A DNA stretch of 64,000 bases from an uncultured Verrucomicrobiae bacterium (GCA_963769285.1 CAVYLE010000007.1:270709-334708), one strand, 5' to 3'. Counted from the stretch's first letter, positions 1-64,000 are shown. Notes: generated from the sequence alone by a model not told the origin. Program-made: numbers and translations.

Positions 1-173
1 GATTTACAGTCGCGTCGAAGCGAAGCGAAGACGGAAGGAGAGGGAGAATCGTCCGCCGCGTTTGAACCATGCGATGTTCCAGATTGTTGTATGTCTTACA
101 AACAATGACACAGAATGAGTGATTGCAATGAGAATCGAGAAACTGCCCAGCACCGTGACAAAGCTCACCCTCT

Positions 174-208
174 CCCCGGGGGAGAGGGCCGGGGTGAGGG
201 CGAGCGTG
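174..208. repeat. GC-rich nested palindrome (REP-like), ctcaccc-tctccccgggggaga-gggccggggtgag
   Basis: Inverted repeat read directly from the sequence. It lies in a non-coding-looking stretch at the left window edge. Confidence 0.45.
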
Positions 209-417
209 AATCCAATTCCACGGAAAACGTCAAGGAACACATGATGGAGAAGCCACCGGCAGTTTCTTCTTCCAATTTCCTCTGGACAAACCGTTTCGCC
301 AAACGCAGAGTCAAAACAGGAAAATGAATGGGCTGCGAAACAAGCCATCCTTTGACCGGCAGGCATCATTGCGATTACAGCTTGAAACCAACAGCGACTG
401 TCCCTTGAGTTTTAATC

Positions 418-973
418 ATGTATTATTATACGGCCATTGAGCGATTTGACCCCGACAACGGTGAGCGGTGGGTGGGTTATATCCGATGGCTGGGGCGCAC
501 CGACCTGAAACGCCTTGTGACGCTCGACAGCCTTCTCTGCCCTCCGGTCGTCCATCCCGAATCGGCGGACAACTGGCAGTTCGTGTCCAAAGAGGAGTTC
601 ATGCTCGATTTCTTCACCGACCTCGACTTTGTTCTGCGGCGTGTTTCAGAACCATCGTCCCTCGGTGGTGATTGCCATCGTCCGCGATCCTTCGCCCGCC
701 GATATCTCTGATTTCCCGCATCCCGATTTCGAGTTTGCCGGCTTTGACGTGGTGGACTCCCAGTTCACCGCCAGCGCACTTCTTAACGGCGACCGTTTTC
801 CCGGCGTGTTCAATGTCTCGGAGCTTTCATTGGAGTCGGGGCTCATCAAGATGCGGGAGCGGGCCTTCCGGATTCGCGATACCTTGCGCCGGTGCTTCCC
901 GGACCGCGACGAAGCCAAATGCCATGTCTGGGCCATCTGGCGTTACATTGGAATCACCGGCCGTGGCGGCTGA
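418..973 (+). pseudogene. Hypothetical protein split into two overlapping frames (ORFs 418..711 and 629..973)
   Basis: The two plus-strand ORFs overlap by about 80 nt. Both have non-shadow-like composition (MYYYTAIERFDPDNGERW... and ...VVIAIVRDPSPADISDFPHPDFEFAGFDVVD...). This fits one gene with a frameshift near 640-670. No family recognised. Confidence 0.3.
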
Positions 974-1035
974 TTTTACCGGTCTTTTGCGTCAACCGGC
1001 TTGTCAAAAGTTCCCGGCTGCATTATTGTCTGACC

Positions 1036-2007
1036 ATGTCGTTGAATAAACATTTTGTACTGGCGGTTCTGCTTTTATGCGGCCTGCGCCCCGCGGGCGC
1101 CGACGTGATTCAATTGAAGGATCAAGCCGCCGTCACCGGTAAAATCCTCGCCGAAAGACCTGATTCCATCGTCGTGGACGTGGGCTACACCGTGCTCGTC
1201 GTGCCGAGCAACGCCATCGCCAACATTTCCAAATCCGGCAACGCCGCGCCAACGCCAACGCCGGCCGCATCCAACCTGGTCGTCAGCGTCAACGCCATCC
1301 CGCAATTTTTTTATTCGAACAACCGTCCCGCCGCCGCCCGCGACGTGCAGGACCTCGTCAAGCAAATCGGCGAGGCGGTCGTGCAGGTCCGCACGCCCGG
1401 AGGCCTGGGTTCGGGATTTTTCATCAACGCGGACGGTTATCTGATCACGAATTTTCACGTCATCGAGGGCGAGACGGAAATTTCCGTTGAAGTGTATCAT
1501 CAGCACAACGGCCAGCTTGACCGCGAGACCTACAAGCAGGTGAAAATCATCGCCCTCAACAAATTCCACGACCTGGCGCTGCTGAAAATCGAGGACAAGA
1601 ACGCCACCAGGTTCAAATACGTCAACCTCGGCGGTTCGGACGTGTTGAGCGTCGGTGATTCAGTGTTTGCCATCGGCAGTCCGATGGGATTGGAACGCAC
1701 CGTGACCTCGGGCATTATCAGCACCAAGACCCGCCAGCTGGAAGGCGAGCTTTATCTGCAAACCACCGCGCAGATCAATCCCGGCAACAGCGGCGGCCCG
1801 CTGTTCAATCTCGGCGGCGAAGTCGTCGGCGTGACGAACATGAAAATCACCTTTGGCGAGGGCCTGGGTTTTGCGATTCCCGTCGAACTGGTGAAAAGCT
1901 TTCTGGAACACCGCGACGCCTTCGCCTACTCCACCGACAATCCGAACAATCCGTATCGCTATCTCGAACCGCCCGGCCGCATCCAAAACCAGCCGTCGGC
2001 GCAATAA
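1036..2007 (+). CDS. Trypsin-like (S1C/HtrA-type) serine protease, secreted, no obvious PDZ domain
   Basis: Internal ATG at 1036 gives a signal peptide (MSLNKHFVLAVLLLCGLRPAGA). Catalytic triad contexts are present: TNFHVIEG (His), HDLALLKI (Asp), GNSGGPLF (Ser). Confidence 0.85.
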   Translation: MSLNKHFVLAVLLLCGLRPAGADVIQLKDQAAVTGKILAERPDSIVVDVGYTVLVVPSNAIANISKSGNAAPTPTPAASNLVVSVNAIPQFFYSNNRPAAARDVQDLVKQIGEAVVQVRTPGGLGSGFFINADGYLITNFHVIEGETEISVEVYHQHNGQLDRETYKQVKIIALNKFHDLALLKIEDKNATRFKYVNLGGSDVLSVGDSVFAIGSPMGLERTVTSGIISTKTRQLEGELYLQTTAQINPGNSGGPLFNLGGEVVGVTNMKITFGEGLGFAIPVELVKSFLEHRDAFAYSTDNPNNPYRYLEPPGRIQNQPSAQ

Positions 2008-2069
2008 AAAACATCAAGGCACCCAAATTGAGGGCGCGACTTTTCAGCCGAATTGGACTTTAATCCATT

Positions 2070-4007
2070 ATGACCGCACGCATTTTACGCTTCACCCCGC
2101 CACACATGGCTGGATTTTTTTCCGCGACGCTGGCCGCGTGGCTGACGCTGGCCATGACCGTTTGCGCCGCGATTCCGTCGGCTGAAAACCTGCTGCCATC
2201 GGACACGCTTTTGGTCATCTCCGTGCCCGACTTTTCAGCACTGCGCGCCGCCGCCAGGCAATCGCCGCAGTGCCTTTTCTGGAATGACGCGGCGATGAAG
2301 CCATTCCACGACAAGTTCATGGCCCGGTGGAACGAAAAACTGGTCGCTCCGCTGGAACGCGACCTCGGCGTCGAGTTCAGCGACTTCACCAGTTTGCCGC
2401 AAGGCCAGTTGACCCTGGCCGTCACGCAAAACGGATGGACCGGCGGCGACGGCCCGGCGCCCGGCGTGCTGTTGCTGCTCAACGCCAAAGGGAAGAGCGA
2501 TTTGCTCAAAACCAACCTGGCCGCCCTTCGCAAAAAATGGGCGGACGCGGGCAAGCCGATGCACAACGAAACCATTCGGGGCATTTCATTTTCCGTCGTG
2601 CCGCTTTCGAGCAATGACATTCCGGCAACGCTCGCCGGTGTTTTCCCCAAACGCCAGCCGGTCCAGGAACTGGGCAAGGAGAACAAACCGCCGCCGCCCG
2701 GCGAAATTGTCATCGGCCAGTTTGAATCGCTGTTGATCGTCGGCAGTTCATTGAAAGCCGTCGAAGCCGTTGCCACGCGGTTGACCGGCGGTGCGCTGCC
2801 GCCGTTGGCCGACAATGCGCTTTTTGCCGCCGACCGGCTCGCGCAATTTCGCGACGCGCCGTTGTATTACGGCTGGCTCAATGCGAAAACCCTTTTCGAC
2901 GTGCTGGTTCACATTGCCCCGGCGGAGCCGAACCCGGATGCGCCCAGCCCCGTGCCGCCGATTCCGTGGGACAAAATTCTCGGCGCATCGGGTTTGACCG
3001 GCTGGAAGTCCGCCAGCTTCAGTTACCGCGAATCACATGATGGCTCGCGGATTGATTTTTACATCTCCGCGCCGGAAGCCAGCCGGCAGGGCATTTTTAA
3101 AATAATCGCCGCCGCGCCGAAGGACGCGAACCCGCCGGCCTTTGTGCCCGCCAACGCCGTGAAATTCTGGCGCTGGCGCGGGGACGGCCAGAAATCCTGG
3201 GCGGCGTTTGAAAAAATCCTTTCTGACATTTCGCCCGCCTGGCTCGGCAGCCTCAATTCCGCGATCAGCATCGCCAACGCGACCGCTCAGCAAAAAGACC
3301 CGGACTTCGATGTCCGCAAAAATCTCATCGGCAACCTGGGCGACGATTGGATCAACTATCAAACAGTGTCGGCGGGCAAAACGCTGGCGGATTTGAATTC
3401 CGCCCCCTCGCTTTTCCTGTTTGCCGCATTGAAACCCGATCAAGCCGTGCTGGCGATCAAAAACATTGCCGCCCTCGCCGCCTCGCAGGAAAACGCACCC
3501 GCGCCGCGTCAATTTTCCGGCCGGACCATTTACACGATTGCCCTGCCCTCGCGCTCCGCTGCGCCGCGTTCGCTTTACTGCGCGTCCAGCGGCGGTTATG
3601 TCGCCCTGACGACGGACGTTTCGATGATTGAGACTTATCTGCGAAGCGCCGACAGCAAGGCCAGACCGTTGCGCGAAACCGCCGGCTTTGCCGACGCCGC
3701 ACAGCACACTGGCGGTGCGGGCACCGGGCTTTTCGCCTACGAAAACCAGCGTGAGACCATGCGCGCGGCTTTTACCGCCCTGAAAAACAGTTCCCAGGAC
3801 AGCCCGTCATCCGGCGGCGCCAATGCCTTCAGCGCCCTGCCTTTTGCCTCGCCGGGAAAAATCCTCGGCGAATGGATGGATTTTTCGCTCCTGCCGGAAT
3901 ACGACAAGGTTTCCAAATATTTTTATTTTTCCGTCACCAGCGGCAGTGTCACGGGGGACGGTTTTTCCTTCAAGGTTTTTGCCCCGCGCCCGCCGCAGTT
4001 GAATTGA
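2070..4007 (+). CDS. Large secreted hypothetical protein (645 aa)
   Basis: Long ORF with an N-terminal hydrophobic signal/anchor (FFSATLAAWLTLAMTVCAAIPSA). Composition looks coding. Antisense ORFs are Arg/Ala-rich shadows. No family confidently recognised. Confidence 0.7.
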   Translation: MTARILRFTPPHMAGFFSATLAAWLTLAMTVCAAIPSAENLLPSDTLLVISVPDFSALRAAARQSPQCLFWNDAAMKPFHDKFMARWNEKLVAPLERDLGVEFSDFTSLPQGQLTLAVTQNGWTGGDGPAPGVLLLLNAKGKSDLLKTNLAALRKKWADAGKPMHNETIRGISFSVVPLSSNDIPATLAGVFPKRQPVQELGKENKPPPPGEIVIGQFESLLIVGSSLKAVEAVATRLTGGALPPLADNALFAADRLAQFRDAPLYYGWLNAKTLFDVLVHIAPAEPNPDAPSPVPPIPWDKILGASGLTGWKSASFSYRESHDGSRIDFYISAPEASRQGIFKIIAAAPKDANPPAFVPANAVKFWRWRGDGQKSWAAFEKILSDISPAWLGSLNSAISIANATAQQKDPDFDVRKNLIGNLGDDWINYQTVSAGKTLADLNSAPSLFLFAALKPDQAVLAIKNIAALAASQENAPAPRQFSGRTIYTIALPSRSAAPRSLYCASSGGYVALTTDVSMIETYLRSADSKARPLRETAGFADAAQHTGGAGTGLFAYENQRETMRAAFTALKNSSQDSPSSGGANAFSALPFASPGKILGEWMDFSLLPEYDKVSKYFYFSVTSGSVTGDGFSFKVFAPRPPQLN

Positions 4008-4040
4008 AATCAATCCCCATGGACAATCGGAACAAGACTC

Positions 4041-4133
4041 GGTAGGGCGGGCAGTCCTCTGCCCGCCGCCGAAGGTGGTGAGACATCCGCATCGTTGACA
4101 ATCCCGACGGCTCGCACGGAGTGCGCGCCCTAC
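4041..4133. repeat. REP-like palindromic element between convergent genes
   Basis: Outer arms ggtagggcg...cgccctacc plus an inner hairpin gcgggcag-tcct-ctgcccgc. It sits between the stops of the 2070..4007 (+) and 4159..6498 (-) genes and may act as a terminator. Confidence 0.5.
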
Positions 4134-4158
4134 CAATGGCCGATTATTATCGGGAATG

Positions 4159-6498
4159 TTATTCCTGCGCATAAACCAGGATGCGGTCATGCACCAGCAC
4201 GATCAAATCGTTCTTTTTATCGCCGGTGACATCAACCACGAGTGCTTCGCGCGGTTCAGGCAGGGCATCCGTGCGTCCGCGGAAGGTGTGCTGCTCGAAC
4301 ACCTGCCAGCGATTGGAAGGGACGAGCTTGTGATGTGAATCAAAGCTGACGAGGTCGAGATAATTTTTTGCCGTTTCCAAAAACACCAAATCCTTGCGCC
4401 CGGTATTGCTCAAATCACCCGCCACCACGTCATTCAAATATCCGTTCTTGACCGGCGTGTCGTAGCCATCGAGCGCGGTCAATTCCCAAACCTCGCCCGC
4501 CAGGGGCATCCACGCGACGGCGTTCTGGCCGAGAAACGCCACGCTCTGGGTATTCGTGCCGCCGAGCGCAACCGACTGCAAACCGGCGAAATCCGACACC
4601 GGCAACTCCACGTTGCGGGACACCTGCCACACACCCGTCGCATCGCGCTCGCACAACGTCAACTGCTTGTGCTCCGCATCGAGCAGGAAAATCGCCGGCA
4701 CGCTGTTCGTGCCGTTCCGCACCACCGTGGCGCCGGCAATGCGCGAGTCGCCCGCCGCGCCGTTGATTTGATCCTTCACGCGAAAAACCCAATCCGCTTG
4801 ATTGGTTGACCCCGGTATTTTGGCCTGCTGTTCGAGCACGACAGCGCGCACAAAATTTTTCTGCGGCAGCAACAGCTCCGGCTTCCCGTCGCCGTCCACG
4901 TCCGCCGACGCCAGCCACGGCTGCTCAATCGCGCCGCCGGGCGGGTCCACGTCCTGTTCATCGAAATCCCCGCCGGATTTTTGCAGCAGCACCTTGATTT
5001 TTTCATACGGAATCAGCGCGACCAAATCCGGCCGTCCGTCCTGGTTGACATCCTGGATGGCGAGCGCCGTGGGATTTGATTTGAAATTCACGTTGAGCTT
5101 TTGGGTTTTCGTCCTGCCATCAGCCAGGCGCGTGACCAGCGAACGCCGGCCGTTCCGGTCCACAATCACGCAAAGCGACGGCTTCGCGCCGGGCTTCAAT
5201 GCGCCGACGGCCATCACGAGCGGTTTGCCTTCGAACGGAATGAGCGTTGGGAACGGCAGCCGGCCGTTTTTATCAAATTGTGCCACGCCGACCGCGTTTT
5301 CGTCGCGGCTCAGAAAAAAAATGTCCGTATGGCCGTCGCCGCGCCAATCCGCCGCCGCGAGCTGGCTCACGCCGGCCAGAGTGGGAAAGGTCTTGGGCGG
5401 GGCAAGCGAACCGTCCGGCTGCTGCAAATAAACCGAAAGCTGGCCGCTGGCCGGCTCGGCCACGAGCAAATCGGCGCGGCCGTCGCCGTTGACATCGGCC
5501 CAAAGCAGGCCGCGTTGCGTCGCGTCGGTCTTGTTCAATGGCAGAATTTGAAATTGTCCGCGCCGGAACGTGCCGGACAAAATTTCGGCGGGCTGGCGCG
5601 TGAATTGCGAAACCTCGGCGCGGCCGGAATCCCGCGCGATGGTCACGACGTAATTTTTGCCGTTACCTTCGAGGGTGTCCACGCAAAACGAGCGGATGGG
5701 CGGTGTCTTGAAATAGATTTCCGGCCCCAACTGGCCGGCGGCATTTTGCAAGCGGAACCGCAACGGCGTCGGGCTGTCCCAATCCACCAGCAGCAAATCA
5801 TTCCGGCCATCGCCGTCCACATCCACGATTTGCACGGATTTGGGCGTGCCCGAGCACGGAATTTTTTGGGGTTCGCCGAGCGTGTGGTCCGCCAATTGTG
5901 GCAGGAAATACAGCGAGCCGTTGTCACCCAGCAAAACGAGGTCGGTGCGGCCGTCGCCGTTCAAATCCCCTTCGGCCAGCGCATTCGCGGTCATTTGTCC
6001 GTCCACGATGTGCCAGTGTTTCGGCTTGCTCCAGCCATTGGTGCCTTCGTTGTAAATCACTTCGAGATCCCTCGCATCGCCGTAAAACGCGATGTCGGGA
6101 CGGCCGTCGCCGTTGAGATCGGTCACGACCAGCGCGCCCAGGCGCTCGTCGGTGGGAATGGAATCAATGCGAAAACGCGCGTCGGGCGGCAATTCATTGA
6201 TTTCGAGTTTGCGCGCCGGGCTGGCGGCGGCAGCTTGATTGGTTTTGCCCGTTTGATTGTAAAGCAAATTGATTTTGGAGCGCAGATTGTTGGCGACGAT
6301 GAGGTCGTTCAAGCCGTCGCCGTCCAGATCCGCCGCGTGCAGGAGGCTGATTTGAACGTCAATCGGAAAAATTTCCGGGCCGGTGAAACCGAAACTGTTC
6401 GTGACATTTTCACCATGCCCGGCGAAAGCAAAAACGAAAACCAACGCCGACAAAACACTGAAGCGGGACAATTTCATGGTTTGCATAAACAGGCGCAA
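4159..6498 (-). CDS. FG-GAP/VCBS repeat (integrin-alpha-like beta-propeller) secreted protein
   Basis: Repeated Ca-binding-type motifs: DLDGDGLNDLIV, DLNGDGRPDIAF, DLNGDGRTDLVLL, DVDGDGRNDLLLV, DVNGDGRADLLV, DVDGDGKPELLL. N-terminal signal peptide present. The start may instead be the internal MKLSRF (6477). Confidence 0.85.
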   Translation of the reverse strand: MRLFMQTMKLSRFSVLSALVFVFAFAGHGENVTNSFGFTGPEIFPIDVQISLLHAADLDGDGLNDLIVANNLRSKINLLYNQTGKTNQAAAASPARKLEINELPPDARFRIDSIPTDERLGALVVTDLNGDGRPDIAFYGDARDLEVIYNEGTNGWSKPKHWHIVDGQMTANALAEGDLNGDGRTDLVLLGDNGSLYFLPQLADHTLGEPQKIPCSGTPKSVQIVDVDGDGRNDLLLVDWDSPTPLRFRLQNAAGQLGPEIYFKTPPIRSFCVDTLEGNGKNYVVTIARDSGRAEVSQFTRQPAEILSGTFRRGQFQILPLNKTDATQRGLLWADVNGDGRADLLVAEPASGQLSVYLQQPDGSLAPPKTFPTLAGVSQLAAADWRGDGHTDIFFLSRDENAVGVAQFDKNGRLPFPTLIPFEGKPLVMAVGALKPGAKPSLCVIVDRNGRRSLVTRLADGRTKTQKLNVNFKSNPTALAIQDVNQDGRPDLVALIPYEKIKVLLQKSGGDFDEQDVDPPGGAIEQPWLASADVDGDGKPELLLPQKNFVRAVVLEQQAKIPGSTNQADWVFRVKDQINGAAGDSRIAGATVVRNGTNSVPAIFLLDAEHKQLTLCERDATGVWQVSRNVELPVSDFAGLQSVALGGTNTQSVAFLGQNAVAWMPLAGEVWELTALDGYDTPVKNGYLNDVVAGDLSNTGRKDLVFLETAKNYLDLVSFDSHHKLVPSNRWQVFEQHTFRGRTDALPEPREALVVDVTGDKKNDLIVLVHDRILVYAQE

Positions 6499-6727
6499 CC
6501 TGCCATCGGACGGAGCGCTTGGCGAGTTTTAATTCGCCGATGATTTGACCGCAGACGCAACCATGACACCCACGCCACAACCAACGGATTACGCGGCTGG
6601 AAGGCGCATTGACTGGCAGCCAGTATGGCTTGCCTCCACGGGGTGGCGGCATGCTTCCCAGCGTGCCAGTGATGGCGGCTTCCAGCCGCCAATTGTTGTG
6701 GGTGCCAAGAAGCACTCTTTGACCTGT

Positions 6728-6797
6728 GGTGGGGCGAGACTCCCGGCGAGCCGCTTTGTTGAAATTTGTTCCGGCTCGCGAGGACGCTCGCCCCACC
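6728..6797. repeat. Stem-loop ggtggggcgagactcccggcgagccg / cggctcgcgaggacgctcgccccacc (same module as the core of the 27.0 and 28.0 kb elements)
   Basis: Roughly 26-nt arms read directly. It lies just 3' of the yjbQ stop, so a terminator or REP role is possible. Confidence 0.6.
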
Positions 6798-6806
6798 GCC
6801 GACCGG

Positions 6807-7238
6807 TTATTCGCCGATGAAGTGCAATGTGATGCGGCGCGAGTGGCCGCGAATGCGGTGTTCCCACACATAAATCCCCTGCCAGGTGCCGAGGGCGAGC
6901 CGTCCGCCGCGCACGGGAAGGTTCAGGTTGACCGCCGTCAGCGCCGTGCGGATGTGTGCCGGCATGTCGTCGTCGCCTTCGGCAGTGTGGATGAAAAGCG
7001 GGTCGCCGTCGGGGACCAGCCGTTTGAAAAACGCCTCCAGATCGCGCCGCACGTCCGGATCGGCGTTTTCCTGAATCAGCAGCGAGGCCGAAGTATGCTG
7101 CAAATGAATCGTCAGCAGGCCGTCCTGGAAATGGTTTTGAGCCACCCACCGTTCAACTTCGCGCGTGAACTCGCAAAGCCCGCGGCCGCGGGTCGGGATC
7201 GTTAATTCGTGGAAAGCCTGGCGCAGCATGGCAAACAA
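6807..7238 (-). CDS. yjbQ: YjbQ/UPF0047 family protein (secondary thiamine-phosphate synthase-like)
   Basis: The 143-aa sequence has family-typical stretches: LCEFTREV..., LLTIHLQHTSASLLIQENADPDVRRDLE, GDDDMPAHIRTAL, LGTWQGIYVWEHR. Confidence 0.88.
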   Translation of the reverse strand: MFAMLRQAFHELTIPTRGRGLCEFTREVERWVAQNHFQDGLLTIHLQHTSASLLIQENADPDVRRDLEAFFKRLVPDGDPLFIHTAEGDDDMPAHIRTALTAVNLNLPVRGGRLALGTWQGIYVWEHRIRGHSRRITLHFIGE

Positions 7239-7329
7239 CGGATGATTGGATTATTGGATTGATGGATCAATGGAGGGTGACAATGTTTTCCCAAAAATCC
7301 AATCCTCCATAAATCCATCAATCCACTTT

Positions 7330-9207
7330 TCATTGGGGGTTCGCCGGCGCGCCTTTGGCGTCCAGCATTTTCTCCAGGTCCGGATTATGCGGCTGGCCGG
7401 TGTCGAGCGCCTTTTGATAATGCCAGCGCGCCAGTTCCACCAGGGGCGGCGCCTCGCTGATGTAAATCACCGCCAGATTGTTGTGCGCCGGGCCGTAATT
7501 GGGATCGAGTTGAATCGCCTTGCGCAACGCCGTTTCCGCCTGCTTGCGCAGGCCTTTGTGACTGAGCGTGACGCCGAGATAATTTTGAATTTCAGGATTT
7601 CGCGAATCCAGCTTCGCCGCACGGCTCAACGCATCGAACGCTTCGTCGTATTTTTCGCGAAGGAATTCAAGGCGGCCCAGCGTGGCCAGGTTGTAGGGGT
7701 CGTTCGGACTTTGAGCGACGGCGGCTTTGATGTGTTTTTCCGCAACGTCGAGCCGGCCCTGCTCCATCTCAATCGTCGCCAGGTTGGCCAGCACCAATCC
7801 GTTGTTGGCATCATGCTGCAAAATTTTCTGATAATCATCCGCGGCCTTGTCGTATTGCCGGGCGGAAAAATAATTTTGCGCCTCGGCCACCAGTTGGGCT
7901 GCGCCGCCGGGCAGTTCCCTGATGGATTTTTTCTCCGCGTTGCGATTGGCCAGTTGCGGCGCGGACTGCTTGAATAAAGCCAGTTCCTCCGGCGTGTAAG
8001 GGATGACCTCCGCTTCATCCACCGCCAGCCGCGCGCGCAAGGCGGACACTTCATCGGTCAACTGACCGATTCGCGCCGCGGCGTCCTGTTTCCGGCGGCC
8101 GTAAAGCTCCTGGTTTGCCTCGCCAAGTTTCGCCAGCAAATTATTGCGCTCCTGCGTCAACGCCTGGATGCGCCTCTCGTTTTCCGCCTGGTTTGGCGCC
8201 GGGACCGGCGCGGCATTCACCGCCGCGATCTGCAACTGGCGCACGCGATTTTCCAGGGCCGACTTTTCCAGAGAACTCACTGCGGCAGCCGACTGCAAGA
8301 TGGCAATCTGTTTCCGCATCCCGGTCAATTCTGAATTCAGCCGGGCGGCTTCAGCCGGATCCGGCGCCGCCGGTTTGAAATCGGCAATCTGTTTTTTAAG
8401 CAGCGCATTTTCCTCGCGCAGCGCTTGAATCGTCTCGGGACTGGCCAGCAACGACTGGACGCGCGATTGCAACGCCTGATTTTCCCGGGTCAACTGGTCG
8501 GCGCGCGCCGTTTGCGCGGACAATTTTTGATTCGCCTCGGCCAGGGCCAGTTGCGCCAGTTTCAAGGCGTCCGATTCCGCCACCGTTGGCCCAATCGCCG
8601 TTCCGGCTTTTCCCTGCGACAGGCTGACCTTGAGCAAATCGTTTTCCTTCAGCAGCGCCCGGATTTTCTCCCTCGCCTGGGTCAGTTCGCGCGAATCAAT
8701 CGCCGCCGGTTGCGCCGCCAGCGCCTCCTGAAGCTTGGCTTGCAGCGTCGTGTTATCCACCTGCAATTTTTGCATCTGCTCATGCAACGCGCCCAACTGC
8801 GCCTCCAAATCAGCGGCGGCGGTTGACGGAGCCGCGCCCGGCGGCGGCGGTGCCGGCGGCGGCGTTCCGCTTTGCGGGATCACGGGAAGTTTCGCCGTGA
8901 CTTCGTCGATTTTTTCCGCGAGATACTTCAAGCGGAAGCTGACAATTCTCGGGTTCCAATCCGGGTAAATATTCTGGAATTTTTGCAGTTCGCTCCGCAC
9001 CTGGACGTATTGGGCCAGCGCCTGGCGCGGCTGACCGGAGCTGTCCAATGAATCCGCCTGCTGCATCAGGCTGTAAATGACGATGTATTGGTCATCAGGC
9101 CCCTGCTGCGCACGCGCTGTCGGCAACCGCGCGGCCAATATCAAAATCAGGAGTGCAACAATACGTTTCACAGCGATACAATAGCCACAGGCGGTGTGGT
9201 TTGGCAA
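7330..9207 (-). CDS. Secreted coiled-coil + C-terminal TPR repeat protein
   Basis: Signal peptide (KRIVALLILILAARLPTARA), a long Q/A/L/E-rich heptad-like middle, and C-terminal TPR units (YDKAADDYQKILQHDANN..., YDEAFDALSRAAKLDSRNPE..., AETALRKAIQLDPNYGPAHNNLAVIY). Start uncertain; a GTG near 9168 is possible. Confidence 0.8.
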   Translation of the reverse strand: MPNHTACGYCIAVKRIVALLILILAARLPTARAQQGPDDQYIVIYSLMQQADSLDSSGQPRQALAQYVQVRSELQKFQNIYPDWNPRIVSFRLKYLAEKIDEVTAKLPVIPQSGTPPPAPPPPGAAPSTAAADLEAQLGALHEQMQKLQVDNTTLQAKLQEALAAQPAAIDSRELTQAREKIRALLKENDLLKVSLSQGKAGTAIGPTVAESDALKLAQLALAEANQKLSAQTARADQLTRENQALQSRVQSLLASPETIQALREENALLKKQIADFKPAAPDPAEAARLNSELTGMRKQIAILQSAAAVSSLEKSALENRVRQLQIAAVNAAPVPAPNQAENERRIQALTQERNNLLAKLGEANQELYGRRKQDAAARIGQLTDEVSALRARLAVDEAEVIPYTPEELALFKQSAPQLANRNAEKKSIRELPGGAAQLVAEAQNYFSARQYDKAADDYQKILQHDANNGLVLANLATIEMEQGRLDVAEKHIKAAVAQSPNDPYNLATLGRLEFLREKYDEAFDALSRAAKLDSRNPEIQNYLGVTLSHKGLRKQAETALRKAIQLDPNYGPAHNNLAVIYISEAPPLVELARWHYQKALDTGQPHNPDLEKMLDAKGAPANPQ

Positions 9208-9309
9208 CGCTGTGTCACAGCGGCAAATCCCGACCCCTGCCTTGGAGTCCCGTTAAATTCTTACGTAGCAGCCGACCAGTCTGAACCAGGGGAACAAGGC
9301 TCAATCTTC

Positions 9310-9498
9310 AAAAGCCAAAAGCCGAAGCCCGAAAGAAATCCGAGTTCCGAAACTCGAACCGGAAAGGTTTCCGCTACTTGTCGCGCCGGACCCGCTCTCC
9401 TGGCGAAGGCGGTCCGATCTTTGGCCTGCTTTTCGGATTTCGGCGTTCGGATTTCTTTCAGCCATTGGGATTCGGCTTTCGGCCTTCGTCCTCTTGTC
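9310..9498. repeat. MITE/REP-like element with 'gaaatccgaa / ttcggatttc' low-complexity inverted arms
   Basis: Left arm ...gccgaagcccgaaagaaatccgagttccgaaactcgaa. Right arm ttttcggatttcggcgttcggatttctttcag...ggctttcggc. The two arms enclose a unique core. Confidence 0.6.
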
Positions 9499-9610
9499 TT
9501 TACGCAGGTTCACGCCCTCAGCGCTCAACCAACCTCGAACCATAGAGTCTGCCACACGTCGGGGGCATTGACCTGCACCGGCGGTTTTGTTAATTTTCGT
9601 CGTCAGCGCC

Positions 9611-10231
9611 ATGAACACCGCGCTAAACCAGCATGTGCTTGTGTTGAACCGGTTGTGGCAGGCGGTCAACGTCTGCACCGCCCGCCGTGCGCTCACCCTG
9701 TTGTTTCAAGGCCAGGCCCAGGTCGTCGTCAACGCCGAGGACGGCTCGTTTCACACCTTCAATTTTCAGGAATGGCGCAACCTTTCTGAAAACGCGACAC
9801 AGGAGGAATCCGTCCGCACCGTTGCCTTCCGCATCCGCGTGCCGCGCATCATTCTGCTGTTTGTCTATGACCGGCTGCCCAAGAAGGAAGTAAAGTTCAC
9901 GCGCCACAACATTTTTGAGCGGGACAAGAACACCTGCCAATATTGCGGGCGCGTGTTTGACCGGAAGGATTTGAATCTGGACCACGTCATTCCGCGCGAC
10001 CGCGGCGGGCCGACGACATGGGAAAACATTGTTTGTTCCTGCATCGAATGCAATACGCAGAAAGCCAACCGCAGGCCGCAGGAGGCCGGCATGAACCTCG
10101 TTCGCAAGCCCAAGCGCCCGAAATGGCGTCCGTTTGTGCAGATCAACTTCAGCCTGCACCGGCACGACAGTTGGAAACATTTCATTGACCTGGCCTATTG
10201 GAACGTCGAACTGGGCGAGGACGTGGAATAA
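9611..10231 (+). CDS. HNH endonuclease family protein
   Basis: HNH core CQYCGRVFDRKDLNLDHVIPRDRGGPTTWENIVCSCIECNTQKANR. ATG at 9611 (MNTALNQHVLVLNR...) is preferred over the upstream start at 9587. Confidence 0.85.
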   Translation: MNTALNQHVLVLNRLWQAVNVCTARRALTLLFQGQAQVVVNAEDGSFHTFNFQEWRNLSENATQEESVRTVAFRIRVPRIILLFVYDRLPKKEVKFTRHNIFERDKNTCQYCGRVFDRKDLNLDHVIPRDRGGPTTWENIVCSCIECNTQKANRRPQEAGMNLVRKPKRPKWRPFVQINFSLHRHDSWKHFIDLAYWNVELGEDVE

Positions 10232-10235
10232 CGGA

Positions 10236-10372
10236 AGTTCGAAGTCTGAAGGTCGAAATCCGAAAGAATTCAGAAACCCGAAATCAGAAGCCAGCCACCG
10301 GCCCGTTTCGGCGTTCGGAACTCGGAATTCGGGGTTCTTTCGGATTTCGGATATCGGAGTTCGGGTTTATAT
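10236..10372. repeat. Second copy of the 'gaaatccgaa' inverted-arm repeat family
   Basis: ggtcgaaatccgaaagaattcagaaacccgaaatcag ... ggggttctttcggatttcggatatcggagttcggg. It follows the HNH gene stop directly. Confidence 0.55.
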
Positions 10373-10446
10373 CGGGAAAAGGCCGCGCAACTTTTGCCGG
10401 GCGTTGGTGTTTGAATCTTTCGAAGGACACGATATATTTGTGAATC

Positions 10447-11019
10447 ATGAGGTGTTTTGGAAAAATCGTTGTTTGTCTTGCGAGCGTGCTGGTGTTGAAC
10501 GCCAGCACGCGTGCGGACGACGATGTGTTGCCGAACAATCCCTATGCGCCGATTGTCGTTCGCAATGTTTTCGGACTGAATCCGGCTCCAACCAATGACC
10601 CAACCGCCACCCCGGCCGAGCCGCCGCCCAAAATCACGCTCAACGGCATCATGTCCATTTTGGGACGATTGCAGGCGTTGTACAAAGTTGCGGGCACCGC
10701 CAAAGCAGGACAACCGCCCAAGGACGAGTCCTACATCCTCGGCGAAGGGCAGCGGCAGGACGAAATTGAAGTCATTCAGATTGATGAAAAAGCCAATCTG
10801 GTGACTTTCAACAATCACGGCACCGTGCAGGAAATTCCCCTGGCCAAGGCCAACGCGTCGGCGGGCAGCACACCAACCTCGGCACAGGGCCGGCCGGGTC
10901 CAAACCGGAATTTTACAGGGCCCAATGGCGAGACCAGTGGCCGAGGGCGTTTGGGCGACGGTCCCGGCAGCGGTCTCGGGCAGCGGTATCGGCATACCAC
11001 GAAATCGCAGCCGGGGTGA
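10447..11019 (+). CDS. Secreted hypothetical protein, possibly with a PilP/GspC-like beta domain
   Basis: Signal peptide (KIVVCLASVLVLNASTRA), then NPYAPIVVRNVFGL...ITLNGIMSILG...YILGEGQRQDEIEVIQIDEKANLVTFNNHG. The domain guess is pattern-based only. The Gly/Pro-rich tail may continue in ORF 10925..11251 after a frameshift. Confidence 0.55.
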   Translation: MRCFGKIVVCLASVLVLNASTRADDDVLPNNPYAPIVVRNVFGLNPAPTNDPTATPAEPPPKITLNGIMSILGRLQALYKVAGTAKAGQPPKDESYILGEGQRQDEIEVIQIDEKANLVTFNNHGTVQEIPLAKANASAGSTPTSAQGRPGPNRNFTGPNGETSGRGRLGDGPGSGLGQRYRHTTKSQPG

Positions 11020-11269
11020 TGGTTCAACGCTTGACATCTGTTCCGACGCGCAGCCGGCTCCACGGCCAATCCGGTCAATCCGGCCAATCCGGCCAACAGC
11101 CGCAAGGATGTTAACGCCCGAAGAACAGGCTATCTTGCTGGAAGCTCAACGCGAACAATGGAAACAACAGGGGAATGCAGCAGCCGCCATCATTCCGCCC
11201 ACGTCACTATCGCCTATGTTAACTCCTGGCGCTGAAAACAGCGTTCAATAACACCGCAGCTCTGCCGGC

Positions 11270-11635
11270 CTACCGGGCGGAGGTTTTGGCGGATTCGATC
11301 AGTTCCCAAAACTTTGGATTTTCCTGCAAGGCCGTGTCCTCGGCGGTATTCAGGCCGGAACGGAACAGAAAATCCTTGAGCGTGTGGCGGCTGAGAATGC
11401 GATGGACGAGCACGCCCAATTCGTGCCGTTCGAAATAAACGCGATAATCACCCACCCGAAAACGATGCAACGTCCGCCCGCCCAGTTCCAATTTGCCGAA
11501 GGCGTCCAATTCAGTGCCGAGCGCCTGCTGGGGGAGTCCGCGGAATTCGCCGAGGATTTGCAATTGCAGTTCCTTGGGCATGCGCGCCAGTTCGGCGGCG
11601 CTGGTTGGAGTAAAGATGATCTGGAACACGTTCAT
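11270..11635 (-). CDS. RelE/ParE-superfamily toxin-like protein with C-terminal extension; no adjacent antitoxin seen
   Basis: LHRFRVGDYRVYFERHELGVLVHRILSRH matches the RelE/ParE core pattern (R-x-G-x-Y-R-h-h-Y ... h-h-x-I-x-x-R). ATG at 11635 (MNVFQIIF...). Confidence 0.55.
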   Translation of the reverse strand: MNVFQIIFTPTSAAELARMPKELQLQILGEFRGLPQQALGTELDAFGKLELGGRTLHRFRVGDYRVYFERHELGVLVHRILSRHTLKDFLFRSGLNTAEDTALQENPKFWELIESAKTSAR

Positions 11636-11826
11636 AATTGGTCGAGCAACGAGGGTCGGGAGACGAGAGCCGAAAGTCAAGCCGCGTAAAGCTTCGATAG
11701 CGGGTCAGATAATTTCTGCAATTTCGGTGGCGGCGAAGACGATCCTCGCGAGCCGGCTCGCAAGAAGCGGAGCGGCTCCAAGCCTCGCCCCACCCAAACA
11801 GGCGATTCCAACTCTAGCCCCGTGAA

Positions 11827-13655
11827 TCAGCGGCCTGCCGAAGCGTTCTTCATTTCCAGTGCGCGAGCAAGGGTGTTGCGGGCTTCGGCGAAATCGGGTT
11901 CCAGGCGGATGGCTTCCTGGATTTGGCTGATGGCCTCGTTGATTTGGCCTTTCCGGCCGAAGGCAGCGCCGAGATTATAATGGGCGTAAACGTAATCGGG
12001 TTTCAGGCGGATGGCCTCCTGGAATTGGCTGATCGCCTCGTCAGTCCGGTTTTTATTAAGGAAGGCGGTGCCGAGGTTGAAGTGGGTGTCGGCAAAATCG
12101 GGTTTCAGGCGGATGGCTTCCTGGAATTGGCGGATGGCCTCGTCGATTTGGCCTTTCTTGTTGAAGGCGGATGCCAAGGTTGTTGTAGGCCTCGGCGTAA
12201 TCAGGTTTCAGACGGATGGCTTCCTGGTATTGGCTGATCGCCTCGTCAATTTGGCCTTTCCGGATGAAGGCAGCGCCGAGATTGTTGTGCACGAGGTAAT
12301 TGTTCTCTGTGACTGCGAGCGCATGCCGAAAAAGGGTTTCACTCGTCCTGCCAATAGCAAAGCTGTTGCCGCGTCAACCCCAGGCACAGGACGATCGCCG
12401 CACAACCCGCCACCGATAACGCCATCACCTGATACCGCCAGCGCCGGGTCAGTTCATACGCACCCCAGATCACCAGGATCAGCACCCCAAGCGATGGAAT
12501 GATAAGTATACCGATCCGCCATCGCCTGATCGCCCACTTGCACCAACCCGATCACGGGCACCAGCGTCCCGACAAACCACAGCCAACCCATCAGCAAAAA
12601 GGGATATCGCCGCCGCAGCACAAAAAGAAACACCGAAATGCCCAAGAGTCAACCCACCCGCCAGCAGCACCTGCTCCAGCGGCCAATACACGGGGTGCGG
12701 ATAGAGAACGGCCAGATCCACCGGCCAGAACAGTTTCCCCAAATAGCGGCAATACGAAATCAGGGCATTCCCGCAGCGCGCCCCCAGCGGCAGGCTTTGC
12801 AACCGCTGCCACAGCACCCCGTGCTGCTGCACCATGAAGGTCACAACGCTCGCCGCCACCACGAGGGCGAAGAACGGGATTTTCTCCCGTCAGCGAGATC
12901 GCCGAGCGTTGAGCGTTGAGCCTTGAGTGTTTGAAGCGCTCCAAGGGCCAGTAATCCAGCAGCAACATGACGAACGGCCACGTCACCAGCATCGGCTTGC
13001 TCATCAAGCCCGAGCGCAAAGAAGACAAACGCTAGGTAATAGAAGAGTCGGAGCGTGAACCGCACTTCCCGGCATGGATGTTGAATGTTGGATGTTGAAT
13101 GTTGGATTTCCTCGTCCTGCCTTCACGTTCTGACACCTGATATGCGTCACGGTCACACTGCGCGTAGCGGGCGTAAGAACAACAACGCCAGCAGCCCGAA
13201 GAACGCGCTCAAGCACATCCTTGCGCTCCGCCACCCAGGCCACCGATTCCACATGCAACGGGTGCAACCCGAACAACGCCGCCACCAACAAGCTCCGCCA
13301 GATCGCACCGGTCAGGCTGCGAAGCAACAGAAAGACCAGAACGGTGTTGAGCGGCGTGCAGCAGCACGCTGGTCAGGTGATGTCCCCAGGGCTTCAAACC
13401 GAACAATTGACAGTCCAACATGTGGGACAACATCGTCAACGGATGCCAATTGGAAGACACCGAATTGAAGAACGCCCATTTCACCCCTCCCAGTTCAAAC
13501 CGCCCTGAACGTGGGGATTCTCAGTGACGTAGACAGTGTCATCGTAGTTGACGAAGTCATAGCGCATCGCCGGCCAGTAAAGGGCAATCGTCAACAGCGC
13601 CAGCAAAACGGCCATCAGCAAGCCGGAAACGCGACTGGCTGACTGGGTTGTTCAT
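11827..13655 (-). pseudogene. TMTC/DUF1736-like GT-C membrane protein + TPR, paralog A, multiply frameshifted
   Basis: Collinear fragments lie in different frames. In order: MNNPVSQSRFR; WHPLTMLSHMLDCQLFGLKPWGHHLTSVLLHA; LRSLTGAIWRSLLVAALFGLHPLHVESVAWVAERKDVL; LMSKPMLVTWPFVMLLLDYWPLERF; ISYCRYLGKLFWPVDLAVLYPHP; LMGWLWFVGTLVPVIGLVQVGDQAMADRYTY; then TPR units ending ...ALEMKNASAGR*. I count at least 8 frame changes. Confidence 0.75.
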
Positions 13656-14039
13656 CAAGGGCGGATTTGGATCAGATCGCGGTCCGCATGCGACTGCCAA
13701 TTTTGATTCGATGAAGCGCAGCGCGCAACTTGAGGATGTGTTGTGCATTGGCCGGAGCGCGGCTGTCCAGCGTTCATCGTGGGCAGCCGGCATCGTTGGC
13801 GCTTTCAACGCAATTTCATCAGCATTCGGCGAAGAATTGGCCGGATGCGCCCGTCCCCGGTGCGCGCAAATCCTCAGCGCCGGACGTGCGCCGAGTTTTA
13901 CGAACCTCGCGCCTGCTCGCGGTTGCTGCAGCCAGGGTACGGCTGCACTCGTATTCGGCGGCTCGCCGCGTACGTTCAGCGTATTCAGCAGGTTGGCATG
14001 AGGTTTAAACTGGCGATTCCAGACGCTTCGCCGGTGAAT

Positions 14040-15743
14040 CAGCGGTCTCGCCGGGGCGTGTCTTGCATTTCCAGAGCGCGAGCGAGGTTGTATTGGGCCT
14101 CGGCGTAATCCGGTTTCAGGCGGATGGCTTCCTGGAATTGGCGGATGGCCTCGTCGATGTTGGCCTTTCCGGCCAAGGGCAGTGCCAAGGTTGTTGTGGG
14201 CGTCGGCGTAATCCGGCTTCAGGCGGATGGCTTCCTGATATTGGCTGATCGCCTCGTCAATTTGGCCTTTCATGCCGAGGGCGAGGCCGAGGTTATAGCG
14301 GGCCTCGGCATAATCCGGTTTCAGGCGGATGGCTTCCTGGAATTGGCTGATGGCCTCGTCGATTTGGCCTTTCTTGCCAAGGGCGGCGCCGAGGTTGAAA
14401 TGCGCGAGGAAATTGTTCTCCGTGACTTCAAGCGCATGCCGGAAAAGGGTTTCACTGTCCTGCCAATACCCGAGTTGTTGCCGCGTCAATGCCAGGCACA
14501 GGACGATCACCGCTACAACCCGCCACCGACAACGCCATCACCTGATACCGCCAGCGCCGGGTCAGTTCGTACACGCCCCAGATCGCGAGGATCAGCACCC
14601 CAAGCGACGGAATATAAGTATACCGATCCGCCATCGCGTGGTCGCCCACCTGCACCAATCCGATCACGGGCACCAGCGTCCCGCACAAACCACAGCCACC
14701 CCATCAGCAAAAACGGATATCGCCGCCGCTGTCACAAAAAGAAACACCGAAATGCCCAGGAGCAACCCACCCGCCAGCAGCACCTCCTCCATCGGCCAAT
14801 GCCCGGGGTGCGGATAGAAAACGGCCAGATCCGTTGGCCAGAACATCTTCCCCAGATAGCGGCAGTACGAAATCAGGGCGTTCCCGCTGCGCGCGCCGAG
14901 CGGACAGGCTTTCAACCGCCGATCAAAGCGCCTCCGCTGCTTCTGCACCACGAAGGTCACGACGCTCGCCACCACCGCGAGGGCAAAGAACGGGATTTTC
15001 TCCCTCACCAATCGCCAGAGCGTTGAGCGTTGCAGAGTTGAGAGTTGAGGGTTCGAAGCGCTCGCAGCGGCCAGTAATCCAGCAGCAACATGACGAACGG
15101 CCACGTCACCAGCATCGGCTTGCTCATCAAGCCCAGCGCGAAAAAGAAAACGCTAGGCAATAGTAGCGTCAGAGGTGCAAGAGTCGGACGTCGGAGAGCT
15201 GACAGCGCTCTTGCCGCTCTCGACTCTGCTCACTCGACATCTGACTCACCGTTCGCGCGTAGCGGGCGTAAAACAGCAGCGCGAGAAGCCCAAAGCAGCG
15301 CGCTCAACACGTCCTTCCGCTCCGCCACCCAGGCCACCGATTCCACATGCAACGGGTGCAACCCAAACAGCGCCGCCACCAACACGCTCCGCCAGAGCGC
15401 ACCGGTCAGGCTGCGCAGCAACAGAAAGACCAGAACGGTGTTGACGGCATGCAGCAACACGCTGGTCAGATGATGGCCCCAGGGCTTCAAACCGAAAAGC
15501 TGGCAGTCCACCATGTGGGACAACACCGTTAACGGATGCCAATATGCTGGCCACAGGGTTGAAGAATGCCCATTTTATGCTTTCCAAGGTCAGTCCGTTT
15601 TGAACGTGAACATTCGAGGTGACGAAAAGATCGTCATCGAGTTGACAAAGTCGTGGGACATCGCCGGCCAGTAGGCAATCAACGTAATGGCACTTAAAAG
15701 GGCGCAAATCAGGAGCAAACGACGTTTGTTGCTGGTGATTCAT
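14040..15743 (-). pseudogene. TMTC/DUF1736-like + TPR, paralog B, multiply frameshifted
   Basis: Same collinear motif series spread over ORFs 15246..15746, 15230..15526, 14664..15104, 14452..14688 and 13557..14510 (the TPR part). Inferred stop TGA at 14040-14042, ATG at 15743. Confidence 0.7.
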
Positions 15744-15748
15744 CAAGA

Positions 15749-17461
15749 TCAGTGGCCCACCGGGGCGTTCTTTATTTCCGAATGCGTGAGCGAAGATTGT
15801 TGTGGGCCTCGACGCAATCTGGTTTCAGGCGGATGGCTTCCTGGAATTGACTGATGGCCTCGTCTATCTGGCCTTTCCTGCCGAGGGCGGTTCCGAGGTT
15901 GTTGTGGGCTTCGGCGTAATCCGGTTTCAGGCGGATGGCTTCCTGGAATTGGCTGATCGCCACGTCGAATAGGCCTTTCTGTCGAGGGCGCCGCCGAGGT
16001 TGTAGTGGGCCTCGGCATAATTCGGTTTCATGCGGATGGCTTCCTGATACTGGCTGATCGCCTCGTCAATCTGGCCTTTCTTGAGGAGGGCGTTACCGAG
16101 GTTGTTGTGCGCGATGTAATTATTCTCCGTGACGGCGAGCGCGTGCCAAAACAGGGCTTCGTTGTCCTTCCAATACGCGAGTTGTTGCCGCGTCAACGCC
16201 GAGGCAGAGGACGATCACCGCTGAACCCGCCACCGACAACACCATCACGTGATAACGCCAGCACCGGGTCAGTTCGTACGCACCCCAGATGACCAGGATC
16301 AGCACCCCAAGCGATGGAATGTAAGTATATCGATCCGCCATCGCCTGATCGCCCACTTGCACCAACCCAATCACGGGCACCAGCGTCCCGACAAGACCAC
16401 AGCCAACCCATCAGCAAAAAGGGATATCGCCGCCGCTGCACAAAAAGAAACACCGAAATGCCGAGAAGCAACCCGCCCGCCAGCAGCACCTGCTCCAGCG
16501 GCCAATGCCCCGGATGTGGATAGAAAACGGCCAGGTCCGTTGGCCAGAACAGTTTTCCGAGATAGCGGCAGTACGAGATCATCGCGTTCCCGCTGCGCGC
16601 GCCGAACGGAAGGTTTTCACCCGCCGCCAAAGCGCCTCCGCTGTTTCTGCACCACAAAGGTCACGACGCTCGCCAGCCACCGCCAGGGCAAAGAACGGCA
16701 GCTTTTCTCCGCAACGCAGCAGCGTCGGTAGAGAGCCGGAATTGCCGGAATGCGCTGAATCGTGAACCGAATTCGCTTGAGCGGCCAGTAATCCAGCAGC
16801 AGCAGGACGAACGGCCAGTGTCACCAGCATCGGCTTGCTCATCAAGCCCAGCGCGAAAAAGAACAACGCGACGCAGATAGTCGAGCGTGATCGAGAGCTC
16901 GAGTGTCGAACTGTCGGACTGTTGGACTTTCGGCTGTTCGACTCTTCGACCCTGATACTTCGGCCACTCATTGCGCGTAGCGCGCGTAAAACATCAGCGC
17001 GAGCAGTCCGAAGAAACGTGCTCAACACGTCCTTGCGCTCCGCCACCCAGGCCACCGATTCCACGTGCAACGGGTGCAGCCCGAACAATGCCGCCACCAG
17101 CAGGCTTCGCCAGACCGCTCCGGTCAGCGCGCAAAGCAGCAGAAAGACCAGAGCCGTGTTGACGGTATGCAGCAGCACACTGGTCAGGTGATGGCCCCAC
17201 GGTTTCAAACCGAACATTTGGCAGTCCAACATGTGGGACAACATCGTTAAGGGATGCCAATTGGCAGCCACTGGATTGAAGAACGCCCATTTTACGTTTT
17301 CCCAGGTCAATCCGGTTTGAACGTGAACATTCGAGGTAACGTAAACATTGTCATCGTAGTTGACGAAGTCATGGCGCAGTCGCCGGCCAGTAGGCAATCA
17401 ACGTGATAGCGCTCAAAAGGGCGCAAATCAGGAGCGAACAACGATGGCCTTTGATATTCAT
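15749..17461 (-). pseudogene. TMTC/DUF1736-like + TPR, paralog C, multiply frameshifted
   Basis: Fragments 16579..17397, 16193..16657, 16120..16380, 15927..16196 and 15772..15963 are collinear with the intact paralog. One example: tggtCttgtcggg here versus tggtttgtcggg in paralog A, a 1-nt insertion that is not in a homopolymer. The stop lies 5 nt from the paralog B ATG. Confidence 0.7.
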
Positions 17462-17591
17462 CAAAGGCAGATTTTGTCAAACCTCTCCCGCGACTGCAAT
17501 TTTGATTCGATAAACGCAGTGCGCAACTGGATACAAACCCCAACTTCGGCCATCGGCTGAAACTGGCGATTCCAACTCTACCACCCGTGAA

Positions 17592-19588
17592 TCAGCGGCC
17601 CGCCGGGGCGTTCTTCATTCCAAGCATGCGATCGAGGTTGTAGTGGGCTTCGGCGTAATCCGGTTTCAGGCGGATGGCTTCCTGATATTGGCTGATCGCC
17701 TCGTCAATTTGGCCTTTCTTGTACGAGAGCGGCGCCGAGGTTGTTGTGGGCCTCGGCGTAATCCGGTTTCAGGCGGATGGCTTCCTGGTATTGGCTGATC
17801 GCCTCGTCGATTTGGCCTTTCCGGTCGAGGGCGATGCCGAGGTTGTAGTGGGCCTCGGCATTATCCGGTTTCAGGCGGATGGCTTCCTGGTATTGGCTGA
17901 TCGCCTCGTCGATTTGGCCTTTCATGCCGAGGGCGATGCCGAGGTTGTAGCGGGCGTCGGCGTAATCCGGTTTCAGGCGGATGGCTTCCTGAAATTGACT
18001 GATCGCCTCGTCGATTTGGCCTTTCTTGCCGAGAGCGGTGCCGAGATTATAGTGGGCCTCGGCGTAATCCGGTTTCAGGCGGATGGCTTCCTGGAATTGG
18101 CTGATCGCCTCGTCGATTTGGCCTTTTTTGTCGAGGGCGGTGCCGAGGTTGTAGTGGGCGTTGGCGTAATCCGGTTTCAGGCGGACGGCTTCCTGGAATT
18201 GGCTGATCGCCTCGTCAATTTGGCCTTTCTTGAGGAAGGCGTTGCCGAGATTGTTGTAGGCCTCGTTGTGATCGGGTTTGAGGCGGATGGTTTCCTGGAA
18301 TTGGCTGATCGCCTCGTCGGTTTGACCTTTCTTATGAAAGACGATACCCAGATTGTTGTGGGCCATCCAGCAATCGGGATTTTTTGCCAGCGTCGTTCGC
18401 CAGAGGGTTTCCATGTCCGTGTACATCCCGGCCTGACGCCAGGTCAGGATGGCGAACACCGGTAGCACGATGGCGGTAAACCCATAAATCACTCCCGGCG
18501 TCCGAAGCCGTTCCGCAGTCCGCACCACCAGAGCCGCCACCAGCGCCATCAGCCCCAGGCTGGACAGGTAAACCCAGTGATCACACACAAACGAGTAACG
18601 CATGAAATACGCGTTCATAAACCCTAGCACCGGAAACAGCGTCCCGACATAAAAGAACAGCGCCGTCACCGGCCCGCGCCCAATGCGCCCCCGCGCCAGC
18701 CAGAGCGTGAAAAGGGTGCCGACGGCCGTCACCGGATAGAGCCATTGCCACCACGACACCGGGATTGGGCTGCCAGCGCGGGTAAACAAAACAGAGATAG
18801 GCCGGCCAGAACAATTTACCGAGGTAAAACCAGAAGACATGGCCGGCAACCAGAAAGCGTTGCGGGAAGGTCAGGGCAAAATCCGGCCCTTGGGCTCCCA
18901 CGTGGTTTTTTTCCAGCCAGGCCGTCACGGCACACAGGCCGAGGGCCAGGGCGAAGAAAGGCAGGGTTGGCAACACATCCTCCCGCCAACGGATTTGTCC
19001 GCGCTGCCACCAGCCAATCAGCAGAATGGCCGCCGGCAGCGAAAAGGCCGTGGTCTTGGCCAGCAGCGCACCCAGAAACAGGAGCAAAGCCAGACCGTAA
19101 AAAAGTGCCGCGTGACGCAGGTGACCGTGACCGGCTCGGGAACCGCGTGCCCTGGCTGCCGGTTCGTGCTCCCCGCTCGCGGGTCATCGGTTACCCACGG
19201 CGCAAACCGTTCGTAAGCCAGGAGTGCGCGAGGTAAAGAGCCAGGGAGAGCACGTTCTTGCGTTCGGTGATCCAGGCGGCGGATTCGACCATGACCGGGT
19301 GGAGGGCGAAGAGGGCCGCGGCCAGCCAGGCGCCGGGCAGATGGAGTCGGAGCAACAGCCGCCAGAAGAGCAGGGCCGCCAGGACGTGCAGCAGAACGTT
19401 CTCCACATGATAGGGCAGCGTCCAGAACTTCCAGAGTTGATAGTCCAGCCAAAAGGTCGTAGCCGAGAGCGGGTAATATTGTTGCACACGGTAGGTCGAA
19501 ACCAGATCAGCCTCAAACCGGATGCGCTTGGAACAGCCCTGACAGTTTCAACGTCCAGAGTTGTCATCCCAGACGAAACGCCGCGCAC
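17592..19588 (-). pseudogene. More divergent PMT/TMTC-like membrane domain + at least 7 TPR units, paralog D, frameshifted
   Basis: ORF 17704..18849 carries the C-terminal TM part plus seven near-identical TPRs. Upstream fragments (18581..19087, 19191..19487) are in other frames. A 1-nt insertion near 17705 cuts off the last TPR and the tail (...MKNAPAGR* in another frame, stop at 17592). Start uncertain. Confidence 0.65.
17640..18330 (-). repeat. Tandem 102-bp DNA repeats encoding 34-aa TPR units ([32 protein letters not shown]..)
   Basis: The string cggcgtaatccggtttcaggcggatggcttcctg recurs with a 102-nt period. Shorter runs of the same unit close paralogs A-C (about 11.83-12.3, 14.04-14.45 and 15.75-16.1 kb). 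Confidence 0.85.
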
Positions 19589-19664
19589 GCGATATTACCG
19601 CGAGCGCTATCTTCTTCACTCCGAGTTACGAAGCGCAGAAGCTCCGCAGCTCCGCAGGGGCTAG

Positions 19665-19685
19665 AATCGCTTAAGCGATATATCG
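19665..19685. promoter_or_regulatory. Two overlapping perfect palindromes (ATCGCTTAAGCGAT and GCGATATATCGC), possible operator
   Basis: Read directly from the sequence. They sit in the AT-rich spacer upstream of the paralog D start and downstream of tRNA-Glu. Function unknown. Confidence 0.25.
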
Positions 19686-20057
19686 CTCTTTCGCAGACGC
19701 ATTGTAAGCTAAGAGCAGCGGTTGGAAGTACAATTGAAGATGATTAACAACGTGGGGAGTGAAGAGATATACAGCGCTTCAATTAATATCAGATGAAGAT
19801 GTGAAGAATCTGATGTTTAGCATTTTAGATATTTTTTGTGGATTTTGGTGTTTTTAGTAATGCGGGAATATTATTTGAATCATTTAGGAGAATGGATGGG
19901 AGCAACGAGCCGCGAACCGGTTTGTCGCCCGACCAGGGTGCGGGATTCCGACCGAAGGTCTTTCTTGCCAAGCACGAGGCCAAGGTTGAAGTGTGCGATG
20001 TTCTGACTGCGCCAGAGTCACTCAACCCTCAACCAACAACTCTCAACCATTTTGGAG

Positions 20058-20132
20058 TGGTAGCGCGTACGGGAATCGAACCCGTCTTTCAGCCTTGAGA
20101 GGGCCGTGTCCTAACCGATAGACGAACACGCC
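20058..20132 (-). tRNA. tRNA-Glu (anticodon CUC), CCA encoded
   Basis: The reverse complement folds as a cloverleaf. Acceptor stem GGCGTGT/ACGCGCT (two G-U pairs), anticodon stem CGGCC/GGCTG with loop CT-CTC-AA, T arm ACGGG-TTCGATT-CCCGT, then discriminator A + CCA. Confidence 0.9.
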
Positions 20133-20396
20133 ATGCAAATCATCGTAGCGGAGCGGCGGCAGGTGTCAATCGCGGGAATGGGCGGGGCGAAAGCCGAAAA
20201 CCGATGGCCGAATCCCGAAAGAAAACCGAAAACCGAATGCCGAACTGCTTCGGGTGAGTTTTCACTATTCGAGCTGGTCCAGACGGCTGGCGGGGTCGCG
20301 CGGGCGGTGCGCCTGCCGACGAGACGTCGGTGCTCCCCGAAACGCGTTTTAACCACGGATTCACACGGATAAACACGGATAAGGCGAGACGCAAAT

Positions 20397-20726
20397 TCAA
20401 TTCAATTCCAACAGCCAGGCAATTTTATCGCGCACGCCCGAAGTTACCCGGGCTTCAAACCGTCCGGCGCGGCGTTCCAACCGGTGATTTTCAACCGAGG
20501 TCAAGCCCTGGACATTCGCCACGCCTTCATCCGCGCCAGGCAACCAGCGCACGCGCGGCAACTTCACTTCATAATCACCACCGCGAATCTGCGTTGTCAA
20601 CGGCACGCACACGCACAGGGCGCGCTCCGCATCCGTATCTTCGCGCGAAACCACCAACAGCGGGCGAAGCTTGCCCTTCAGTCCCAGATCCACCCAATAC
20701 ACTTCACCAGGCTTTGGATTTATCAT
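20397..20726 (-). CDS. mazF: MazF/PemK-family type II toxin
   Basis: MINPKPGEVYWVDLGLKGKLRPLLVVSRED... is a typical MazF N-terminus. It overlaps the upstream antitoxin ORF. Confidence 0.8.
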   Translation of the reverse strand: MINPKPGEVYWVDLGLKGKLRPLLVVSREDTDAERALCVCVPLTTQIRGGDYEVKLPRVRWLPGADEGVANVQGLTSVENHRLERRAGRFEARVTSGVRDKIAWLLELN

Positions 20727-20922
20727 AAAAACTTTCCAGCGTGGCGGCGCGCAGTTCCCAGGCCCCGGCGGGCGATTCCATTTTTTCCGGCACGGTGAAT
20801 TTCGGCGCGGGCATAATCCACCAGCCGCCGTTCTCCGCCGTCACCAGATACTTTGCGCCTTTGCGCGTGCCCCGGATGCAGACGCGGCCCTTGTCATCGG
20901 CTTTGACCAACGTTGTTTCCAT
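20704..20922 (-). CDS. AbrB/SpoVT-fold antitoxin paired with MazF
   Basis: METTLVKADDKGRVCIRGTRKGAKYLV... has the swapped-hairpin pattern. It overlaps the toxin start by 23 nt. Confidence 0.72.
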   Translation of the reverse strand: METTLVKADDKGRVCIRGTRKGAKYLVTAENGGWWIMPAPKFTVPEKMESPAGAWELRAATLESFYDKSKAW

Positions 20923-21190
20923 GTGGGAATATTCCCACCTGCCAGGTCCATTGTCAACGGCTTTTCACGGGATCGGATTCAACGCAAAGGCGCAAAGACG
21001 CCAAGACGCAAGGAAAAACTAAACCCGACTTCCGAAGCTGAAACCGCTAATCTTCGCTCATCACCGCTAATCCCACGAACTTTGGGCGGAAGCAGGCCGG
21101 ACGTTTTCTGTTCTGACGTTGTCGTGGCAAGCCTTTGCCATCAGCGACGATTAGTTCGCAGGGAATCAGCGCGGAGGCGAATTGATAAAT

Positions 21191-21604
21191 TCAGCCGTTG
21201 CCGTCCCGAATTAAAACGCTGAAGCCAGCTTGCTCGAAATGATGATCGCCCGTCAATGCGTCCGCCAAACCTTCCTCCTTCATCACAGTGAAAGAAATAC
21301 AGTCGGTGAGCGACCACTCTTTGTCGGGACGCTGGAAATAGAGGGACAAACCGCGGTGGAAAAGTTCATGACTGGCTTGAATGATTTTCACGTGACTGTC
21401 GTTCTCCAAAAGTTCAATCAGTTTCCTGAAGCCGGGCCGGGCGTCAGGAATAGCGGTCGCATCGCCTACTTCAGTCAGCACCCACTCGGTGGTTGTAAAA
21501 TGAAGGGAAGTATCGCCGTAGAACACCAAGGCATCCTCGTGCGCCGGATCGCGCGGATTGAGCAGAGCCAGAAAATAAAACGTGTCGGCAAAAACGCGAG
21601 TCAT
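21191..21604 (-). CDS. vapC: PIN-domain VapC-type toxin
   Basis: Acidic PIN positions are present (FADTFYF, TEWVLTEV, LTDCIS, GDHHF). There is a 4-nt ATGA overlap with the upstream small ORF. Confidence 0.85.
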   Translation of the reverse strand: MTRVFADTFYFLALLNPRDPAHEDALVFYGDTSLHFTTTEWVLTEVGDATAIPDARPGFRKLIELLENDSHVKIIQASHELFHRGLSLYFQRPDKEWSLTDCISFTVMKEEGLADALTGDHHFEQAGFSVLIRDGNG

Positions 21605-21819
21605 CGCTTGGGCGTCCCGTGAAGATAGTGGTCATGCTGCGCCGCCCAATCCGCCGGCAAATCGGGCATGGAACGGGCAATGGCACGGAGTTGTTCCACC
21701 AGCGCCCGACGGTCTTCTGGAGATTCTAGCGGCTCGACTCGAACTTTGGTGCCATCAGCCCAACCCGCTTCCGGCGGCAATTTTACCATGCCGCGTTCAA
21801 CTGTCCCAGTATAACTCAT
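21601..21819 (-). CDS. Putative antitoxin of the VapC toxin
   Basis: A 72-aa ORF translationally coupled (4-nt overlap) to the PIN gene. N-terminal beta-rich segment (GTVERGMVKLPPEAGWADGTKVRVEPL). Confidence 0.62.
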   Translation of the reverse strand: MSYTGTVERGMVKLPPEAGWADGTKVRVEPLESPEDRRALVEQLRAIARSMPDLPADWAAQHDHYLHGTPKR

Positions 21820-22023
21820 GTTTTAAAGCTATCGCTGTGCCTGCCGGAATGCAACTCTTTTGTGTTCACAGGCAATATTCGCCACACCCACCGCCAGTCG
21901 TCGCCGTGCCATGCCCCGGCAAGCTGGCGCTCCCAGGGGTTTCTTCTTTTGTGATCTTTGGGATCTTTGCAATGGAACGGCTCAGGTTGGAGACAGGCAG
22001 GATGCCTGTCCCACGTGGGTAAT

Positions 22024-22050
22024 AAAAAAGCCCCGGATTGCTCCGGGGCT
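22024..22050 (-). terminator. Rho-independent terminator of the PEP-CTERM gene
   Basis: On the minus strand: agccccgg-agcaat-ccggggct followed by TTTTTT. It lies 19 nt past the stop at 22069. Confidence 0.7.
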
Positions 22051-22068
22051 TTGATGAAAACAAACTGA

Positions 22069-22800
22069 TTATTTACGCCGACGGAACAACAACAATGAAA
22101 GACCGCCCAAACCAACCAACGCCATCGTGGTGGGTTCCGGAACCGCAAACAGGGAGAAACCACTGGTGAACGCACCGGGTTCAGCTGCCGTCACACCAAA
22201 CACGCTCGGAGCGGGAACATTGTTCGCACCACCACCGGAGAAACCGTAGCCCACTGCCGACCAGCCAACCAGATACGACGTACTACTCCAAGAGTTATTG
22301 ACGATATCATTGGAGACAGTCAGCCATGAATTGCCCAAACTAGCCGACCAGCCAACCAACATGTAATACATTTCCGTACCACCGGCTGAAGCAGATCCAC
22401 CCGTGGGAGCGCCCCAATTATTTACTGTGGCCCCCGCCGTAGTAGTACCGCCAGGAGCTGTAATCGAGCCCGCAAGAGCGGTACCATTGGTTATGATGCT
22501 GCCCACCATCGTCGCTGCATACCAACCATTGGCTGGATTCGGGTTGTCAACTACACCCAAGCCCGTATATGGCTGAATAAGCAACTGATAATAGAATCCG
22601 GCTCCGGTTGTGGTGTTGGCCCCGGCTGTGGACGTTTTACCGCTGACTCCACCCGTGCCTGTTCCACCAAATGCAGTGCCAACGGCGGTGTTGGTGTACA
22701 TTGCATAAGTTGCATTCAGGCTGGTAACTACAATTGTGCCCTGACCAAAGGCCAATGTAGCTCCGGTTACGATACTGATTATTGCTAGGATTTTTTTCAT
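22069..22800 (-). CDS. PEP-CTERM sorting-domain secreted protein (Gly/Thr/Ala-rich)
   Basis: Signal peptide MKKILAIISIVTGATLAFG. The C-terminus VPEPTTMALVGLGGLSLLLFRRRK is a PEP-CTERM anchor. Codon usage is visibly lower in GC. Confidence 0.85.
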   Translation of the reverse strand: MKKILAIISIVTGATLAFGQGTIVVTSLNATYAMYTNTAVGTAFGGTGTGGVSGKTSTAGANTTTGAGFYYQLLIQPYTGLGVVDNPNPANGWYAATMVGSIITNGTALAGSITAPGGTTTAGATVNNWGAPTGGSASAGGTEMYYMLVGWSASLGNSWLTVSNDIVNNSWSSTSYLVGWSAVGYGFSGGGANNVPAPSVFGVTAAEPGAFTSGFSLFAVPEPTTMALVGLGGLSLLLFRRRK

Positions 22801-22864
22801 AGTTATTTTTGTTGTTTTCTAAATTACTGTTTTCGTTGTTTTGATGTGTTCTCCTGAAATATTA

Positions 22865-23548
22865 TCACGGCACTATAAGGTTCTGTGTCCACGTTACAGC
22901 ACTACCACTGTTATTGTAGTAAAAGCCTTGACCCACATTCAGGCTCGGAGCGTCAACTGAACTATAGTCCAGACCGTTCAACCACGTTCCAGTACCGACA
23001 TTAAGATAAAACGAGTAAGATTGAGCGACGGCATCAAAGGTAGAAACCGTATCGCCCGCGTTGAAAGTAATGTTAATATTTGTGCTATCAATAGTACTCA
23101 CACCAATCGGAGGCGTTGAACCAATCAGGTTGTAACCGCTGACAAGAGTGTTGGTATTTCCCAAAATCACGGTGCCGGCACATGTGTTCGTCACCACGCC
23201 ACTGCTGTTGTTATAGAAAAACCCCTGACCAACAGGCAATAGTGGCGCGTTAACTGAACTATAGTCCAAAGCGCTCAACCACGCATCAGGACCGGTATAA
23301 AGATAAAAAACGTACCCTTGACCGACTGGATCCCATAAAGCAATCGTATCACCACCCTGTAAATTTGGAAAAACCTGTTCGGCGTTATTTGAAGAGGTGA
23401 CCGCAACCGGACACACAAGCAAATTATATCCGGGTTGGATCTTCTGAGTGACATAACCGACGATGTTTTGTGAATACGTTTGGGCCGAGGAGGCCAGAAT
23501 GCCCGCTGCGAGAGCAGCAGATGCAATTAGTAGTGTTTTAGTTCTCAT
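22865..23548 (-). CDS. Secreted hypothetical protein with an internal duplication
   Basis: The internal ATG at 23548 gives signal peptide MRTKTLLIASAALAAGILASSAQ. Two homologous halves both end ...LDYSSV(N/D)AP(L/S)L(P/N)VGQGF(F/Y)YNNS.... The upstream 129 codons of the track ORF look non-coding. Confidence 0.7.
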   Translation of the reverse strand: MRTKTLLIASAALAAGILASSAQTYSQNIVGYVTQKIQPGYNLLVCPVAVTSSNNAEQVFPNLQGGDTIALWDPVGQGYVFYLYTGPDAWLSALDYSSVNAPLLPVGQGFFYNNSSGVVTNTCAGTVILGNTNTLVSGYNLIGSTPPIGVSTIDSTNINITFNAGDTVSTFDAVAQSYSFYLNVGTGTWLNGLDYSSVDAPSLNVGQGFYYNNSGSAVTWTQNLIVP

Positions 23549-23915
23549 ATTGTTACCTGATTTTTGTTTTGTTGTTACCGTGTGTGGTACAAATATCACA
23601 AAAGAGCGAGGGGAAGTCAACTTTTTTTTTAAGTTTTTTTGAACGTTTTTGGGACAGGCAAACCCCTTGTTTTCAGGGGTTTTTGCCATTTCAGCACAAC
23701 GGTTGGACACGGAGAGAAAAGAAAATTTGGGTTGAAAGACGCAAAAATGGCCTCCCAGGCCCGCCACCATATGCAGATGGTCCGCCTGCTGGAATTGTGG
23801 TTGGCCGCGTAAAGTTTCCATTGTCGTTCCGCAAAGCGGGACTTCCGTCTCCATTAACACTTCGACGCGACAAGCTGGGGACAAAAACCGCCTGATGAAC
23901 CGCAAAGAGCACAGC

Positions 23916-24129
23916 GCGGCCGAGCCGCAATCCAACGCCCCCGGAGGTGAAGGCAGGGGAATGAACGGCAGAGGAATAACGAAGAGAGAATCCGCGTTTC
24001 ATTCCGCTGCCGTTCATTCCCTTGCCAATTTCCGTCCAGTCTGCATTGCTGCGGCTGGTCTTCCAGACACAGCCGCGCTCCGGAAAAACGTCGCAGCGCG
24101 CGAGAATTCTGACGTATTGCAGCGCAAAG
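23916..24129. repeat. 214-bp repeat (Rep-A, 'ggaatgaacggcagaggaata' hairpin family), copy 1
   Basis: Near-identical to 24986..25199; I count 3 mismatches. It contains the hairpin ggaatgaacggcag...ctgccgttcattcc. A diverged partial unit follows at 24130-24300. Confidence 0.85.
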
Positions 24130-24319
24130 AACACAGCACGGCGAAGCCGCAATCCGCCACTGCCCGAGGTGAAGGCGGGGGAATGAACGGCAGAGGAATA
24201 AGGGCTTTAAAATTTGGAGTCCATTCCCTTGCCGATCATTCCTCTGCCTGTTTCCTGCCAGGTTTGCGCCGCCGACCAAACGAGCTTGACTCAACATTGT
24301 TTTATGGGAAATTTCCCAT

Positions 24320-24565
24320 ATGACAACTGTAACCAAAGCTGATAAGAGCCGGTTGACCATTCGCGGACTGGTGGACGGGGAGCAATACATCGTGCGCGAA
24401 CAGCCCGGCGGCTGGTTCATTACGCCCGAAAAAAAACATCGGGTAAAAAAAACCGGCATGAGTGCGGAGGCCTTCGCCCGGATCTACCGTTCCCGCACTC
24501 CTTTGGACACGGCCACCGCGGCTGAAATTTCCGCCAACCTCGCCGCCACGGACAAAGCCCGATGA
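24320..24565 (+). CDS. vapB: AbrB/SpoVT-fold VapB-type antitoxin
   Basis: MTTVTKADKSRLTIRGLVDGEQYIVREQPGGWFITP.... There is a 4-nt overlap with the PIN gene. The N-terminus is homologous to the antitoxin at 20704..20922. Confidence 0.75.
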   Translation: MTTVTKADKSRLTIRGLVDGEQYIVREQPGGWFITPEKKHRVKKTGMSAEAFARIYRSRTPLDTATAAEISANLAATDKAR

Positions 24566-24960
24566 GAATCCTGATTGACACTTCTTTGCTGGTGGAAGGT
24601 GAACGCCGGCATTTTGATCTGGGCGAATGGGTGGTCGCCGCCCGGCATGAAGTTTTTATTTGTGATGCGACGGTGGCGGAATACATCGCAGGCAAGCCGT
24701 TGAAAGACGCGGGAAAGGAGCAACGCTGGCAGAATTATTGGGAATCGTTCGTTTCGCTTTTGGAGTCCGTCCCACTGGATCATCAGGTCTGTGAAAAAGC
24801 CGGGGAGCTGCTGGCGGATGCCCGCCGCAGGGGAAAAACCATGCCGCTCGGCGACGGCTTTCATGCCGCAGTCGCGGCGTTGGAAGATTTGACCGTCGCC
24901 ACGGTTGACGTTGACCACTTCAAAGCCCTCGGGGTCCGCGCGGTCAACCCGCTAAAATAA
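24562..24960 (+). CDS. vapC: PIN-domain VapC-type toxin
   Basis: MRILIDTSLLVEGE..., GDGFHAAVA and TVDVDHF give the PIN acidic residues. Coupled to the upstream antitoxin. Confidence 0.85.
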   Translation: MRILIDTSLLVEGERRHFDLGEWVVAARHEVFICDATVAEYIAGKPLKDAGKEQRWQNYWESFVSLLESVPLDHQVCEKAGELLADARRRGKTMPLGDGFHAAVAALEDLTVATVDVDHFKALGVRAVNPLK

Positions 24961-24985
24961 TTTCCCGCACGGGCCCGCACCCAAA

Positions 24986-25199
24986 GCGGCCGAGCCGCAA
25001 TCCAACGCCCCCGGAGGTGAAGGCAGGGGAATGAACGGCAGAGGAATAACGAAGAGAGAATCCGTGTTTCATTCCGCTGCCGTTCATTCCCTTGCCCATT
25101 TCCGTCCAGTCTGCATGGCTGCGGCTGGTCTTCCAGACACAGCCGCGCTCCGGAAAAACGTCGCAGCGCGCGAGAATTCTGACGTATTGCAGCGCAAAG
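24986..25199. repeat. 214-bp repeat (Rep-A), copy 2, same orientation as copy 1
   Basis: Aligned by eye to 23916..24129. Differences are c/t, a/c and t/g at three positions only. Confidence 0.85.
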
Positions 25200-25598
25200 G
25201 AAACCTCTTCCCTCTTTGCGTTCGCTTGCGGCTATCCACTGTGGTGGCGGCGCCAGCCGCGCCGGGGGAATCCGTAATACAATCCTGCAACTTCGCGCAC
25301 GGACAACAAAGATTTGGACTGCGGTGGCAGAGCGTAGCGGCGACACCGCTTTCCGTGCTGCCGGTTGCTTCCAAAAGCGGCGTGGCGCTTCGCTTCCCGC
25401 CGCAGTCCAAAATCTGTGGTTGCGGCGTAAGCCGCGCTGGGTCCATCCGTGGTAAAAAAATCTTGCGTGTTCGTCATTCGGTTTTGGGGAATGCTTTTTG
25501 GAGGAATCGGGCGTTTTCGATTTACGATTTCGGATTTGTAGTCAGAGCCTCCTTACCAGTCTTCGCATCAAAGGCTACGACCCGGCAAGCGTCGGCTG

Positions 25599-26833
25599 CT
25601 ACGAAGTGACGATGATTTTGAGGGAATCGGCGTTGGATGGGCGGCCAATGGACAGCCGCGGCGGTTTGAGCCAGCGGAAAGCGGTGGGAAATCAGCGGGC
25701 GCACGTCGAGCTGGCGGGAGAAGACAAGCCGCGCCACTTCGTCCTGCAACGTGAAATCGGATGAGTAGCTGCCGAGCAAATCTTTTTCGTCGAGACAGAT
25801 GGAGGCTAAATCAAGGCTGAAGGCTGAAGGCTGAAGGCTGAAGCGTGAGAACGCTTGGATTTGACTGCGCTTACCGGCGCAAACTCGTTTGGTGTGGGCG
25901 AAGAGGAGCACCTGGCCGCCACAGCGGACGAGTTGCAGGGCCTGTTGCACGGCGGCGTCGGACGGAACGGCGATGACGGCCGCGTCGAGGCCGTAGCCGC
26001 GCGTGGCAAGGTGGTTGAGGGTTGAGCCGTGTCGCTCCGCTTCACCGCGCCAAGGAGTTGAGGGTTGAGAGCGGAGCGTTTGTTGTAGCGCAGCCGTCCC
26101 GGCTGCAAAGGCGGCTTTGCAAATGCAGGCGGGACGCCTGCGCTACTTTTTGTGATGTTGACTGCCCATTTGGCGCCGAATTTTTTGGCGAGGCGCAGTC
26201 GCGGCTCGAGCAGGTCGGTGGCGATGACTTGCGCGCCCGCAAGCTGGAGCAGCCGGGTAAACATAAGGCCAATCGGCCCCTGACCGGCCACCAGCACGAC
26301 GTCGCCGCGCAGCAGGGACAATCGGCGAACGGCTTTGAGGACGGTGTTGACGGGTTCGAGCATGGCGCCTTCGGCAAAGGAATTTTTGGCGGGAATTTTC
26401 ACGACGCCGGGCAGGACGAAGGGCATGACGCGGACGTATTCAGCGTAGCCGCCGCCGGCGGGTTGGAAGCCGGCGGTGATGCCGGTGCGTTTGTAAGTCT
26501 CGCATTGGGCGAAGGCGTGATGGCGGCAGAAATGGCAGTCGAGGCACGGCACATGATGGTGGAGGGCGACGCGGTCGCCGATTTTCCAGCTCCAGACCCG
26601 ACGACCCCAGACCCCAACTTCGAAATCGCGCCGGCGGTTTCGTGTCCGAAAATGCGCGGCGGCGGCACGGTGCCGTACTGGATTTTTTTGATGTCGGTGG
26701 GGCAGACGCCGCACATGGCGACTTTGACGAGCAGTTCGCCGGGGCCGATGCGGGGGACGGGAACGGTTTCGAGGCGGAGGTCGTTGACGCCGCGATAGAC
26801 GACGGCGCGCATGGTTTTGGGGATGTCAGGCAC
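25599..26833 (-). pseudogene. Zn-dependent medium-chain alcohol/sorbitol dehydrogenase, disrupted by frameshifts and repeat insertions
   Basis: The N-terminus (MRAVVYRGVNDLRLETVPVPRIGPGELLVKVAMCGVCPTDIKKI...GHETAG) is in ORF 26399..26833. The middle (WKIGDRVALHHHVPCLDCHFC...LVAGQGPIGL) is in 25806..26714. The C-terminus (QQALQLVRCGGQVLLFAHT...LDEKDLLGSYSS...ISHRFPL) is in 25522..25950, and the tail ADSLKIIVTS* is in yet another frame. Palindromic inserts lie at about 26030-26160 and about 25805-25880. Confidence 0.75.
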
Positions 26834-26988
26834 GGGGAAATTTTAACCACGAAACACACGAAAGACACGAAAAAAGGGCCGAAAACCGAATCCCGAACCC
26901 GAAAGAAGGCCGAAGGCCGAAATCCGAATGCCGCGTAAAGCTGCGCCATGCGGCCTTGCCACTGACTGGTCATGCGAAAGACATGAAA

Positions 26989-27235
26989 TTTTAACCACGG
27001 ATGGACACGGATGGACATGGATTCTTTGACACGAATTGCGCGAATTATCGGTAGTGGCTCAGTTCGAACTTAATTGGTGGGGCGAGACTACTGGCGAGCC
27101 GATTTTGGGTGCAAATTCCATCAGTCCCGGCTCGCGAGTATGCTCGCCCCACCAAAGTAACCCACTACTGAATTATCGCTGACTTAATTCGCGTCATTTG
27201 CGAAATTCGTGTCTCGCCCTTATCCGTGTTCATTC
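26989..27235. repeat. Long nested-palindrome MITE-like element (Rep-B), copy A
   Basis: Three nested arm pairs: aaccacggat..acacggat / atccgtgt..; gacacgaattgcgcgaattatcggtagtgg / ccactactgaattatcg...gcgaaattcgtgtc; ggtggggcgagactactggcgagccg / cggctcgcgagtatgctcgccccacc. Confidence 0.8.
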
Positions 27236-27251
27236 TTCAACTCTCAACCAT

Positions 27252-27575
27252 TCAGAGGGCGTTCCAGCCGTGGCTGATGATGATGGCGCGGACGATTTGC
27301 CGCCGACGTTCCAGCGCCACCGTGCCGCGATGCTTTTTCAATTCATCGCGCGGGATGGCGTAGATGCAATCGCATTTGCAAAACGTGGGCCAGTCCATGC
27401 CGTCCGCTTTGTCCAGAATCACTTCATTTTCATTCGGGGGACGGTTAGCCCGTTGGGATGAGCAGTCCAGCACTTCGAGAAAATCTTTTCGCGCGGCGCG
27501 CGCCGGGTGGGAAACGACAACTACCGGATGGGTCTGCCATCCCCAATCGGCTTCATAGACCTCCCAGGCGTTCAC
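27252..27575 (-). CDS. PemK/MazF-fold toxin-like protein
   Basis: A GTG at 27575 overlaps the antitoxin stop as GTGA. Sequence: ...HPVVVVSHPARAARKDFLEVLDCSS...CKCDCIYAIPRDELKKHRGTVALERRRQIVRAIIISHGW. The upstream part of track ORF 27252..27917 is treated as non-coding. Confidence 0.62.
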   Translation of the reverse strand: MNAWEVYEADWGWQTHPVVVVSHPARAARKDFLEVLDCSSQRANRPPNENEVILDKADGMDWPTFCKCDCIYAIPRDELKKHRGTVALERRRQIVRAIIISHGWNAL

Positions 27576-27832
27576 GGTTTGGCGCCTTTGCGCACGGCGG
27601 CCTTCAGCGCCCTGAAAGCGCCGCGTCCGACGGTGGCGGCCTGCTTGTCCTGGCGTCCGTAGATGGCTTCCGCCTGCGCCGGTGTGAGCGGCGGCGGCGT
27701 GAGATAATCCGTCTCCTGGCGTTGCATCCGGCGGAGGGACTCCCGCACCGCCTCGCTTTGGTTGTTGAATCTCCCGGATTTCACGAGGCGGGAGACGAAA
27801 TCCTGTTGTTCTTTGGCCAGGGCGTAACCCAT
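27572..27832 (-). CDS. parD: ParD/RHH-type antitoxin
   Basis: From ATG 27832: MGYALAKEQQDFVSRLVKSGRFNNQSEAVRESLRRMQ is a ribbon-helix-helix ParD-like N-terminus. There is a 4-nt overlap with the downstream toxin. Confidence 0.7.
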   Translation of the reverse strand: MGYALAKEQQDFVSRLVKSGRFNNQSEAVRESLRRMQRQETDYLTPPPLTPAQAEAIYGRQDKQAATVGRGAFRALKAAVRKGAKP

Positions 27833-27898
27833 GCAAGAAGATTGGACAACTATTGGAGAAAGTAAAGCGGAAAAAAGCCGAGGACGCAGAGCGCCGCA

Positions 27899-28195
27899 GA
27901 GCTTTTTCTTTAACCACGGATTAACACGGATGCACACGGATTGGAAAGAGTGGGCACAATGCTTGACGCGAATTGCGCGAATTATCGGTAGTGGCTCAGT
28001 TTGAACTAAATTGGTGGGGCGAGACTACTGGCGAGCCGATTTTGGTTGCACAACCCATCAGTCCCGGCTCGCGAGTACGCTCGCCCCACCAAAGTAACCC
28101 ACTACTGAATTATCGCTGACTGAATTCGTGTTGATTCGCGAAATTCGCGTCGCGCCCTTATCCGTGTTAACCCGTGTTCATCCTTGGTTTAAAAA
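27899..28195. repeat. Rep-B MITE-like element, copy B (same orientation as copy A)
   Basis: Same three nested arm pairs as copy A, with substitutions and indels. Its right end (ttcatccttggtttaaa) supplies the last codons and stop of the RluA-type reading frame. Confidence 0.8.
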
Positions 28196-29081
28196 GTCGG
28201 AGAACCATGGCTCAGGGGCGCAGGAAAATTCCATGGGCCGGCCGCGCCAGGGAAAGCGCACGGCGCAGGCGTGCAGCGCCTGATGCGGCAAAATGAGCCG
28301 GGCACGTTGCTCCGGCGTCAGGCGATTTTCGACCAGCGCCAGATATAAATCCTCGTCGCCGCCGTAAAGTTTGTCGCCGACGATGGGATGGCCGAGGTGG
28401 GCGAGGTGGATGCGGATTTGATGTTTGCGGCCGGTCAGCGGCGAACCAGCCGCAAGAGCGAGAATGGAAGATTGAGGATGGAGGATGGAAAGGCTGGGTT
28501 ACGTCGAAAAACGAGCTGGTAGGGCGCGCAGTTCGCCTTCTTCGGATTTCGGCAGCCGTGCCGTCGGAATTGTGAACGGCAGCGGCAGAGGACTGCCTGA
28601 CTACCGGGCGCTTTGATAAACCACGCGGGAAAACCGGCGTTCGACCCGGAATTCGGTTTGGGAGGGCGCGCCGTCGGGGCGGACGCAGTCTTTGACGGCG
28701 ACGATGCTGCGCTCGTCTTTGCCGAGCGGCGCGTCAATCAGGCCGTGGTCGTCGCGGACGTGGCCGTGGACGATGGCGAGGTATTCTTTCTGGACGGCGC
28801 GGGCTTCCCAGATTTTGCCGAGTTCGCCGGCGGTTTCGGAATTTTTGGCGATGATAACGATGCCGCTGGTTTCGCGGTCGAGGCGGTTGATTAAATGAGT
28901 TGAAGGTTGAGCCCCGAAGGCTTCGGGTGCAGTTGAGAGTTGAGGGTTTCAGATAAAGGCGGGCGCGGCTGATGAGGCTGGACAATTCATCGCCCTTGGT
29001 CGGATGACAGACGAGTCCGGCCGGTTTGTTGATGACCAGCAGGTCGGCGTCTTCATAGATGATGTGGAGCAGGTTTTCCAA
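28178..29081 (-). pseudogene. RluA-family pseudouridine synthase interrupted by two repeat insertions / frame changes
   Basis: N-terminus MENLLHIIYEDADLLVINKPAGLVCHPTKGD (ORF 28734..29081). The catalytic motif LINRLDRETSGIV lies in a different frame after a palindromic insert at about 28895-28950. The C-terminal [24 protein letters not shown] lies after a second insert at about 28445-28610. Confidence 0.72.
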
Positions 29082-29342
29082 ACGCGGGAGATTTTAACCA
29101 CGGATGGACACGGATGAACACGAATTAAATATAACAGGAGCAAACAGAGACGCACGGAGACATGGTTACGGACAAGCCTCCTCACGTCGGCTCCTACTGA
29201 GCGCCGAAGGCGCAGAGTTTTGACCGCTCATTCACGGCTGATCAGCTGAAGATTAGCGGTTCAACGCCTTTTGAACCGTGGCGCAACATGATTGACTTTC
29301 ACATTCAGCATTCTTCATTCTGCCTTCCACATTTGAATTGAA

Positions 29343-31677
29343 ATGCGCCGAAACATTTTCATTTGTCTGTTGCTGGCCGGGATCACGCTGGCGATTTACT
29401 GGCCGGTGGGCCGCCTGGGGTTCATCATCTATGACGACTACGACTATGTGAGCGAAAACCAGCACGTTCAGACGGGGATTACCGCTGAAAGTGTCCGTTG
29501 GGCGTTCACGAGCCGGGACTGCGGCAACTGGCATCCGGTCACGTGGCTGTCGCACATGCTGGACTACCAGTTGTTCGGCTTGAAGGCCGCCGGCCATCAT
29601 TGGGTCAACCTGGGATTCCACATCGCCAACACGTTGCTGCTTTTCATCGTGTTGAGAAGGATGTTGGGGCTTCGCCGTGACAATTCGCGGCAATCAATTG
29701 ACTCATCCCCACCGAACGCGAGTAAAAAAGCTGATGCGGCCAAAGCGGCTACGACCCCACAGGTGGGGCTTCGCTCCGATAAAAGCATTGGAGCTACGAC
29801 CCCACAAGCGCAAGCGGTTTGGCGGAGCGCCTTGGTGGCGGCGTTGTTTGCCTGGCATCCATTGCATATCCAGTCCGTCGTCTGGGTTTCAGAGAGAAAG
29901 GATTTGTTAAGTGGATTTTTCATGTTGCTGACATTATGGGCGTGGGTGCAGTACGTGGAGAAATCCGAAGTTCGAAACCCGAAATCCGAAGTTAATGGTC
30001 AGAAGGCAGAAACTAAAAATCAGGTTGCCAGCCTCTGGCCTTCTACTACCGGTTATTACTGGCTGGCGCTGTTGTTTTTTGCGTTGGGGCTGATGAGCAA
30101 GCCAATGCTGGTGACGCTGCCGGTGATTTTGCTGCTGCTGGATTTCTGGCCGCTCAAAAGGGTGGCGGGTTACGCGTGGCGGGTGACAAGTAATCCGGCG
30201 CACAAAAGTCCTGTGGCCCTCAACCCTCAACCACCAACCCTCAACCACTTGCTGGTTGAAAAACTGCCGTTCGTGGCGCTTTCCGTAGGATCGAGCATCG
30301 TCACCTTTTGGGCTCAACAGGCGGCGGGCGCCGTCGTGCAACTGGGAGCCCTGCCCTGGTATTGGCGGACATCCAATACGCTTGTGTTCTACGTGGATTA
30401 TCTTGGGAAGATGTTCTGGCCGGTCAACTTGGCCATCTATTATCCGTATCCTTACACTCGGACACCGACTGTAGAAATTGTGAGCTGCGGCCTGCTGCTG
30501 CTGGTGCTGTCGGTTTTTTGCATCCGTCAGGCGCGGCGACAACCCTGGCTGTTGGTGGGCTGGTTTTGGTTTGTGGTGATGCTGGTACCGATCATCGGCC
30601 TGGTGCAGGTGGGCATACAAGCCATAGCCGACCGTTATACCTATCTACCATCCATCGGTTTGTTCATCGTGGTGGCCTGGAGCATGGCAGGCGTGGCCTC
30701 GGTTTCCCGGTTTTGGCGGGCGGCCGTGGTGGCAGGCGCAACGGCGCTGGTGCTGGCCTGCCTGCTGGACACCCGATATCAACTGCGTTACTGGCGGGAC
30801 AGCGTCACGCTCTTCACCCACGCGTTGGAAATTTCGGGAGAGAATCCGGCAGTGCAGCTTTATCTGGGCATGGCACTCGTGGAATCCGGTGACCTGGCCG
30901 AAGCGGCAAGGAATTATCGGGCCGTGGTCAAAAGATTACCGGATTTTGAAGACGGCCATTACCGGCTCGGTTATATCCTGATTCAACAGAAAAGGTACGA
31001 GAAAGCGGGGGTCGAATTTGGCGAAGTCCTGCGATTGAATTCCAACAATCCCTTTGCGCGCAAATTTTATGGAGACACCCTGACCGCCCAGGGAAAATAT
31101 GCGGAAGCTGAGGCGGAATACACCGCCGCCCTGCAACTCCAACCGGATGATGCGGTCATCCGGAGCGCCCTAACGTTTGCCAGCGAACATGTCAAGATCG
31201 GACCAAGTCCTTACCAACCTTTACAACACCCTGAAAATCCTGCCTACACCGGAAGTCCACGTCCAAATTGCCGTCATCCGAACAGCCCAGGGAGAATCCC
31301 GAGACGCCGTCGAGCACTATCTCGAAGCTTTGCACCTCAAGCCCGACGCCATGGATGCCTTGAACAATCTGGCCTGGTTGCTGGCCGCCTGTCCGGACGC
31401 ATCTGTCCGCGACGGCGCCCAAGCCGTCAAATACGCCAAACGCGCCTGCGAACTGACGCATTATCAAATGACGATTTACGTCGGCACCCTGGCGGCGGCT
31501 TACGCCGAAGCCGGGCGGTTTGACGAGGCGATGGCGACGGCGGAAAAGGCCTGCGCCCTGGCGTCCGAATCTGGCGACCAGGGTTTGTTGAAGAGAAACC
31601 AGGAACTGCTGGAGCTGTATCGCAAGCACCAGCCGTATCATGAGCTGTTTGAAAATCCTGTTCTCGCCACACCATGA
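29343..31677 (+). pseudogene. TMTC/DUF1736-like GT-C membrane protein + TPR, paralog E, with one frameshift near 31180-31205
   Basis: ORF 29343..31523 matches paralog F up to ...DDAVIRSALTFAS. The homologous C-terminus (TPEVHVQIAVIRTAQGESRDAVEHYLEALHLKPDA...LLELYRKHQPYHE) continues in ORF 31177..31677. This could be a sequencing error rather than a real lesion. Confidence 0.6.
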
Positions 31678-31743
31678 ACAATCGTGCAATTGGAATGAAT
31701 TCAAAGCAGGCAAACACCCCTGCGTCGCGAAAGTCTGATCTGT

Positions 31744-33825
31744 GTGGCCTTGTTGGTCATTACCCTGGTTGGCTTTTGGCCCGTGGGTCATCTGGGGTTT
31801 ATCATTTACGATGACCATTACTACGTTACAGAAAATCCAATCGTTCAGGCGGGCATAACCGCGGAAGGCGTCCGTTGGGCGTTCACCACCACAGCGGTTG
31901 GCAACTGGCATCCGGTCACGTGGCTGTCGCACATGCTGGACTGCCGGTTGTTCGGTTTAAATGCCAGCGGTTCGCATTGGGTCAACCTGGGATTTCACAT
32001 CGCCAATACGCTGCTGCTTTTCATGGTGTTGCGGAAGATGTGCGGAGCCGTATGGCGCAGCGCATTCGTGGCGGCCTTGTTTGCCCTGCACCCAACCCAC
32101 ATCCAGTCAGTCGCCTGGATTTCGGAGCGCAAGGACGTGTTGAGCGCATTTTTCTTCCTGCTGACGCTGTGGGCGTATGCGCGGTATGTGGAGAAGTCCA
32201 CAGTCCGGAGTCCAGAGTCCAAAATTTTCTACGGTCTGGCGCTGGGGTTTTTCGCGCTGGGTCTGATGAGCAAGCCGATGCTGGTGACGTTGCCGGTGAT
32301 TTTGTTGCTGCTGGATTTTTGGCCGCTCAAACGGATTTCGGATTTCAGATTTCGGATTTCGGATTTAAGGAACGCCGTTCAACTCCCGGTTTTCCGGCGA
32401 TTGCTTTGGGAAAAGGTGCCGTTCGTGGCGTTGAGCCTGGCATCCAGCCTCGCAACTTTCTGGGCCCAACAGGCGGCCGAATACGTCGTGTCTGTGAATC
32501 TGCTGCCCTGGTATTGGCGGATTGCCAACTCACTGGTGTTTTACACGGATTATCTTGGGAAAATGTTCTGGCCGGTCAACCTGGCCATTTTTTATCCCTA
32601 CACACCGATCCACCTGCGGGAATTTATCTGTTCAGCTCTGTTGCCGGTTTTGTTGTCGTTTTTTTGCATTCGGAGGCTGCTTCCCCAACGCTGGCTGTTT
32701 GCCGGCTGGTTTTGGTTTATGGTGATGCTGGTGCCGGTCATCGGCCTGGTGCAGGTGGGAATGCAAACCATCGCCGATCGCTACACCTATCTGCCGTCCA
32801 TCGGTTTGTTCATCGCGATGGCCTGGAGCATGGCAGGCGTGGCATCGGTTTCACGAATTTGGCGGGTGGCCATGGTGGCGGGCGCAACGGCACTGATAGT
32901 GGCCTGCCTGCTGGACACCCGATATCAGCTGCGTTACTGGCGGAACAGCGTCACGCTCTTCACCCATGCGTTGGAGGTGACCAGGGAAAATAATTTTGAA
33001 AGCTACTATCTTCTCGGTAATTCATATGGCGAGGCGGGCGACTGGGCTGCCGCCGCCAAGAGCTACCAGTCCGCACTCCAAATTTCCCCAAATCTGACCG
33101 AGGCCCGTTCCAAACTCGGGCGCGTCCTGTTCTTGCAGAAAAAGTACGACGAAGCCGGGGTCCTGTTGGACGAACTTCTGCAACTGCATCCCGACAATTT
33201 CGAGGCACGCGAATTTTACGGGGATACCCTGGCCGCCCAAGGGAAATATGCGAAAGCCGAGGCGGAATACATCGCCGCCCTGCAGCTCAAACCGGATGAT
33301 GCGGTCATCCGCAGCGCCCTAGCGTTTGCCGTCCAACAAATCGAGAACGAAGAAAACCGCACCAATCTGAACAACGGCTTGATGGATCAACTGACACCGG
33401 AAGTCCACACCCAGATTGCCATCTTGCAGACAAAACAGGGAAAATTCCAAGACGCCGTCGGGCATTATCTCAAAGCCCTGCGTCTCAAGCCCGACGCGCC
33501 GGATGTCTTGAACAATCTGGGCTGGCTGCTGGCCACCTGTCCGGATGCGCACATCCGGGATGGGGCTCAAGCCGTCAAGCATGCTGTGCGCGCCTGCGAA
33601 CTGACGCAGTATGGTGTAACGCCCATGGTGGGCACATTGGCGGCGGCCTACGCCGAGGCCGGGCGATTTGACGAGGCGATTTCAACAGCGGAGAAAGCCT
33701 GCCTGATGGCATCGGAGTCTGGCGACCAGGGCTTGTTGAAAAGAAACCAGGAACTGCTGGTTTTGTATCGCGCCCACCGGCCGTATCATGAATCCATTGA
33801 AAAGCTTGTTCCGGCCGCGCCGTGA
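31744..33825 (+). CDS. TMTC/DUF1736-like GT-C membrane protein with C-terminal TPR domain, paralog F (only uninterrupted copy)
   Basis: 693-aa ORF carrying NWHPVTWLSHMLD, HWVNLGFHIANTLLLF, ALFALHPTHIQSVAWISERKDVLS, LMSKPMLVTLPVILLLLDFWPLKR, YLGKMFWPVNLAIFYPY, VPVIGLVQVGMQTIADRYTYLPSIG, then TPRs. It starts at a GTG. An upstream ATG (31695) that would add a fuller first TM helix is 1 nt out of frame. Confidence 0.85.
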   Translation: MALLVITLVGFWPVGHLGFIIYDDHYYVTENPIVQAGITAEGVRWAFTTTAVGNWHPVTWLSHMLDCRLFGLNASGSHWVNLGFHIANTLLLFMVLRKMCGAVWRSAFVAALFALHPTHIQSVAWISERKDVLSAFFFLLTLWAYARYVEKSTVRSPESKIFYGLALGFFALGLMSKPMLVTLPVILLLLDFWPLKRISDFRFRISDLRNAVQLPVFRRLLWEKVPFVALSLASSLATFWAQQAAEYVVSVNLLPWYWRIANSLVFYTDYLGKMFWPVNLAIFYPYTPIHLREFICSALLPVLLSFFCIRRLLPQRWLFAGWFWFMVMLVPVIGLVQVGMQTIADRYTYLPSIGLFIAMAWSMAGVASVSRIWRVAMVAGATALIVACLLDTRYQLRYWRNSVTLFTHALEVTRENNFESYYLLGNSYGEAGDWAAAAKSYQSALQISPNLTEARSKLGRVLFLQKKYDEAGVLLDELLQLHPDNFEAREFYGDTLAAQGKYAKAEAEYIAALQLKPDDAVIRSALAFAVQQIENEENRTNLNNGLMDQLTPEVHTQIAILQTKQGKFQDAVGHYLKALRLKPDAPDVLNNLGWLLATCPDAHIRDGAQAVKHAVRACELTQYGVTPMVGTLAAAYAEAGRFDEAISTAEKACLMASESGDQGLLKRNQELLVLYRAHRPYHESIEKLVPAAP

Positions 33826-34453
33826 ATTATTCTATCCGACAGTGAAAGAAAAGTGGACCAAGCTGCTGCCGGTGGTGCTGATGCTGGTGTTCGCGTTGTC
33901 GCGCATCCCCGGCGTGCTGCCGCAGAATTTCAGCGCCGCCTATGCCCTGGCGTTTTGCGGCGGGGTATATTTCACCGGAGCAATGGCCTGGTGGCTGCCG
34001 CTGGGCACGTTGTTTGCCACGGACGTGCTGCTGAATGTTTTCTACTACCACGAGCCGGTGTTCAGCGGTTATATGCTGGTCAAAACGCTTTCGTTCGCCG
34101 CGCTGATCGGACTCGGGCGCCTGTTTTCACCGCGCACGAACTGGTGGAAGCTCCTGGGGGGCGGACTGCTGGGGGCGGTGCTTTTTTATTTCATCACCAA
34201 CACCGCCTCCTGGCTCAACGATCCGTCATACGTTAAAACGCTTGCGGGCTGGATTCAGGCACTGACCACTGGCATTCCGAATTTCCCTTCAACCTGGGAA
34301 TTTTTTCGCAACACCCTCCTGAGCGGCGGGCTCTTCACCAGCCTGTTCGTCGGCGCGATGAAAGCCACCGCCGAATCGCCCGCGGAAAAAACGGCCGGGG
34401 CGCGCGACGAGGAGCCGGAAGCCGGGGAAGCGCCGGAGGAGGCGAAGGCGTGA
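33788..34453 (+). CDS. Polytopic membrane protein (DUF6580-like putative transporter component)
   Basis: Five to six hydrophobic helices and an acidic C-terminal tail. The start is uncertain: ATG 33788 overlaps the previous gene by 38 nt, and there is a GTG alternative at 33842. The family call comes from remembered sequence patterns only. Confidence 0.65.
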   Translation: MNPLKSLFRPRRELFYPTVKEKWTKLLPVVLMLVFALSRIPGVLPQNFSAAYALAFCGGVYFTGAMAWWLPLGTLFATDVLLNVFYYHEPVFSGYMLVKTLSFAALIGLGRLFSPRTNWWKLLGGGLLGAVLFYFITNTASWLNDPSYVKTLAGWIQALTTGIPNFPSTWEFFRNTLLSGGLFTSLFVGAMKATAESPAEKTAGARDEEPEAGEAPEEAKA

Positions 34454-34501
34454 AACAGATGGCGGTTCGACGGCCATTTTGCCACTGACCCAAGAAGCAG
34501 A

Positions 34502-34650
34502 GGAATGACGAATGACGAAACCATAATGACGAAAGAATGACGAAACTCAAATGACCAATAAAAGTGAGGGTACCGCGCTGGGTTTCGGAATTGGTCATTG
34601 GGAATTCTTTTATGATTCGGGCTTAGTCATTAGTCATTGATTTCTGGTCC
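34502..34650. repeat. 'aatgacgaa' repeat cluster with inverted copies
   Basis: ggaatgacgaatgacgaaaccataatgacgaaagaatgacgaaactcaaatgaccaa ... ttggtcattggg...cttagtcattagtcattg. Confidence 0.5.
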
Positions 34651-34707
34651 CAATAATAAATCAACTGAAACATTGAAGAACCTGATTTTCTGTCACCGAT
34701 CACGTTT

Positions 34708-35169
34708 ATGAGGATTGGCCTGATTTCCGACACGCACGGTTTTCTCGACCCCAAAGTCCCTGAAATATTCGCCGGCGTCAGTCACATCCTGCACGCGGGT
34801 GACATCGGTGGCGATTCCATCGTCGTTGAACTGGGAGCGATTGCCCCGGTCACGGCCGTGCTTGGCAACACGGACAGTTCGCCCACCTTCCGGCTCACCG
34901 AAGTGGTTGCGCTTGCCCAACGGAAATTTCTCGTTCACCACATCGTGAACCCGCACGCGCTGAAGGAAGATCTCCAGTTGCGGATTGCGCGTGAACGGCC
35001 GGACGCCGTCGTGTTCGGCCACACCCACAAGGTCTTTTGCGAAACGATAGGCGGCGTGCTGTATTTAAATCCCGGCTACGCCGGCAAACCGAAGTCAGGC
35101 GCGGAACGCACCGTGGCCATTTTGCATTGCGACGAAAAGGAAATCCGGACGGAGTTTTTGGCGCTTTGA
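34708..35169 (+). CDS. YfcE/MJ0936-family metallophosphoesterase
   Basis: MRIGLISDTHG, HAGDIG, GNTD, FGHTH and GYAG motifs appear in the canonical order. Confidence 0.85.
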   Translation: MRIGLISDTHGFLDPKVPEIFAGVSHILHAGDIGGDSIVVELGAIAPVTAVLGNTDSSPTFRLTEVVALAQRKFLVHHIVNPHALKEDLQLRIARERPDAVVFGHTHKVFCETIGGVLYLNPGYAGKPKSGAERTVAILHCDEKEIRTEFLAL

Positions 35170-35184
35170 ACTTTGGATGGACTT

Positions 35185-35385
35185 GAAATCCGAAGTCCGA
35201 GATCCGAGCCCCGAAAGAAGACCGAAAACCGAATTCCGAAAGCCGCGTGGCACCTTGTCCATCGTAGTCCCACAAGCGGGACGAAGTTGGAGGCTTTATG
35301 CAGCTTCGCGGAAGCCTTTCCGGTTCGAGCTTCGGTTTTCGGATCTCGGATTTCTTTCGGAGTTCGGTTTTCGGAATTCGGATTT
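35185..35385. repeat. Third copy of the 'gaaatccgaa' inverted-arm MITE-like family
   Basis: Arms gaaatccgaagtccgagatccgagccccgaaagaagaccgaaaaccgaattccgaaag and ctttccggttcgagcttcggttttcggatctcggatttctttcgg...ggaattcggattt surround a unique core. It lies between convergent genes. Confidence 0.6.
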
Positions 35386-36100
35386 AGCCGGCACTGTCCG
35401 CCCCGCCCGGTTTTCGTCCCGTCAGCCCGGCCAGGGCACGATCGCACCACGGGGAGATTTTTGCGGCGACACCGGCGATCAGCAAGGCGGTGACGGCGCC
35501 GGTGAACACGTCCATCGTGTAATGCGCGCGCAGCGTCAGGACCGCCGCCACCTCAAACAGGGCTACGCCCACGCCGAGGATCGCCAGCCAGCGCCGGCCC
35601 AGGCGCTCCAGTTCGATCGCTCCAAACACGGCGATGGCCGTGTGCCCGGAAAAGAAGAGGTCGTTGGCCACACCGTAGGTCACCACCAGCGAAGGGAAGC
35701 CGGGGTTGCGCCAGATCATTTCATCCGGCGGCGGCAGGGCGCAGAGCGCCTGGCAAATCTGCCGAAGGGCAAAGAGCATCAACAGACCGATGAACGGACG
35801 GAAGGTCGGTCCAAAGATGGCGCGGCCCAGCAGAAAAAGCGCGAACAGGTCGATGCCAGCCGAGCTGGCGATGAGCAGGCCGTTTGCCGCGCGCGGATGG
35901 TCGAGCAGATATTGGTGCGCCGGCGCGGTCAGGACATGAATCTCATCGCCGATGACCTGCCCTGAAATCGCCCGCTGGCCGATGAGCGATTGGGTCCAAA
36001 ACCAGGCGGCCAGTCCCAGGACGACTAAAATCAAGCGAAACCACCACGGCGCCGACGTGGCGGGAGGTGTCTTGGCGTTATCCGAATTTGGGGTGTTCAT
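35384..36100 (-). CDS. PAP2_C / sphingomyelin-synthase-like membrane phosphotransferase
   Basis: Polytopic protein with DLFFSGHTAIAVFG and RAHYTMDVFTGAV (the SGHT ... HYTxD catalytic motifs of the PAP2-related SMS-like family). Confidence 0.72.
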   Translation of the reverse strand: MNTPNSDNAKTPPATSAPWWFRLILVVLGLAAWFWTQSLIGQRAISGQVIGDEIHVLTAPAHQYLLDHPRAANGLLIASSAGIDLFALFLLGRAIFGPTFRPFIGLLMLFALRQICQALCALPPPDEMIWRNPGFPSLVVTYGVANDLFFSGHTAIAVFGAIELERLGRRWLAILGVGVALFEVAAVLTLRAHYTMDVFTGAVTALLIAGVAAKISPWCDRALAGLTGRKPGGADSAG

Positions 36101-36110
36101 GGTGAATCTT

Positions 36111-37882
36111 CCCTAACCCGGAAATTTCATAGTGGGTTTAACCAAAGAAGCGGTGAGAGCGTCCAAAGGCTTGATATCACTCAGCCAAATGAAAACGCAC
36201 AACACCGCTTCTTCAACGACAGACTGTAACGACGCGCCGTTGCTCTTTCAAGACCTGGGTGCCCGCAAAGTCGTGGCCGATTTTTCGGGCGGCACTCTCT
36301 CCACTGACGGCGGCGCGCTGCTGTTGCGCCAGGTGGATCAGCGTCTGGGCCTGTCGCAATCGCTGGCTGAATGTTTTGACGACCAGCGTGACGCGCGCTT
36401 TGTCGATCACCGGCTCCCCCAACTGCTGGCGCAACGGCTCATCGGCCAGGCGCTGGGTTATGAAGATCTCAATGATCACGAGCGGCTGCGCCTGGACCCG
36501 CTGCTGGCGGTGGCGTGCAACAAACGGGATCCGCTGGGCGGGGATCGTATGTTCCGGGACAACTGCGGTGCGGCCTTGGCGGGACCGGCCACGCTCAACC
36601 GCCTGGAGTTATCGAACAACCGTCGCACCCGCTGCCACAAGCTGCCGCACGATCCGCGCAAGATGGAAGCCTGCCTGCTCCGGTTGGGCGTGCGCTGTCT
36701 GCCCCGGCACGCGCGTGAAATCGTCGTGGACCTGGACGCGATGGGCCACTTGCTCCATGGCCTGCAGGAGGGGCGGCACTTCAGCGCTTACTACGACGAT
36801 TACTGTTATCTGCCGCTCTACGCCTTCGTCGGCGACGTGCCGCTCTGGGCGCAACTGCGCACCAGCGACGTTGACGGGGCCAGCGGTGTTGTGCCGGCGC
36901 TGGAGAAGATTGTGGCGGCCCTGCGCCGGCGCTGCAAACGGGCGCGGATCATCGTCCGGGGCGACAGCGGTTTTTGCCGCGAGGAAATCATGGCTTGGTG
37001 CGAAGCCCAGCCGCGAGTCTATTACTGCCTGGGACTGGCCAAAAACAGCGTGTTGATTGAGTTGCTGGCCCCGGCACTGGCCGACGCGCGGGCACGCCGC
37101 TGCCTCAGCGGCGCCGAAAGTGCGCGCGCCTTCGCCGAGTTTGACTATCAGACCCAAAAGACCTGGAGCCGTCCGCGGCGCGTGATCGGCAAAGCCGAGG
37201 TGATGGCAGCGGGCGACAACCCGCGTTTCATCGTGACCAACCTGCCGGGGCGTGGATTCAAGGACGAACCCGACCGCGGGCGTTTCACCCCGCAGCGGCT
37301 CTACGAGGAACTGTACTGTGCACGCGGACAGATGGAAAACGTGCTCAAGCAGCAGACGCTGGATTTGGCCGCCGACCGGATGAGCACGCATTATCTGGCC
37401 AGCAATCAACTGCGGTTGTGGCTGGCCGCCTTTGCCTATCTGCTCTTGGAGCGGGTGCGGACCTGGGGGCTGGCTGGGACCGAGCTGGCCAACGCGACGG
37501 TGGGCAGCGTGCGGCTCAAACTCTTGAAAGTGGCGGCGCAGGTGAGCCTGAGCGTGCGACGGGTGCAGGTGCGCCTGAGCAGCGCTTATCCGTGGCAGGC
37601 GTTGTTTCGGCTTTGTCATCAGAGGTTGATGGCTTTGGCGTCCGCGTCGGGCTGAATACCCAACCTCCAAAATAATCGGTCCGGCGGACCCAGTTCGATC
37701 CGTCGAAGCAGCGGTGCGCCCCCGTTTCAGAAAAAACCATCTCCGAAACCTCCCCAACCCCCGCCAACGCCTCCAACCGCATCCAGCACCGCCTCAAAAC
37801 ACCTTTCCTTAAGCCACCTCGATTTTTCCACCCCGTAAAACAGCTTTTTCAAACCGCACTATGAAATAAGCGGGCTAAGGGG
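36111..37882 (+). mobile_element. IS1380-family insertion sequence (about 1.77 kb) with imperfect ~30-bp terminal inverted repeats
   Basis: Left end ccctaacccggaaATTTCATAGTGggttt. The reverse complement of the right end is cccttagcccgcttATTTCATAGTGcggttt. There is a single transposase ORF. I could not identify a clear target-site duplication. Confidence 0.78.
36189..37655 (+). CDS. IS1380-family (DDE group 1) transposase
   Basis: FSGGTLSTDGGALLLRQVDQRLGL...LAQRLIGQALGYEDLNDHERLRLDPLLA is the characteristic N-terminal signature of IS1380-type transposases. ATG at 36189. Confidence 0.85.
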   Translation: MKTHNTASSTTDCNDAPLLFQDLGARKVVADFSGGTLSTDGGALLLRQVDQRLGLSQSLAECFDDQRDARFVDHRLPQLLAQRLIGQALGYEDLNDHERLRLDPLLAVACNKRDPLGGDRMFRDNCGAALAGPATLNRLELSNNRRTRCHKLPHDPRKMEACLLRLGVRCLPRHAREIVVDLDAMGHLLHGLQEGRHFSAYYDDYCYLPLYAFVGDVPLWAQLRTSDVDGASGVVPALEKIVAALRRRCKRARIIVRGDSGFCREEIMAWCEAQPRVYYCLGLAKNSVLIELLAPALADARARRCLSGAESARAFAEFDYQTQKTWSRPRRVIGKAEVMAAGDNPRFIVTNLPGRGFKDEPDRGRFTPQRLYEELYCARGQMENVLKQQTLDLAADRMSTHYLASNQLRLWLAAFAYLLLERVRTWGLAGTELANATVGSVRLKLLKVAAQVSLSVRRVQVRLSSAYPWQALFRLCHQRLMALASASG

Positions 37883-39079
37883 CGTTGTTTCCTTTCCGCT
37901 CCGTTCGAGCATTGCCTCCAGTTGCCCGCGGATTTTTTCCATCAACGGGTCCGGACCGCCGCCGCGCTCGCGCACGGGGCTGACGGACAGCGCCTCGCCG
38001 ACCTCGATGATGGCGTGGAGCGGCCGGTGGATGCGCGTGCGGTCGGTCAGGTCTTCTTCAAAGCGCTCGACAGTTTCCAGCAGCCGCTCGGGCGTGGGCC
38101 ACGAGCGGATGTAATCCGGCGGATAACAGGAGAGCTGCTGGGCGAGGTAGAGGTCGGCTAGTTGACGCCAGCGGCGGGCGCGTTCGGCCTCGTCAATTTC
38201 ACCGCTCACCAGGTCGGGCAGGATGGCCATGCGCAGTTTTTTCACCCGCGCCACCACGTCGCTGTCCCCTTCGCCTTTGAGCCATTCCTTTTCCAGCGGC
38301 TGGAGCAGGCGGTTGATCAGGCGCCCGAGACGCTCCGGCACTTCGCCGGTCTGCAACTGGCCGAGGTATTCCAGCTCCTTGAGGGAGAGCAGCGCTTCGC
38401 CGACCCGGTTGATCCGTTCGCGCAGCCGGCATCCGTGCGGCGGACGCCACGAAAAACGCGCTTCAATTTCCTCAATTACCGGCGTGAGCGCAGCTTCGAG
38501 GTCGCCGCGGAAAAGATAGCGAATGGCGACGGGATGGACGACCACCTGCCCCGCCGGCGTGGCGGCAGCGCGTTGTTTGGCAGCGGTGTGGGCGATGAAG
38601 GCCGTGCCTTCCATCAAGTTGTTCAGCCGGTCATTCGTGCGGGAGACGACGCCCTCGGGAAAGAGCAACAGCGGACGTTCCGCTTCGTTGAGAATTTCCA
38701 CGGCGGCCTTCAAGGCTTCGCGGTCCAGGCCTTCGCGGTAAACGCTGAAGGCGCCGATGCGCGGGAGGAGCCAGGTTTGAAAGCGGCTTTGCCGGAACAG
38801 GTGCCAGCTCGCCATCATGTAGAACGGCCGCCGTACCGCGAGCGACAACATCCCCAGCGTCATCGGGTCGCAGGGACGGCTGTGGTTGGAGGTGAGGAGA
38901 ATGCCATGGCCGGCCTCAAGCGAGCGCCGCAAGTGCTCCACACCGCGGCATTCAACGGATTCGATGCCGTGGTTCCGGTTCAAGTAGCGCGGCAGCCAGA
39001 GTCCAAACAACGCGTACCAGAACCGGCCGCAGTGCGGCGGTACGAACTGGTAGGGCTGGTCAATGACGATGTTTTGCAT
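37859..39079 (-). CDS. PlsC-family (lysophospholipid/glycerol-3-phosphate) acyltransferase; 3' end replaced by IS sequence
   Basis: HX4D motif (SNHSRPCD) and FPEG motif. The last ~8 codons and the stop (PLSPLIS*) lie inside the right inverted repeat of the IS. Confidence 0.78.
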
Positions 39080-39089
39080 GGTGGCCGCC

Positions 39090-42000
39090 TCAGGTCCCGG
39101 CCGAGGATTTCATCGCGATTTCGCGCACCTGGCGCAAGTCCAGTTTACCGGTGCCGAGTTGGGGAAACGCTTCCACGCGGAAGAACTGGTCGGCGCGCGG
39201 CTTCCATAAATTCGGCAGGTCACATTGGGAAAGCTTTTCGAGGCAGGCCGGCAATTGCCCGTCCGCCAGTTTGTGCAGCACGACCAGGCGTTCGCCTTTT
39301 TTCTCGTCCGGCACGCCGGTGACAACAAATGTTTGTTCCGCCACGCCGGCCAGTTCGTGCAATTTTTCCTCCACTTTGATGTGCGGCACCATTTCGCCGC
39401 CGATTTTGCTGAAGCGGCTCAGGCGATCCGTGATTTGCAGGAAGCCGTCCTCGTCGATCGCCGCCACGTCGCCGGTGGTGTACCAGCCGTCGCGCAACAC
39501 CTCCGCGGTCTTTTCCGGCTGGCCGAGGTAGCCCTGCATGACGTTTGGCCCGCGCACGAGCAGCAGACCGGGCTGGCCGGTGGCCAGCGGCGCCTGAGTT
39601 TCCGGGTCAACGATGCGCACGGAAACGCCGGGGAGCGGATGGCCGATTTTGCCGCGTTTGGCACCGACTTGGCGGAAACCGGCGGAGCGGAAATCCGGGG
39701 TGTTCACCGTCACGGCCGGCGCACATTCGGTGCAGCCGTAGCCTTCCAGCGGTCGAATGCCGAAGCGTTCCTCGAACGCCGACGCCAGCCGGTCCGGCAA
39801 TTTCTCCGCCGCCGTCATGACCACGCGCAGGCTGCCGAAATCCTCCGCCGAACAACTGCGGAGGTAAAATTGCAGGAACGTGGGGGTGGCCAGGAGGAAG
39901 GTCACGCGGTAGTCGCGGACGAGCGGCCCGATGCTTTTGGCGTCGAGCGGATTCGGATAATACGCAACGCCGACACCCAGGACGGCGGGCAGACACAACG
40001 TGCCGGTGAAACCAAACGAATGAAAGAACGGCAGGATGCCGAGAAAGCAATCACGGCGGCTCACCCCGAACACCTGCTCCAGTTGCTCGATGTTCGAGCC
40101 GATGTTGTAATGGCTCAGCATCACCCCCTTGGGATCACCCGTGCTGCCGCTGGAGAAAATCACGGTGGCGAGATCGTCCAGACCGGTTTTCGTTTCGGCG
40201 CCCAGCACCCGTTGCACCACGCGATCCGGCACCAGCCACGCAATAAGGAATGCGGCGAGCTTCTCGCCGAAGCCCGGCGCGGCCGCCACTTCCTCCAGCA
40301 ACACCATTTCGCCCGGCAGCTCGAGCTTCAATTTTTCCAGAACCACCTTCGAGGTGACAATGGTTTTGATGTCGCATTGCCGGATGCACGAGGCGAGCGC
40401 TTCCTCGGACAAGGTGTAATTCAAGTTCACCGGCACCTTGCCCAGCAGCATCGCCGCGTGATTGACCAGGGCCCCGGGCACCGAGGGCGGCAGCAACATG
40501 CCAACCATCTTCTGTCCCGCCCAGATGCGTTTCAAACGCCGGGCCAGGAAAATGGTTCGCCCGAGTGCGGAATAAAAATTCACCTTCGGATTTAGCGCGT
40601 CAGCCATGGCAAAGCGCAGGGGATGTTTGCGCGCGGCATGCACGAAGGCGATGGGCAACGAACGCATCCGCGCCTTCCGGCCTTGCCATGCCTCGACGAG
40701 AAGCTTTTGCACCGCCGAGCGCACTTCGAACGGCGTCGCCGTGTGCGGCAGCGGCTGGCCGTAGTTGATGGTAACCGGGTATGGCAGCCGCCGCGGCAGC
40801 TTCCACAAAAACCGGCCCTTTTGAAAACTGAAGACACTGCCCCACACACCATCGAGCCCGACGGGAATGATCGGCGCCTCAACGTCTTTCATGATGCGCT
40901 CGAAACCGCGCCGGAACGGCAACAGCAGGCCGATGCGTGTAATCTGCCCCTCGGCAAAAATACAGACCACTTCGCCCGCGCGAATGGCGTCGCTGGCTGT
41001 TTGCAGCGCCTGGATCATCTCGCGCGGACGCTGTTCGGATGAAATTGGAATCACGCCGAGGATCCGGGCGAACGGCTTCATCCAGCGCTGTTCGTAAATG
41101 TCCTTGAACATCATGAATCGCACCTGCCGGTCGGTCGAAGCGAGCAGCAGCAGGGCGTCCACGAACGAAACGTGGTTGCAGACAAAGAGCGCGCCGCCCT
41201 TGGCGGGGATGTTATCGCGGCCCTGAATGCGAATCCGGTAAATCGTCCGCGTGAGCAGCCAGAGGATGAACCGCAGCAGGGCGTCGGGCAGCAGAAACAA
41301 AACGTAGATGGCGCCCGCCAGCGTCAACACGCCGCCGAAAAGAAAAATCTGGCCAGGCGACATGCCGGCCACGTCCGCCAGCAAATAATACGCGCCGGAC
41401 GCGAAAAAAATGCCCACGAACGAAAGCAGGTTCGCGGCTGCGAGCACCTCGCCTTTTTTCGCCGGGTCCGGCCGGTGTTGCAACAACGCCGCGATCGGCA
41501 CGATGAAAAAGCCGCCGGTGAACCCGAGCAATGACAGCTGGACGAGGGCGGCGTTCACGGACAAACCCGGCACGGACAGCCAGGCGGAAACCAGCGACAT
41601 GCCAAAGGCGCCGAGCGGCACAAGGCCGTATTCGATTTTCCCGCCGGAAAGATAACCGGCAGCCGCGCTACCCAGGCCGATGCCGAGCGCGAGGGCAATG
41701 CTCAACTGGCCAATGCCGATTTCGTCCAGGTGCAGAATTTGCGCGCCATAAAAGAACACATTCAACTGGAGCAACTGGCCCAGGAAGAAGAAATACGTAT
41801 TGCCGAGAAAGGCGAGGGTGAGTGCGCGGTCGCGGCGAACCAGCCGGAGTTGCGCGAACAAGTCGCTTAGAAAATTCGCGCGGAATTTCCGGCCGGGATC
41901 GGCGGCGGGCACGCGGGTGATGCCGAGGCTCGTGATGAAGCCGATGACCGCGAGCGCAATCAAAATGCTTCCCGACCAGGTTTGGTGTCCGTGAAAATGT

Positions 42001-42563
42001 TTCGACATCGAGGCCGCGGCGACGGTCCCGAGGATGATGGCCATAAATGTGCCGAGTTCGAGCAGGCCGTTGCCCCACGATAATTTCCGCTCCGGCAGCA
42101 ATTCCGGCAGGAGGCCGTATTTGGAGGGACCGAAGAACGAACTGTGGACGCCCATCAAAAATACGCAGCCCAACAGCATCGGAATCTGGTTCAACCAAAA
42201 GCCCGCTAGCGCGAGCAGCATCACGCCCATTTCAAAAATTTTCACGCTCACGCTGATGGTCCGCTTGCTGAAACGGTCGGCGAAAAAGCCGCCCGCCATC
42301 GAAAACAAAATGAACGGCAGTGAAAACAGGGCGGTGACGAGTTCGCCAACACGATGCAACTCGGTGGATGACACGTTCATGCCGAGAATCATGAACACGA
42401 CCAGCCACTTCAGGACATTGTCGCTGAACGCGCCCTGGAATTGAGTGACGATGAGACTCCAGAAGCCGCGAAGATTTGATTCGGATTGCCGGCTGATGTC
42501 TTTGGGTTTGGTCACGGCGGCAAAGCTAACCATTTGCGCGCCGAATTGTGAATTGAAAAACAT
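39090..42563 (-). CDS. aas: Triple fusion: LplT-like MFS lysophospholipid transporter + PlsC-type acyltransferase + acyl-ACP/CoA synthetase (Aas-like)
   Basis: About 12 TM helices at the N-terminus. The middle has [12 protein letters not shown] (HX4D) and FAEG. The C-terminus has AMP-binding motifs [22 protein letters not shown] and TGD...DEDGFL.I.DR. Confidence 0.85.
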
Positions 42564-42958
42564 TTACCCGGCATCGTTTGCAGCGATGGATGAAAGAAAA
42601 GACCAGTGACTAATGTCCGGCTCCGGCATTTAACCGCAAATGGATGCAAATACGCGGGGATTTCCTGGATTTTTGAACTTTTCCGCAGCCACTCGAATAT
42701 AGGGGGAAATATCCCGCTTGGGCTTGATGAACAATGCAAGTCGTTCTCCAAGGTTCTTAAGGCAGAGTAATATAAATAGCTGGCAGGCAGCGCCGCCCCA
42801 CCCATGCATTGATTCTCTCTGGGAATTGGTATGAGATGCAGTTTTGTCAATTCTTTGGCATGAACGGTGCTGTTTTTCTTAAGTTCAGTAAGGGTACCTG
42901 TAGCCTGAGTTGTGCCCTTACATTTTGGTGATTTGACCCATAAAATGGGATAAGAGCC

Positions 42959-44776
42959 ATGAAAATCAATAGAACAATCCTTTTTGTCGAGGACGACGCA
43001 GTTGTGCTGACGACGTATCGGAATCTGCTCCAGCGGGAGGGATTTCGCATCGAGTCTGCGCAAGATGGGTTGGAGGCTCTCAAGGCTCTTTCTCAGGCCA
43101 CGCCCGATCTGGTCGTGCTCGACCTGATGTTGCCCAAGTTTGACGGTGCGGATGTGCTCAAATTCATACGCGCCGACCCCCGGCTGAAAGTCGTTCCAAT
43201 CATTATATTTTCTAACGCTCAAATTGCAGATTTTGCTGAGGACGCGATTACCAGGCAATTGCGCAAAACCGATTGCACGCCCTCCATACTGGTTCAAACC
43301 ATTCAGGAAATGTTGGTTGCCGCACCCGCCGGCGCCACCAGCGCCGGCGATGCGGTTCGAGCTGATTACGCACCCGCAATCAAATTACACATGGCTGACG
43401 GTTCGGCTGCTGAGCACGACGAGGACACGACCGAAGAGCCCGCCGACGAAACTTCGCCCACAAAAGGGCGTGCGGAATTTTTAAAAGACGCGCCAGCGGA
43501 CATCGCGAAGGTTCGCGAGCATTGCCTCGCATATATTAAGGCGCCTACTTCTGTGACCAAGCTGGAGCCGCTCTCTCAGGCAGTGCATTCCCTGAGCGCC
43601 AACGCCAGCAAAGCCGGTTGCGCCCGCATAGCATTGCTGACGAAGGCGTTCGACATGTTGCTCTCCAAAATCGCATCCAAGCCTGCGCGAGTTACACCTT
43701 CCATAATGCAAACTCTGGCTGAGGCGGCGGATTGCCTGGGTATTTTGTTGAAAAGCGACGAAGTTGGTTCTACCGAAGCTGCGCCAAGGGCCAAAGTGCT
43801 GGCAGTGGACGATGACACCGTTTGCAACCATGTGATCGTCAACACGTTGAAACGGGCCAACCTCGACATCGTAAGCGTCGAAGACCCTTTGGAAGGCCTG
43901 AAACTGCTGCAGGCCAACCATTACGACCTGGTGCTGCTGGACATTGACATGCCCAAGTTGACTGGCTTTGAAGTGTGTGAGAAATTGCGCGCTTTGCCTC
44001 ATTATAAGACAACACCTGTCATTTTCGTCACTGCCCATAGCAATTTTGGGAACCGCACGCAGGGAGTGCTCAGCGGCGGCAACTATTTCATCACCAAACC
44101 GGTTGACCCATTGGAACTGGCACTCAAAGTAACCATTCACCTGTTCAAAGCCCAGGTGCAACACGCCAGCGCGTCACAAGCGGAAACAAAACCAGATGTC
44201 AAACCACAAGCAATCAATGCCCCTGAAATCGCGCCCAAACCCCCGATTCCAACTCAAGCCAGCCAGCAAATGAACGGCAACGGCAGCATGAATGGCAACG
44301 GGAAGAACGGGGATTCCTCCGGTGTGCCATTGCCCACAACTCAACCACGAGCAGTCAATGCCCCGGAAATTGTGCCCAAACCTCCAATCCCGATCCAGAC
44401 CACCCCGTCCAGGAACGGCAGGGGGAACGAGACGCCAGCCGTGCCCGCTCTGAGTGTGGCGCCATCGGTGGCGTCGCCAAGGGCTTCAATCAAGCCACGT
44501 GCAGCCAATAATATCTTAAAAGTCATGCCACCCCTCAGCTCGGCCCCCGACCTCGACGAAACTGGCACGCTGAATGTTAGTAAAATGTCAGGCAGCAGTA
44601 ATCGAAACAGAATTATGAACAACGAACAAGACGAAGCATTCGAGAAAATCGTCGTCGCGGTGGTGCGAATCATCTTTGGGGACGACAATTTAACGGAAAT
44701 GAACGTCCGCCTGGTGCGCATTGCACTGGAGCGTTACAACGTCCATGAGGTCGTTAATTCTCCTGTCGTAGCGTAA
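42959..44776 (+). CDS. Response-regulator-type protein, REC - Hpt-like - REC, with Pro-rich repeat tail
   Basis: REC1: ILFVEDD...DLVVLDLMLPKFDG...IIIFS. Hpt-like: LSQAVHSLSANASKAG. REC2: VLAVDDD...DLVLLDIDMPKLTG...VIFVTA. Duplicated segment: (A/V)(I/V)NAPEI(A/V)PKPPIP. Confidence 0.8.
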   Translation: MKINRTILFVEDDAVVLTTYRNLLQREGFRIESAQDGLEALKALSQATPDLVVLDLMLPKFDGADVLKFIRADPRLKVVPIIIFSNAQIADFAEDAITRQLRKTDCTPSILVQTIQEMLVAAPAGATSAGDAVRADYAPAIKLHMADGSAAEHDEDTTEEPADETSPTKGRAEFLKDAPADIAKVREHCLAYIKAPTSVTKLEPLSQAVHSLSANASKAGCARIALLTKAFDMLLSKIASKPARVTPSIMQTLAEAADCLGILLKSDEVGSTEAAPRAKVLAVDDDTVCNHVIVNTLKRANLDIVSVEDPLEGLKLLQANHYDLVLLDIDMPKLTGFEVCEKLRALPHYKTTPVIFVTAHSNFGNRTQGVLSGGNYFITKPVDPLELALKVTIHLFKAQVQHASASQAETKPDVKPQAINAPEIAPKPPIPTQASQQMNGNGSMNGNGKNGDSSGVPLPTTQPRAVNAPEIVPKPPIPIQTTPSRNGRGNETPAVPALSVAPSVASPRASIKPRAANNILKVMPPLSSAPDLDETGTLNVSKMSGSSNRNRIMNNEQDEAFEKIVVAVVRIIFGDDNLTEMNVRLVRIALERYNVHEVVNSPVVA

Positions 44777-44992
44777 GGGGTTATATCATGGATTTGTACC
44801 GTCAATTCCGCCCGCAAGGGGAATGCGAAACAGGTTGCACTCAATCATCAGATTGGGGGCAGCCGCTCTGTCTGGTTGACGGAGCCTTGAATGTTTCTTT
44901 CTGCCCTGCTTTCCTGCCAACGTGAGTTCCCCGGCATTCATCTGTGCCTGCCATCGAAAAACAAAACCAGCCTCCAGCCAGCTGGCATACCG

Positions 44993-45313
44993 TCAACCCG
45001 GCGTATCCGGAGCCAGAAAAGTTCCTGTCTCCTGAACTCGCGTTGCCCCCTGCAATATTTCTTTTGGATCAGCGAGACCCAAGCCCGGTCCCTTGGGCAC
45101 GGTGATGGTGCCATCCGCTATGCGTAGTGGTGGACTGAACCATTGGCCGTAGGTTTCCACACCCTTCTTATATTCCTGCCACGGCCCGATTTTCGGTGTG
45201 CAGGAAGCAAAGCGGTAAACACCGAACAAATGCTCCTCCAGGTCACGCACGTCCTTGCCGATGAAATAGGGAATGACCAGTTGGTTCCGTTTAAAGATCC
45301 GTTGGCGATTCAT
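44993..45313 (-). pseudogene. Possible relic of an enolase-superfamily gene (N-terminal-like piece joined to a C-terminal piece)
   Basis: LVIPYFIGKDVRDLEEHLF resembles the capping-domain segment of the family. RIADGTITVPKGPGLGLADPKEIL resembles its typical C-terminal end. No barrel domain lies between them. Pattern-based only. Confidence 0.3.
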
Positions 45314-46586
45314 TGACCACGCCATCGAGCATTGCGCTGGCCCGTTTTTCGTCAAAGGCTTTTTCCCATCGGGCCACGACGATGGTGGCGATGCCATTGC
45401 CAATCAGGTTGGTCACCGCCCGCGCGGCGTTGACGAAGCGGTCAATGCCGACCAGCAACACCAGGCCGGCCACGGGTATTTTGTCCATCGAAGCCAGCGT
45501 GGCGGCGAGGGCGATAAATCCGGCGCCGGCCACTCCCGCCGACCCCTTGGACGTGAACAGGCAGACGGCCAGGACGATCAACTGTTCGCTCAGCGTCAGC
45601 GGCGTGTTGGTGGCCTGCGCGATAAAGATGGCACCCATCGTCAGATAGATGGATGAACCATCGGCATTGAAGGTATAGCCCGCCGGCAGGACCAGACCCA
45701 CGACCGGCTTGGCACACCCCAGTTGCTCCAGCTTGACCATCATCCGCGGCAGCACGGCTTCCGACGATGCGGTGGCGAAGGTGATCAGGATTTCATCCTT
45801 GAAGAAATTGAGATATTTCCAGAGCGAGATGCGGTTCATCCGGGCGATGGTGCCGAGAATCAGGAAGATAAAGATCGCGCTGGTGAGATATACGCCGCAA
45901 ATCAGCTTGCCGAAGGAGCCCAGGGTACCGACGCCGTATTTCCCGATGGTAAAGGCCATAGCTCCGAACGCGGCCAGCGGGGCCAGATACATGACAAAAC
46001 GCACGATGCCGAACAGGCCGTGCAGGACGGAATCAATCACCTCCACGATTACTTTTCCCCGGTCGGGAAGCTGCGCCAACGCCAGCCCGAACAGCACCGA
46101 AACCAGAATGATCTGGAGCATGTTGCCTTTGACAAAAGCATCCGCAAAGCTGGAAGGGATGATGTCCATTAAAAAACTGACGGTGTCCTGTTGTTTGGCG
46201 GCCGTGGTATAGGTGGCGAGCGACCTGGCATCCAGCGTGGCGGCATCAATGTTCATCCCCACACCCGGTTTCATGACGTTTACCACCACAAGCCCGATGG
46301 CCAGTGCCAGCGTCGAAACGATTTCAAAATAGATCAGCGCCTTGATGCCGACCCGGCCCACCTCCTTCAGGTTTCCCATTCTCGCAATGCCGACGACCAC
46401 CGTGCCGAAGATGATTGGCGCAAGCAGCATCTTGATGAGCTTGATGAAACCGTCGCCGAGCGGCTTGAGCGGTTCGCCGAAGCCGGGCCAGCAATAGCCG
46501 ACAGCGATACCCAGCAGGAAGCCGAGGAGCACTTGAAAATAAAGCTGACCCAACAAACTTGTTCTTTTGCCCGTGGCAGTATCCAT
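45291..46586 (-). CDS. dctA: Dicarboxylate/amino acid:cation symporter (DctA-type C4-dicarboxylate transporter)
   Basis: LYFQVLLGFLLGIAVG..., FIKLIKMLLAPIIFGTVVVGIA, TASSEAVLP and GAGFIALAATL are typical DAACS motifs. Confidence 0.9.
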   Translation of the reverse strand: MDTATGKRTSLLGQLYFQVLLGFLLGIAVGYCWPGFGEPLKPLGDGFIKLIKMLLAPIIFGTVVVGIARMGNLKEVGRVGIKALIYFEIVSTLALAIGLVVVNVMKPGVGMNIDAATLDARSLATYTTAAKQQDTVSFLMDIIPSSFADAFVKGNMLQIILVSVLFGLALAQLPDRGKVIVEVIDSVLHGLFGIVRFVMYLAPLAAFGAMAFTIGKYGVGTLGSFGKLICGVYLTSAIFIFLILGTIARMNRISLWKYLNFFKDEILITFATASSEAVLPRMMVKLEQLGCAKPVVGLVLPAGYTFNADGSSIYLTMGAIFIAQATNTPLTLSEQLIVLAVCLFTSKGSAGVAGAGFIALAATLASMDKIPVAGLVLLVGIDRFVNAARAVTNLIGNGIATIVVARWEKAFDEKRASAMLDGVVNESPTDL

Positions 46587-46599
46587 GGTCGTTTTGGGT

Positions 46600-47766
46600 T
46601 CAGTCGCTGACCGATTTCATCAACTTGAATAGTTCGGCCTTGGTTTCAAACCCGACGCCGGGAACTTCTGGCAATCCCACATAGCCATTCTCAACGGCGA
46701 TGCCATCGGCAAAACCGCCGAACGGCTGGAAGATGCCCGGATACGATTCATTTCCGCCCAGGTGCAGGCCGGCGGCAATGTTGAGCGACATCTGATGGCC
46801 GCCGTGCGGCACGACCCGCCGCGTGGACCAGCCATGCTGCTTCAGCACCTCCAGGGTGCGCAGGTATTCGACCAGGCCGTAGGACAGCGCACAGTCGAAT
46901 TGCAACCAGTCGCGTTCCGGGTTCATGCCGCCGTGGCGGATCAAATTGCGGGCGTCCTGGTGTGAGAAAAGATTTTCGCCCGTGGCCATCGGCAAGGGAT
47001 AGTGTTTGGAGAGTTCCGCCTGCAGGGCGTAGTCGAGCGGATCACCGGCCTCTTCATACCAAAACAGCTTGTAAGGCTTCATCGCTTCGCCGTAGGCAAT
47101 GGCGGTGTCGAGATCGAACCGGCCATTGGCATCCACCGCCAGGAATTTTCCGTCGCCCACCACCTCCAGCACCGCCTCGATGCGGCTGAGATCCTCGTCG
47201 AGCGGAGCACCGCCGATTTTCATCTTCACCACTTGGTAGCCGAGGTCGCGATAGCGCTTCATCTCGTTCTTCAGGGCGGTCAGGTCCTTGCCGGGGTAAT
47301 AATAACCGCCCGCGGCGTAGATCCAGACCTTGTCGTCCGCCTTGCCGCCGCGATAACGATCCGCCAACAACCGATAAAGCGGCTGGCCCGCAATCTTGGC
47401 CACAGCGTCCCACACCGCCATGTCAATGGCCCCCATCGCCACCGACCGTTCGCCATGTCCGCCCGGCTTCTCGTTTTTCATCAGCGTGGTCCAGATGCGA
47501 AACGGGTCCAGATTTTCACCAGTCTCGTCCGCCAGCGTTTTGGGATCGGCGGCCATCAGGCGGGGAAAGAACCGTTCGCGCATCAACGCGCCCTGGCCAT
47601 AGCGGCCGTTGGAGTTGAAGCCATACCCCACCACCGGTTTGCCCTCGCGCACCACGTCGGTGATCAGCGCGACCACCGAGCACGTCATCCTGGAGAAATC
47701 GATGTACGCGTTGGTGATGGCCGAAACGATGGAAACGGTCTTTTCGCGGATTTCGATAATGCGCAT
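46600..47766 (-). CDS. Enolase-superfamily dehydratase, D-tartrate dehydratase (TarD)-like
   Basis: Long stretches match the TarD sequence as I recall it: GYGFNSNGRYGQG, NEKPGGHGERSVA.GAIDMAVWD, VKMKIGGAP, LAVDANGRF, LFWYEE.GDPLDYALQA, MATGENLFSHQDARNL, DWLQFDCALSYGL, PHGGHQMSLNIAAGL.LGGNESYP. Adjacent to dctA. Confidence 0.78.
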   Translation of the reverse strand: MRIIEIREKTVSIVSAITNAYIDFSRMTCSVVALITDVVREGKPVVGYGFNSNGRYGQGALMRERFFPRLMAADPKTLADETGENLDPFRIWTTLMKNEKPGGHGERSVAMGAIDMAVWDAVAKIAGQPLYRLLADRYRGGKADDKVWIYAAGGYYYPGKDLTALKNEMKRYRDLGYQVVKMKIGGAPLDEDLSRIEAVLEVVGDGKFLAVDANGRFDLDTAIAYGEAMKPYKLFWYEEAGDPLDYALQAELSKHYPLPMATGENLFSHQDARNLIRHGGMNPERDWLQFDCALSYGLVEYLRTLEVLKQHGWSTRRVVPHGGHQMSLNIAAGLHLGGNESYPGIFQPFGGFADGIAVENGYVGLPEVPGVGFETKAELFKLMKSVSD

Positions 47767-48125
47767 TTTATTTCTCCGTGATTAAACCGGGTTCAGCGAT
47801 AGAAAACAGGCATTGGTTGCAATGGGTCTCAAGCTCATGGTCCGACCCCATGAGACACCGCGCCGAAGAAAAAAACAATGAAAGTTTATCCCGGCGGTTT
47901 CGCCGGGAAAACCTTGCGTGAACGGTGCCTTCGACCGGCGCTGTCCGGCCGGTTATTGGGAAACCGGTGGGGTTACGGCAGGGACGCTGTTGGTCCGGCG
48001 AATCATTGCGTCCGGCTTGTCGAACAGTTCGTCTGCGCCGAGGTGTTTGAGCACGAAACGTTGGTGATTGGTTCCGGTTCGTTCAGGTCAAGCGTTTGTC
48101 ATTGTTTCCTGTGTCCCCCAGCAGG

Positions 48126-49546
48126 CTATCGCAGCGCAGTTTTGAGGAGTTCGCGCGGATAGACGGAGGAGTTGGGAATCTTATTTGTCCCCGCCTGATC
48201 CGGTTCGCCCGGGAACCGGAAGGCATCAAGCTTCTTCACCAACCCGCTGCCGGGTTGCAGGCTCGCAACAAAGGCGTCCCATTCGCCGCCCCGCTGCTTA
48301 TCCTGACTGCTGCGCCACAGGCAGTACTGCGTCAGTCTATCCCCGGTCAAAGCCACCCTGCCAAAATGCTTTTTTTGATATGATTTGTCGGCTTGTGCCC
48401 AACTGGCATAACAAGAAAATGGGAAATGGGACGCATTCGTTCTGCCCTCGATGTCGGTATCCCAAACCACCTGCTTGAGCGCCTTGTCCCACCGGCCATT
48501 GCAGTAAACCGGAGCCGATGGCAGCGACAACCGGACGGCCAGATGATCGGGTTGTCCGAACAGATCGAATTCAACCAGGTTCCCGACCTCATCGTTCACT
48601 ACCTCCGATGGCTCCGGCCGTTTGGTGTCCGGCTTCAATTTCTTGTCCTCCTCCCATTGCTTGAGCTTGGCACGGTAGAGATCCGTATCGGCGAGGTATT
48701 TATCAAACGATTTATCCATCGCGGTTTCGTCGACAAGAAAGGCGAGTGATGCGGGCACGGGTTCGGATTCCGGCACACCCATTTTGTTCGCCACCAGTCG
48801 TTGAATCCGGCGCAACAGCACCTGCGGGTCATCTCCTGACGCAGCTCTGAACAGGCCGGGAATTTCTGCGACCGTGAAATAGCCGCGTTCGAGGAGGTAT
48901 TGGCCAAACCGGACGGTAAATTCCTCGCTCGCATTGGTTTTGTAGCTGCTGGCAAGCTGCCCTTCCCAGCAATACGCGCCGAGGTTCTTGAGATCGCGCC
49001 GAAAATTCACGTCCAGGAATTGACGCAACTTGTCGTAGCCGGGTTCCCGACCCAACTCCATCTGGCTCCAGCCAGCGATCAGATCCGCCAACCGGTCGGC
49101 AGCCTTGAAGCGTTGTTCGGACATGCCAGCCAGATCGTCATTGCCGCGGAACCGCTCCACGTAGAAGCCCGCCTCGCCCAGGCTGGTGGTCAGGTTGGTA
49201 TAAGTGCCCGCGCCGCCGATATCGCGCGGCAGTTCATTGGTGAACACACCCCGGACAACGTGACGTCCGCCGGCGTTGGTCGGACCGGCGCCGGATACAA
49301 AGCGGTGACGGCCGCAAGTTCGCCCGCTTCAAAGGGCTGGTAATTGGGCGCGCCCGTGTTTGTGTTCACGCCATCCTCACGATAAAAGACCAGCGTTCGC
49401 TCGATGCCGTCGCCCTGCGGTTTGAGTTGGACAAGGTACTGGTTGTGCGGACAGCCCGTCACCACGAGTGCCATCGCCGCCAGAACAAAAGGCAGGCATT
49501 TATAAAGTGACTGCTTCCCTCGCATAATGATTCGTCGTTTTTTCAT
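48126..49546 (-). pseudogene. Lipoprotein gene with a single frame change near 49245-49255
   Basis: ORF 49190..49546 has signal peptide + lipobox (LVVTGC). ORF 48126..49247 continues collinearly (...SGV | FTNELPRDIGGAG...). The junction lies in tccggggtgtgttcacc, where removing one tg/gt restores the frame. Confidence 0.6.
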
Positions 49547-49726
49547 AAATATTTTTCGCTGCCGTCCCGATTGGCGTTGCGCTGGCTGGAATTCGAATTA
49601 CAGAGCACACGCATCACTTCCCAATCGGTTCGGACTGGCGTTTGCCGTTATTTCGACCGCGCCGTCATAACACCGGCCCTTCATAAAGACAAAGCGAAAT
49701 CGGCGGACAAAATGGATCACCTGAAT

Positions 49727-49835
49727 CTGATTTTCGATTTACGATATACGATTTACGCGATGCACGGGGATTGTGGAAGACCTCGTAAATCGAATATCGT
49801 ATATCGTAAATTCAGTCAGAGCCTCCTTGCCGGCT
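49727..49835. repeat. Inverted 'cgatttacgat' repeat plus a 'tcagtcagagcctccttgcc' module upstream of the kinase gene
   Basis: Arms cgatttacgatatacgatttacg and cgtaaatcgaatatcgtatatcgtaaa. A related unit (cgatttacgatttcggatttgtagtcagagcctccttacc) occurs at about 25517-25560. Confidence 0.5.
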
Positions 49836-49950
49836 CTTTTGGGTGGAAACGTTTTGAATGGTGCGGATGCGATTGTGCTGGAACGACGAGCGGCTTTTGG
49901 CTCGCGCCAGCGGGCTTGGCTGCTACAGTCCTGCCGGTATTTCGTGCCCG

Positions 49951-52458
49951 ATGGACCCATCTACGGCCAGCGCTGAAAGCTTGTTTGCCCGTGCAATCGA
50001 ACTGCCCGCCGGCGCCGCGCGCGACAAATTCGTGGCGGCGCAGTGCGTCGGCGACCCGGTGCTGTGTCGTGAAGTCGAGTCACTGCTTCGCGCGCATGAT
50101 GCCGCCGGTGATTTCCTGCGCGTGCCTTCCGAGCGGCCCGATTCCCGACGTAGCCGGGCCGCCACCACTCCGCTCCAGGGCACGGTGGCCTTGAACGCAG
50201 CGGCGTACGCGGAAGCTTTCTTGCGCGACACCGGCGAAGACGCGGGCGGGCACGTTGAAAACTATATCGCGACGCTGCCGGAAGCAGTGCGGCGGGAAGT
50301 GCATGAACGCATCGAGGGCGGCCTGCGCGTGCGGCAATTGCGTGCCCGAGCGGAACCTCCCTCCGCCGAACTCGAAGAACCGCCGCCGCATCTGCCGGGA
50401 TTCCGCATCGAACGCAAACTCGGCGAAGGGAGCCTGGGCGTGGTTTATGCCGCGCACGACGAAAAACTCAACCGTCGCGTGGCCGTCAAAGTCCTGCGCC
50501 GCCGCGCGGATGAACCTGTCCGGCGCCGCGTGCTCAACGAGGCGCGCAAGGCCGCCGCCCTCGGCGACCCGGCTATCGTCACCATTTTTTCGGTCCTCGA
50601 TGAAACCGATCCCCCGGCAATCGTAATGGAGATGGTGGAAGGCTTTTCGCTCAACCGTTTTGCAGCCCAGCTCAATTTTGAACAAAAAGCGCGCCTGTTG
50701 CGCGAGGTGGCGCGCGGCCTCGCGGTCGCCCACGAACACGGCCTGGTCCATCGCGATCTCAAGCCCGACAATGTCATCGTCGGCCCCGATCTGCGCCCGC
50801 GCATTCTGGATTTCGGACTGGCGCTGTCGCTGGAGGAAGCCGGCCGGTGGGGCGGCGGGTTTGAAGGCACTCCGCTTTACGCCTCACCCGAACAGGTTCG
50901 GGGCCAGCCGCTGACGGCGTCGTCGGACGTGTTCTCCCTGGGCAGCTTGATGTTCAAGGTGTTGACCGGGCGGCCGCCGTTTGCGGGAGAAACCACCAGC
51001 CAGGTGCTCGAAGCCATTGCCACCACCGCACCGCCGTTCCTTCGGGAAGTCGCGGTGGGCGTGCCCGAAGATTTGCAGGCGGTCTGCCTCGCGTGCCTGG
51101 CGTGGGACCCGGCGGACCGCCCCGCGGCTTCCGAAGTCGCGCTGGAACTGGGCCGCTTCCTCGTTGGCGAACCGGTGCGGCTCAAGCCGAAACTTTACGA
51201 TGACCTGCTGCGTCGCAGCATCAGTGAATACTCAACCCAGGCTCGCGGGTGGGAAAGCCAAAGCATCATCTCGCGGGACGAACGCGATGCCCTGGAGGTC
51301 GTCCATCGCCGGCTGCTCGCCGACGAAGACCACTGGATCATTGACGCGCGTCGGATCACGCCGTTGCAGACGATTCTTTCCGGCGCCACCTGGCTGGCGG
51401 TGGTCGCGACGGTGTTGACCGTTTGGATGCTGCGGAATGAACTCGGCCCAACGTGGCGATGGATTTTGCCGACGTATTTTACCTTGACGCTTTTGCTGGC
51501 GGGTCACATCGCGCGGCGGGAGCGCGAGCCGCTGGCGGCGGCCACGTTTCTGGCCGGGGCCGTTCTGGCCATCGCGCCCTGCATGCTGGCATTGCTGGCC
51601 GAGCTGCACGTCTTCACCGCGCCGGCACCGGGCGTGAAACAGCTTTTTGCCGGAACCTTTACCAACCAGCAGGTGCTGGCGGCTTCGTTCACGGCGCTCG
51701 CCGTGTCGGTGTTCGGTTTGGGCCGGCTGCGAATGACGGGCTTTGCCTGGACCACCGCCTCGCTGGCTGCCATCAGTTACGTCAGCTTGCTGTTGTGTTT
51801 CAACTGGCTCGATAAAAAAACGGAAATCCAGGCGCTGTGGTGCCTGCCGCTGGCTGCGATGGAGCCGGTGGCGCTGGTGCTGGAGCGAAAAGGCCGCGTG
51901 CGCTGGACGTTGCCATTTCACCTGGTGGCGCTCGTAGCGCTCGTGGTCGGACTCGATGTCATCGCACTGAACGGGCCCACGCTGAAGATGCTCGGTGTGG
52001 ACGGCGCACGCTGGCCGTATTTCGATCACCAGCGGCTGGACGCGTTTTCGATTGCACTGAACGGCCTGTTTTTCCTGGTGCTGATGCTGCTTACGGAACG
52101 CTCGGCGAGCCTTGATTTGCGGCGCGCCAGCAAACTGCTGGAGGTGCTGGCGATTGTCCACACCTTGAGCGCGCTGTTCGTCAATGCGATGGGGCACCGC
52201 AACGGCGCTCAAGTTCGCGTGGACGTGTGGCTTTATCTGATTGCGGCGGGGTTGTTCATGATTCTGGCGCCGTTCCGTTCGCGGTGGCGGCTGCTGGTCG
52301 GCGGACTGGCAGGCTGTGGACTGGGAAGCTACCTGCTGGTGGAGCTGGGAATCGTGAACCGCAAACCGTTCATCATCGGCCTCGGTTTTGCCGGGGTGCT
52401 GGTGGCACTGGGAACGTTTGCCTATGTGCGGCGAAGGGCGCAAGCAAAAAGACGGTAG
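49951..52458 (+). CDS. Ser/Thr protein kinase with a large C-terminal polytopic membrane domain
   Basis: ATG 49951 (MDPSTASAESLFARAIELP...). Kinase motifs: LGEGSLGVVY, VAVKVL, HRDLKPDNVIV, DFGLA, GTPLYASPEQ. About 10 hydrophobic helices lie in the last ~350 aa. Confidence 0.85.
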   Translation: MDPSTASAESLFARAIELPAGAARDKFVAAQCVGDPVLCREVESLLRAHDAAGDFLRVPSERPDSRRSRAATTPLQGTVALNAAAYAEAFLRDTGEDAGGHVENYIATLPEAVRREVHERIEGGLRVRQLRARAEPPSAELEEPPPHLPGFRIERKLGEGSLGVVYAAHDEKLNRRVAVKVLRRRADEPVRRRVLNEARKAAALGDPAIVTIFSVLDETDPPAIVMEMVEGFSLNRFAAQLNFEQKARLLREVARGLAVAHEHGLVHRDLKPDNVIVGPDLRPRILDFGLALSLEEAGRWGGGFEGTPLYASPEQVRGQPLTASSDVFSLGSLMFKVLTGRPPFAGETTSQVLEAIATTAPPFLREVAVGVPEDLQAVCLACLAWDPADRPAASEVALELGRFLVGEPVRLKPKLYDDLLRRSISEYSTQARGWESQSIISRDERDALEVVHRRLLADEDHWIIDARRITPLQTILSGATWLAVVATVLTVWMLRNELGPTWRWILPTYFTLTLLLAGHIARREREPLAAATFLAGAVLAIAPCMLALLAELHVFTAPAPGVKQLFAGTFTNQQVLAASFTALAVSVFGLGRLRMTGFAWTTASLAAISYVSLLLCFNWLDKKTEIQALWCLPLAAMEPVALVLERKGRVRWTLPFHLVALVALVVGLDVIALNGPTLKMLGVDGARWPYFDHQRLDAFSIALNGLFFLVLMLLTERSASLDLRRASKLLEVLAIVHTLSALFVNAMGHRNGAQVRVDVWLYLIAAGLFMILAPFRSRWRLLVGGLAGCGLGSYLLVELGIVNRKPFIIGLGFAGVLVALGTFAYVRRRAQAKRR

Positions 52459-52652
52459 CGCTGTCCGAGGGGAAAACATTGAACATCCACCAGTCTTCGC
52501 TGCGCTTCGCCTCGGCAAGACATCGAACATCGAACTTCGAATTGTATGATGGCGGCGTAGCGGCGACTCGGCAGAGCGCCGCAAACTTTTCTTCCTTCAG
52601 CAGCGTAAAATCCGATTCCGAAGATAGAAATGCGGCTTTCTGCCGAAAGCCG

Positions 52653-53237
52653 CTACGCGTTTTTGACCTCGCGATACAACCACGCCCGCGCATAGGCCCA
52701 ATAACGTTTTGCCGTGGGTTCCGAAAGGTTGAGAACCTTGGCGGCTTCTTCAATTGTCAGGCCGACGAAAAACCTCAGCTTCACCAGGTCGGCCTTGACG
52801 GCATCATGCACGGCCAAACGCTCCAACGCCTCGTGCAACGCCAGCAATTGGTCGTCGTCCATGCCAGCGGCGAGTTCCAGACTGTCGAGATCGAGAGCCA
52901 CCCGTTCGGCCTGGCCGCCGTGGCGGGCCGCCTTTTTGCGGCGGGCATTGTCAATCAGGATGCGGCGCATGGCCTCGGCGGCGGCGGCAAAAAAATGGGC
53001 GCGATTTTGCCAGGCGGGTTGCTGGTCCCCGCCGAGGCGAAGCCACGCCTCGTGGACCAGCGCGGTGGCCTGAAGCGTCTGACCCGGAGCTTCGCGGGCC
53101 ATTTTCTGCGCGGCGAGTTTGCGCAGTTCATCATAGACCAGCGGCAGAAGCCGGCTGGCAGCCTGGGAATCACCCCGCTCAATTTGCCGCAACATGACGG
53201 TCAGTTCGCTCACGGGAAAAAAATTACCGGAATTCAA
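52653..53237 (-). CDS. ECF-type sigma-70 factor (kinase-associated ECF-like)
   Basis: Region 2 (LLPLVYDELRKLAAQKM...ATALVHEAWLRL) and region 4 (VKLRFFVGLTIEEAAKVLNLSEPTAKRYWAYARAWL). It is convergent with the kinase gene. Confidence 0.85.
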   Translation of the reverse strand: MNSGNFFPVSELTVMLRQIERGDSQAASRLLPLVYDELRKLAAQKMAREAPGQTLQATALVHEAWLRLGGDQQPAWQNRAHFFAAAAEAMRRILIDNARRKKAARHGGQAERVALDLDSLELAAGMDDDQLLALHEALERLAVHDAVKADLVKLRFFVGLTIEEAAKVLNLSEPTAKRYWAYARAWLYREVKNA

Positions 53238-53546
53238 AGCGGCAAAGAAGCCCGGAATCCATACCGTGAATGGGCGTCACACCGATTGAGCGCGGCCCTG
53301 ACGATGGAGTTCAAGCTTCAGCCTGCTTCAGGCATCGCGTCAGCTCGTATCATGCTGGATACGTTAAAGCCGTACCCGCCGCGACCGAACTGCGCCACCG
53401 CTGCACTCCGCCCAGGTTGCCGCTCCATTCCGGCAGCCAAGTTTCGTTACTCCGCAGAATTGAATGGTGCGACCAGAGCGGCGTTGTATTTAATGCGCGA
53501 TCTTCATCACGGGAAAAAGGCTGCCGCGAACCCGCACAAATTTCCA

Positions 53547-54758
53547 TCATCGGTGCAGACTTACAGTGAAAACTTCTGCCCCGACTATCAATTGCGGTTC
53601 AGTGTCATTGAACGCCTTCATCCCGGCGACAATCTTTCGAGGAACTCCCATGCCCATGTGCTCCAAGTAACCGTAATCCCGCATTACGTCTTTGATCAGT
53701 TGGTTTCTTGCAGCACGACAACCGGCAATCATCATCGCCGGAGTAATACCGTTGGGAAGCCGTCCAGGGGAACGGATTTCAAGACGATCAGCAAAGATTG
53801 AAAGTTGAACATCTGTTGCGGAGAGAAGGTAATCGCGATGAACTAAAGCGTTGACAATAGCTTCACGCAAAACCCCGACAGGGAAACCATCCTTTGTAAC
53901 GCGGCGGACTCCATTCTCCATTACGGTCTGATCCGGAATGTGGCGCTTAACGAAGTCCACACAACTTTCGATCAAGCCGTTTTCCACTATACCCGCCTCC
54001 GAAAGGAGGGGTAACATTGGTCCCCGAATTGGCAAACGCTCGTTGGCTGCATAATCAGGCTGATTCCCAGGGTAGCTCACCGCGTCTATGCCAGCCTGTG
54101 GCAAGAATCGGTTTGGCTGTTTGCCGAAGAGAAGAATGCCGGCGACCGTGCAAGAGTAACCAGCTTCACTCATCGCCATGAGTTCGGTATTTTCCAACAG
54201 GCGCTGCCATCCCGTCCGATCCTGATCTTCCGGCACGGCCTGCTCCCGAATTTTAACGAAATAATCTTTGAGCCGCCGTATGTCGAGGGCATCAAACGAA
54301 GCTCCGGAAACGGGGCGCGTCTCCAATCGAAACAAGCCTCGCTGCTGGAACAATCTCTCTAATTCCTCTTGGCTGGCCTCCCGCGATTCCGTGCCCACTC
54401 GAATGTAATACGTGCGCCCATTATTGTGCCAAACAGCATGAACTGTCCACCCGGGGTCAATTTGAATCACGGCTACCGTCCTGCCATTGTCCACATCACG
54501 GACGAGTTCAAAGTATGGTATGATCTCCGGCCGTATTTTGTCTCGACAGACCGTCATAACCCACTCTTCCGGCTTTGGCCGAACGACGCCCGAAACAGCA
54601 CCTTCGTCTTCGACGCCCAACAGGATTCTTCCGCCATGTAGGTTCGCCAAGGCGACTATTTCCTTGGCCAACGCTCGCGGTTCAATGTCGTCGCGCTTAA
54701 ACTCGACACCAGAGCTCTCACCGTTATGGATAATTTCAAGCAGTTCTGTCTTTGTCAT
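53547..54758 (-). CDS. AlbA_2 (Schlafen-like) + HATPase_c_4 protein (often mis-annotated as RecG-like / transcriptional regulator)
   Basis: N-terminus ESSGVEFKRD...ALANLHGGRILLGVEDEGAVSGV (AlbA_2 pattern). C-terminus LREAIVNALVHRDY...RLEIRSPGRLPNGIT (HATPase_c_4 pattern). The start lies 5 nt after the stop of the upstream ATPase gene. Confidence 0.8.
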   Translation of the reverse strand: MTKTELLEIIHNGESSGVEFKRDDIEPRALAKEIVALANLHGGRILLGVEDEGAVSGVVRPKPEEWVMTVCRDKIRPEIIPYFELVRDVDNGRTVAVIQIDPGWTVHAVWHNNGRTYYIRVGTESREASQEELERLFQQRGLFRLETRPVSGASFDALDIRRLKDYFVKIREQAVPEDQDRTGWQRLLENTELMAMSEAGYSCTVAGILLFGKQPNRFLPQAGIDAVSYPGNQPDYAANERLPIRGPMLPLLSEAGIVENGLIESCVDFVKRHIPDQTVMENGVRRVTKDGFPVGVLREAIVNALVHRDYLLSATDVQLSIFADRLEIRSPGRLPNGITPAMMIAGCRAARNQLIKDVMRDYGYLEHMGMGVPRKIVAGMKAFNDTEPQLIVGAEVFTVSLHR

Positions 54759-54763
54759 TGTGT

Positions 54764-57451
54764 TCAGTAGCCGTATTTAAGACGACGGATTTCGAATGCT
54801 TCCCGCCCGCCCTCAAGCACTTCGCCGATATTGTCGCGAACAGCTGGACAATCAATAGAGCCGAGCCAGTCAGGTGGAACCATCGCGTGCCCCGCTCCGT
54901 CAGGCTTAAGCGTTACAACCAACTCCGCATCACCCAGTACAGGTATGTTGGCATTATGGGTCGCGAAAATGAATTGTCGGCGTTCCTTCTCCTCTCGAAT
55001 TTTTGGAACGATTCCGTCTGTAATAAACCTGTTGTCCAAATCGTCTTCAGGCTGGTCAACAATAAGTGGAGCATCGGACTCCAACAGCAGGAGAAGCAAC
55101 ACGGCAGTGGCCTTTTGCCCGGTGGACAGGTTTTCCAAATTTTGCCAGATGGGTGGTTGGCTATCGGCCGCAAGATTAAGCTGAAGGCCTGTGGGAGTCG
55201 GAAATTCCAACTCTTCCATCTTCATGAACGTCTCCTCCGACGCTTTCGCCACCCGATCTGCTTGAACCGCCGTTAGCCCGAAAGATTCTGTCAGCTTCGC
55301 AGCACCTCCACGACAAGCAGTAACGAACTCAGGCAGTGAGAAATCCTCTCGTTCCGAGAGCCGGTCAATGGTCGTCTGAAGCTGTCCGCCTACTTCATCG
55401 CGGAGCAAATCAAAGAGTGGATCGCGATTCCCACCAGCAACCACATTGACACGAACAACGCCTTTTAGTTTGTTGGTTACCTTTTTGGCGGCGCGCTCCA
55501 AACTTCGGGCGTTTTCAGCTTTGGCTTCTTCCCATTCCAATAATAATGAATTCCGTTCTTGAAGTGCGTTATCCAGAGACTTCTTCAGGGTTCGGCGGCG
55601 ACCGGACAGTGGGGTAAGCTCTTCGATTTTTCTTCGCAAACGCACAAACTCTGATGCGTCCAACTTGCTTACCGTCTTTTGAACTTCACGCAGGATGCGT
55701 TCAATCTCGGCAGTTGACGCCGCTTTGCGCTTTTGCCAGTCCGCTTCAATTGAAGCGATGCTCGTATGCGCCTCTGCCAGTGCTGTTTCTAGCCCCCTTA
55801 GCGCTGCCCCGGCGTCTCGGTCGAATTTCTTCAACACAGAATCGCCGCGCCGCAAAATGGCTGCCCCGGGCAGACCATCAAGGGATTCCTCACTCAAGAA
55901 CTGCCGATCAATAGGAAGGTTGTCTGTCCACTCCGCGATCATTTCTTGAAATGGTGTTAACCGCTCTCGGATTGTTGCGAGAATTTTTTCCTCCCGAACC
56001 AAAAGCGACTGCAATTTCAACTTGTCCTCAAGCCCGGCTTCTTGAAATCGCTTCAGCGTCTCTTGCAGAGCAGGAAGACCGGCAAGTTTTTCTTCCACCA
56101 AGGCGATCTCTCTTCGAATTTCCAGGATACGACCCCGCGAAGTCTCCAGTTTCCGGCGAATCTCTACCTTCCGACTTTCCAGCGTGGCGTCTTCCTCGCG
56201 AAAACGGCGTAGCAAACCAGTTAACTTTTCTGGGCTCTTCGCAAGCTCCGCGATTTCGTGCTGTCCGTAGATTTCGACACCAGGCAGAATATCCTGCGGG
56301 CGCAGGTTGAGAACGGCTCCTGACTCGTCCTTCACCACAGGTGGGTTCGGAATGGTACGCTCAATCCAATACAACTTTTCAGCAGGACGGTGGGATCGCA
56401 CGAGAAGACGTATACGAGTCGCGCTACGAAGCGCATACTGAACAATTCCGTTGTGGTTTTTTTGTGCTTCTAGCCCTAACGGCTGAAGCCCCAACGCATA
56501 CCTGATGCTCTCTACCGACGTTGATTTGCCTGAACCGCGCCCTCCAATAAGCACGTTAAGATTCTCATTTAGACGAACCTCATCGCCATCCAAAAAGCCT
56601 CCTTGCCAACTAATGTATAGTATTTCTGAATGAGGCGTCTTTTCGGAGTCACCGACTAGGCGAATACGCACATCGGGGTCAATGAATCCTTGGCGAAGAC
56701 CCTCGACACTTACTCTCGACATTTTAATGAGAGTAACGGTGCCCAATCTGGAGAAATCCGAAGGAGATGAAACGTCTTCGGCGTTGATAATTGCTGGCAT
56801 TTTATCTCGGCAATATTGGGCATCTGTGTTTTCCAGAATTGGTCGTAAGTCTTCTGGCGCGCCTTTGACGTGTCCAGGGATGGAGCAAGCAAGCAGGTGA
56901 GCATTCCGCCAAACCCGCACACGTGTCTGGCCTTTCAAGACGCGGAGCAATCCCTTTTCCTTAATAACATGAGCGGCAATGCAGACGGTTCCCCATCGCG
57001 TTGCCTCTTCCAACAATGCCTCGCAGTCGTATTTGCCAGCAGGCGACGGCTCGTTTTCAGAATGGACACCACAGTCGTGAATCTTCGCTTGAATTTGGTC
57101 TGGCCCAGTTCCCGGCTCAAACAGGCAGAGAAAATGAACGCCGTCTTTAGTCTCGGCCTCAAAGCCGGGAAAAACAATCAGACCGGAAGCTTCTGCAGCT
57201 TGTATGAGGGAGAGAGACTCTCGAATGCGGTAGTGGTCAGTCACGCCAATCACTTCAATTCCAGTGATCTTGCAAGCCTCCACAACCTGCCGATTATATT
57301 CCGCCTCCGTGTTACACAGGAGCGGTCTGGCGTGGCGCTTCAGGTAGGCAAATGGATTAACCTGCAATGCACAATGGTAAAACCGTGCGCCGTTCGGCCG
57401 CGCTAGAATCTCATCCACTATCTTTTCTGTCTTCATAGCAACCAACTGCAT
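54764..57451 (-). CDS. PHP-domain phosphoesterase fused to an SMC/Rad50-like ABC ATPase with a long coiled coil (Ppl-like architecture)
   Basis: PHP-like motifs GVTDHY, PGFEAETKDGVHFLCLF, CIAAHV. Walker A LIGGRGSGKST. About 350 aa of heptad-rich E/K/L/R sequence. ABC signature LSTGQKA, Walker B LIVDQPEDDLD, H-loop FATHNANI. The start is ambiguous (ATG 57451 or 57436; the track ORF begins at TTG 57469). Confidence 0.8.
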   Translation of the reverse strand: MQLVAMKTEKIVDEILARPNGARFYHCALQVNPFAYLKRHARPLLCNTEAEYNRQVVEACKITGIEVIGVTDHYRIRESLSLIQAAEASGLIVFPGFEAETKDGVHFLCLFEPGTGPDQIQAKIHDCGVHSENEPSPAGKYDCEALLEEATRWGTVCIAAHVIKEKGLLRVLKGQTRVRVWRNAHLLACSIPGHVKGAPEDLRPILENTDAQYCRDKMPAIINAEDVSSPSDFSRLGTVTLIKMSRVSVEGLRQGFIDPDVRIRLVGDSEKTPHSEILYISWQGGFLDGDEVRLNENLNVLIGGRGSGKSTSVESIRYALGLQPLGLEAQKNHNGIVQYALRSATRIRLLVRSHRPAEKLYWIERTIPNPPVVKDESGAVLNLRPQDILPGVEIYGQHEIAELAKSPEKLTGLLRRFREEDATLESRKVEIRRKLETSRGRILEIRREIALVEEKLAGLPALQETLKRFQEAGLEDKLKLQSLLVREEKILATIRERLTPFQEMIAEWTDNLPIDRQFLSEESLDGLPGAAILRRGDSVLKKFDRDAGAALRGLETALAEAHTSIASIEADWQKRKAASTAEIERILREVQKTVSKLDASEFVRLRRKIEELTPLSGRRRTLKKSLDNALQERNSLLLEWEEAKAENARSLERAAKKVTNKLKGVVRVNVVAGGNRDPLFDLLRDEVGGQLQTTIDRLSEREDFSLPEFVTACRGGAAKLTESFGLTAVQADRVAKASEETFMKMEELEFPTPTGLQLNLAADSQPPIWQNLENLSTGQKATAVLLLLLLESDAPLIVDQPEDDLDNRFITDGIVPKIREEKERRQFIFATHNANIPVLGDAELVVTLKPDGAGHAMVPPDWLGSIDCPAVRDNIGEVLEGGREAFEIRRLKYGY

Positions 57452-57922
57452 CTTAACAAGCCTACGCAAACTCGCATTGAGAATAGCAGATTATGCCCAA
57501 CGGCGTCACGAAAAAGCCGCTTCTAAAAAACCCCGACTCGTTTGGCTCGCGTGGCGGCGGCAAGGGCGCGGATATCCGGCAATTTGGGACGTGAAATGCT
57601 CGAAAAGTTGGAGTTTTAATTCGATTGCGCTACGGCAGCCAACGGCGACCGGAAATCCGCCGGCATTAGCTTTGATTGCACGTTGCGTTGTGAATTTTTC
57701 CCCCATTTCTTTTCCCAATCATCCAGCGACGGTACAGTAACTTCGGCGTGTTTCGAGTAGGCGTGATGCACCGCCTTGAAATTGTGCCCCAATATCGCGA
57801 ATGCTCACGGGCAGACGATCATGCCGGACACGCGAACTCAACGCCTGCAAACTCCACGTTTAGCCCCGGTTAATGTCCATCGCCACTCCGAGGCAACCGA
57901 TTTCCCTGCCAAGGCAGGCGAC

Positions 57923-58471
57923 TTATCGCGTTGTATCCTTCATCGCCTCGGCGTAGGGTTTGCCGTCCACGAACACTTCCTTGAGGCTCGCGCGGCCGGA
58001 CTTGGAGACGACGGCCTGCGCCGTCAGCTTGCCATGCGGATTCCCGGTGCCCTCGGCGACAAAATATTGCTCGATGCCGTATTCCACATGAATGGAATTG
58101 GTGCTGTTGCTCCATCTCCACGCCACCTTGCCGCGCATCACCACCTCGTTCGCCGCCGGCGCGAGACTTTCCGTGCTGGCGCGCGTGACTTCCCAAAACT
58201 GGTTCGTCCCCGCCGGCGCGAGCGCCACGAAAATTTTCGCGCCGTAGGCCAGATCCGCTTTCAACGGCGGCGAGAACAGTTTCCCCGGCACGTCGCTGAT
58301 CTGGTAATTGAGCCGCACAAAATCGCCGCGCAGCGGGTCGCGCGGGTCCACCGGCCGGGTTTCAAGCAGCACGGTCTGACCGACGCGCAGGCGGTTTTCC
58401 TGCTGGACGACCGTGCCGAGCACCCACGCGGTTTGCAGCGCGAGAACGAGAATGACGAGTTTGGTTTTCAT
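57923..58471 (-). CDS. GDYXXLXY-domain protein (membrane-anchored)
   Basis: N-terminal TM helix. DPRDPLRGDFVRLNYQIS matches the GDYxxLxY signature (F in place of Y). Last gene of a three-gene minus-strand operon. Confidence 0.78.
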   Translation of the reverse strand: MKTKLVILVLALQTAWVLGTVVQQENRLRVGQTVLLETRPVDPRDPLRGDFVRLNYQISDVPGKLFSPPLKADLAYGAKIFVALAPAGTNQFWEVTRASTESLAPAANEVVMRGKVAWRWSNSTNSIHVEYGIEQYFVAEGTGNPHGKLTAQAVVSKSGRASLKEVFVDGKPYAEAMKDTTR

Positions 58472-58498
58472 GCGACCTCCGTGACTTTGTCAGAAATT

Positions 58499-59638
58499 TC
58501 ATTTCAAGCTTCCGGCCAGACGCTTGACGAGCAGTTGGTCACAACGGTCGCGGGAAATGACCCCCACGCTCTGGTAATCGGGATGATGCGAGTTCTGCAG
58601 GTCCACAATCACCCACTCGCCCTTTCGATCACACACCACGAAATGCACAAATCCCTGCTCCGAGTTTTGCGGATTGAAAACGTAGTCCGCGTAAAGCGCG
58701 TAGTCGGCGGCGGGCGGATTGGTCCGGACAAAATCCCGGAACTCACGCGCCAGATTCCACAGGGCCTTCATTTCATTGGGATCCGCCTGAGAAGCTTTGA
58801 GCAACACGGATTGCTTTGCAGCCACTGCCTTGCACAGTCCTGCATCGTTGATCATTTTAGCCAGGTCGGCGGCGCTCGCTTTGTCAACCGCATTGCCGCC
58901 AATCCGCGCCGGATAAACCAGCAGTGTCGCGCCGGGCAGCGCTTGTTTCATCGCCTGCTGGCGTTCGGGCAGGGCCGCCCGTTCATTTTCGGGCGGCAGG
59001 CCGCTCCGCTGATCCAAGAGGGCCGCCAGCTTGCCCGGTTTGGCCGCCTTGGCCGTTTCAGCGTTGAGGCCGAGCTGCGGACTCAGCCGTTCGACGAGCA
59101 GAACGGACATCGTCATCGGATCCCGTTCTCCCATTTTTTTGAACGCTTCGTCCTGCGGCGTCTGACGGTCCGTCCAGATGACCACGCCAGCTTGATCCAC
59201 AACCACCGCGCGCAGTTCGTTCAACCCGGTTTGATGGTTGCCATTGTATTCGGCATAAAGGGCGTAGCCGGTTGTGATTGGATTGGTCTTCACAAAGGCA
59301 CCAACGGCGGTGGCCAAACTTTCCAAATTCGTTTCAGCGGGTGTGAATGAAGTTTTCCCAAGTTCGATGTTTTTCAATCCCTGCTGCTCGAGCAGCACGC
59401 CCACCACCTCGGTCACGCGATCCCAAGGTTTGCCCGCCAGGCGCACGGGCAGGATGGTCAGCGAGGCGTCCGGCCCCTTGGACTTCATCAACTCCAACTG
59501 CTTCTGCTGCCCCGGCGCCATGCCGGCTTGTGGCTCGGCGGCAACCGGGAAACGACTGACACATACCGCGAGCAGGGCCATTGACAACGGCATGGCCACC
59601 GCGCGGAACGAACTGTTTGTTTTGATTGGATTTTTCAT
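58499..59638 (-). CDS. Secreted protein made of two homologous ~170-aa domains, function unknown
   Basis: Signal peptide (AVAMPLSMALLAVCVSRFPVAA). The two halves align: ...FVKTNPITTGYALYAEYNGN...LRAVVVDQAGVVIWTD versus ...FVRTNPPAADYALYADYVFN...VHFVVCDRKGEWVIVD. There is a 4-nt overlap with the upstream gene. Confidence 0.7.
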   Translation of the reverse strand: MKNPIKTNSSFRAVAMPLSMALLAVCVSRFPVAAEPQAGMAPGQQKQLELMKSKGPDASLTILPVRLAGKPWDRVTEVVGVLLEQQGLKNIELGKTSFTPAETNLESLATAVGAFVKTNPITTGYALYAEYNGNHQTGLNELRAVVVDQAGVVIWTDRQTPQDEAFKKMGERDPMTMSVLLVERLSPQLGLNAETAKAAKPGKLAALLDQRSGLPPENERAALPERQQAMKQALPGATLLVYPARIGGNAVDKASAADLAKMINDAGLCKAVAAKQSVLLKASQADPNEMKALWNLAREFRDFVRTNPPAADYALYADYVFNPQNSEQGFVHFVVCDRKGEWVIVDLQNSHHPDYQSVGVISRDRCDQLLVKRLAGSLK

Positions 59639-60876
59639 GCTTTTTCTCCTGTGGTTTGCGATTTGATTTGTTTCATCAAGGTGCGGCGTTTCTTCTCCAG
59701 ATAAACGCCGAAGACAATCAGGAACACGCCCGACACAACGAACATCAGGCCCGTCATCGCCATCGTGCCAAACAGGCCAAAATATGCCGAGATGATGTCC
59801 AGCCCGATGAACGCCACGCCGAGGTTGACGATGAAGCGCGAACGCAGTTGCAGGCCGGCCTGGATTTGCAGCAGGCAGAAAACAAACAACGCGAGACTCG
59901 CCACGGCGTTGACGGCGTCAAATCTGCCTGACCCAAACCAATGCCGCTCGCGCGGCGCGAAAAACGCCGCGCACAGCAGGCCCGCCACGACGGCCAGCGC
60001 ACCGGCCCAGGTGAAACGCCATTGCCGCGTCAGCCCCGGCAGGTTGCGGATGCCCGCCGCCGTCGTGACGACGGCCAGCGCCGCCAGCGCGGGCAGCAAC
60101 CAGCGGCATAAATTGGCGTCAGCGTGCGACCAGCTTAAAAAGCCGGCCCACGTCAGCGGATAAGCAAAGAACAGCAGCCCGAACGCGCCGATTTTTTCCG
60201 CGTCGGGCGCGAAGCCGGCAAACGACGTTCGCCGCAGCAGATAACCCACGCCAAGAAAATTCAAGCCGAGCAGCGCGTAAGCGAGCACCTGCGATTCGTT
60301 GCTGAAATAAATCAAGCTGTCACGCTCGTTGATTTCGCAGCCGAACCAGATGGAAAAGGCGGCGAGGAACAAAACGAACTGCGCCGGCGAGCGCAGCAGC
60401 CACGGCAGCGCGGCGATGCCAAGCATCCAGAGCAGAAAGGCGTTCGGCGTGCGGCTTTCGAGGTGATAAATCTGGCCGACGAGCGCGATGTTGGCGAGGA
60501 ACAGCGCAGAACCGAGAAATTGCAGCGCCTCGCCGGTCTTCCGGTATTTGCCTCGTGGCTGCGACGCCCCCGTCGCAGAAGATGCCGGCGACGAGGCGTC
60601 GCCTCCACCTTCTCGCAACCACCAGCCGAAGCCGTGCGCGCCGAGCATGAGCACAAGGCCAGCGGCGATTTTCACGCCGCGCGGGATGTCGTTCCAGTGC
60701 GCGGAGATGAGCAGCACGATGCCCGCCGCAATCAGCACCGCGCCGATGAAGGAAATGATGACGAGAAATTTGCCGCCTTCGTCCTCCTTGAGCTGGAAGT
60801 GTTCGACGATTTTCTGCCGCTGCTCATCGGTGATAAGCCCGGCCTCGTGAAGTTTTTGGATGTCAGCGTATTTCAT
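59635..60876 (-). CDS. DUF2157-like polytopic membrane protein
   Basis: Soluble N-terminal helix MKYADIQKLHEAGLITDEQRQKIVEHF followed by about 10 TM helices. This is the typical partner of GDYXXLXY proteins. Confidence 0.72.
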   Translation of the reverse strand: MKYADIQKLHEAGLITDEQRQKIVEHFQLKEDEGGKFLVIISFIGAVLIAAGIVLLISAHWNDIPRGVKIAAGLVLMLGAHGFGWWLREGGGDASSPASSATGASQPRGKYRKTGEALQFLGSALFLANIALVGQIYHLESRTPNAFLLWMLGIAALPWLLRSPAQFVLFLAAFSIWFGCEINERDSLIYFSNESQVLAYALLGLNFLGVGYLLRRTSFAGFAPDAEKIGAFGLLFFAYPLTWAGFLSWSHADANLCRWLLPALAALAVVTTAAGIRNLPGLTRQWRFTWAGALAVVAGLLCAAFFAPRERHWFGSGRFDAVNAVASLALFVFCLLQIQAGLQLRSRFIVNLGVAFIGLDIISAYFGLFGTMAMTGLMFVVSGVFLIVFGVYLEKKRRTLMKQIKSQTTGEKA

Positions 60877-61485
60877 GATTTACCCAAGAGATGACTGGTT
60901 TTCGCTCCAAACGGACCAGGAATCAATCCCCGATTTCGCGCCGGTTTTCCCAGGTGCCGCGAGGCCGGGCCGCCGCCAGCCATCCGTCACTCAACGGCAG
61001 GCCAAACGCCACCAACACCAGGCCGAGCCGCGTCATGCCCGTAAATTTGACCGCGGCTTTCAAGTTCAAAAGTGCCAACCAGGCGGAATATTGTTTTGGT
61101 TTCATGGCTATGGTTTTAACTCAATTCAGCCGGCCGGTGTTAATTGATAAAATTTCGACGGACATCGTCTGGGTAAATGTCCGTCGGACCGGCAGCTAAA
61201 CGATTGCCGCCACCGGATTCCGGCGCACAATCCCGTGCGGGATGATCTCGCAGAAACGCGCTTTCCACGATTTCGCTGGCTTCGCCGCCCAACTCAAAGG
61301 CGACGAAAAAAGCGAGGCGCAAACGTTCGTTTCAAGGCTAACAGCGTATCTGAAAATGTAGCGGCAGCCATCTTGGCTGCCAGTGAAGGCGGCATCCTGC
61401 CGCCAGTTTCCGGCCAGTTACGCGGCTGGAAGCCGCTTTCACTGGCAGGCTGGGAAGCGCCTGCCTCCACATTTTCAGACAGGCT

Positions 61486-64000
61486 CTAAGGCGAGCGGAG
61501 GCGGTAGAAACGACCGGGATAATTCGTCCACTGCGGATCGCTGAAACAGGCCGAGCCGCTGGTGAGCGTGTTGGTTCCCACCGGAAGCCACACCGGGTTG
61601 GCCAGATTCGTGCAGGCTTCCACCACAACGACCTGGCTGCTGAACCCGGTGAGGTTGAAGCCGAATTGATTCGCCTGCACGCCAAGCCCGGTCGGGCTGA
61701 TTTGCGGCGGCGGATTCCACTGCACCACCGGACGGGTGCCATACCACGAACTCCAGCCGGTGGCGACCGGCAGGCAATAGACGGTCGCATTGTAGTCATA
61801 GAGGAATACATACGAATCACCGCCGCTGGGGGCGTTCCCCATGAAATAGGCGCCCGTCAGGCTCGTGCAATAATAGAACGCATAGGCTCCGATGCTGGCG
61901 ACGCTGGCGGGGAACGTGACGCTGGTCAGGCTGGTGCAGTCTTCGAACGCCTCTTCCCCGATGTTGGTAACGCTGTTGCCGATGATGAGGTTGGTCAGGC
62001 TTGTGCAGCTTTCGAACGCCCCGTATCCGATGCTGGTGATACTGTTGGGGATCGTCACGCTGGCCAGGGGGCAGCCATAGAACGCCTGGTCCCCGATGCT
62101 GATGACACTGTTGCCGATGATGAGGTTGGTCAGGCTGCTGTCGGAAATGAACGCCGCCTCTGGGATGCTGGTGACGCCGTTGCCAATCATGACATTGGTC
62201 AGGCTGTAGCAACTGGCGAATGCCCCGATGCCGAGGGAGATGACGTTGTCGAGGATCGTGACGCGGGCCAGGTTCTTGGAGTAAAAGAACGCATCGTCCC
62301 CGATGTTGGTGACGGTGGCGGGGATCGTGTAACTGCCGCCGACACCGCCCGGAAATTGAATCAAGGTGGTTTGGCCCGCGTTAAACAAAACCCCGTTCAG
62401 GCTGCTATAGACGGGATTTGAGTGATCCACATTGATCGTAATCAGGCTGGTGCAGTAAAAGAACGCCTGGCTGCCGATGTTGGTGACACTGGCGGGGATC
62501 ATGACGTTGGTCAGGCTGCTGTCGGCATAGAACGCCTGGTTGCCGATGCTGGTGACATGGCCGGGGATCGTCACGCTGGCCAGGCTCGTGCACTCTTCGA
62601 ACGCACCGTATCCCAAGCTGGTGACGCCGCTGCCAATGGTGACGTTGGCCAGGCTGCTGCAGCCAAAGAACTCATCGTTTCCAATGCTGGCAACATTGTT
62701 GTCAATGGTGAGGCTGGTCAGGTTCGTGCAATAATTGAACGCCCCGTTTTCGATGCTGGTGACGCTGTCTGGAATGATGTAGCTCCCGGCCTTGCCCGCC
62801 GGATATTCAAGGAGCGTGGTCTGGCTTTTGTTGAACAGCACCCCGTTTGGACTGCAAAAGTAGAGATTGGCGGGATCCACTGCGATGTTGGTCAGGCTGC
62901 TGCAGTCATAGAACGCATCGTCTCCGATGGAGTTAACATTCTTGGGGATCGCGATGGTGGTCAGACCGCTACAGTCCCAGAACGCATCGAACCCAATGTA
63001 ACCGACTTTGCTGCCCATCGTGACATTGGTCAGGCCGGTGCAATAACTGAACGCATAGCCCCCGATGCTGGTGACGCTGTTGGGGATCACGACGGTGGTC
63101 AGGCCGGTGCAGTCGTCGAATGCATCCCACCCGATGCTGTTGACATTGTTGCCCATCGTGACATTGGTGAGGCCGTAGCAGTCTTCGAATGCATAGTCCC
63201 CGATGCTCGTGACGCTGTCGGGAATCGTATAATCGCCTTCCGGATTGCCCGCCGGGAATTGGACGAGCAGGGTCTGCCCCTGATTGAATAAGACGCCATC
63301 CACACTGCTGTAGAAAGAGTTGAGCGCAGCCACCGTGAAAGCGGCCAGACTGCTGCAGCCATAGAACGCATAGTCTCCGATGCTGGTGACATTATTGCCA
63401 ATCGTGGCATTGGTCAGGTCGTAGCACTCTTCGAACGCATCGTATCCGATGCTGGTGACATTGTTGCCGAGCATGATGCCGGTCAGATTGTAGCAGTAAT
63501 CGAACGCATAGTTCCCGATGTTGGTGACACTGCTTGGAATCGTCACGCTGGTCAGGCTGCTGTCCTCGAACGCGGAGTCCCCGATGCTGACGACCGGCAG
63601 GCCCGTGATCGTGCCGGGGATGCCGATGTCGCCGCCGGGGCCGCTGTAGCCGGTGATGATGATCGCGCTGTTAATGGTCGTGTAAGTGAAGTCCCCGGCC
63701 GGGGCCGGCGGGTTCTGCAACTCCGCCAGCAGACCGTCAAAGGACGAACTCCATCCTGCCGTGCCCGGCAGATAATAGATGGTCGCACGGTTGTCGCCGG
63801 CGAACACCGTCAAATCAGCGCCGGGAGCGTCGCCCAGAAAATAGATTCCCGTCAGGTTGGTGCAGCCGGCGAACGCGGAACTGCCGACGCTGGTGACGCC
63901 GGCGGGGATGGTGATGCTGGTGAGGCTGGTGTTGTTCTGGAACGCCCCGTTCGCGATGCTGGTAACCGTCAGGCCGTCAATCATGTCCGGGATGGTCGCG
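61486..64000 (-). CDS. BspA-type leucine-rich-repeat (LRR_5) surface protein, 5'-partial (continues past the window end)
   Basis: Dozens of ~23-aa units (IPxSVTSIGxxAFxxCxSLTxVT). There is no stop between 63984 and the window edge in frame. The C-terminal ~110 aa is a non-repeat domain. Confidence 0.85.
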   Translation of the reverse strand, partial: ATIPDMIDGLTVTSIANGAFQNNTSLTSITIPAGVTSVGSSAFAGCTNLTGIYFLGDAPGADLTVFAGDNRATIYYLPGTAGWSSSFDGLLAELQNPPAPAGDFTYTTINSAIIITGYSGPGGDIGIPGTITGLPVVSIGDSAFEDSSLTSVTIPSSVTNIGNYAFDYCYNLTGIMLGNNVTSIGYDAFEECYDLTNATIGNNVTSIGDYAFYGCSSLAAFTVAALNSFYSSVDGVLFNQGQTLLVQFPAGNPEGDYTIPDSVTSIGDYAFEDCYGLTNVTMGNNVNSIGWDAFDDCTGLTTVVIPNSVTSIGGYAFSYCTGLTNVTMGSKVGYIGFDAFWDCSGLTTIAIPKNVNSIGDDAFYDCSSLTNIAVDPANLYFCSPNGVLFNKSQTTLLEYPAGKAGSYIIPDSVTSIENGAFNYCTNLTSLTIDNNVASIGNDEFFGCSSLANVTIGSGVTSLGYGAFEECTSLASVTIPGHVTSIGNQAFYADSSLTNVMIPASVTNIGSQAFFYCTSLITINVDHSNPVYSSLNGVLFNAGQTTLIQFPGGVGGSYTIPATVTNIGDDAFFYSKNLARVTILDNVISLGIGAFASCYSLTNVMIGNGVTSIPEAAFISDSSLTNLIIGNSVISIGDQAFYGCPLASVTIPNSITSIGYGAFESCTSLTNLIIGNSVTNIGEEAFEDCTSLTSVTFPASVASIGAYAFYYCTSLTGAYFMGNAPSGGDSYVFLYDYNATVYCLPVATGWSSWYGTRPVVQWNPPPQISPTGLGVQANQFGFNLTGFSSQVVVVEACTNLANPVWLPVGTNTLTSGSACFSDPQWTNYPGRFYRLRSP

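Follow-up and report, generated by a model that had tools for sequence, protein, structure and literature searches.

What is the function of two adjacent minus-strand genes, one for an ABC-type ATPase and one for a Schlafen-like protein, in the window, a stretch of 64,000 nucleotides of DNA from an uncultured Verrucomicrobiae bacterium? The initial annotation had regarded them as a candidate defence module with a pairing that had not been described before. The pairing is known, however: it is that of trlF–trlG in the Photorhabdus temperature restriction locus (TRL; PMC7554251), and the first protein passed the NCBIfam model for TrlF. The window pair belongs to the TrlF–TrlG family, which already has a name but is still little understood.

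Layout and origin of the gene pair

Both genes proved to be real minus-strand open reading frames (ORF list). The trlF-like gene (54764-57451, minus strand; ORF list and translation) encodes a protein of 895 aa with a PHP-fold domain and an SMC/Rad50-like ABC ATPase, and its stop codon is at 54764-54766. The frame remains open as far as a TTG at 57469, from which a length of 901 aa had been derived, but the ATG at 57451 is the likelier start, which matches the database cluster P0001 (895 aa, 100% identical to the window TrlF). The gap of 5 nt to the ATG of the second gene was confirmed in the sequence (54759-54763, minus strand, TGA-acaca-ATG), and this spacer would be compatible with translational coupling. 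The trlG-like gene (53547-54758, minus strand) encodes 403 aa, comprising a Schlafen nuclease domain, a His-kinase-like module and a C-terminal end of the DNA-binding type. All motifs that had been quoted were found in the translations, i.e., GVTDHY, GFEAE..GVH, AAHV, GGRGSGKST, LSTGQKA, LIVDQPEDDLD and FATHN for the first gene, and ESSGVEFK and REAIVNALVHRDY for the second.

Upstream of the pair is a non-coding region of about 470 nt (57452-57922, minus strand; ORF list and sequence). Neither a trlR-type (HTH_73) nor an RHH regulator was found in it by the ORF list and by tblastn with RHH and TrlR queries, and a promoter scan gave results no better than shuffled sequences, with no promoter identified. 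The downstream intergenic region (53238-53546, minus strand; ORF list) forms the other edge of a low-GC insertion: the GC content of 53238-57922 is 0.525 versus 0.59 in both flanks, and the GC3 of the pair is 0.52-0.54 versus 0.70-0.80 in the neighbouring genes. No flanking direct repeats were found around the insertion. A copy with 78% identity is present in another Verrucomicrobiota genome, in a different neighbourhood. The window pair is thus a horizontally acquired, low-GC insertion between housekeeping genes.

TrlF combines a PHP-fold domain with an SMC/Rad50-like ATPase

The window TrlF reached 495 bits with the NCBIfam model NF045780 ("TrlF family AAA-like ATPase", cut-off 350) over residues 26-900. 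The AAA_21 match exceeded the Pfam gathering score, while SMC_N (34.5 bits, cut-off 40) and PHP (E 3e-3, 18.2 bits, cut-off 26.4) stayed below the Pfam cut-offs. The assignment of a PHP-fold phosphoesterase/nuclease-like domain (56642-57394, minus strand, aa about 20-270; weak Pfam match, homologues, Foldseek and motif alignment) is independently backed, because 16 of 17 homologues match PF02811 (PHP), and because the N-terminal domain in the AlphaFold model (mean pLDDT 76.5) resembles Endonuclease Q, a PHP-fold nuclease (7k30_A, E 2.8e-5, 242 columns, rmsd 4.9, Foldseek). Foldseek also matched this domain to 5zb8.

The metal site of the PHP domain is remodelled, as revealed by a tabulation of the site in 78 loci. 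Q30-V-N32, encoded at 57356-57364, is found in place of HxH, and D226-V-S in place of D-x-H, while D72-H73, E98, H106, H161 and D226 are retained. The earlier observation that HxH is replaced was therefore correct, since other members of the TrlF family have H-I-H or H-L-H at the position aligned with Q-V-N. Because three canonical histidine ligands are missing, a nuclease activity of TrlF is uncertain.

The ATPase head is divided into two halves. The N-terminal half (56192-56626, minus strand, aa about 276-420; SMC_N and AAA_23 matches) contains the Walker A motif GGRGSGKST at 56519-56545, and G303-T311 are invariant in the homologue alignment. The C-terminal half (54767-55456, minus strand, aa about 666-895) gave the AAA_21 match and comprises a helical insert, the signature LSTGQKA, the Walker B motif LIVDQPEDD and the H-loop FATHN, with the invariant columns L775-A781, V798-D806 and T831-N833. 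Between them the AlphaFold model has an antiparallel coiled-coil arm (55469-56188, minus strand, aa about 422-661) with long helices at residues 422-456, 459-471, 474-511, 530-593 and 599-661. The coiled coil had been estimated at about 350 aa, but the model gives only about 240 aa (residues 422-661) plus the helical insert. According to the translation it contains zero cysteines, so a CxxC hook of the Rad50 type is absent.

The head resembles those of SMC, JetC, MukB, Rad50, RecN and LmuB (Foldseek). The coiled coil inserted into an ABC head, the fold matches, the weak sequence matches to SMC, Rad50 and RecN heads, and database labels of homologues as "DNA repair ATPase RecN" or "RecG" could speak for a housekeeping DNA repair machine like SbcCD/Rad50–Mre11 or RecN, together with an accessory DNA-binding protein. 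This explanation is extremely improbable. TrlF is far below the cut-off of every repair family, both an Mre11/SbcD partner and a zinc hook are missing, and the coiled coil is short. In addition, the distribution is patchy and mobile, the composition is atypical, the family is defence-linked, carried on plasmids and embedded in restriction-modification (R-M) loci, and "recG" is a recognised misannotation for trlG-type genes (PMC7554251).

A relative is the anti-phage system Ppl (NF042955, PADLOC PDLC02208), in which an ABC-type NTPase with a coiled coil likewise carries a PHP head. The kinship was borne out for the ATPase, with recognisable homology in its C-terminal half, but TrlF is not Ppl itself: the match to NF042955, whose cut-off is 1000 bits, reached 163.5 bits and was split into two stretches, with the best score in the C-terminal one. 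TrlF belongs to a separate family, has a Schlafen gene as partner, and has the remodelled metal site. It is a Ppl-related protein that joins a PHP-fold head to an SMC/Rad50-like ABC ATPase, whose coiled coil is short. Ppl acts as a single gene and is reported to be a 3'-5' exonuclease on ssDNA that is inhibited by NTP and recognises 3'-OH ends (PMC12904381); by analogy, this sensing is a plausible template for TrlF.

TrlG is a predicted prokaryotic Schlafen nuclease

The Pfam profile searches proposed earlier gave the expected result for the second gene: SLFN_AlbA_2 (E 7e-18) and HATPase_c_4 (E 1e-19) both exceeded the gathering scores. The Schlafen/AlbA_2 domain (54375-54719, minus strand, aa 14-128; Pfam) contains the catalytic-type motif E14-x4-E19-x-K21 (ESSGVEFK, encoded at 54696-54719), and each of E14, S16, E19, F20 and K21 is shared by at least 95% of the syntenic homologues (n=63). 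The HATPase_c_4 region (53556-53813, minus strand, aa 316-401) was assigned from Pfam, conserved columns and a match to PDB 3lmm. Just N-terminal to it the conserved columns form a GHKL-type box, R298-E299..N303-A304..H307-R308-D309-Y310. The structural model, of moderate quality (pLDDT 67), had 3lmm as its best Foldseek match, followed by SLFN14, SLFN13, SLFN11, SLFN12, SLFN5 and the tRNase domain of SAMD9; the matches comprised Schlafen and His-kinase folds. TrlG is thus predicted to be a prokaryotic Schlafen nuclease in which the Ex4ExK motif is intact and the nuclease domain is fused to a His-kinase-like module for ATP binding.

In bacteria, Schlafens serve in defence as tRNase effectors, their motif is given as Ex4(E/D)xK, and Schlafen–HisK(-HTH) is their commonest architecture (bioRxiv 2025.07.24.666596). 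TrlG shares the motif and the His-kinase-like module with this class, and both are associated with BREX, BREX-related (BR) and R-M loci; in at least 1017 taxa, a link of Schlafen–HisK–wHTH genes to BREX and to BR loci centred on DUF499 has been described (PMC12839542). The experimentally tested bacterial Schlafens are single proteins with sensor domains of their own (Ig-like, DUF262), whereas TrlG is strictly coupled to TrlF. A PHP–ATPase partner is not mentioned in the main texts of these two studies.

The two genes are inherited together

The synteny analysis that had been suggested revealed that a TrlG homologue is the immediate downstream neighbour of TrlF in 67 of the 72 related loci, in more than 20 phyla, and the two genes are 2-12 nt apart in 63 of 68 loci. 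The distance matrices of the two proteins correlate (Mantel r = 0.754), and none of 999 permutations gave a value as high. In the second, Photorhabdus-type clade TrlG is downstream in 56 of the 60 loci. The initially noticed coupling is therefore real, and trlF–trlG is a tightly coupled, co-inherited unit.

The second clade contains the E. coli/Yersinia-type pairs and is a sister clade, with identities to the window pair of 27% (TrlF) and 30% (TrlG). Its junction is an overlap of 19-22 nt instead of a spacer. The window clade has QxN as PHP motif I and the Schlafen motif Ex4ExK, whereas the other clade has HxH and Ex4QxK, i.e., the active-site motifs of both proteins switch jointly. The state of the second clade, the C-terminal part of TrlG, which is of the DNA-binding type, and the NCBI name of homologues ("putative DNA binding domain-containing protein") would fit a TrlG that serves chiefly to regulate TrlF, as a transcriptional or nucleic-acid-binding protein, with TrlF as the true nuclease effector. 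This is very unlikely, as the window clade has the intact Ex4ExK together with a degenerate PHP site in TrlF, and as the toxicity in Photorhabdus was mapped to trlG rather than trlF (PMC7554251).

Each partner was also found alone, and thus an independent action is possible. Solo TrlF-family genes are present on plasmids of Xanthomonas, Staphylococcus, E. coli (IncF) and Bacillus, and in a hotspot of a P2-like phage, flanked by gpA and gpQ. TrlF without TrlG was found in a BREX-like locus (BrxC-type DUF6079 ATPase, methylase, SNF2 helicase) and in an Hma locus (L004, L047), and Schlafen–HisK without TrlF inside one type I R-M operon. Together with the single-gene function of Ppl and the frequency of the Schlafen–HisK(-HTH) architecture, these cases are compatible with two single-gene systems that travel together, a Ppl-like nuclease/ATPase and a self-sensing Schlafen–HisK effector. 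Such independence is nevertheless unlikely in view of the order and orientation kept in both clades and in many phyla with near-zero spacing or overlap, the correlated distances (r = 0.75) and the covariation of the active-site motifs.

Genomic context of the family

The window copy lies outside any defence island. It is flanked by an ECF sigma factor, a Ser/Thr kinase and a DUF2157/GDYXXLXY membrane operon, and none of its neighbours is a defence gene, which counts against a defence function. The inspection of neighbours in related loci, as recommended earlier, revealed cassettes embedded in defence loci, i.e., between pglX and pglZ of BREX-1 and within type I R-M operons on IncC and IncA plasmids, as well as cassettes on conjugative plasmids, in addition to the solo TrlF in the P2-like phage hotspot. 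DUF1156-MTase/SNF2/HEPN-DUF499 (Hma) or type III-like R-M genes (N6_N4 methylase, ResIII) adjoin 25 of 80 loci; their orientation nearly always matches that of the pair, and in about nine loci they flank it on both sides. The genomic context of the family is strongly defence-like.

Growth arrest in Photorhabdus

In the Photorhabdus operon trlR–trlF–trlG the two core genes match those of the window and are arranged alike: trlF, annotated as "histidinol phosphatase", precedes trlG, which encodes AlbA_2 and HATPase_c_4 (Hapeshi 2020, PMC7554251); trlR is missing in the window. Both are patchy and horizontally transferred, and the family adjoins type I R-M genes. From sequence features, the Photorhabdus pair probably belongs to the E. 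coli/Yersinia-type clade, because its HATPase_c_4 region (298-365) fits that of this clade (297-361) and not that of the window (316-401), and because the Yersinia plasmid pair has an upstream gene of 79 aa like TrlR. In Photorhabdus laumondii, growth is arrested at 36 °C in a TRL-dependent manner, transcription rises on temperature up-shift, and mutations in trlG abolish the arrest; at least 16 distinct temperature-tolerant mutations were in trlG and zero in the larger trlF (PMC7554251). The lack of trlF mutants is equally consistent with a TrlF that restrains TrlG and with a TrlF that is irrelevant to the arrest.

This arrest is the sole experimental phenotype of the family, and it was observed in the other clade. 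The family is also frequent on plasmids, and in some related loci an RHH or HTH regulator is upstream of the pair, as in toxin–antitoxin operons. The pair might thus be a stress or temperature growth-control or addiction module that is selected for host physiology or element maintenance and not for anti-phage immunity. The chance of this is small, because immune modules are typically the ones that insert among BREX and R-M genes and in a phage defence hotspot, abortive systems commonly cause heat sensitivity as a side-effect, and the window copy has no regulator gene.

Proposed mechanism

The explanation regarded as fairly probable is a horizontally acquired trlF–trlG cassette that acts as a sensor–effector module of the abortive-infection type, with TrlF as the sensor that restrains TrlG. 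Both genes would be expressed from one mRNA and their products may be physically coupled. TrlF would survey DNA through ATP-dependent dimerisation and hold TrlG silent until triggered, and the trigger could be free ends, foreign DNA or an anti-restriction activity. TrlG would then cleave tRNA or rRNA, leading to growth arrest. No report that a TrlF–TrlG pair protects against phages or plasmids was found in the searchable literature; by analogy with the Photorhabdus arrest, the exonuclease Ppl and the Schlafen tRNases, the family probably halts growth upon attack by foreign DNA. The module would often be integrated into R-M, BREX and Hma loci, where it would add a second layer of defence.

The logic of a coiled-coil/ABC ATPase with a nuclease effector is shared with PARIS (AriA/AriB) and Lamassu (LmuB/LmuA), and PARIS, which also occurs inside BREX and R-M loci, releases a tRNase. 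TrlF is structurally similar to the LmuB and AriA heads (Foldseek), but the HMM matches are weak and partial only. In contrast to both systems, the TrlF–TrlG pair has no TOPRIM, LmuA or LmuC genes, the ATPase has its own PHP domain, and the effector has the Schlafen fold.

Assignment of the Gene Pair to the TrlF–TrlG Family

The window encodes, on the minus strand, a protein with a PHP fold and an SMC/Rad50-like ABC ATPase (54764-57451), which is followed by a Schlafen-type protein of 403 aa (53547-54758). The larger protein scored 495.3 bits with the NCBIfam model NF045780 ("TrlF family AAA-like ATPase"), the cut-off of which is 350 bits, and the match ran from end to end, i.e., residues 26-900 were aligned with model positions 1-944. 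The pair almost certainly belongs to the TrlF–TrlG family. The name stems from the temperature restriction locus (TRL) of Photorhabdus laumondii (Hapeshi et al. 2020, PMC7554251). The TRL operon is comprised of trlR (79 aa), trlF, annotated as a histidinol phosphatase, and trlG, which encodes an AlbA_2 + HATPase_c_4 protein and was misannotated as recG (PMC7554251). The gene order is the same in the window, with trlF directly followed by a co-oriented trlG that has both domains, but of the two loci only the TRL encodes the 79-aa TrlR upstream. Neither a trlR-like (HTH_73) nor a ribbon-helix-helix (RHH) ORF was found within 57452-57922 of the window. The window pair is a diverged version of this named cassette that belongs to a sister clade and lacks the regulator. 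The initial annotation had regarded the pairing as undescribed; however, it is named and has a published phenotype (PMC7554251). The pairing is not categorically new, and at NCBI the larger protein is already listed under the name TrlF.

The gene trlR is conserved in few taxa only (PMC7554251). In about 17 of the 80 loci of the genome scan described below, a small RHH (CopG-like) gene was located directly upstream of trlF, e.g., L022:7739-7906, L010:519-722, and L033:6238-6408. This is the position of the 79-aa HTH_73 gene on a Yersinia ruckeri plasmid (L090:3691-3930), which is the probable TrlR.

Other known systems were considered and rejected. The single-gene system Ppl (NF042955) matched TrlF with 163.5 bits in two stretches, compared with a cut-off of 1000. 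The PADLOC Ppl model PDLC02208 gave an E value of 8.8e-35, and its best stretch, 776-895, covered mainly the C-terminal ATPase part. Moreover, TrlF of the window clade is strictly paired with TrlG, in contrast to Ppl. The matches to LmuB of Lamassu were weak and partial (E 1.7e-12), and no LmuA- or LmuC-like gene was present among the neighbours. The AriA matches (E about 3e-6) spanned only 70 residues, and the TOPRIM gene of PARIS was absent. SbcCD/Rad50–Mre11 was rejected because Rad50_Sulf scored 27 bits versus 1000, a phosphoesterase partner gene was missing, and the coiled coil had no CxxC. A role in housekeeping DNA repair fails on the scores, the partner, the hook, and the mobility of the pair alike. 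PHROGs contained no family for TrlF. A scan of viral contigs revealed five distant matches, all without the PHP region, and thus the clade is not phage-borne.

Domain Structure and Predicted Active Sites of TrlF and TrlG

The translations verified two ORFs 5 nt apart with all motifs that had been read from the sequence. The ORF of trlF extends over 54764-57469 (-) in the window ORF list, which gives the previously reported 901 aa when counted from a TTG. An ATG at 57451 is the likely start, because the identical database cluster P0001 has 895 aa. TrlF is comprised of an N-terminal PHP fold, followed by an ABC ATPase head with Walker A, signature, Walker B, and H-loop, into which a coiled coil is inserted. 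In the structural model the coiled coil has about 240 residues, and the former estimate of about 350 aa was too high. Its translation contains neither a cysteine nor a CxxC motif, and thus there is no Rad50-like zinc hook.

The assignment of a PHP domain and an ABC ATPase was upheld. In the window protein AAA_21 exceeded its Pfam threshold, while SMC_N and PHP (E 3e-3) stayed below theirs. However, PF02811 (PHP) matched 16 of 17 diverse TrlF homologues, and the N-terminal domain of the AlphaFold model (mean pLDDT 76.5) resembled structures of Endonuclease Q in a Foldseek search. Endonuclease Q is a PHP-fold nuclease. The remainder of the model resembled the heads of SMC, JetC, MukB, Rad50, RecN, and LmuB. 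In alignments, Q30-V-N32 (57356-57364) occupies the position of the canonical H-x-H of other family members, in agreement with the replacement noticed at the outset. A PDB sequence search detected no solved relative of TrlF, but only marginal matches to SMC heads.

In TrlG, SLFN_AlbA_2 scored 65.7 bits, compared with a Pfam gathering score of 25.3, and HATPase_c_4 was also well over its threshold. The catalytic-type motif Ex4(E/D)xK is present as E14-SSGV-E19-F-K21 (54696-54719). Among 63 syntenic homologues, at least 95% retained E14, S16, E19, F20, and K21, and the same was true for the GHKL-type box R298-E299…N303-A304…H307-R308-D309-Y310. The model of TrlG was of moderate confidence (pLDDT 67), and its best fold match in Foldseek was the AlbA_2/HATPase_c_4 structure 3lmm. 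Further matches, with E values of 1e-4 to 1e-2, were human SLFN14, SLFN13-N, SLFN11, SLFN12, SLFN5, and the tRNase domain of SAMD9; a histidine kinase was also among the matches. Judged from these motifs and models, TrlG joins a predicted Schlafen nuclease domain, the catalytic-type motif of which is intact, to an ATP-binding module.

TrlF and TrlG Form a Mobile, Co-Inherited Unit

In the window, 5 nt separate the stop codon of trlF from the ATG of the co-oriented trlG. The 80 loci listed by a genome scan with one genome per species represented more than 20 phyla, and one of them was on an archaeal contig. A gene for a TrlG homologue was the immediate downstream neighbour of trlF in 67 of the 72 loci that had room downstream. 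The junction was 2-12 nt long in 63 of 68 loci, and the two genes are probably translationally coupled. The pairwise distance matrices of TrlF and TrlG were correlated (Mantel r = 0.754), and none of 999 permutations gave a value as high. At least 501 relatives were confirmed among 185,579 species genomes and another 500 in metagenomes. Members of the wider TrlF family were present in 1136 plasmid records. The pair is a mobile, co-inherited unit.

In five loci TrlG was missing after TrlF. In L004, TrlF was found alone within a BREX-like locus that has a DUF6079/BrxC-type ATPase, a methylase, and an SNF2 helicase, and L047 has a solo TrlF within an Hma/BR locus, i.e., a DUF499-centred, BREX-related locus. 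In L035 (an Azospirillum isolate) and L055, TrlF was followed by proteins of 628 and 362 aa, respectively, and in L068 by a 286-aa HEAT-repeat protein. Apart from the HEAT repeats in L068, these three genes had no Pfam or PADLOC assignment; they may reflect effector swapping. Additional TrlG-like paralogues were located near the pair in L073:12438-13652, L076:12698-13912, L044:4273-5373, L051:701-1927, and L057:165-1286. Two Nitrospirales genomes had a tandem second copy with 45% identity to the window TrlG, while the paralogues of the type seen in L044, L051, and L057 were more distant and located upstream of the pair. On a contig of a Candidatus Methanophagaceae archaeon (L015), TrlG was on the opposite strand and converged on a TrlF truncated at residue 852; this arrangement may stem from an inversion in the assembly or from rearrangement of the copy.

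Two Clades with Reciprocal Active-Site Differences

The pairs on plasmids of E. coli, Yersinia, Pseudomonas, and Klebsiella shared only 27% (TrlF) and 30% (TrlG) identity with the window pair. A metagenome scan seeded with these plasmid pairs yielded 80 loci of this second clade, clade B, and TrlG was downstream in 56 of the 60 loci that had room. PHP motif I of TrlF was Q-x-N in all 78 loci of clade A, the window type, and H-x-H in all 80 loci of clade B, although one search pattern contained 'ADFHL', and motif I is therefore biased in the clade B sample. Motif II was D-H in clade A versus N-H in clade B, and the last motif was D-x-[N/S/V/A] versus D-x-K. The other PHP ligands, E98, H106, H161, and D226, were kept in both clades. 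The TrlG motif was E-x4-E-x-K in clade A, but E-D-[S/G/T]-x-x-Q-[F/Y/L]-K in clade B, with the exception of a single locus. The contrast represents about two independent lineages and is suggestive rather than statistical.

Most likely, the Photorhabdus TRL belongs to clade B, since HATPase_c_4 of its TrlG is located at 298-365, close to its position in clade B (297-361) but not to that in clade A (316-401), and since the Yersinia ruckeri plasmid pair has the 79-aa HTH_73 gene upstream. Genes of this plasmid are syntenic with all three Photorhabdus TRL genes (PMC7554251). Given this placement, the growth-arrest determinant TrlG of Photorhabdus is most likely a Gln-bearing protein.

Outside the Window, the Pair Is Often Embedded in DNA-Restriction Loci

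In 25 of the 80 genome loci the pair adjoined DUF1156-methylase/SNF2-helicase/HEPN-DUF499 genes or type III-like restriction-modification (R-M) genes. The former loci have been described as "Hma"/BREX-related systems (PMC12839542). Nearly all of these defence neighbours were co-oriented with the pair, and in about nine loci the pair was located between them. In a plasmid-borne BREX-1 system, pglX and pglZ flanked the pair, and pairs were present inside type I R-M operons on IncC and IncA plasmids from Citrobacter, E. coli, and Klebsiella; on pNDM-EcoGN568 the order is hsdR–trlF–trlG–hsdS. DNA-restriction loci are the habitual setting of the pair, and its context outside the window is clearly that of immunity.

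TrlF was also found alone, on several plasmids and in the P2-like Yersinia phage vB_YenM_42.18, where it is located between gpA and gpQ (L087:2992-5610). In phage P2 this region carries tin and old. The phage protein, annotated as 'chromosome partition protein Smc', reached 465 bits with the TrlF model; its PHP site was fully canonical (HIH … DAH). It also weakly matched the PHP families CehA/McbA, RNase RNM, and nucleoside bisphosphate phosphatase. Conversely, distant Schlafen–HisK genes without TrlF were present in R-M operons. These solo occurrences would be expected if two independent systems were merely adjacent, but this explanation loses weight because the synteny is strict, the distance matrices are correlated, and the motifs of the two proteins change together between the clades.

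Proposed Function of TrlF–TrlG

Growth arrest of Photorhabdus at elevated temperature requires TrlG, and the TRL operon is induced upon a temperature up-shift (PMC7554251). In all stable temperature-tolerant mutants trlG was hit; at least 16 distinct mutations were recorded, which comprised substitutions, stop codons, and IS insertions, while the twice-larger trlF had no mutation (PMC7554251). If loss of TrlF relieved the arrest, the chance of finding no trlF hit among at least 16 suppressors would be about 0.3^16 (targets of about 2.65 and 1.16 kb). Thus TrlF is not required for TrlG toxicity, which fits a restraining sensor as well as a bystander. This growth arrest is the sole experimental phenotype and would be in accord with a stress, temperature, or addiction module. 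The insertion of the pair within BREX and R-M operons and the presence of TrlF in a phage hotspot weaken that explanation, and an immune function of TrlF–TrlG is likely.

The proposal of a defence module is plausible with regard to the restriction-locus context, but the window copy itself lies between housekeeping-type neighbours. The searchable literature contained no paper that tested the pair against phages or described it as a defence system, BREX paper supplements gave chance letter matches only, and PADLOC-DB v2.0.0 (2023) had no model for the pair beyond partial Ppl matches.

Several related systems have been characterized. The ssDNA 3'-5' exonuclease Ppl is inhibited by NTPs and recognizes 3'-OH ends (PMC12904381). 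The Schlafens of bacteria act as tRNases, which are activated by phages and bring about abortive infection (bioRxiv 2025.07.24.666596), and a linkage of Schlafen–HisK–wHTH genes with BREX and BR loci extends over at least 1017 taxa (PMC12839542). In PARIS and Lamassu, ABC or SMC-like sensors restrain a nuclease until they are triggered. By a similar restrain-and-release mechanism, which we put forward tentatively, TrlF dimers would survey DNA or a phage cue, e.g., free ends or an anti-restriction activity. Untriggered TrlF would restrain TrlG, and upon triggering TrlG would cleave tRNA or rRNA, leading to growth arrest. The degenerate PHP site and the intact Schlafen site of the window clade point to TrlG as the effector; the same motif states disfavour, for this clade, that TrlG is a regulator of a TrlF nuclease. 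A much broader reading, which we consider rather unlikely in its entirety, would be that TrlF–TrlG is a very widespread abortive anti-phage and anti-plasmid system, so far unrecognized in the literature and defence libraries consulted, that serves as back-up in R-M, BREX, and Hma loci, that its two nuclease-like sites have reciprocally degenerated between the clades, so that the SMC-like and Schlafen proteins divide or exchange sensor and effector roles, and that temperature restriction in Photorhabdus is autoimmunity.

Should the pair be an immune module, the defence catalogue would gain a common system. The pair would then connect three subjects that have so far been separate, namely DNA sensing by Ppl-type PHP–ATPases, the tRNase immunity of Schlafens, which is common to bacteria and humans, and temperature restriction in Photorhabdus. 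The reciprocal active-site pattern is a direct handle on which partner is the effector, and the copies within type I R-M operons on E. coli and Klebsiella plasmids are tractable material.

Genomic Neighbourhood of the Window Pair

The pair is an isolated low-GC insertion, with a GC content of 0.52 versus 0.59 in the flanks and a GC3 of 0.52-0.54 versus 0.70-0.80 in the adjoining genes. No direct or inverted repeats flank the island borders, and scans for promoters and terminators at the pair stayed at chance level. The sole tRNA gene of the window, tRNA-Glu(CTC) at 20058-20132, is about 33 kb away. One flank is formed by a gene for an ECF sigma factor (Sigma70_ECF, 52653-53237, -) and, convergent with it, a gene for a Ser/Thr protein kinase of 866 aa (49858-52458, +), the C-terminal half of which looks hydrophobic in translation. 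A 524-aa ORF at 52227-53801 (+) overlaps the sigma factor gene and trlG; it had no Pfam match and was treated as spurious. On the other side, directly upstream of the insertion, is a membrane operon of three genes (57923-60876, -; GC3 0.70-0.80), which encode a DUF2157 protein (59635-60876, -; Pfam), a 379-aa protein without a significant Pfam match (58499-59638, -), and a GDYXXLXY protein (57923-58471, -; Pfam). In another Verrucomicrobiota genome, a copy with 78% identity is set in an unrelated gene context, close to an MmeI-type R-M gene.

A second low-GC patch (0.46-0.49) is located at 22000-24500, about 2 kb from tRNA-Glu(CTC), and may be another acquired segment. It contains a gene for a PEP-CTERM protein (22069-22800) and two ORFs without Pfam match (22865-23935 and 23854-24459). 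At 39090-42563 (-) a 1157-aa fusion of MFS_1, acyltransferase, and AMP-binding domains is encoded, which is presumably similar to a fusion of a lysophospholipid transporter with an acyltransferase/acyl-ACP synthetase. The gene at 61486-63984 (-) encodes a BspA-type protein of 832 aa with leucine-rich repeats (LRR_5, E 2.5e-153).
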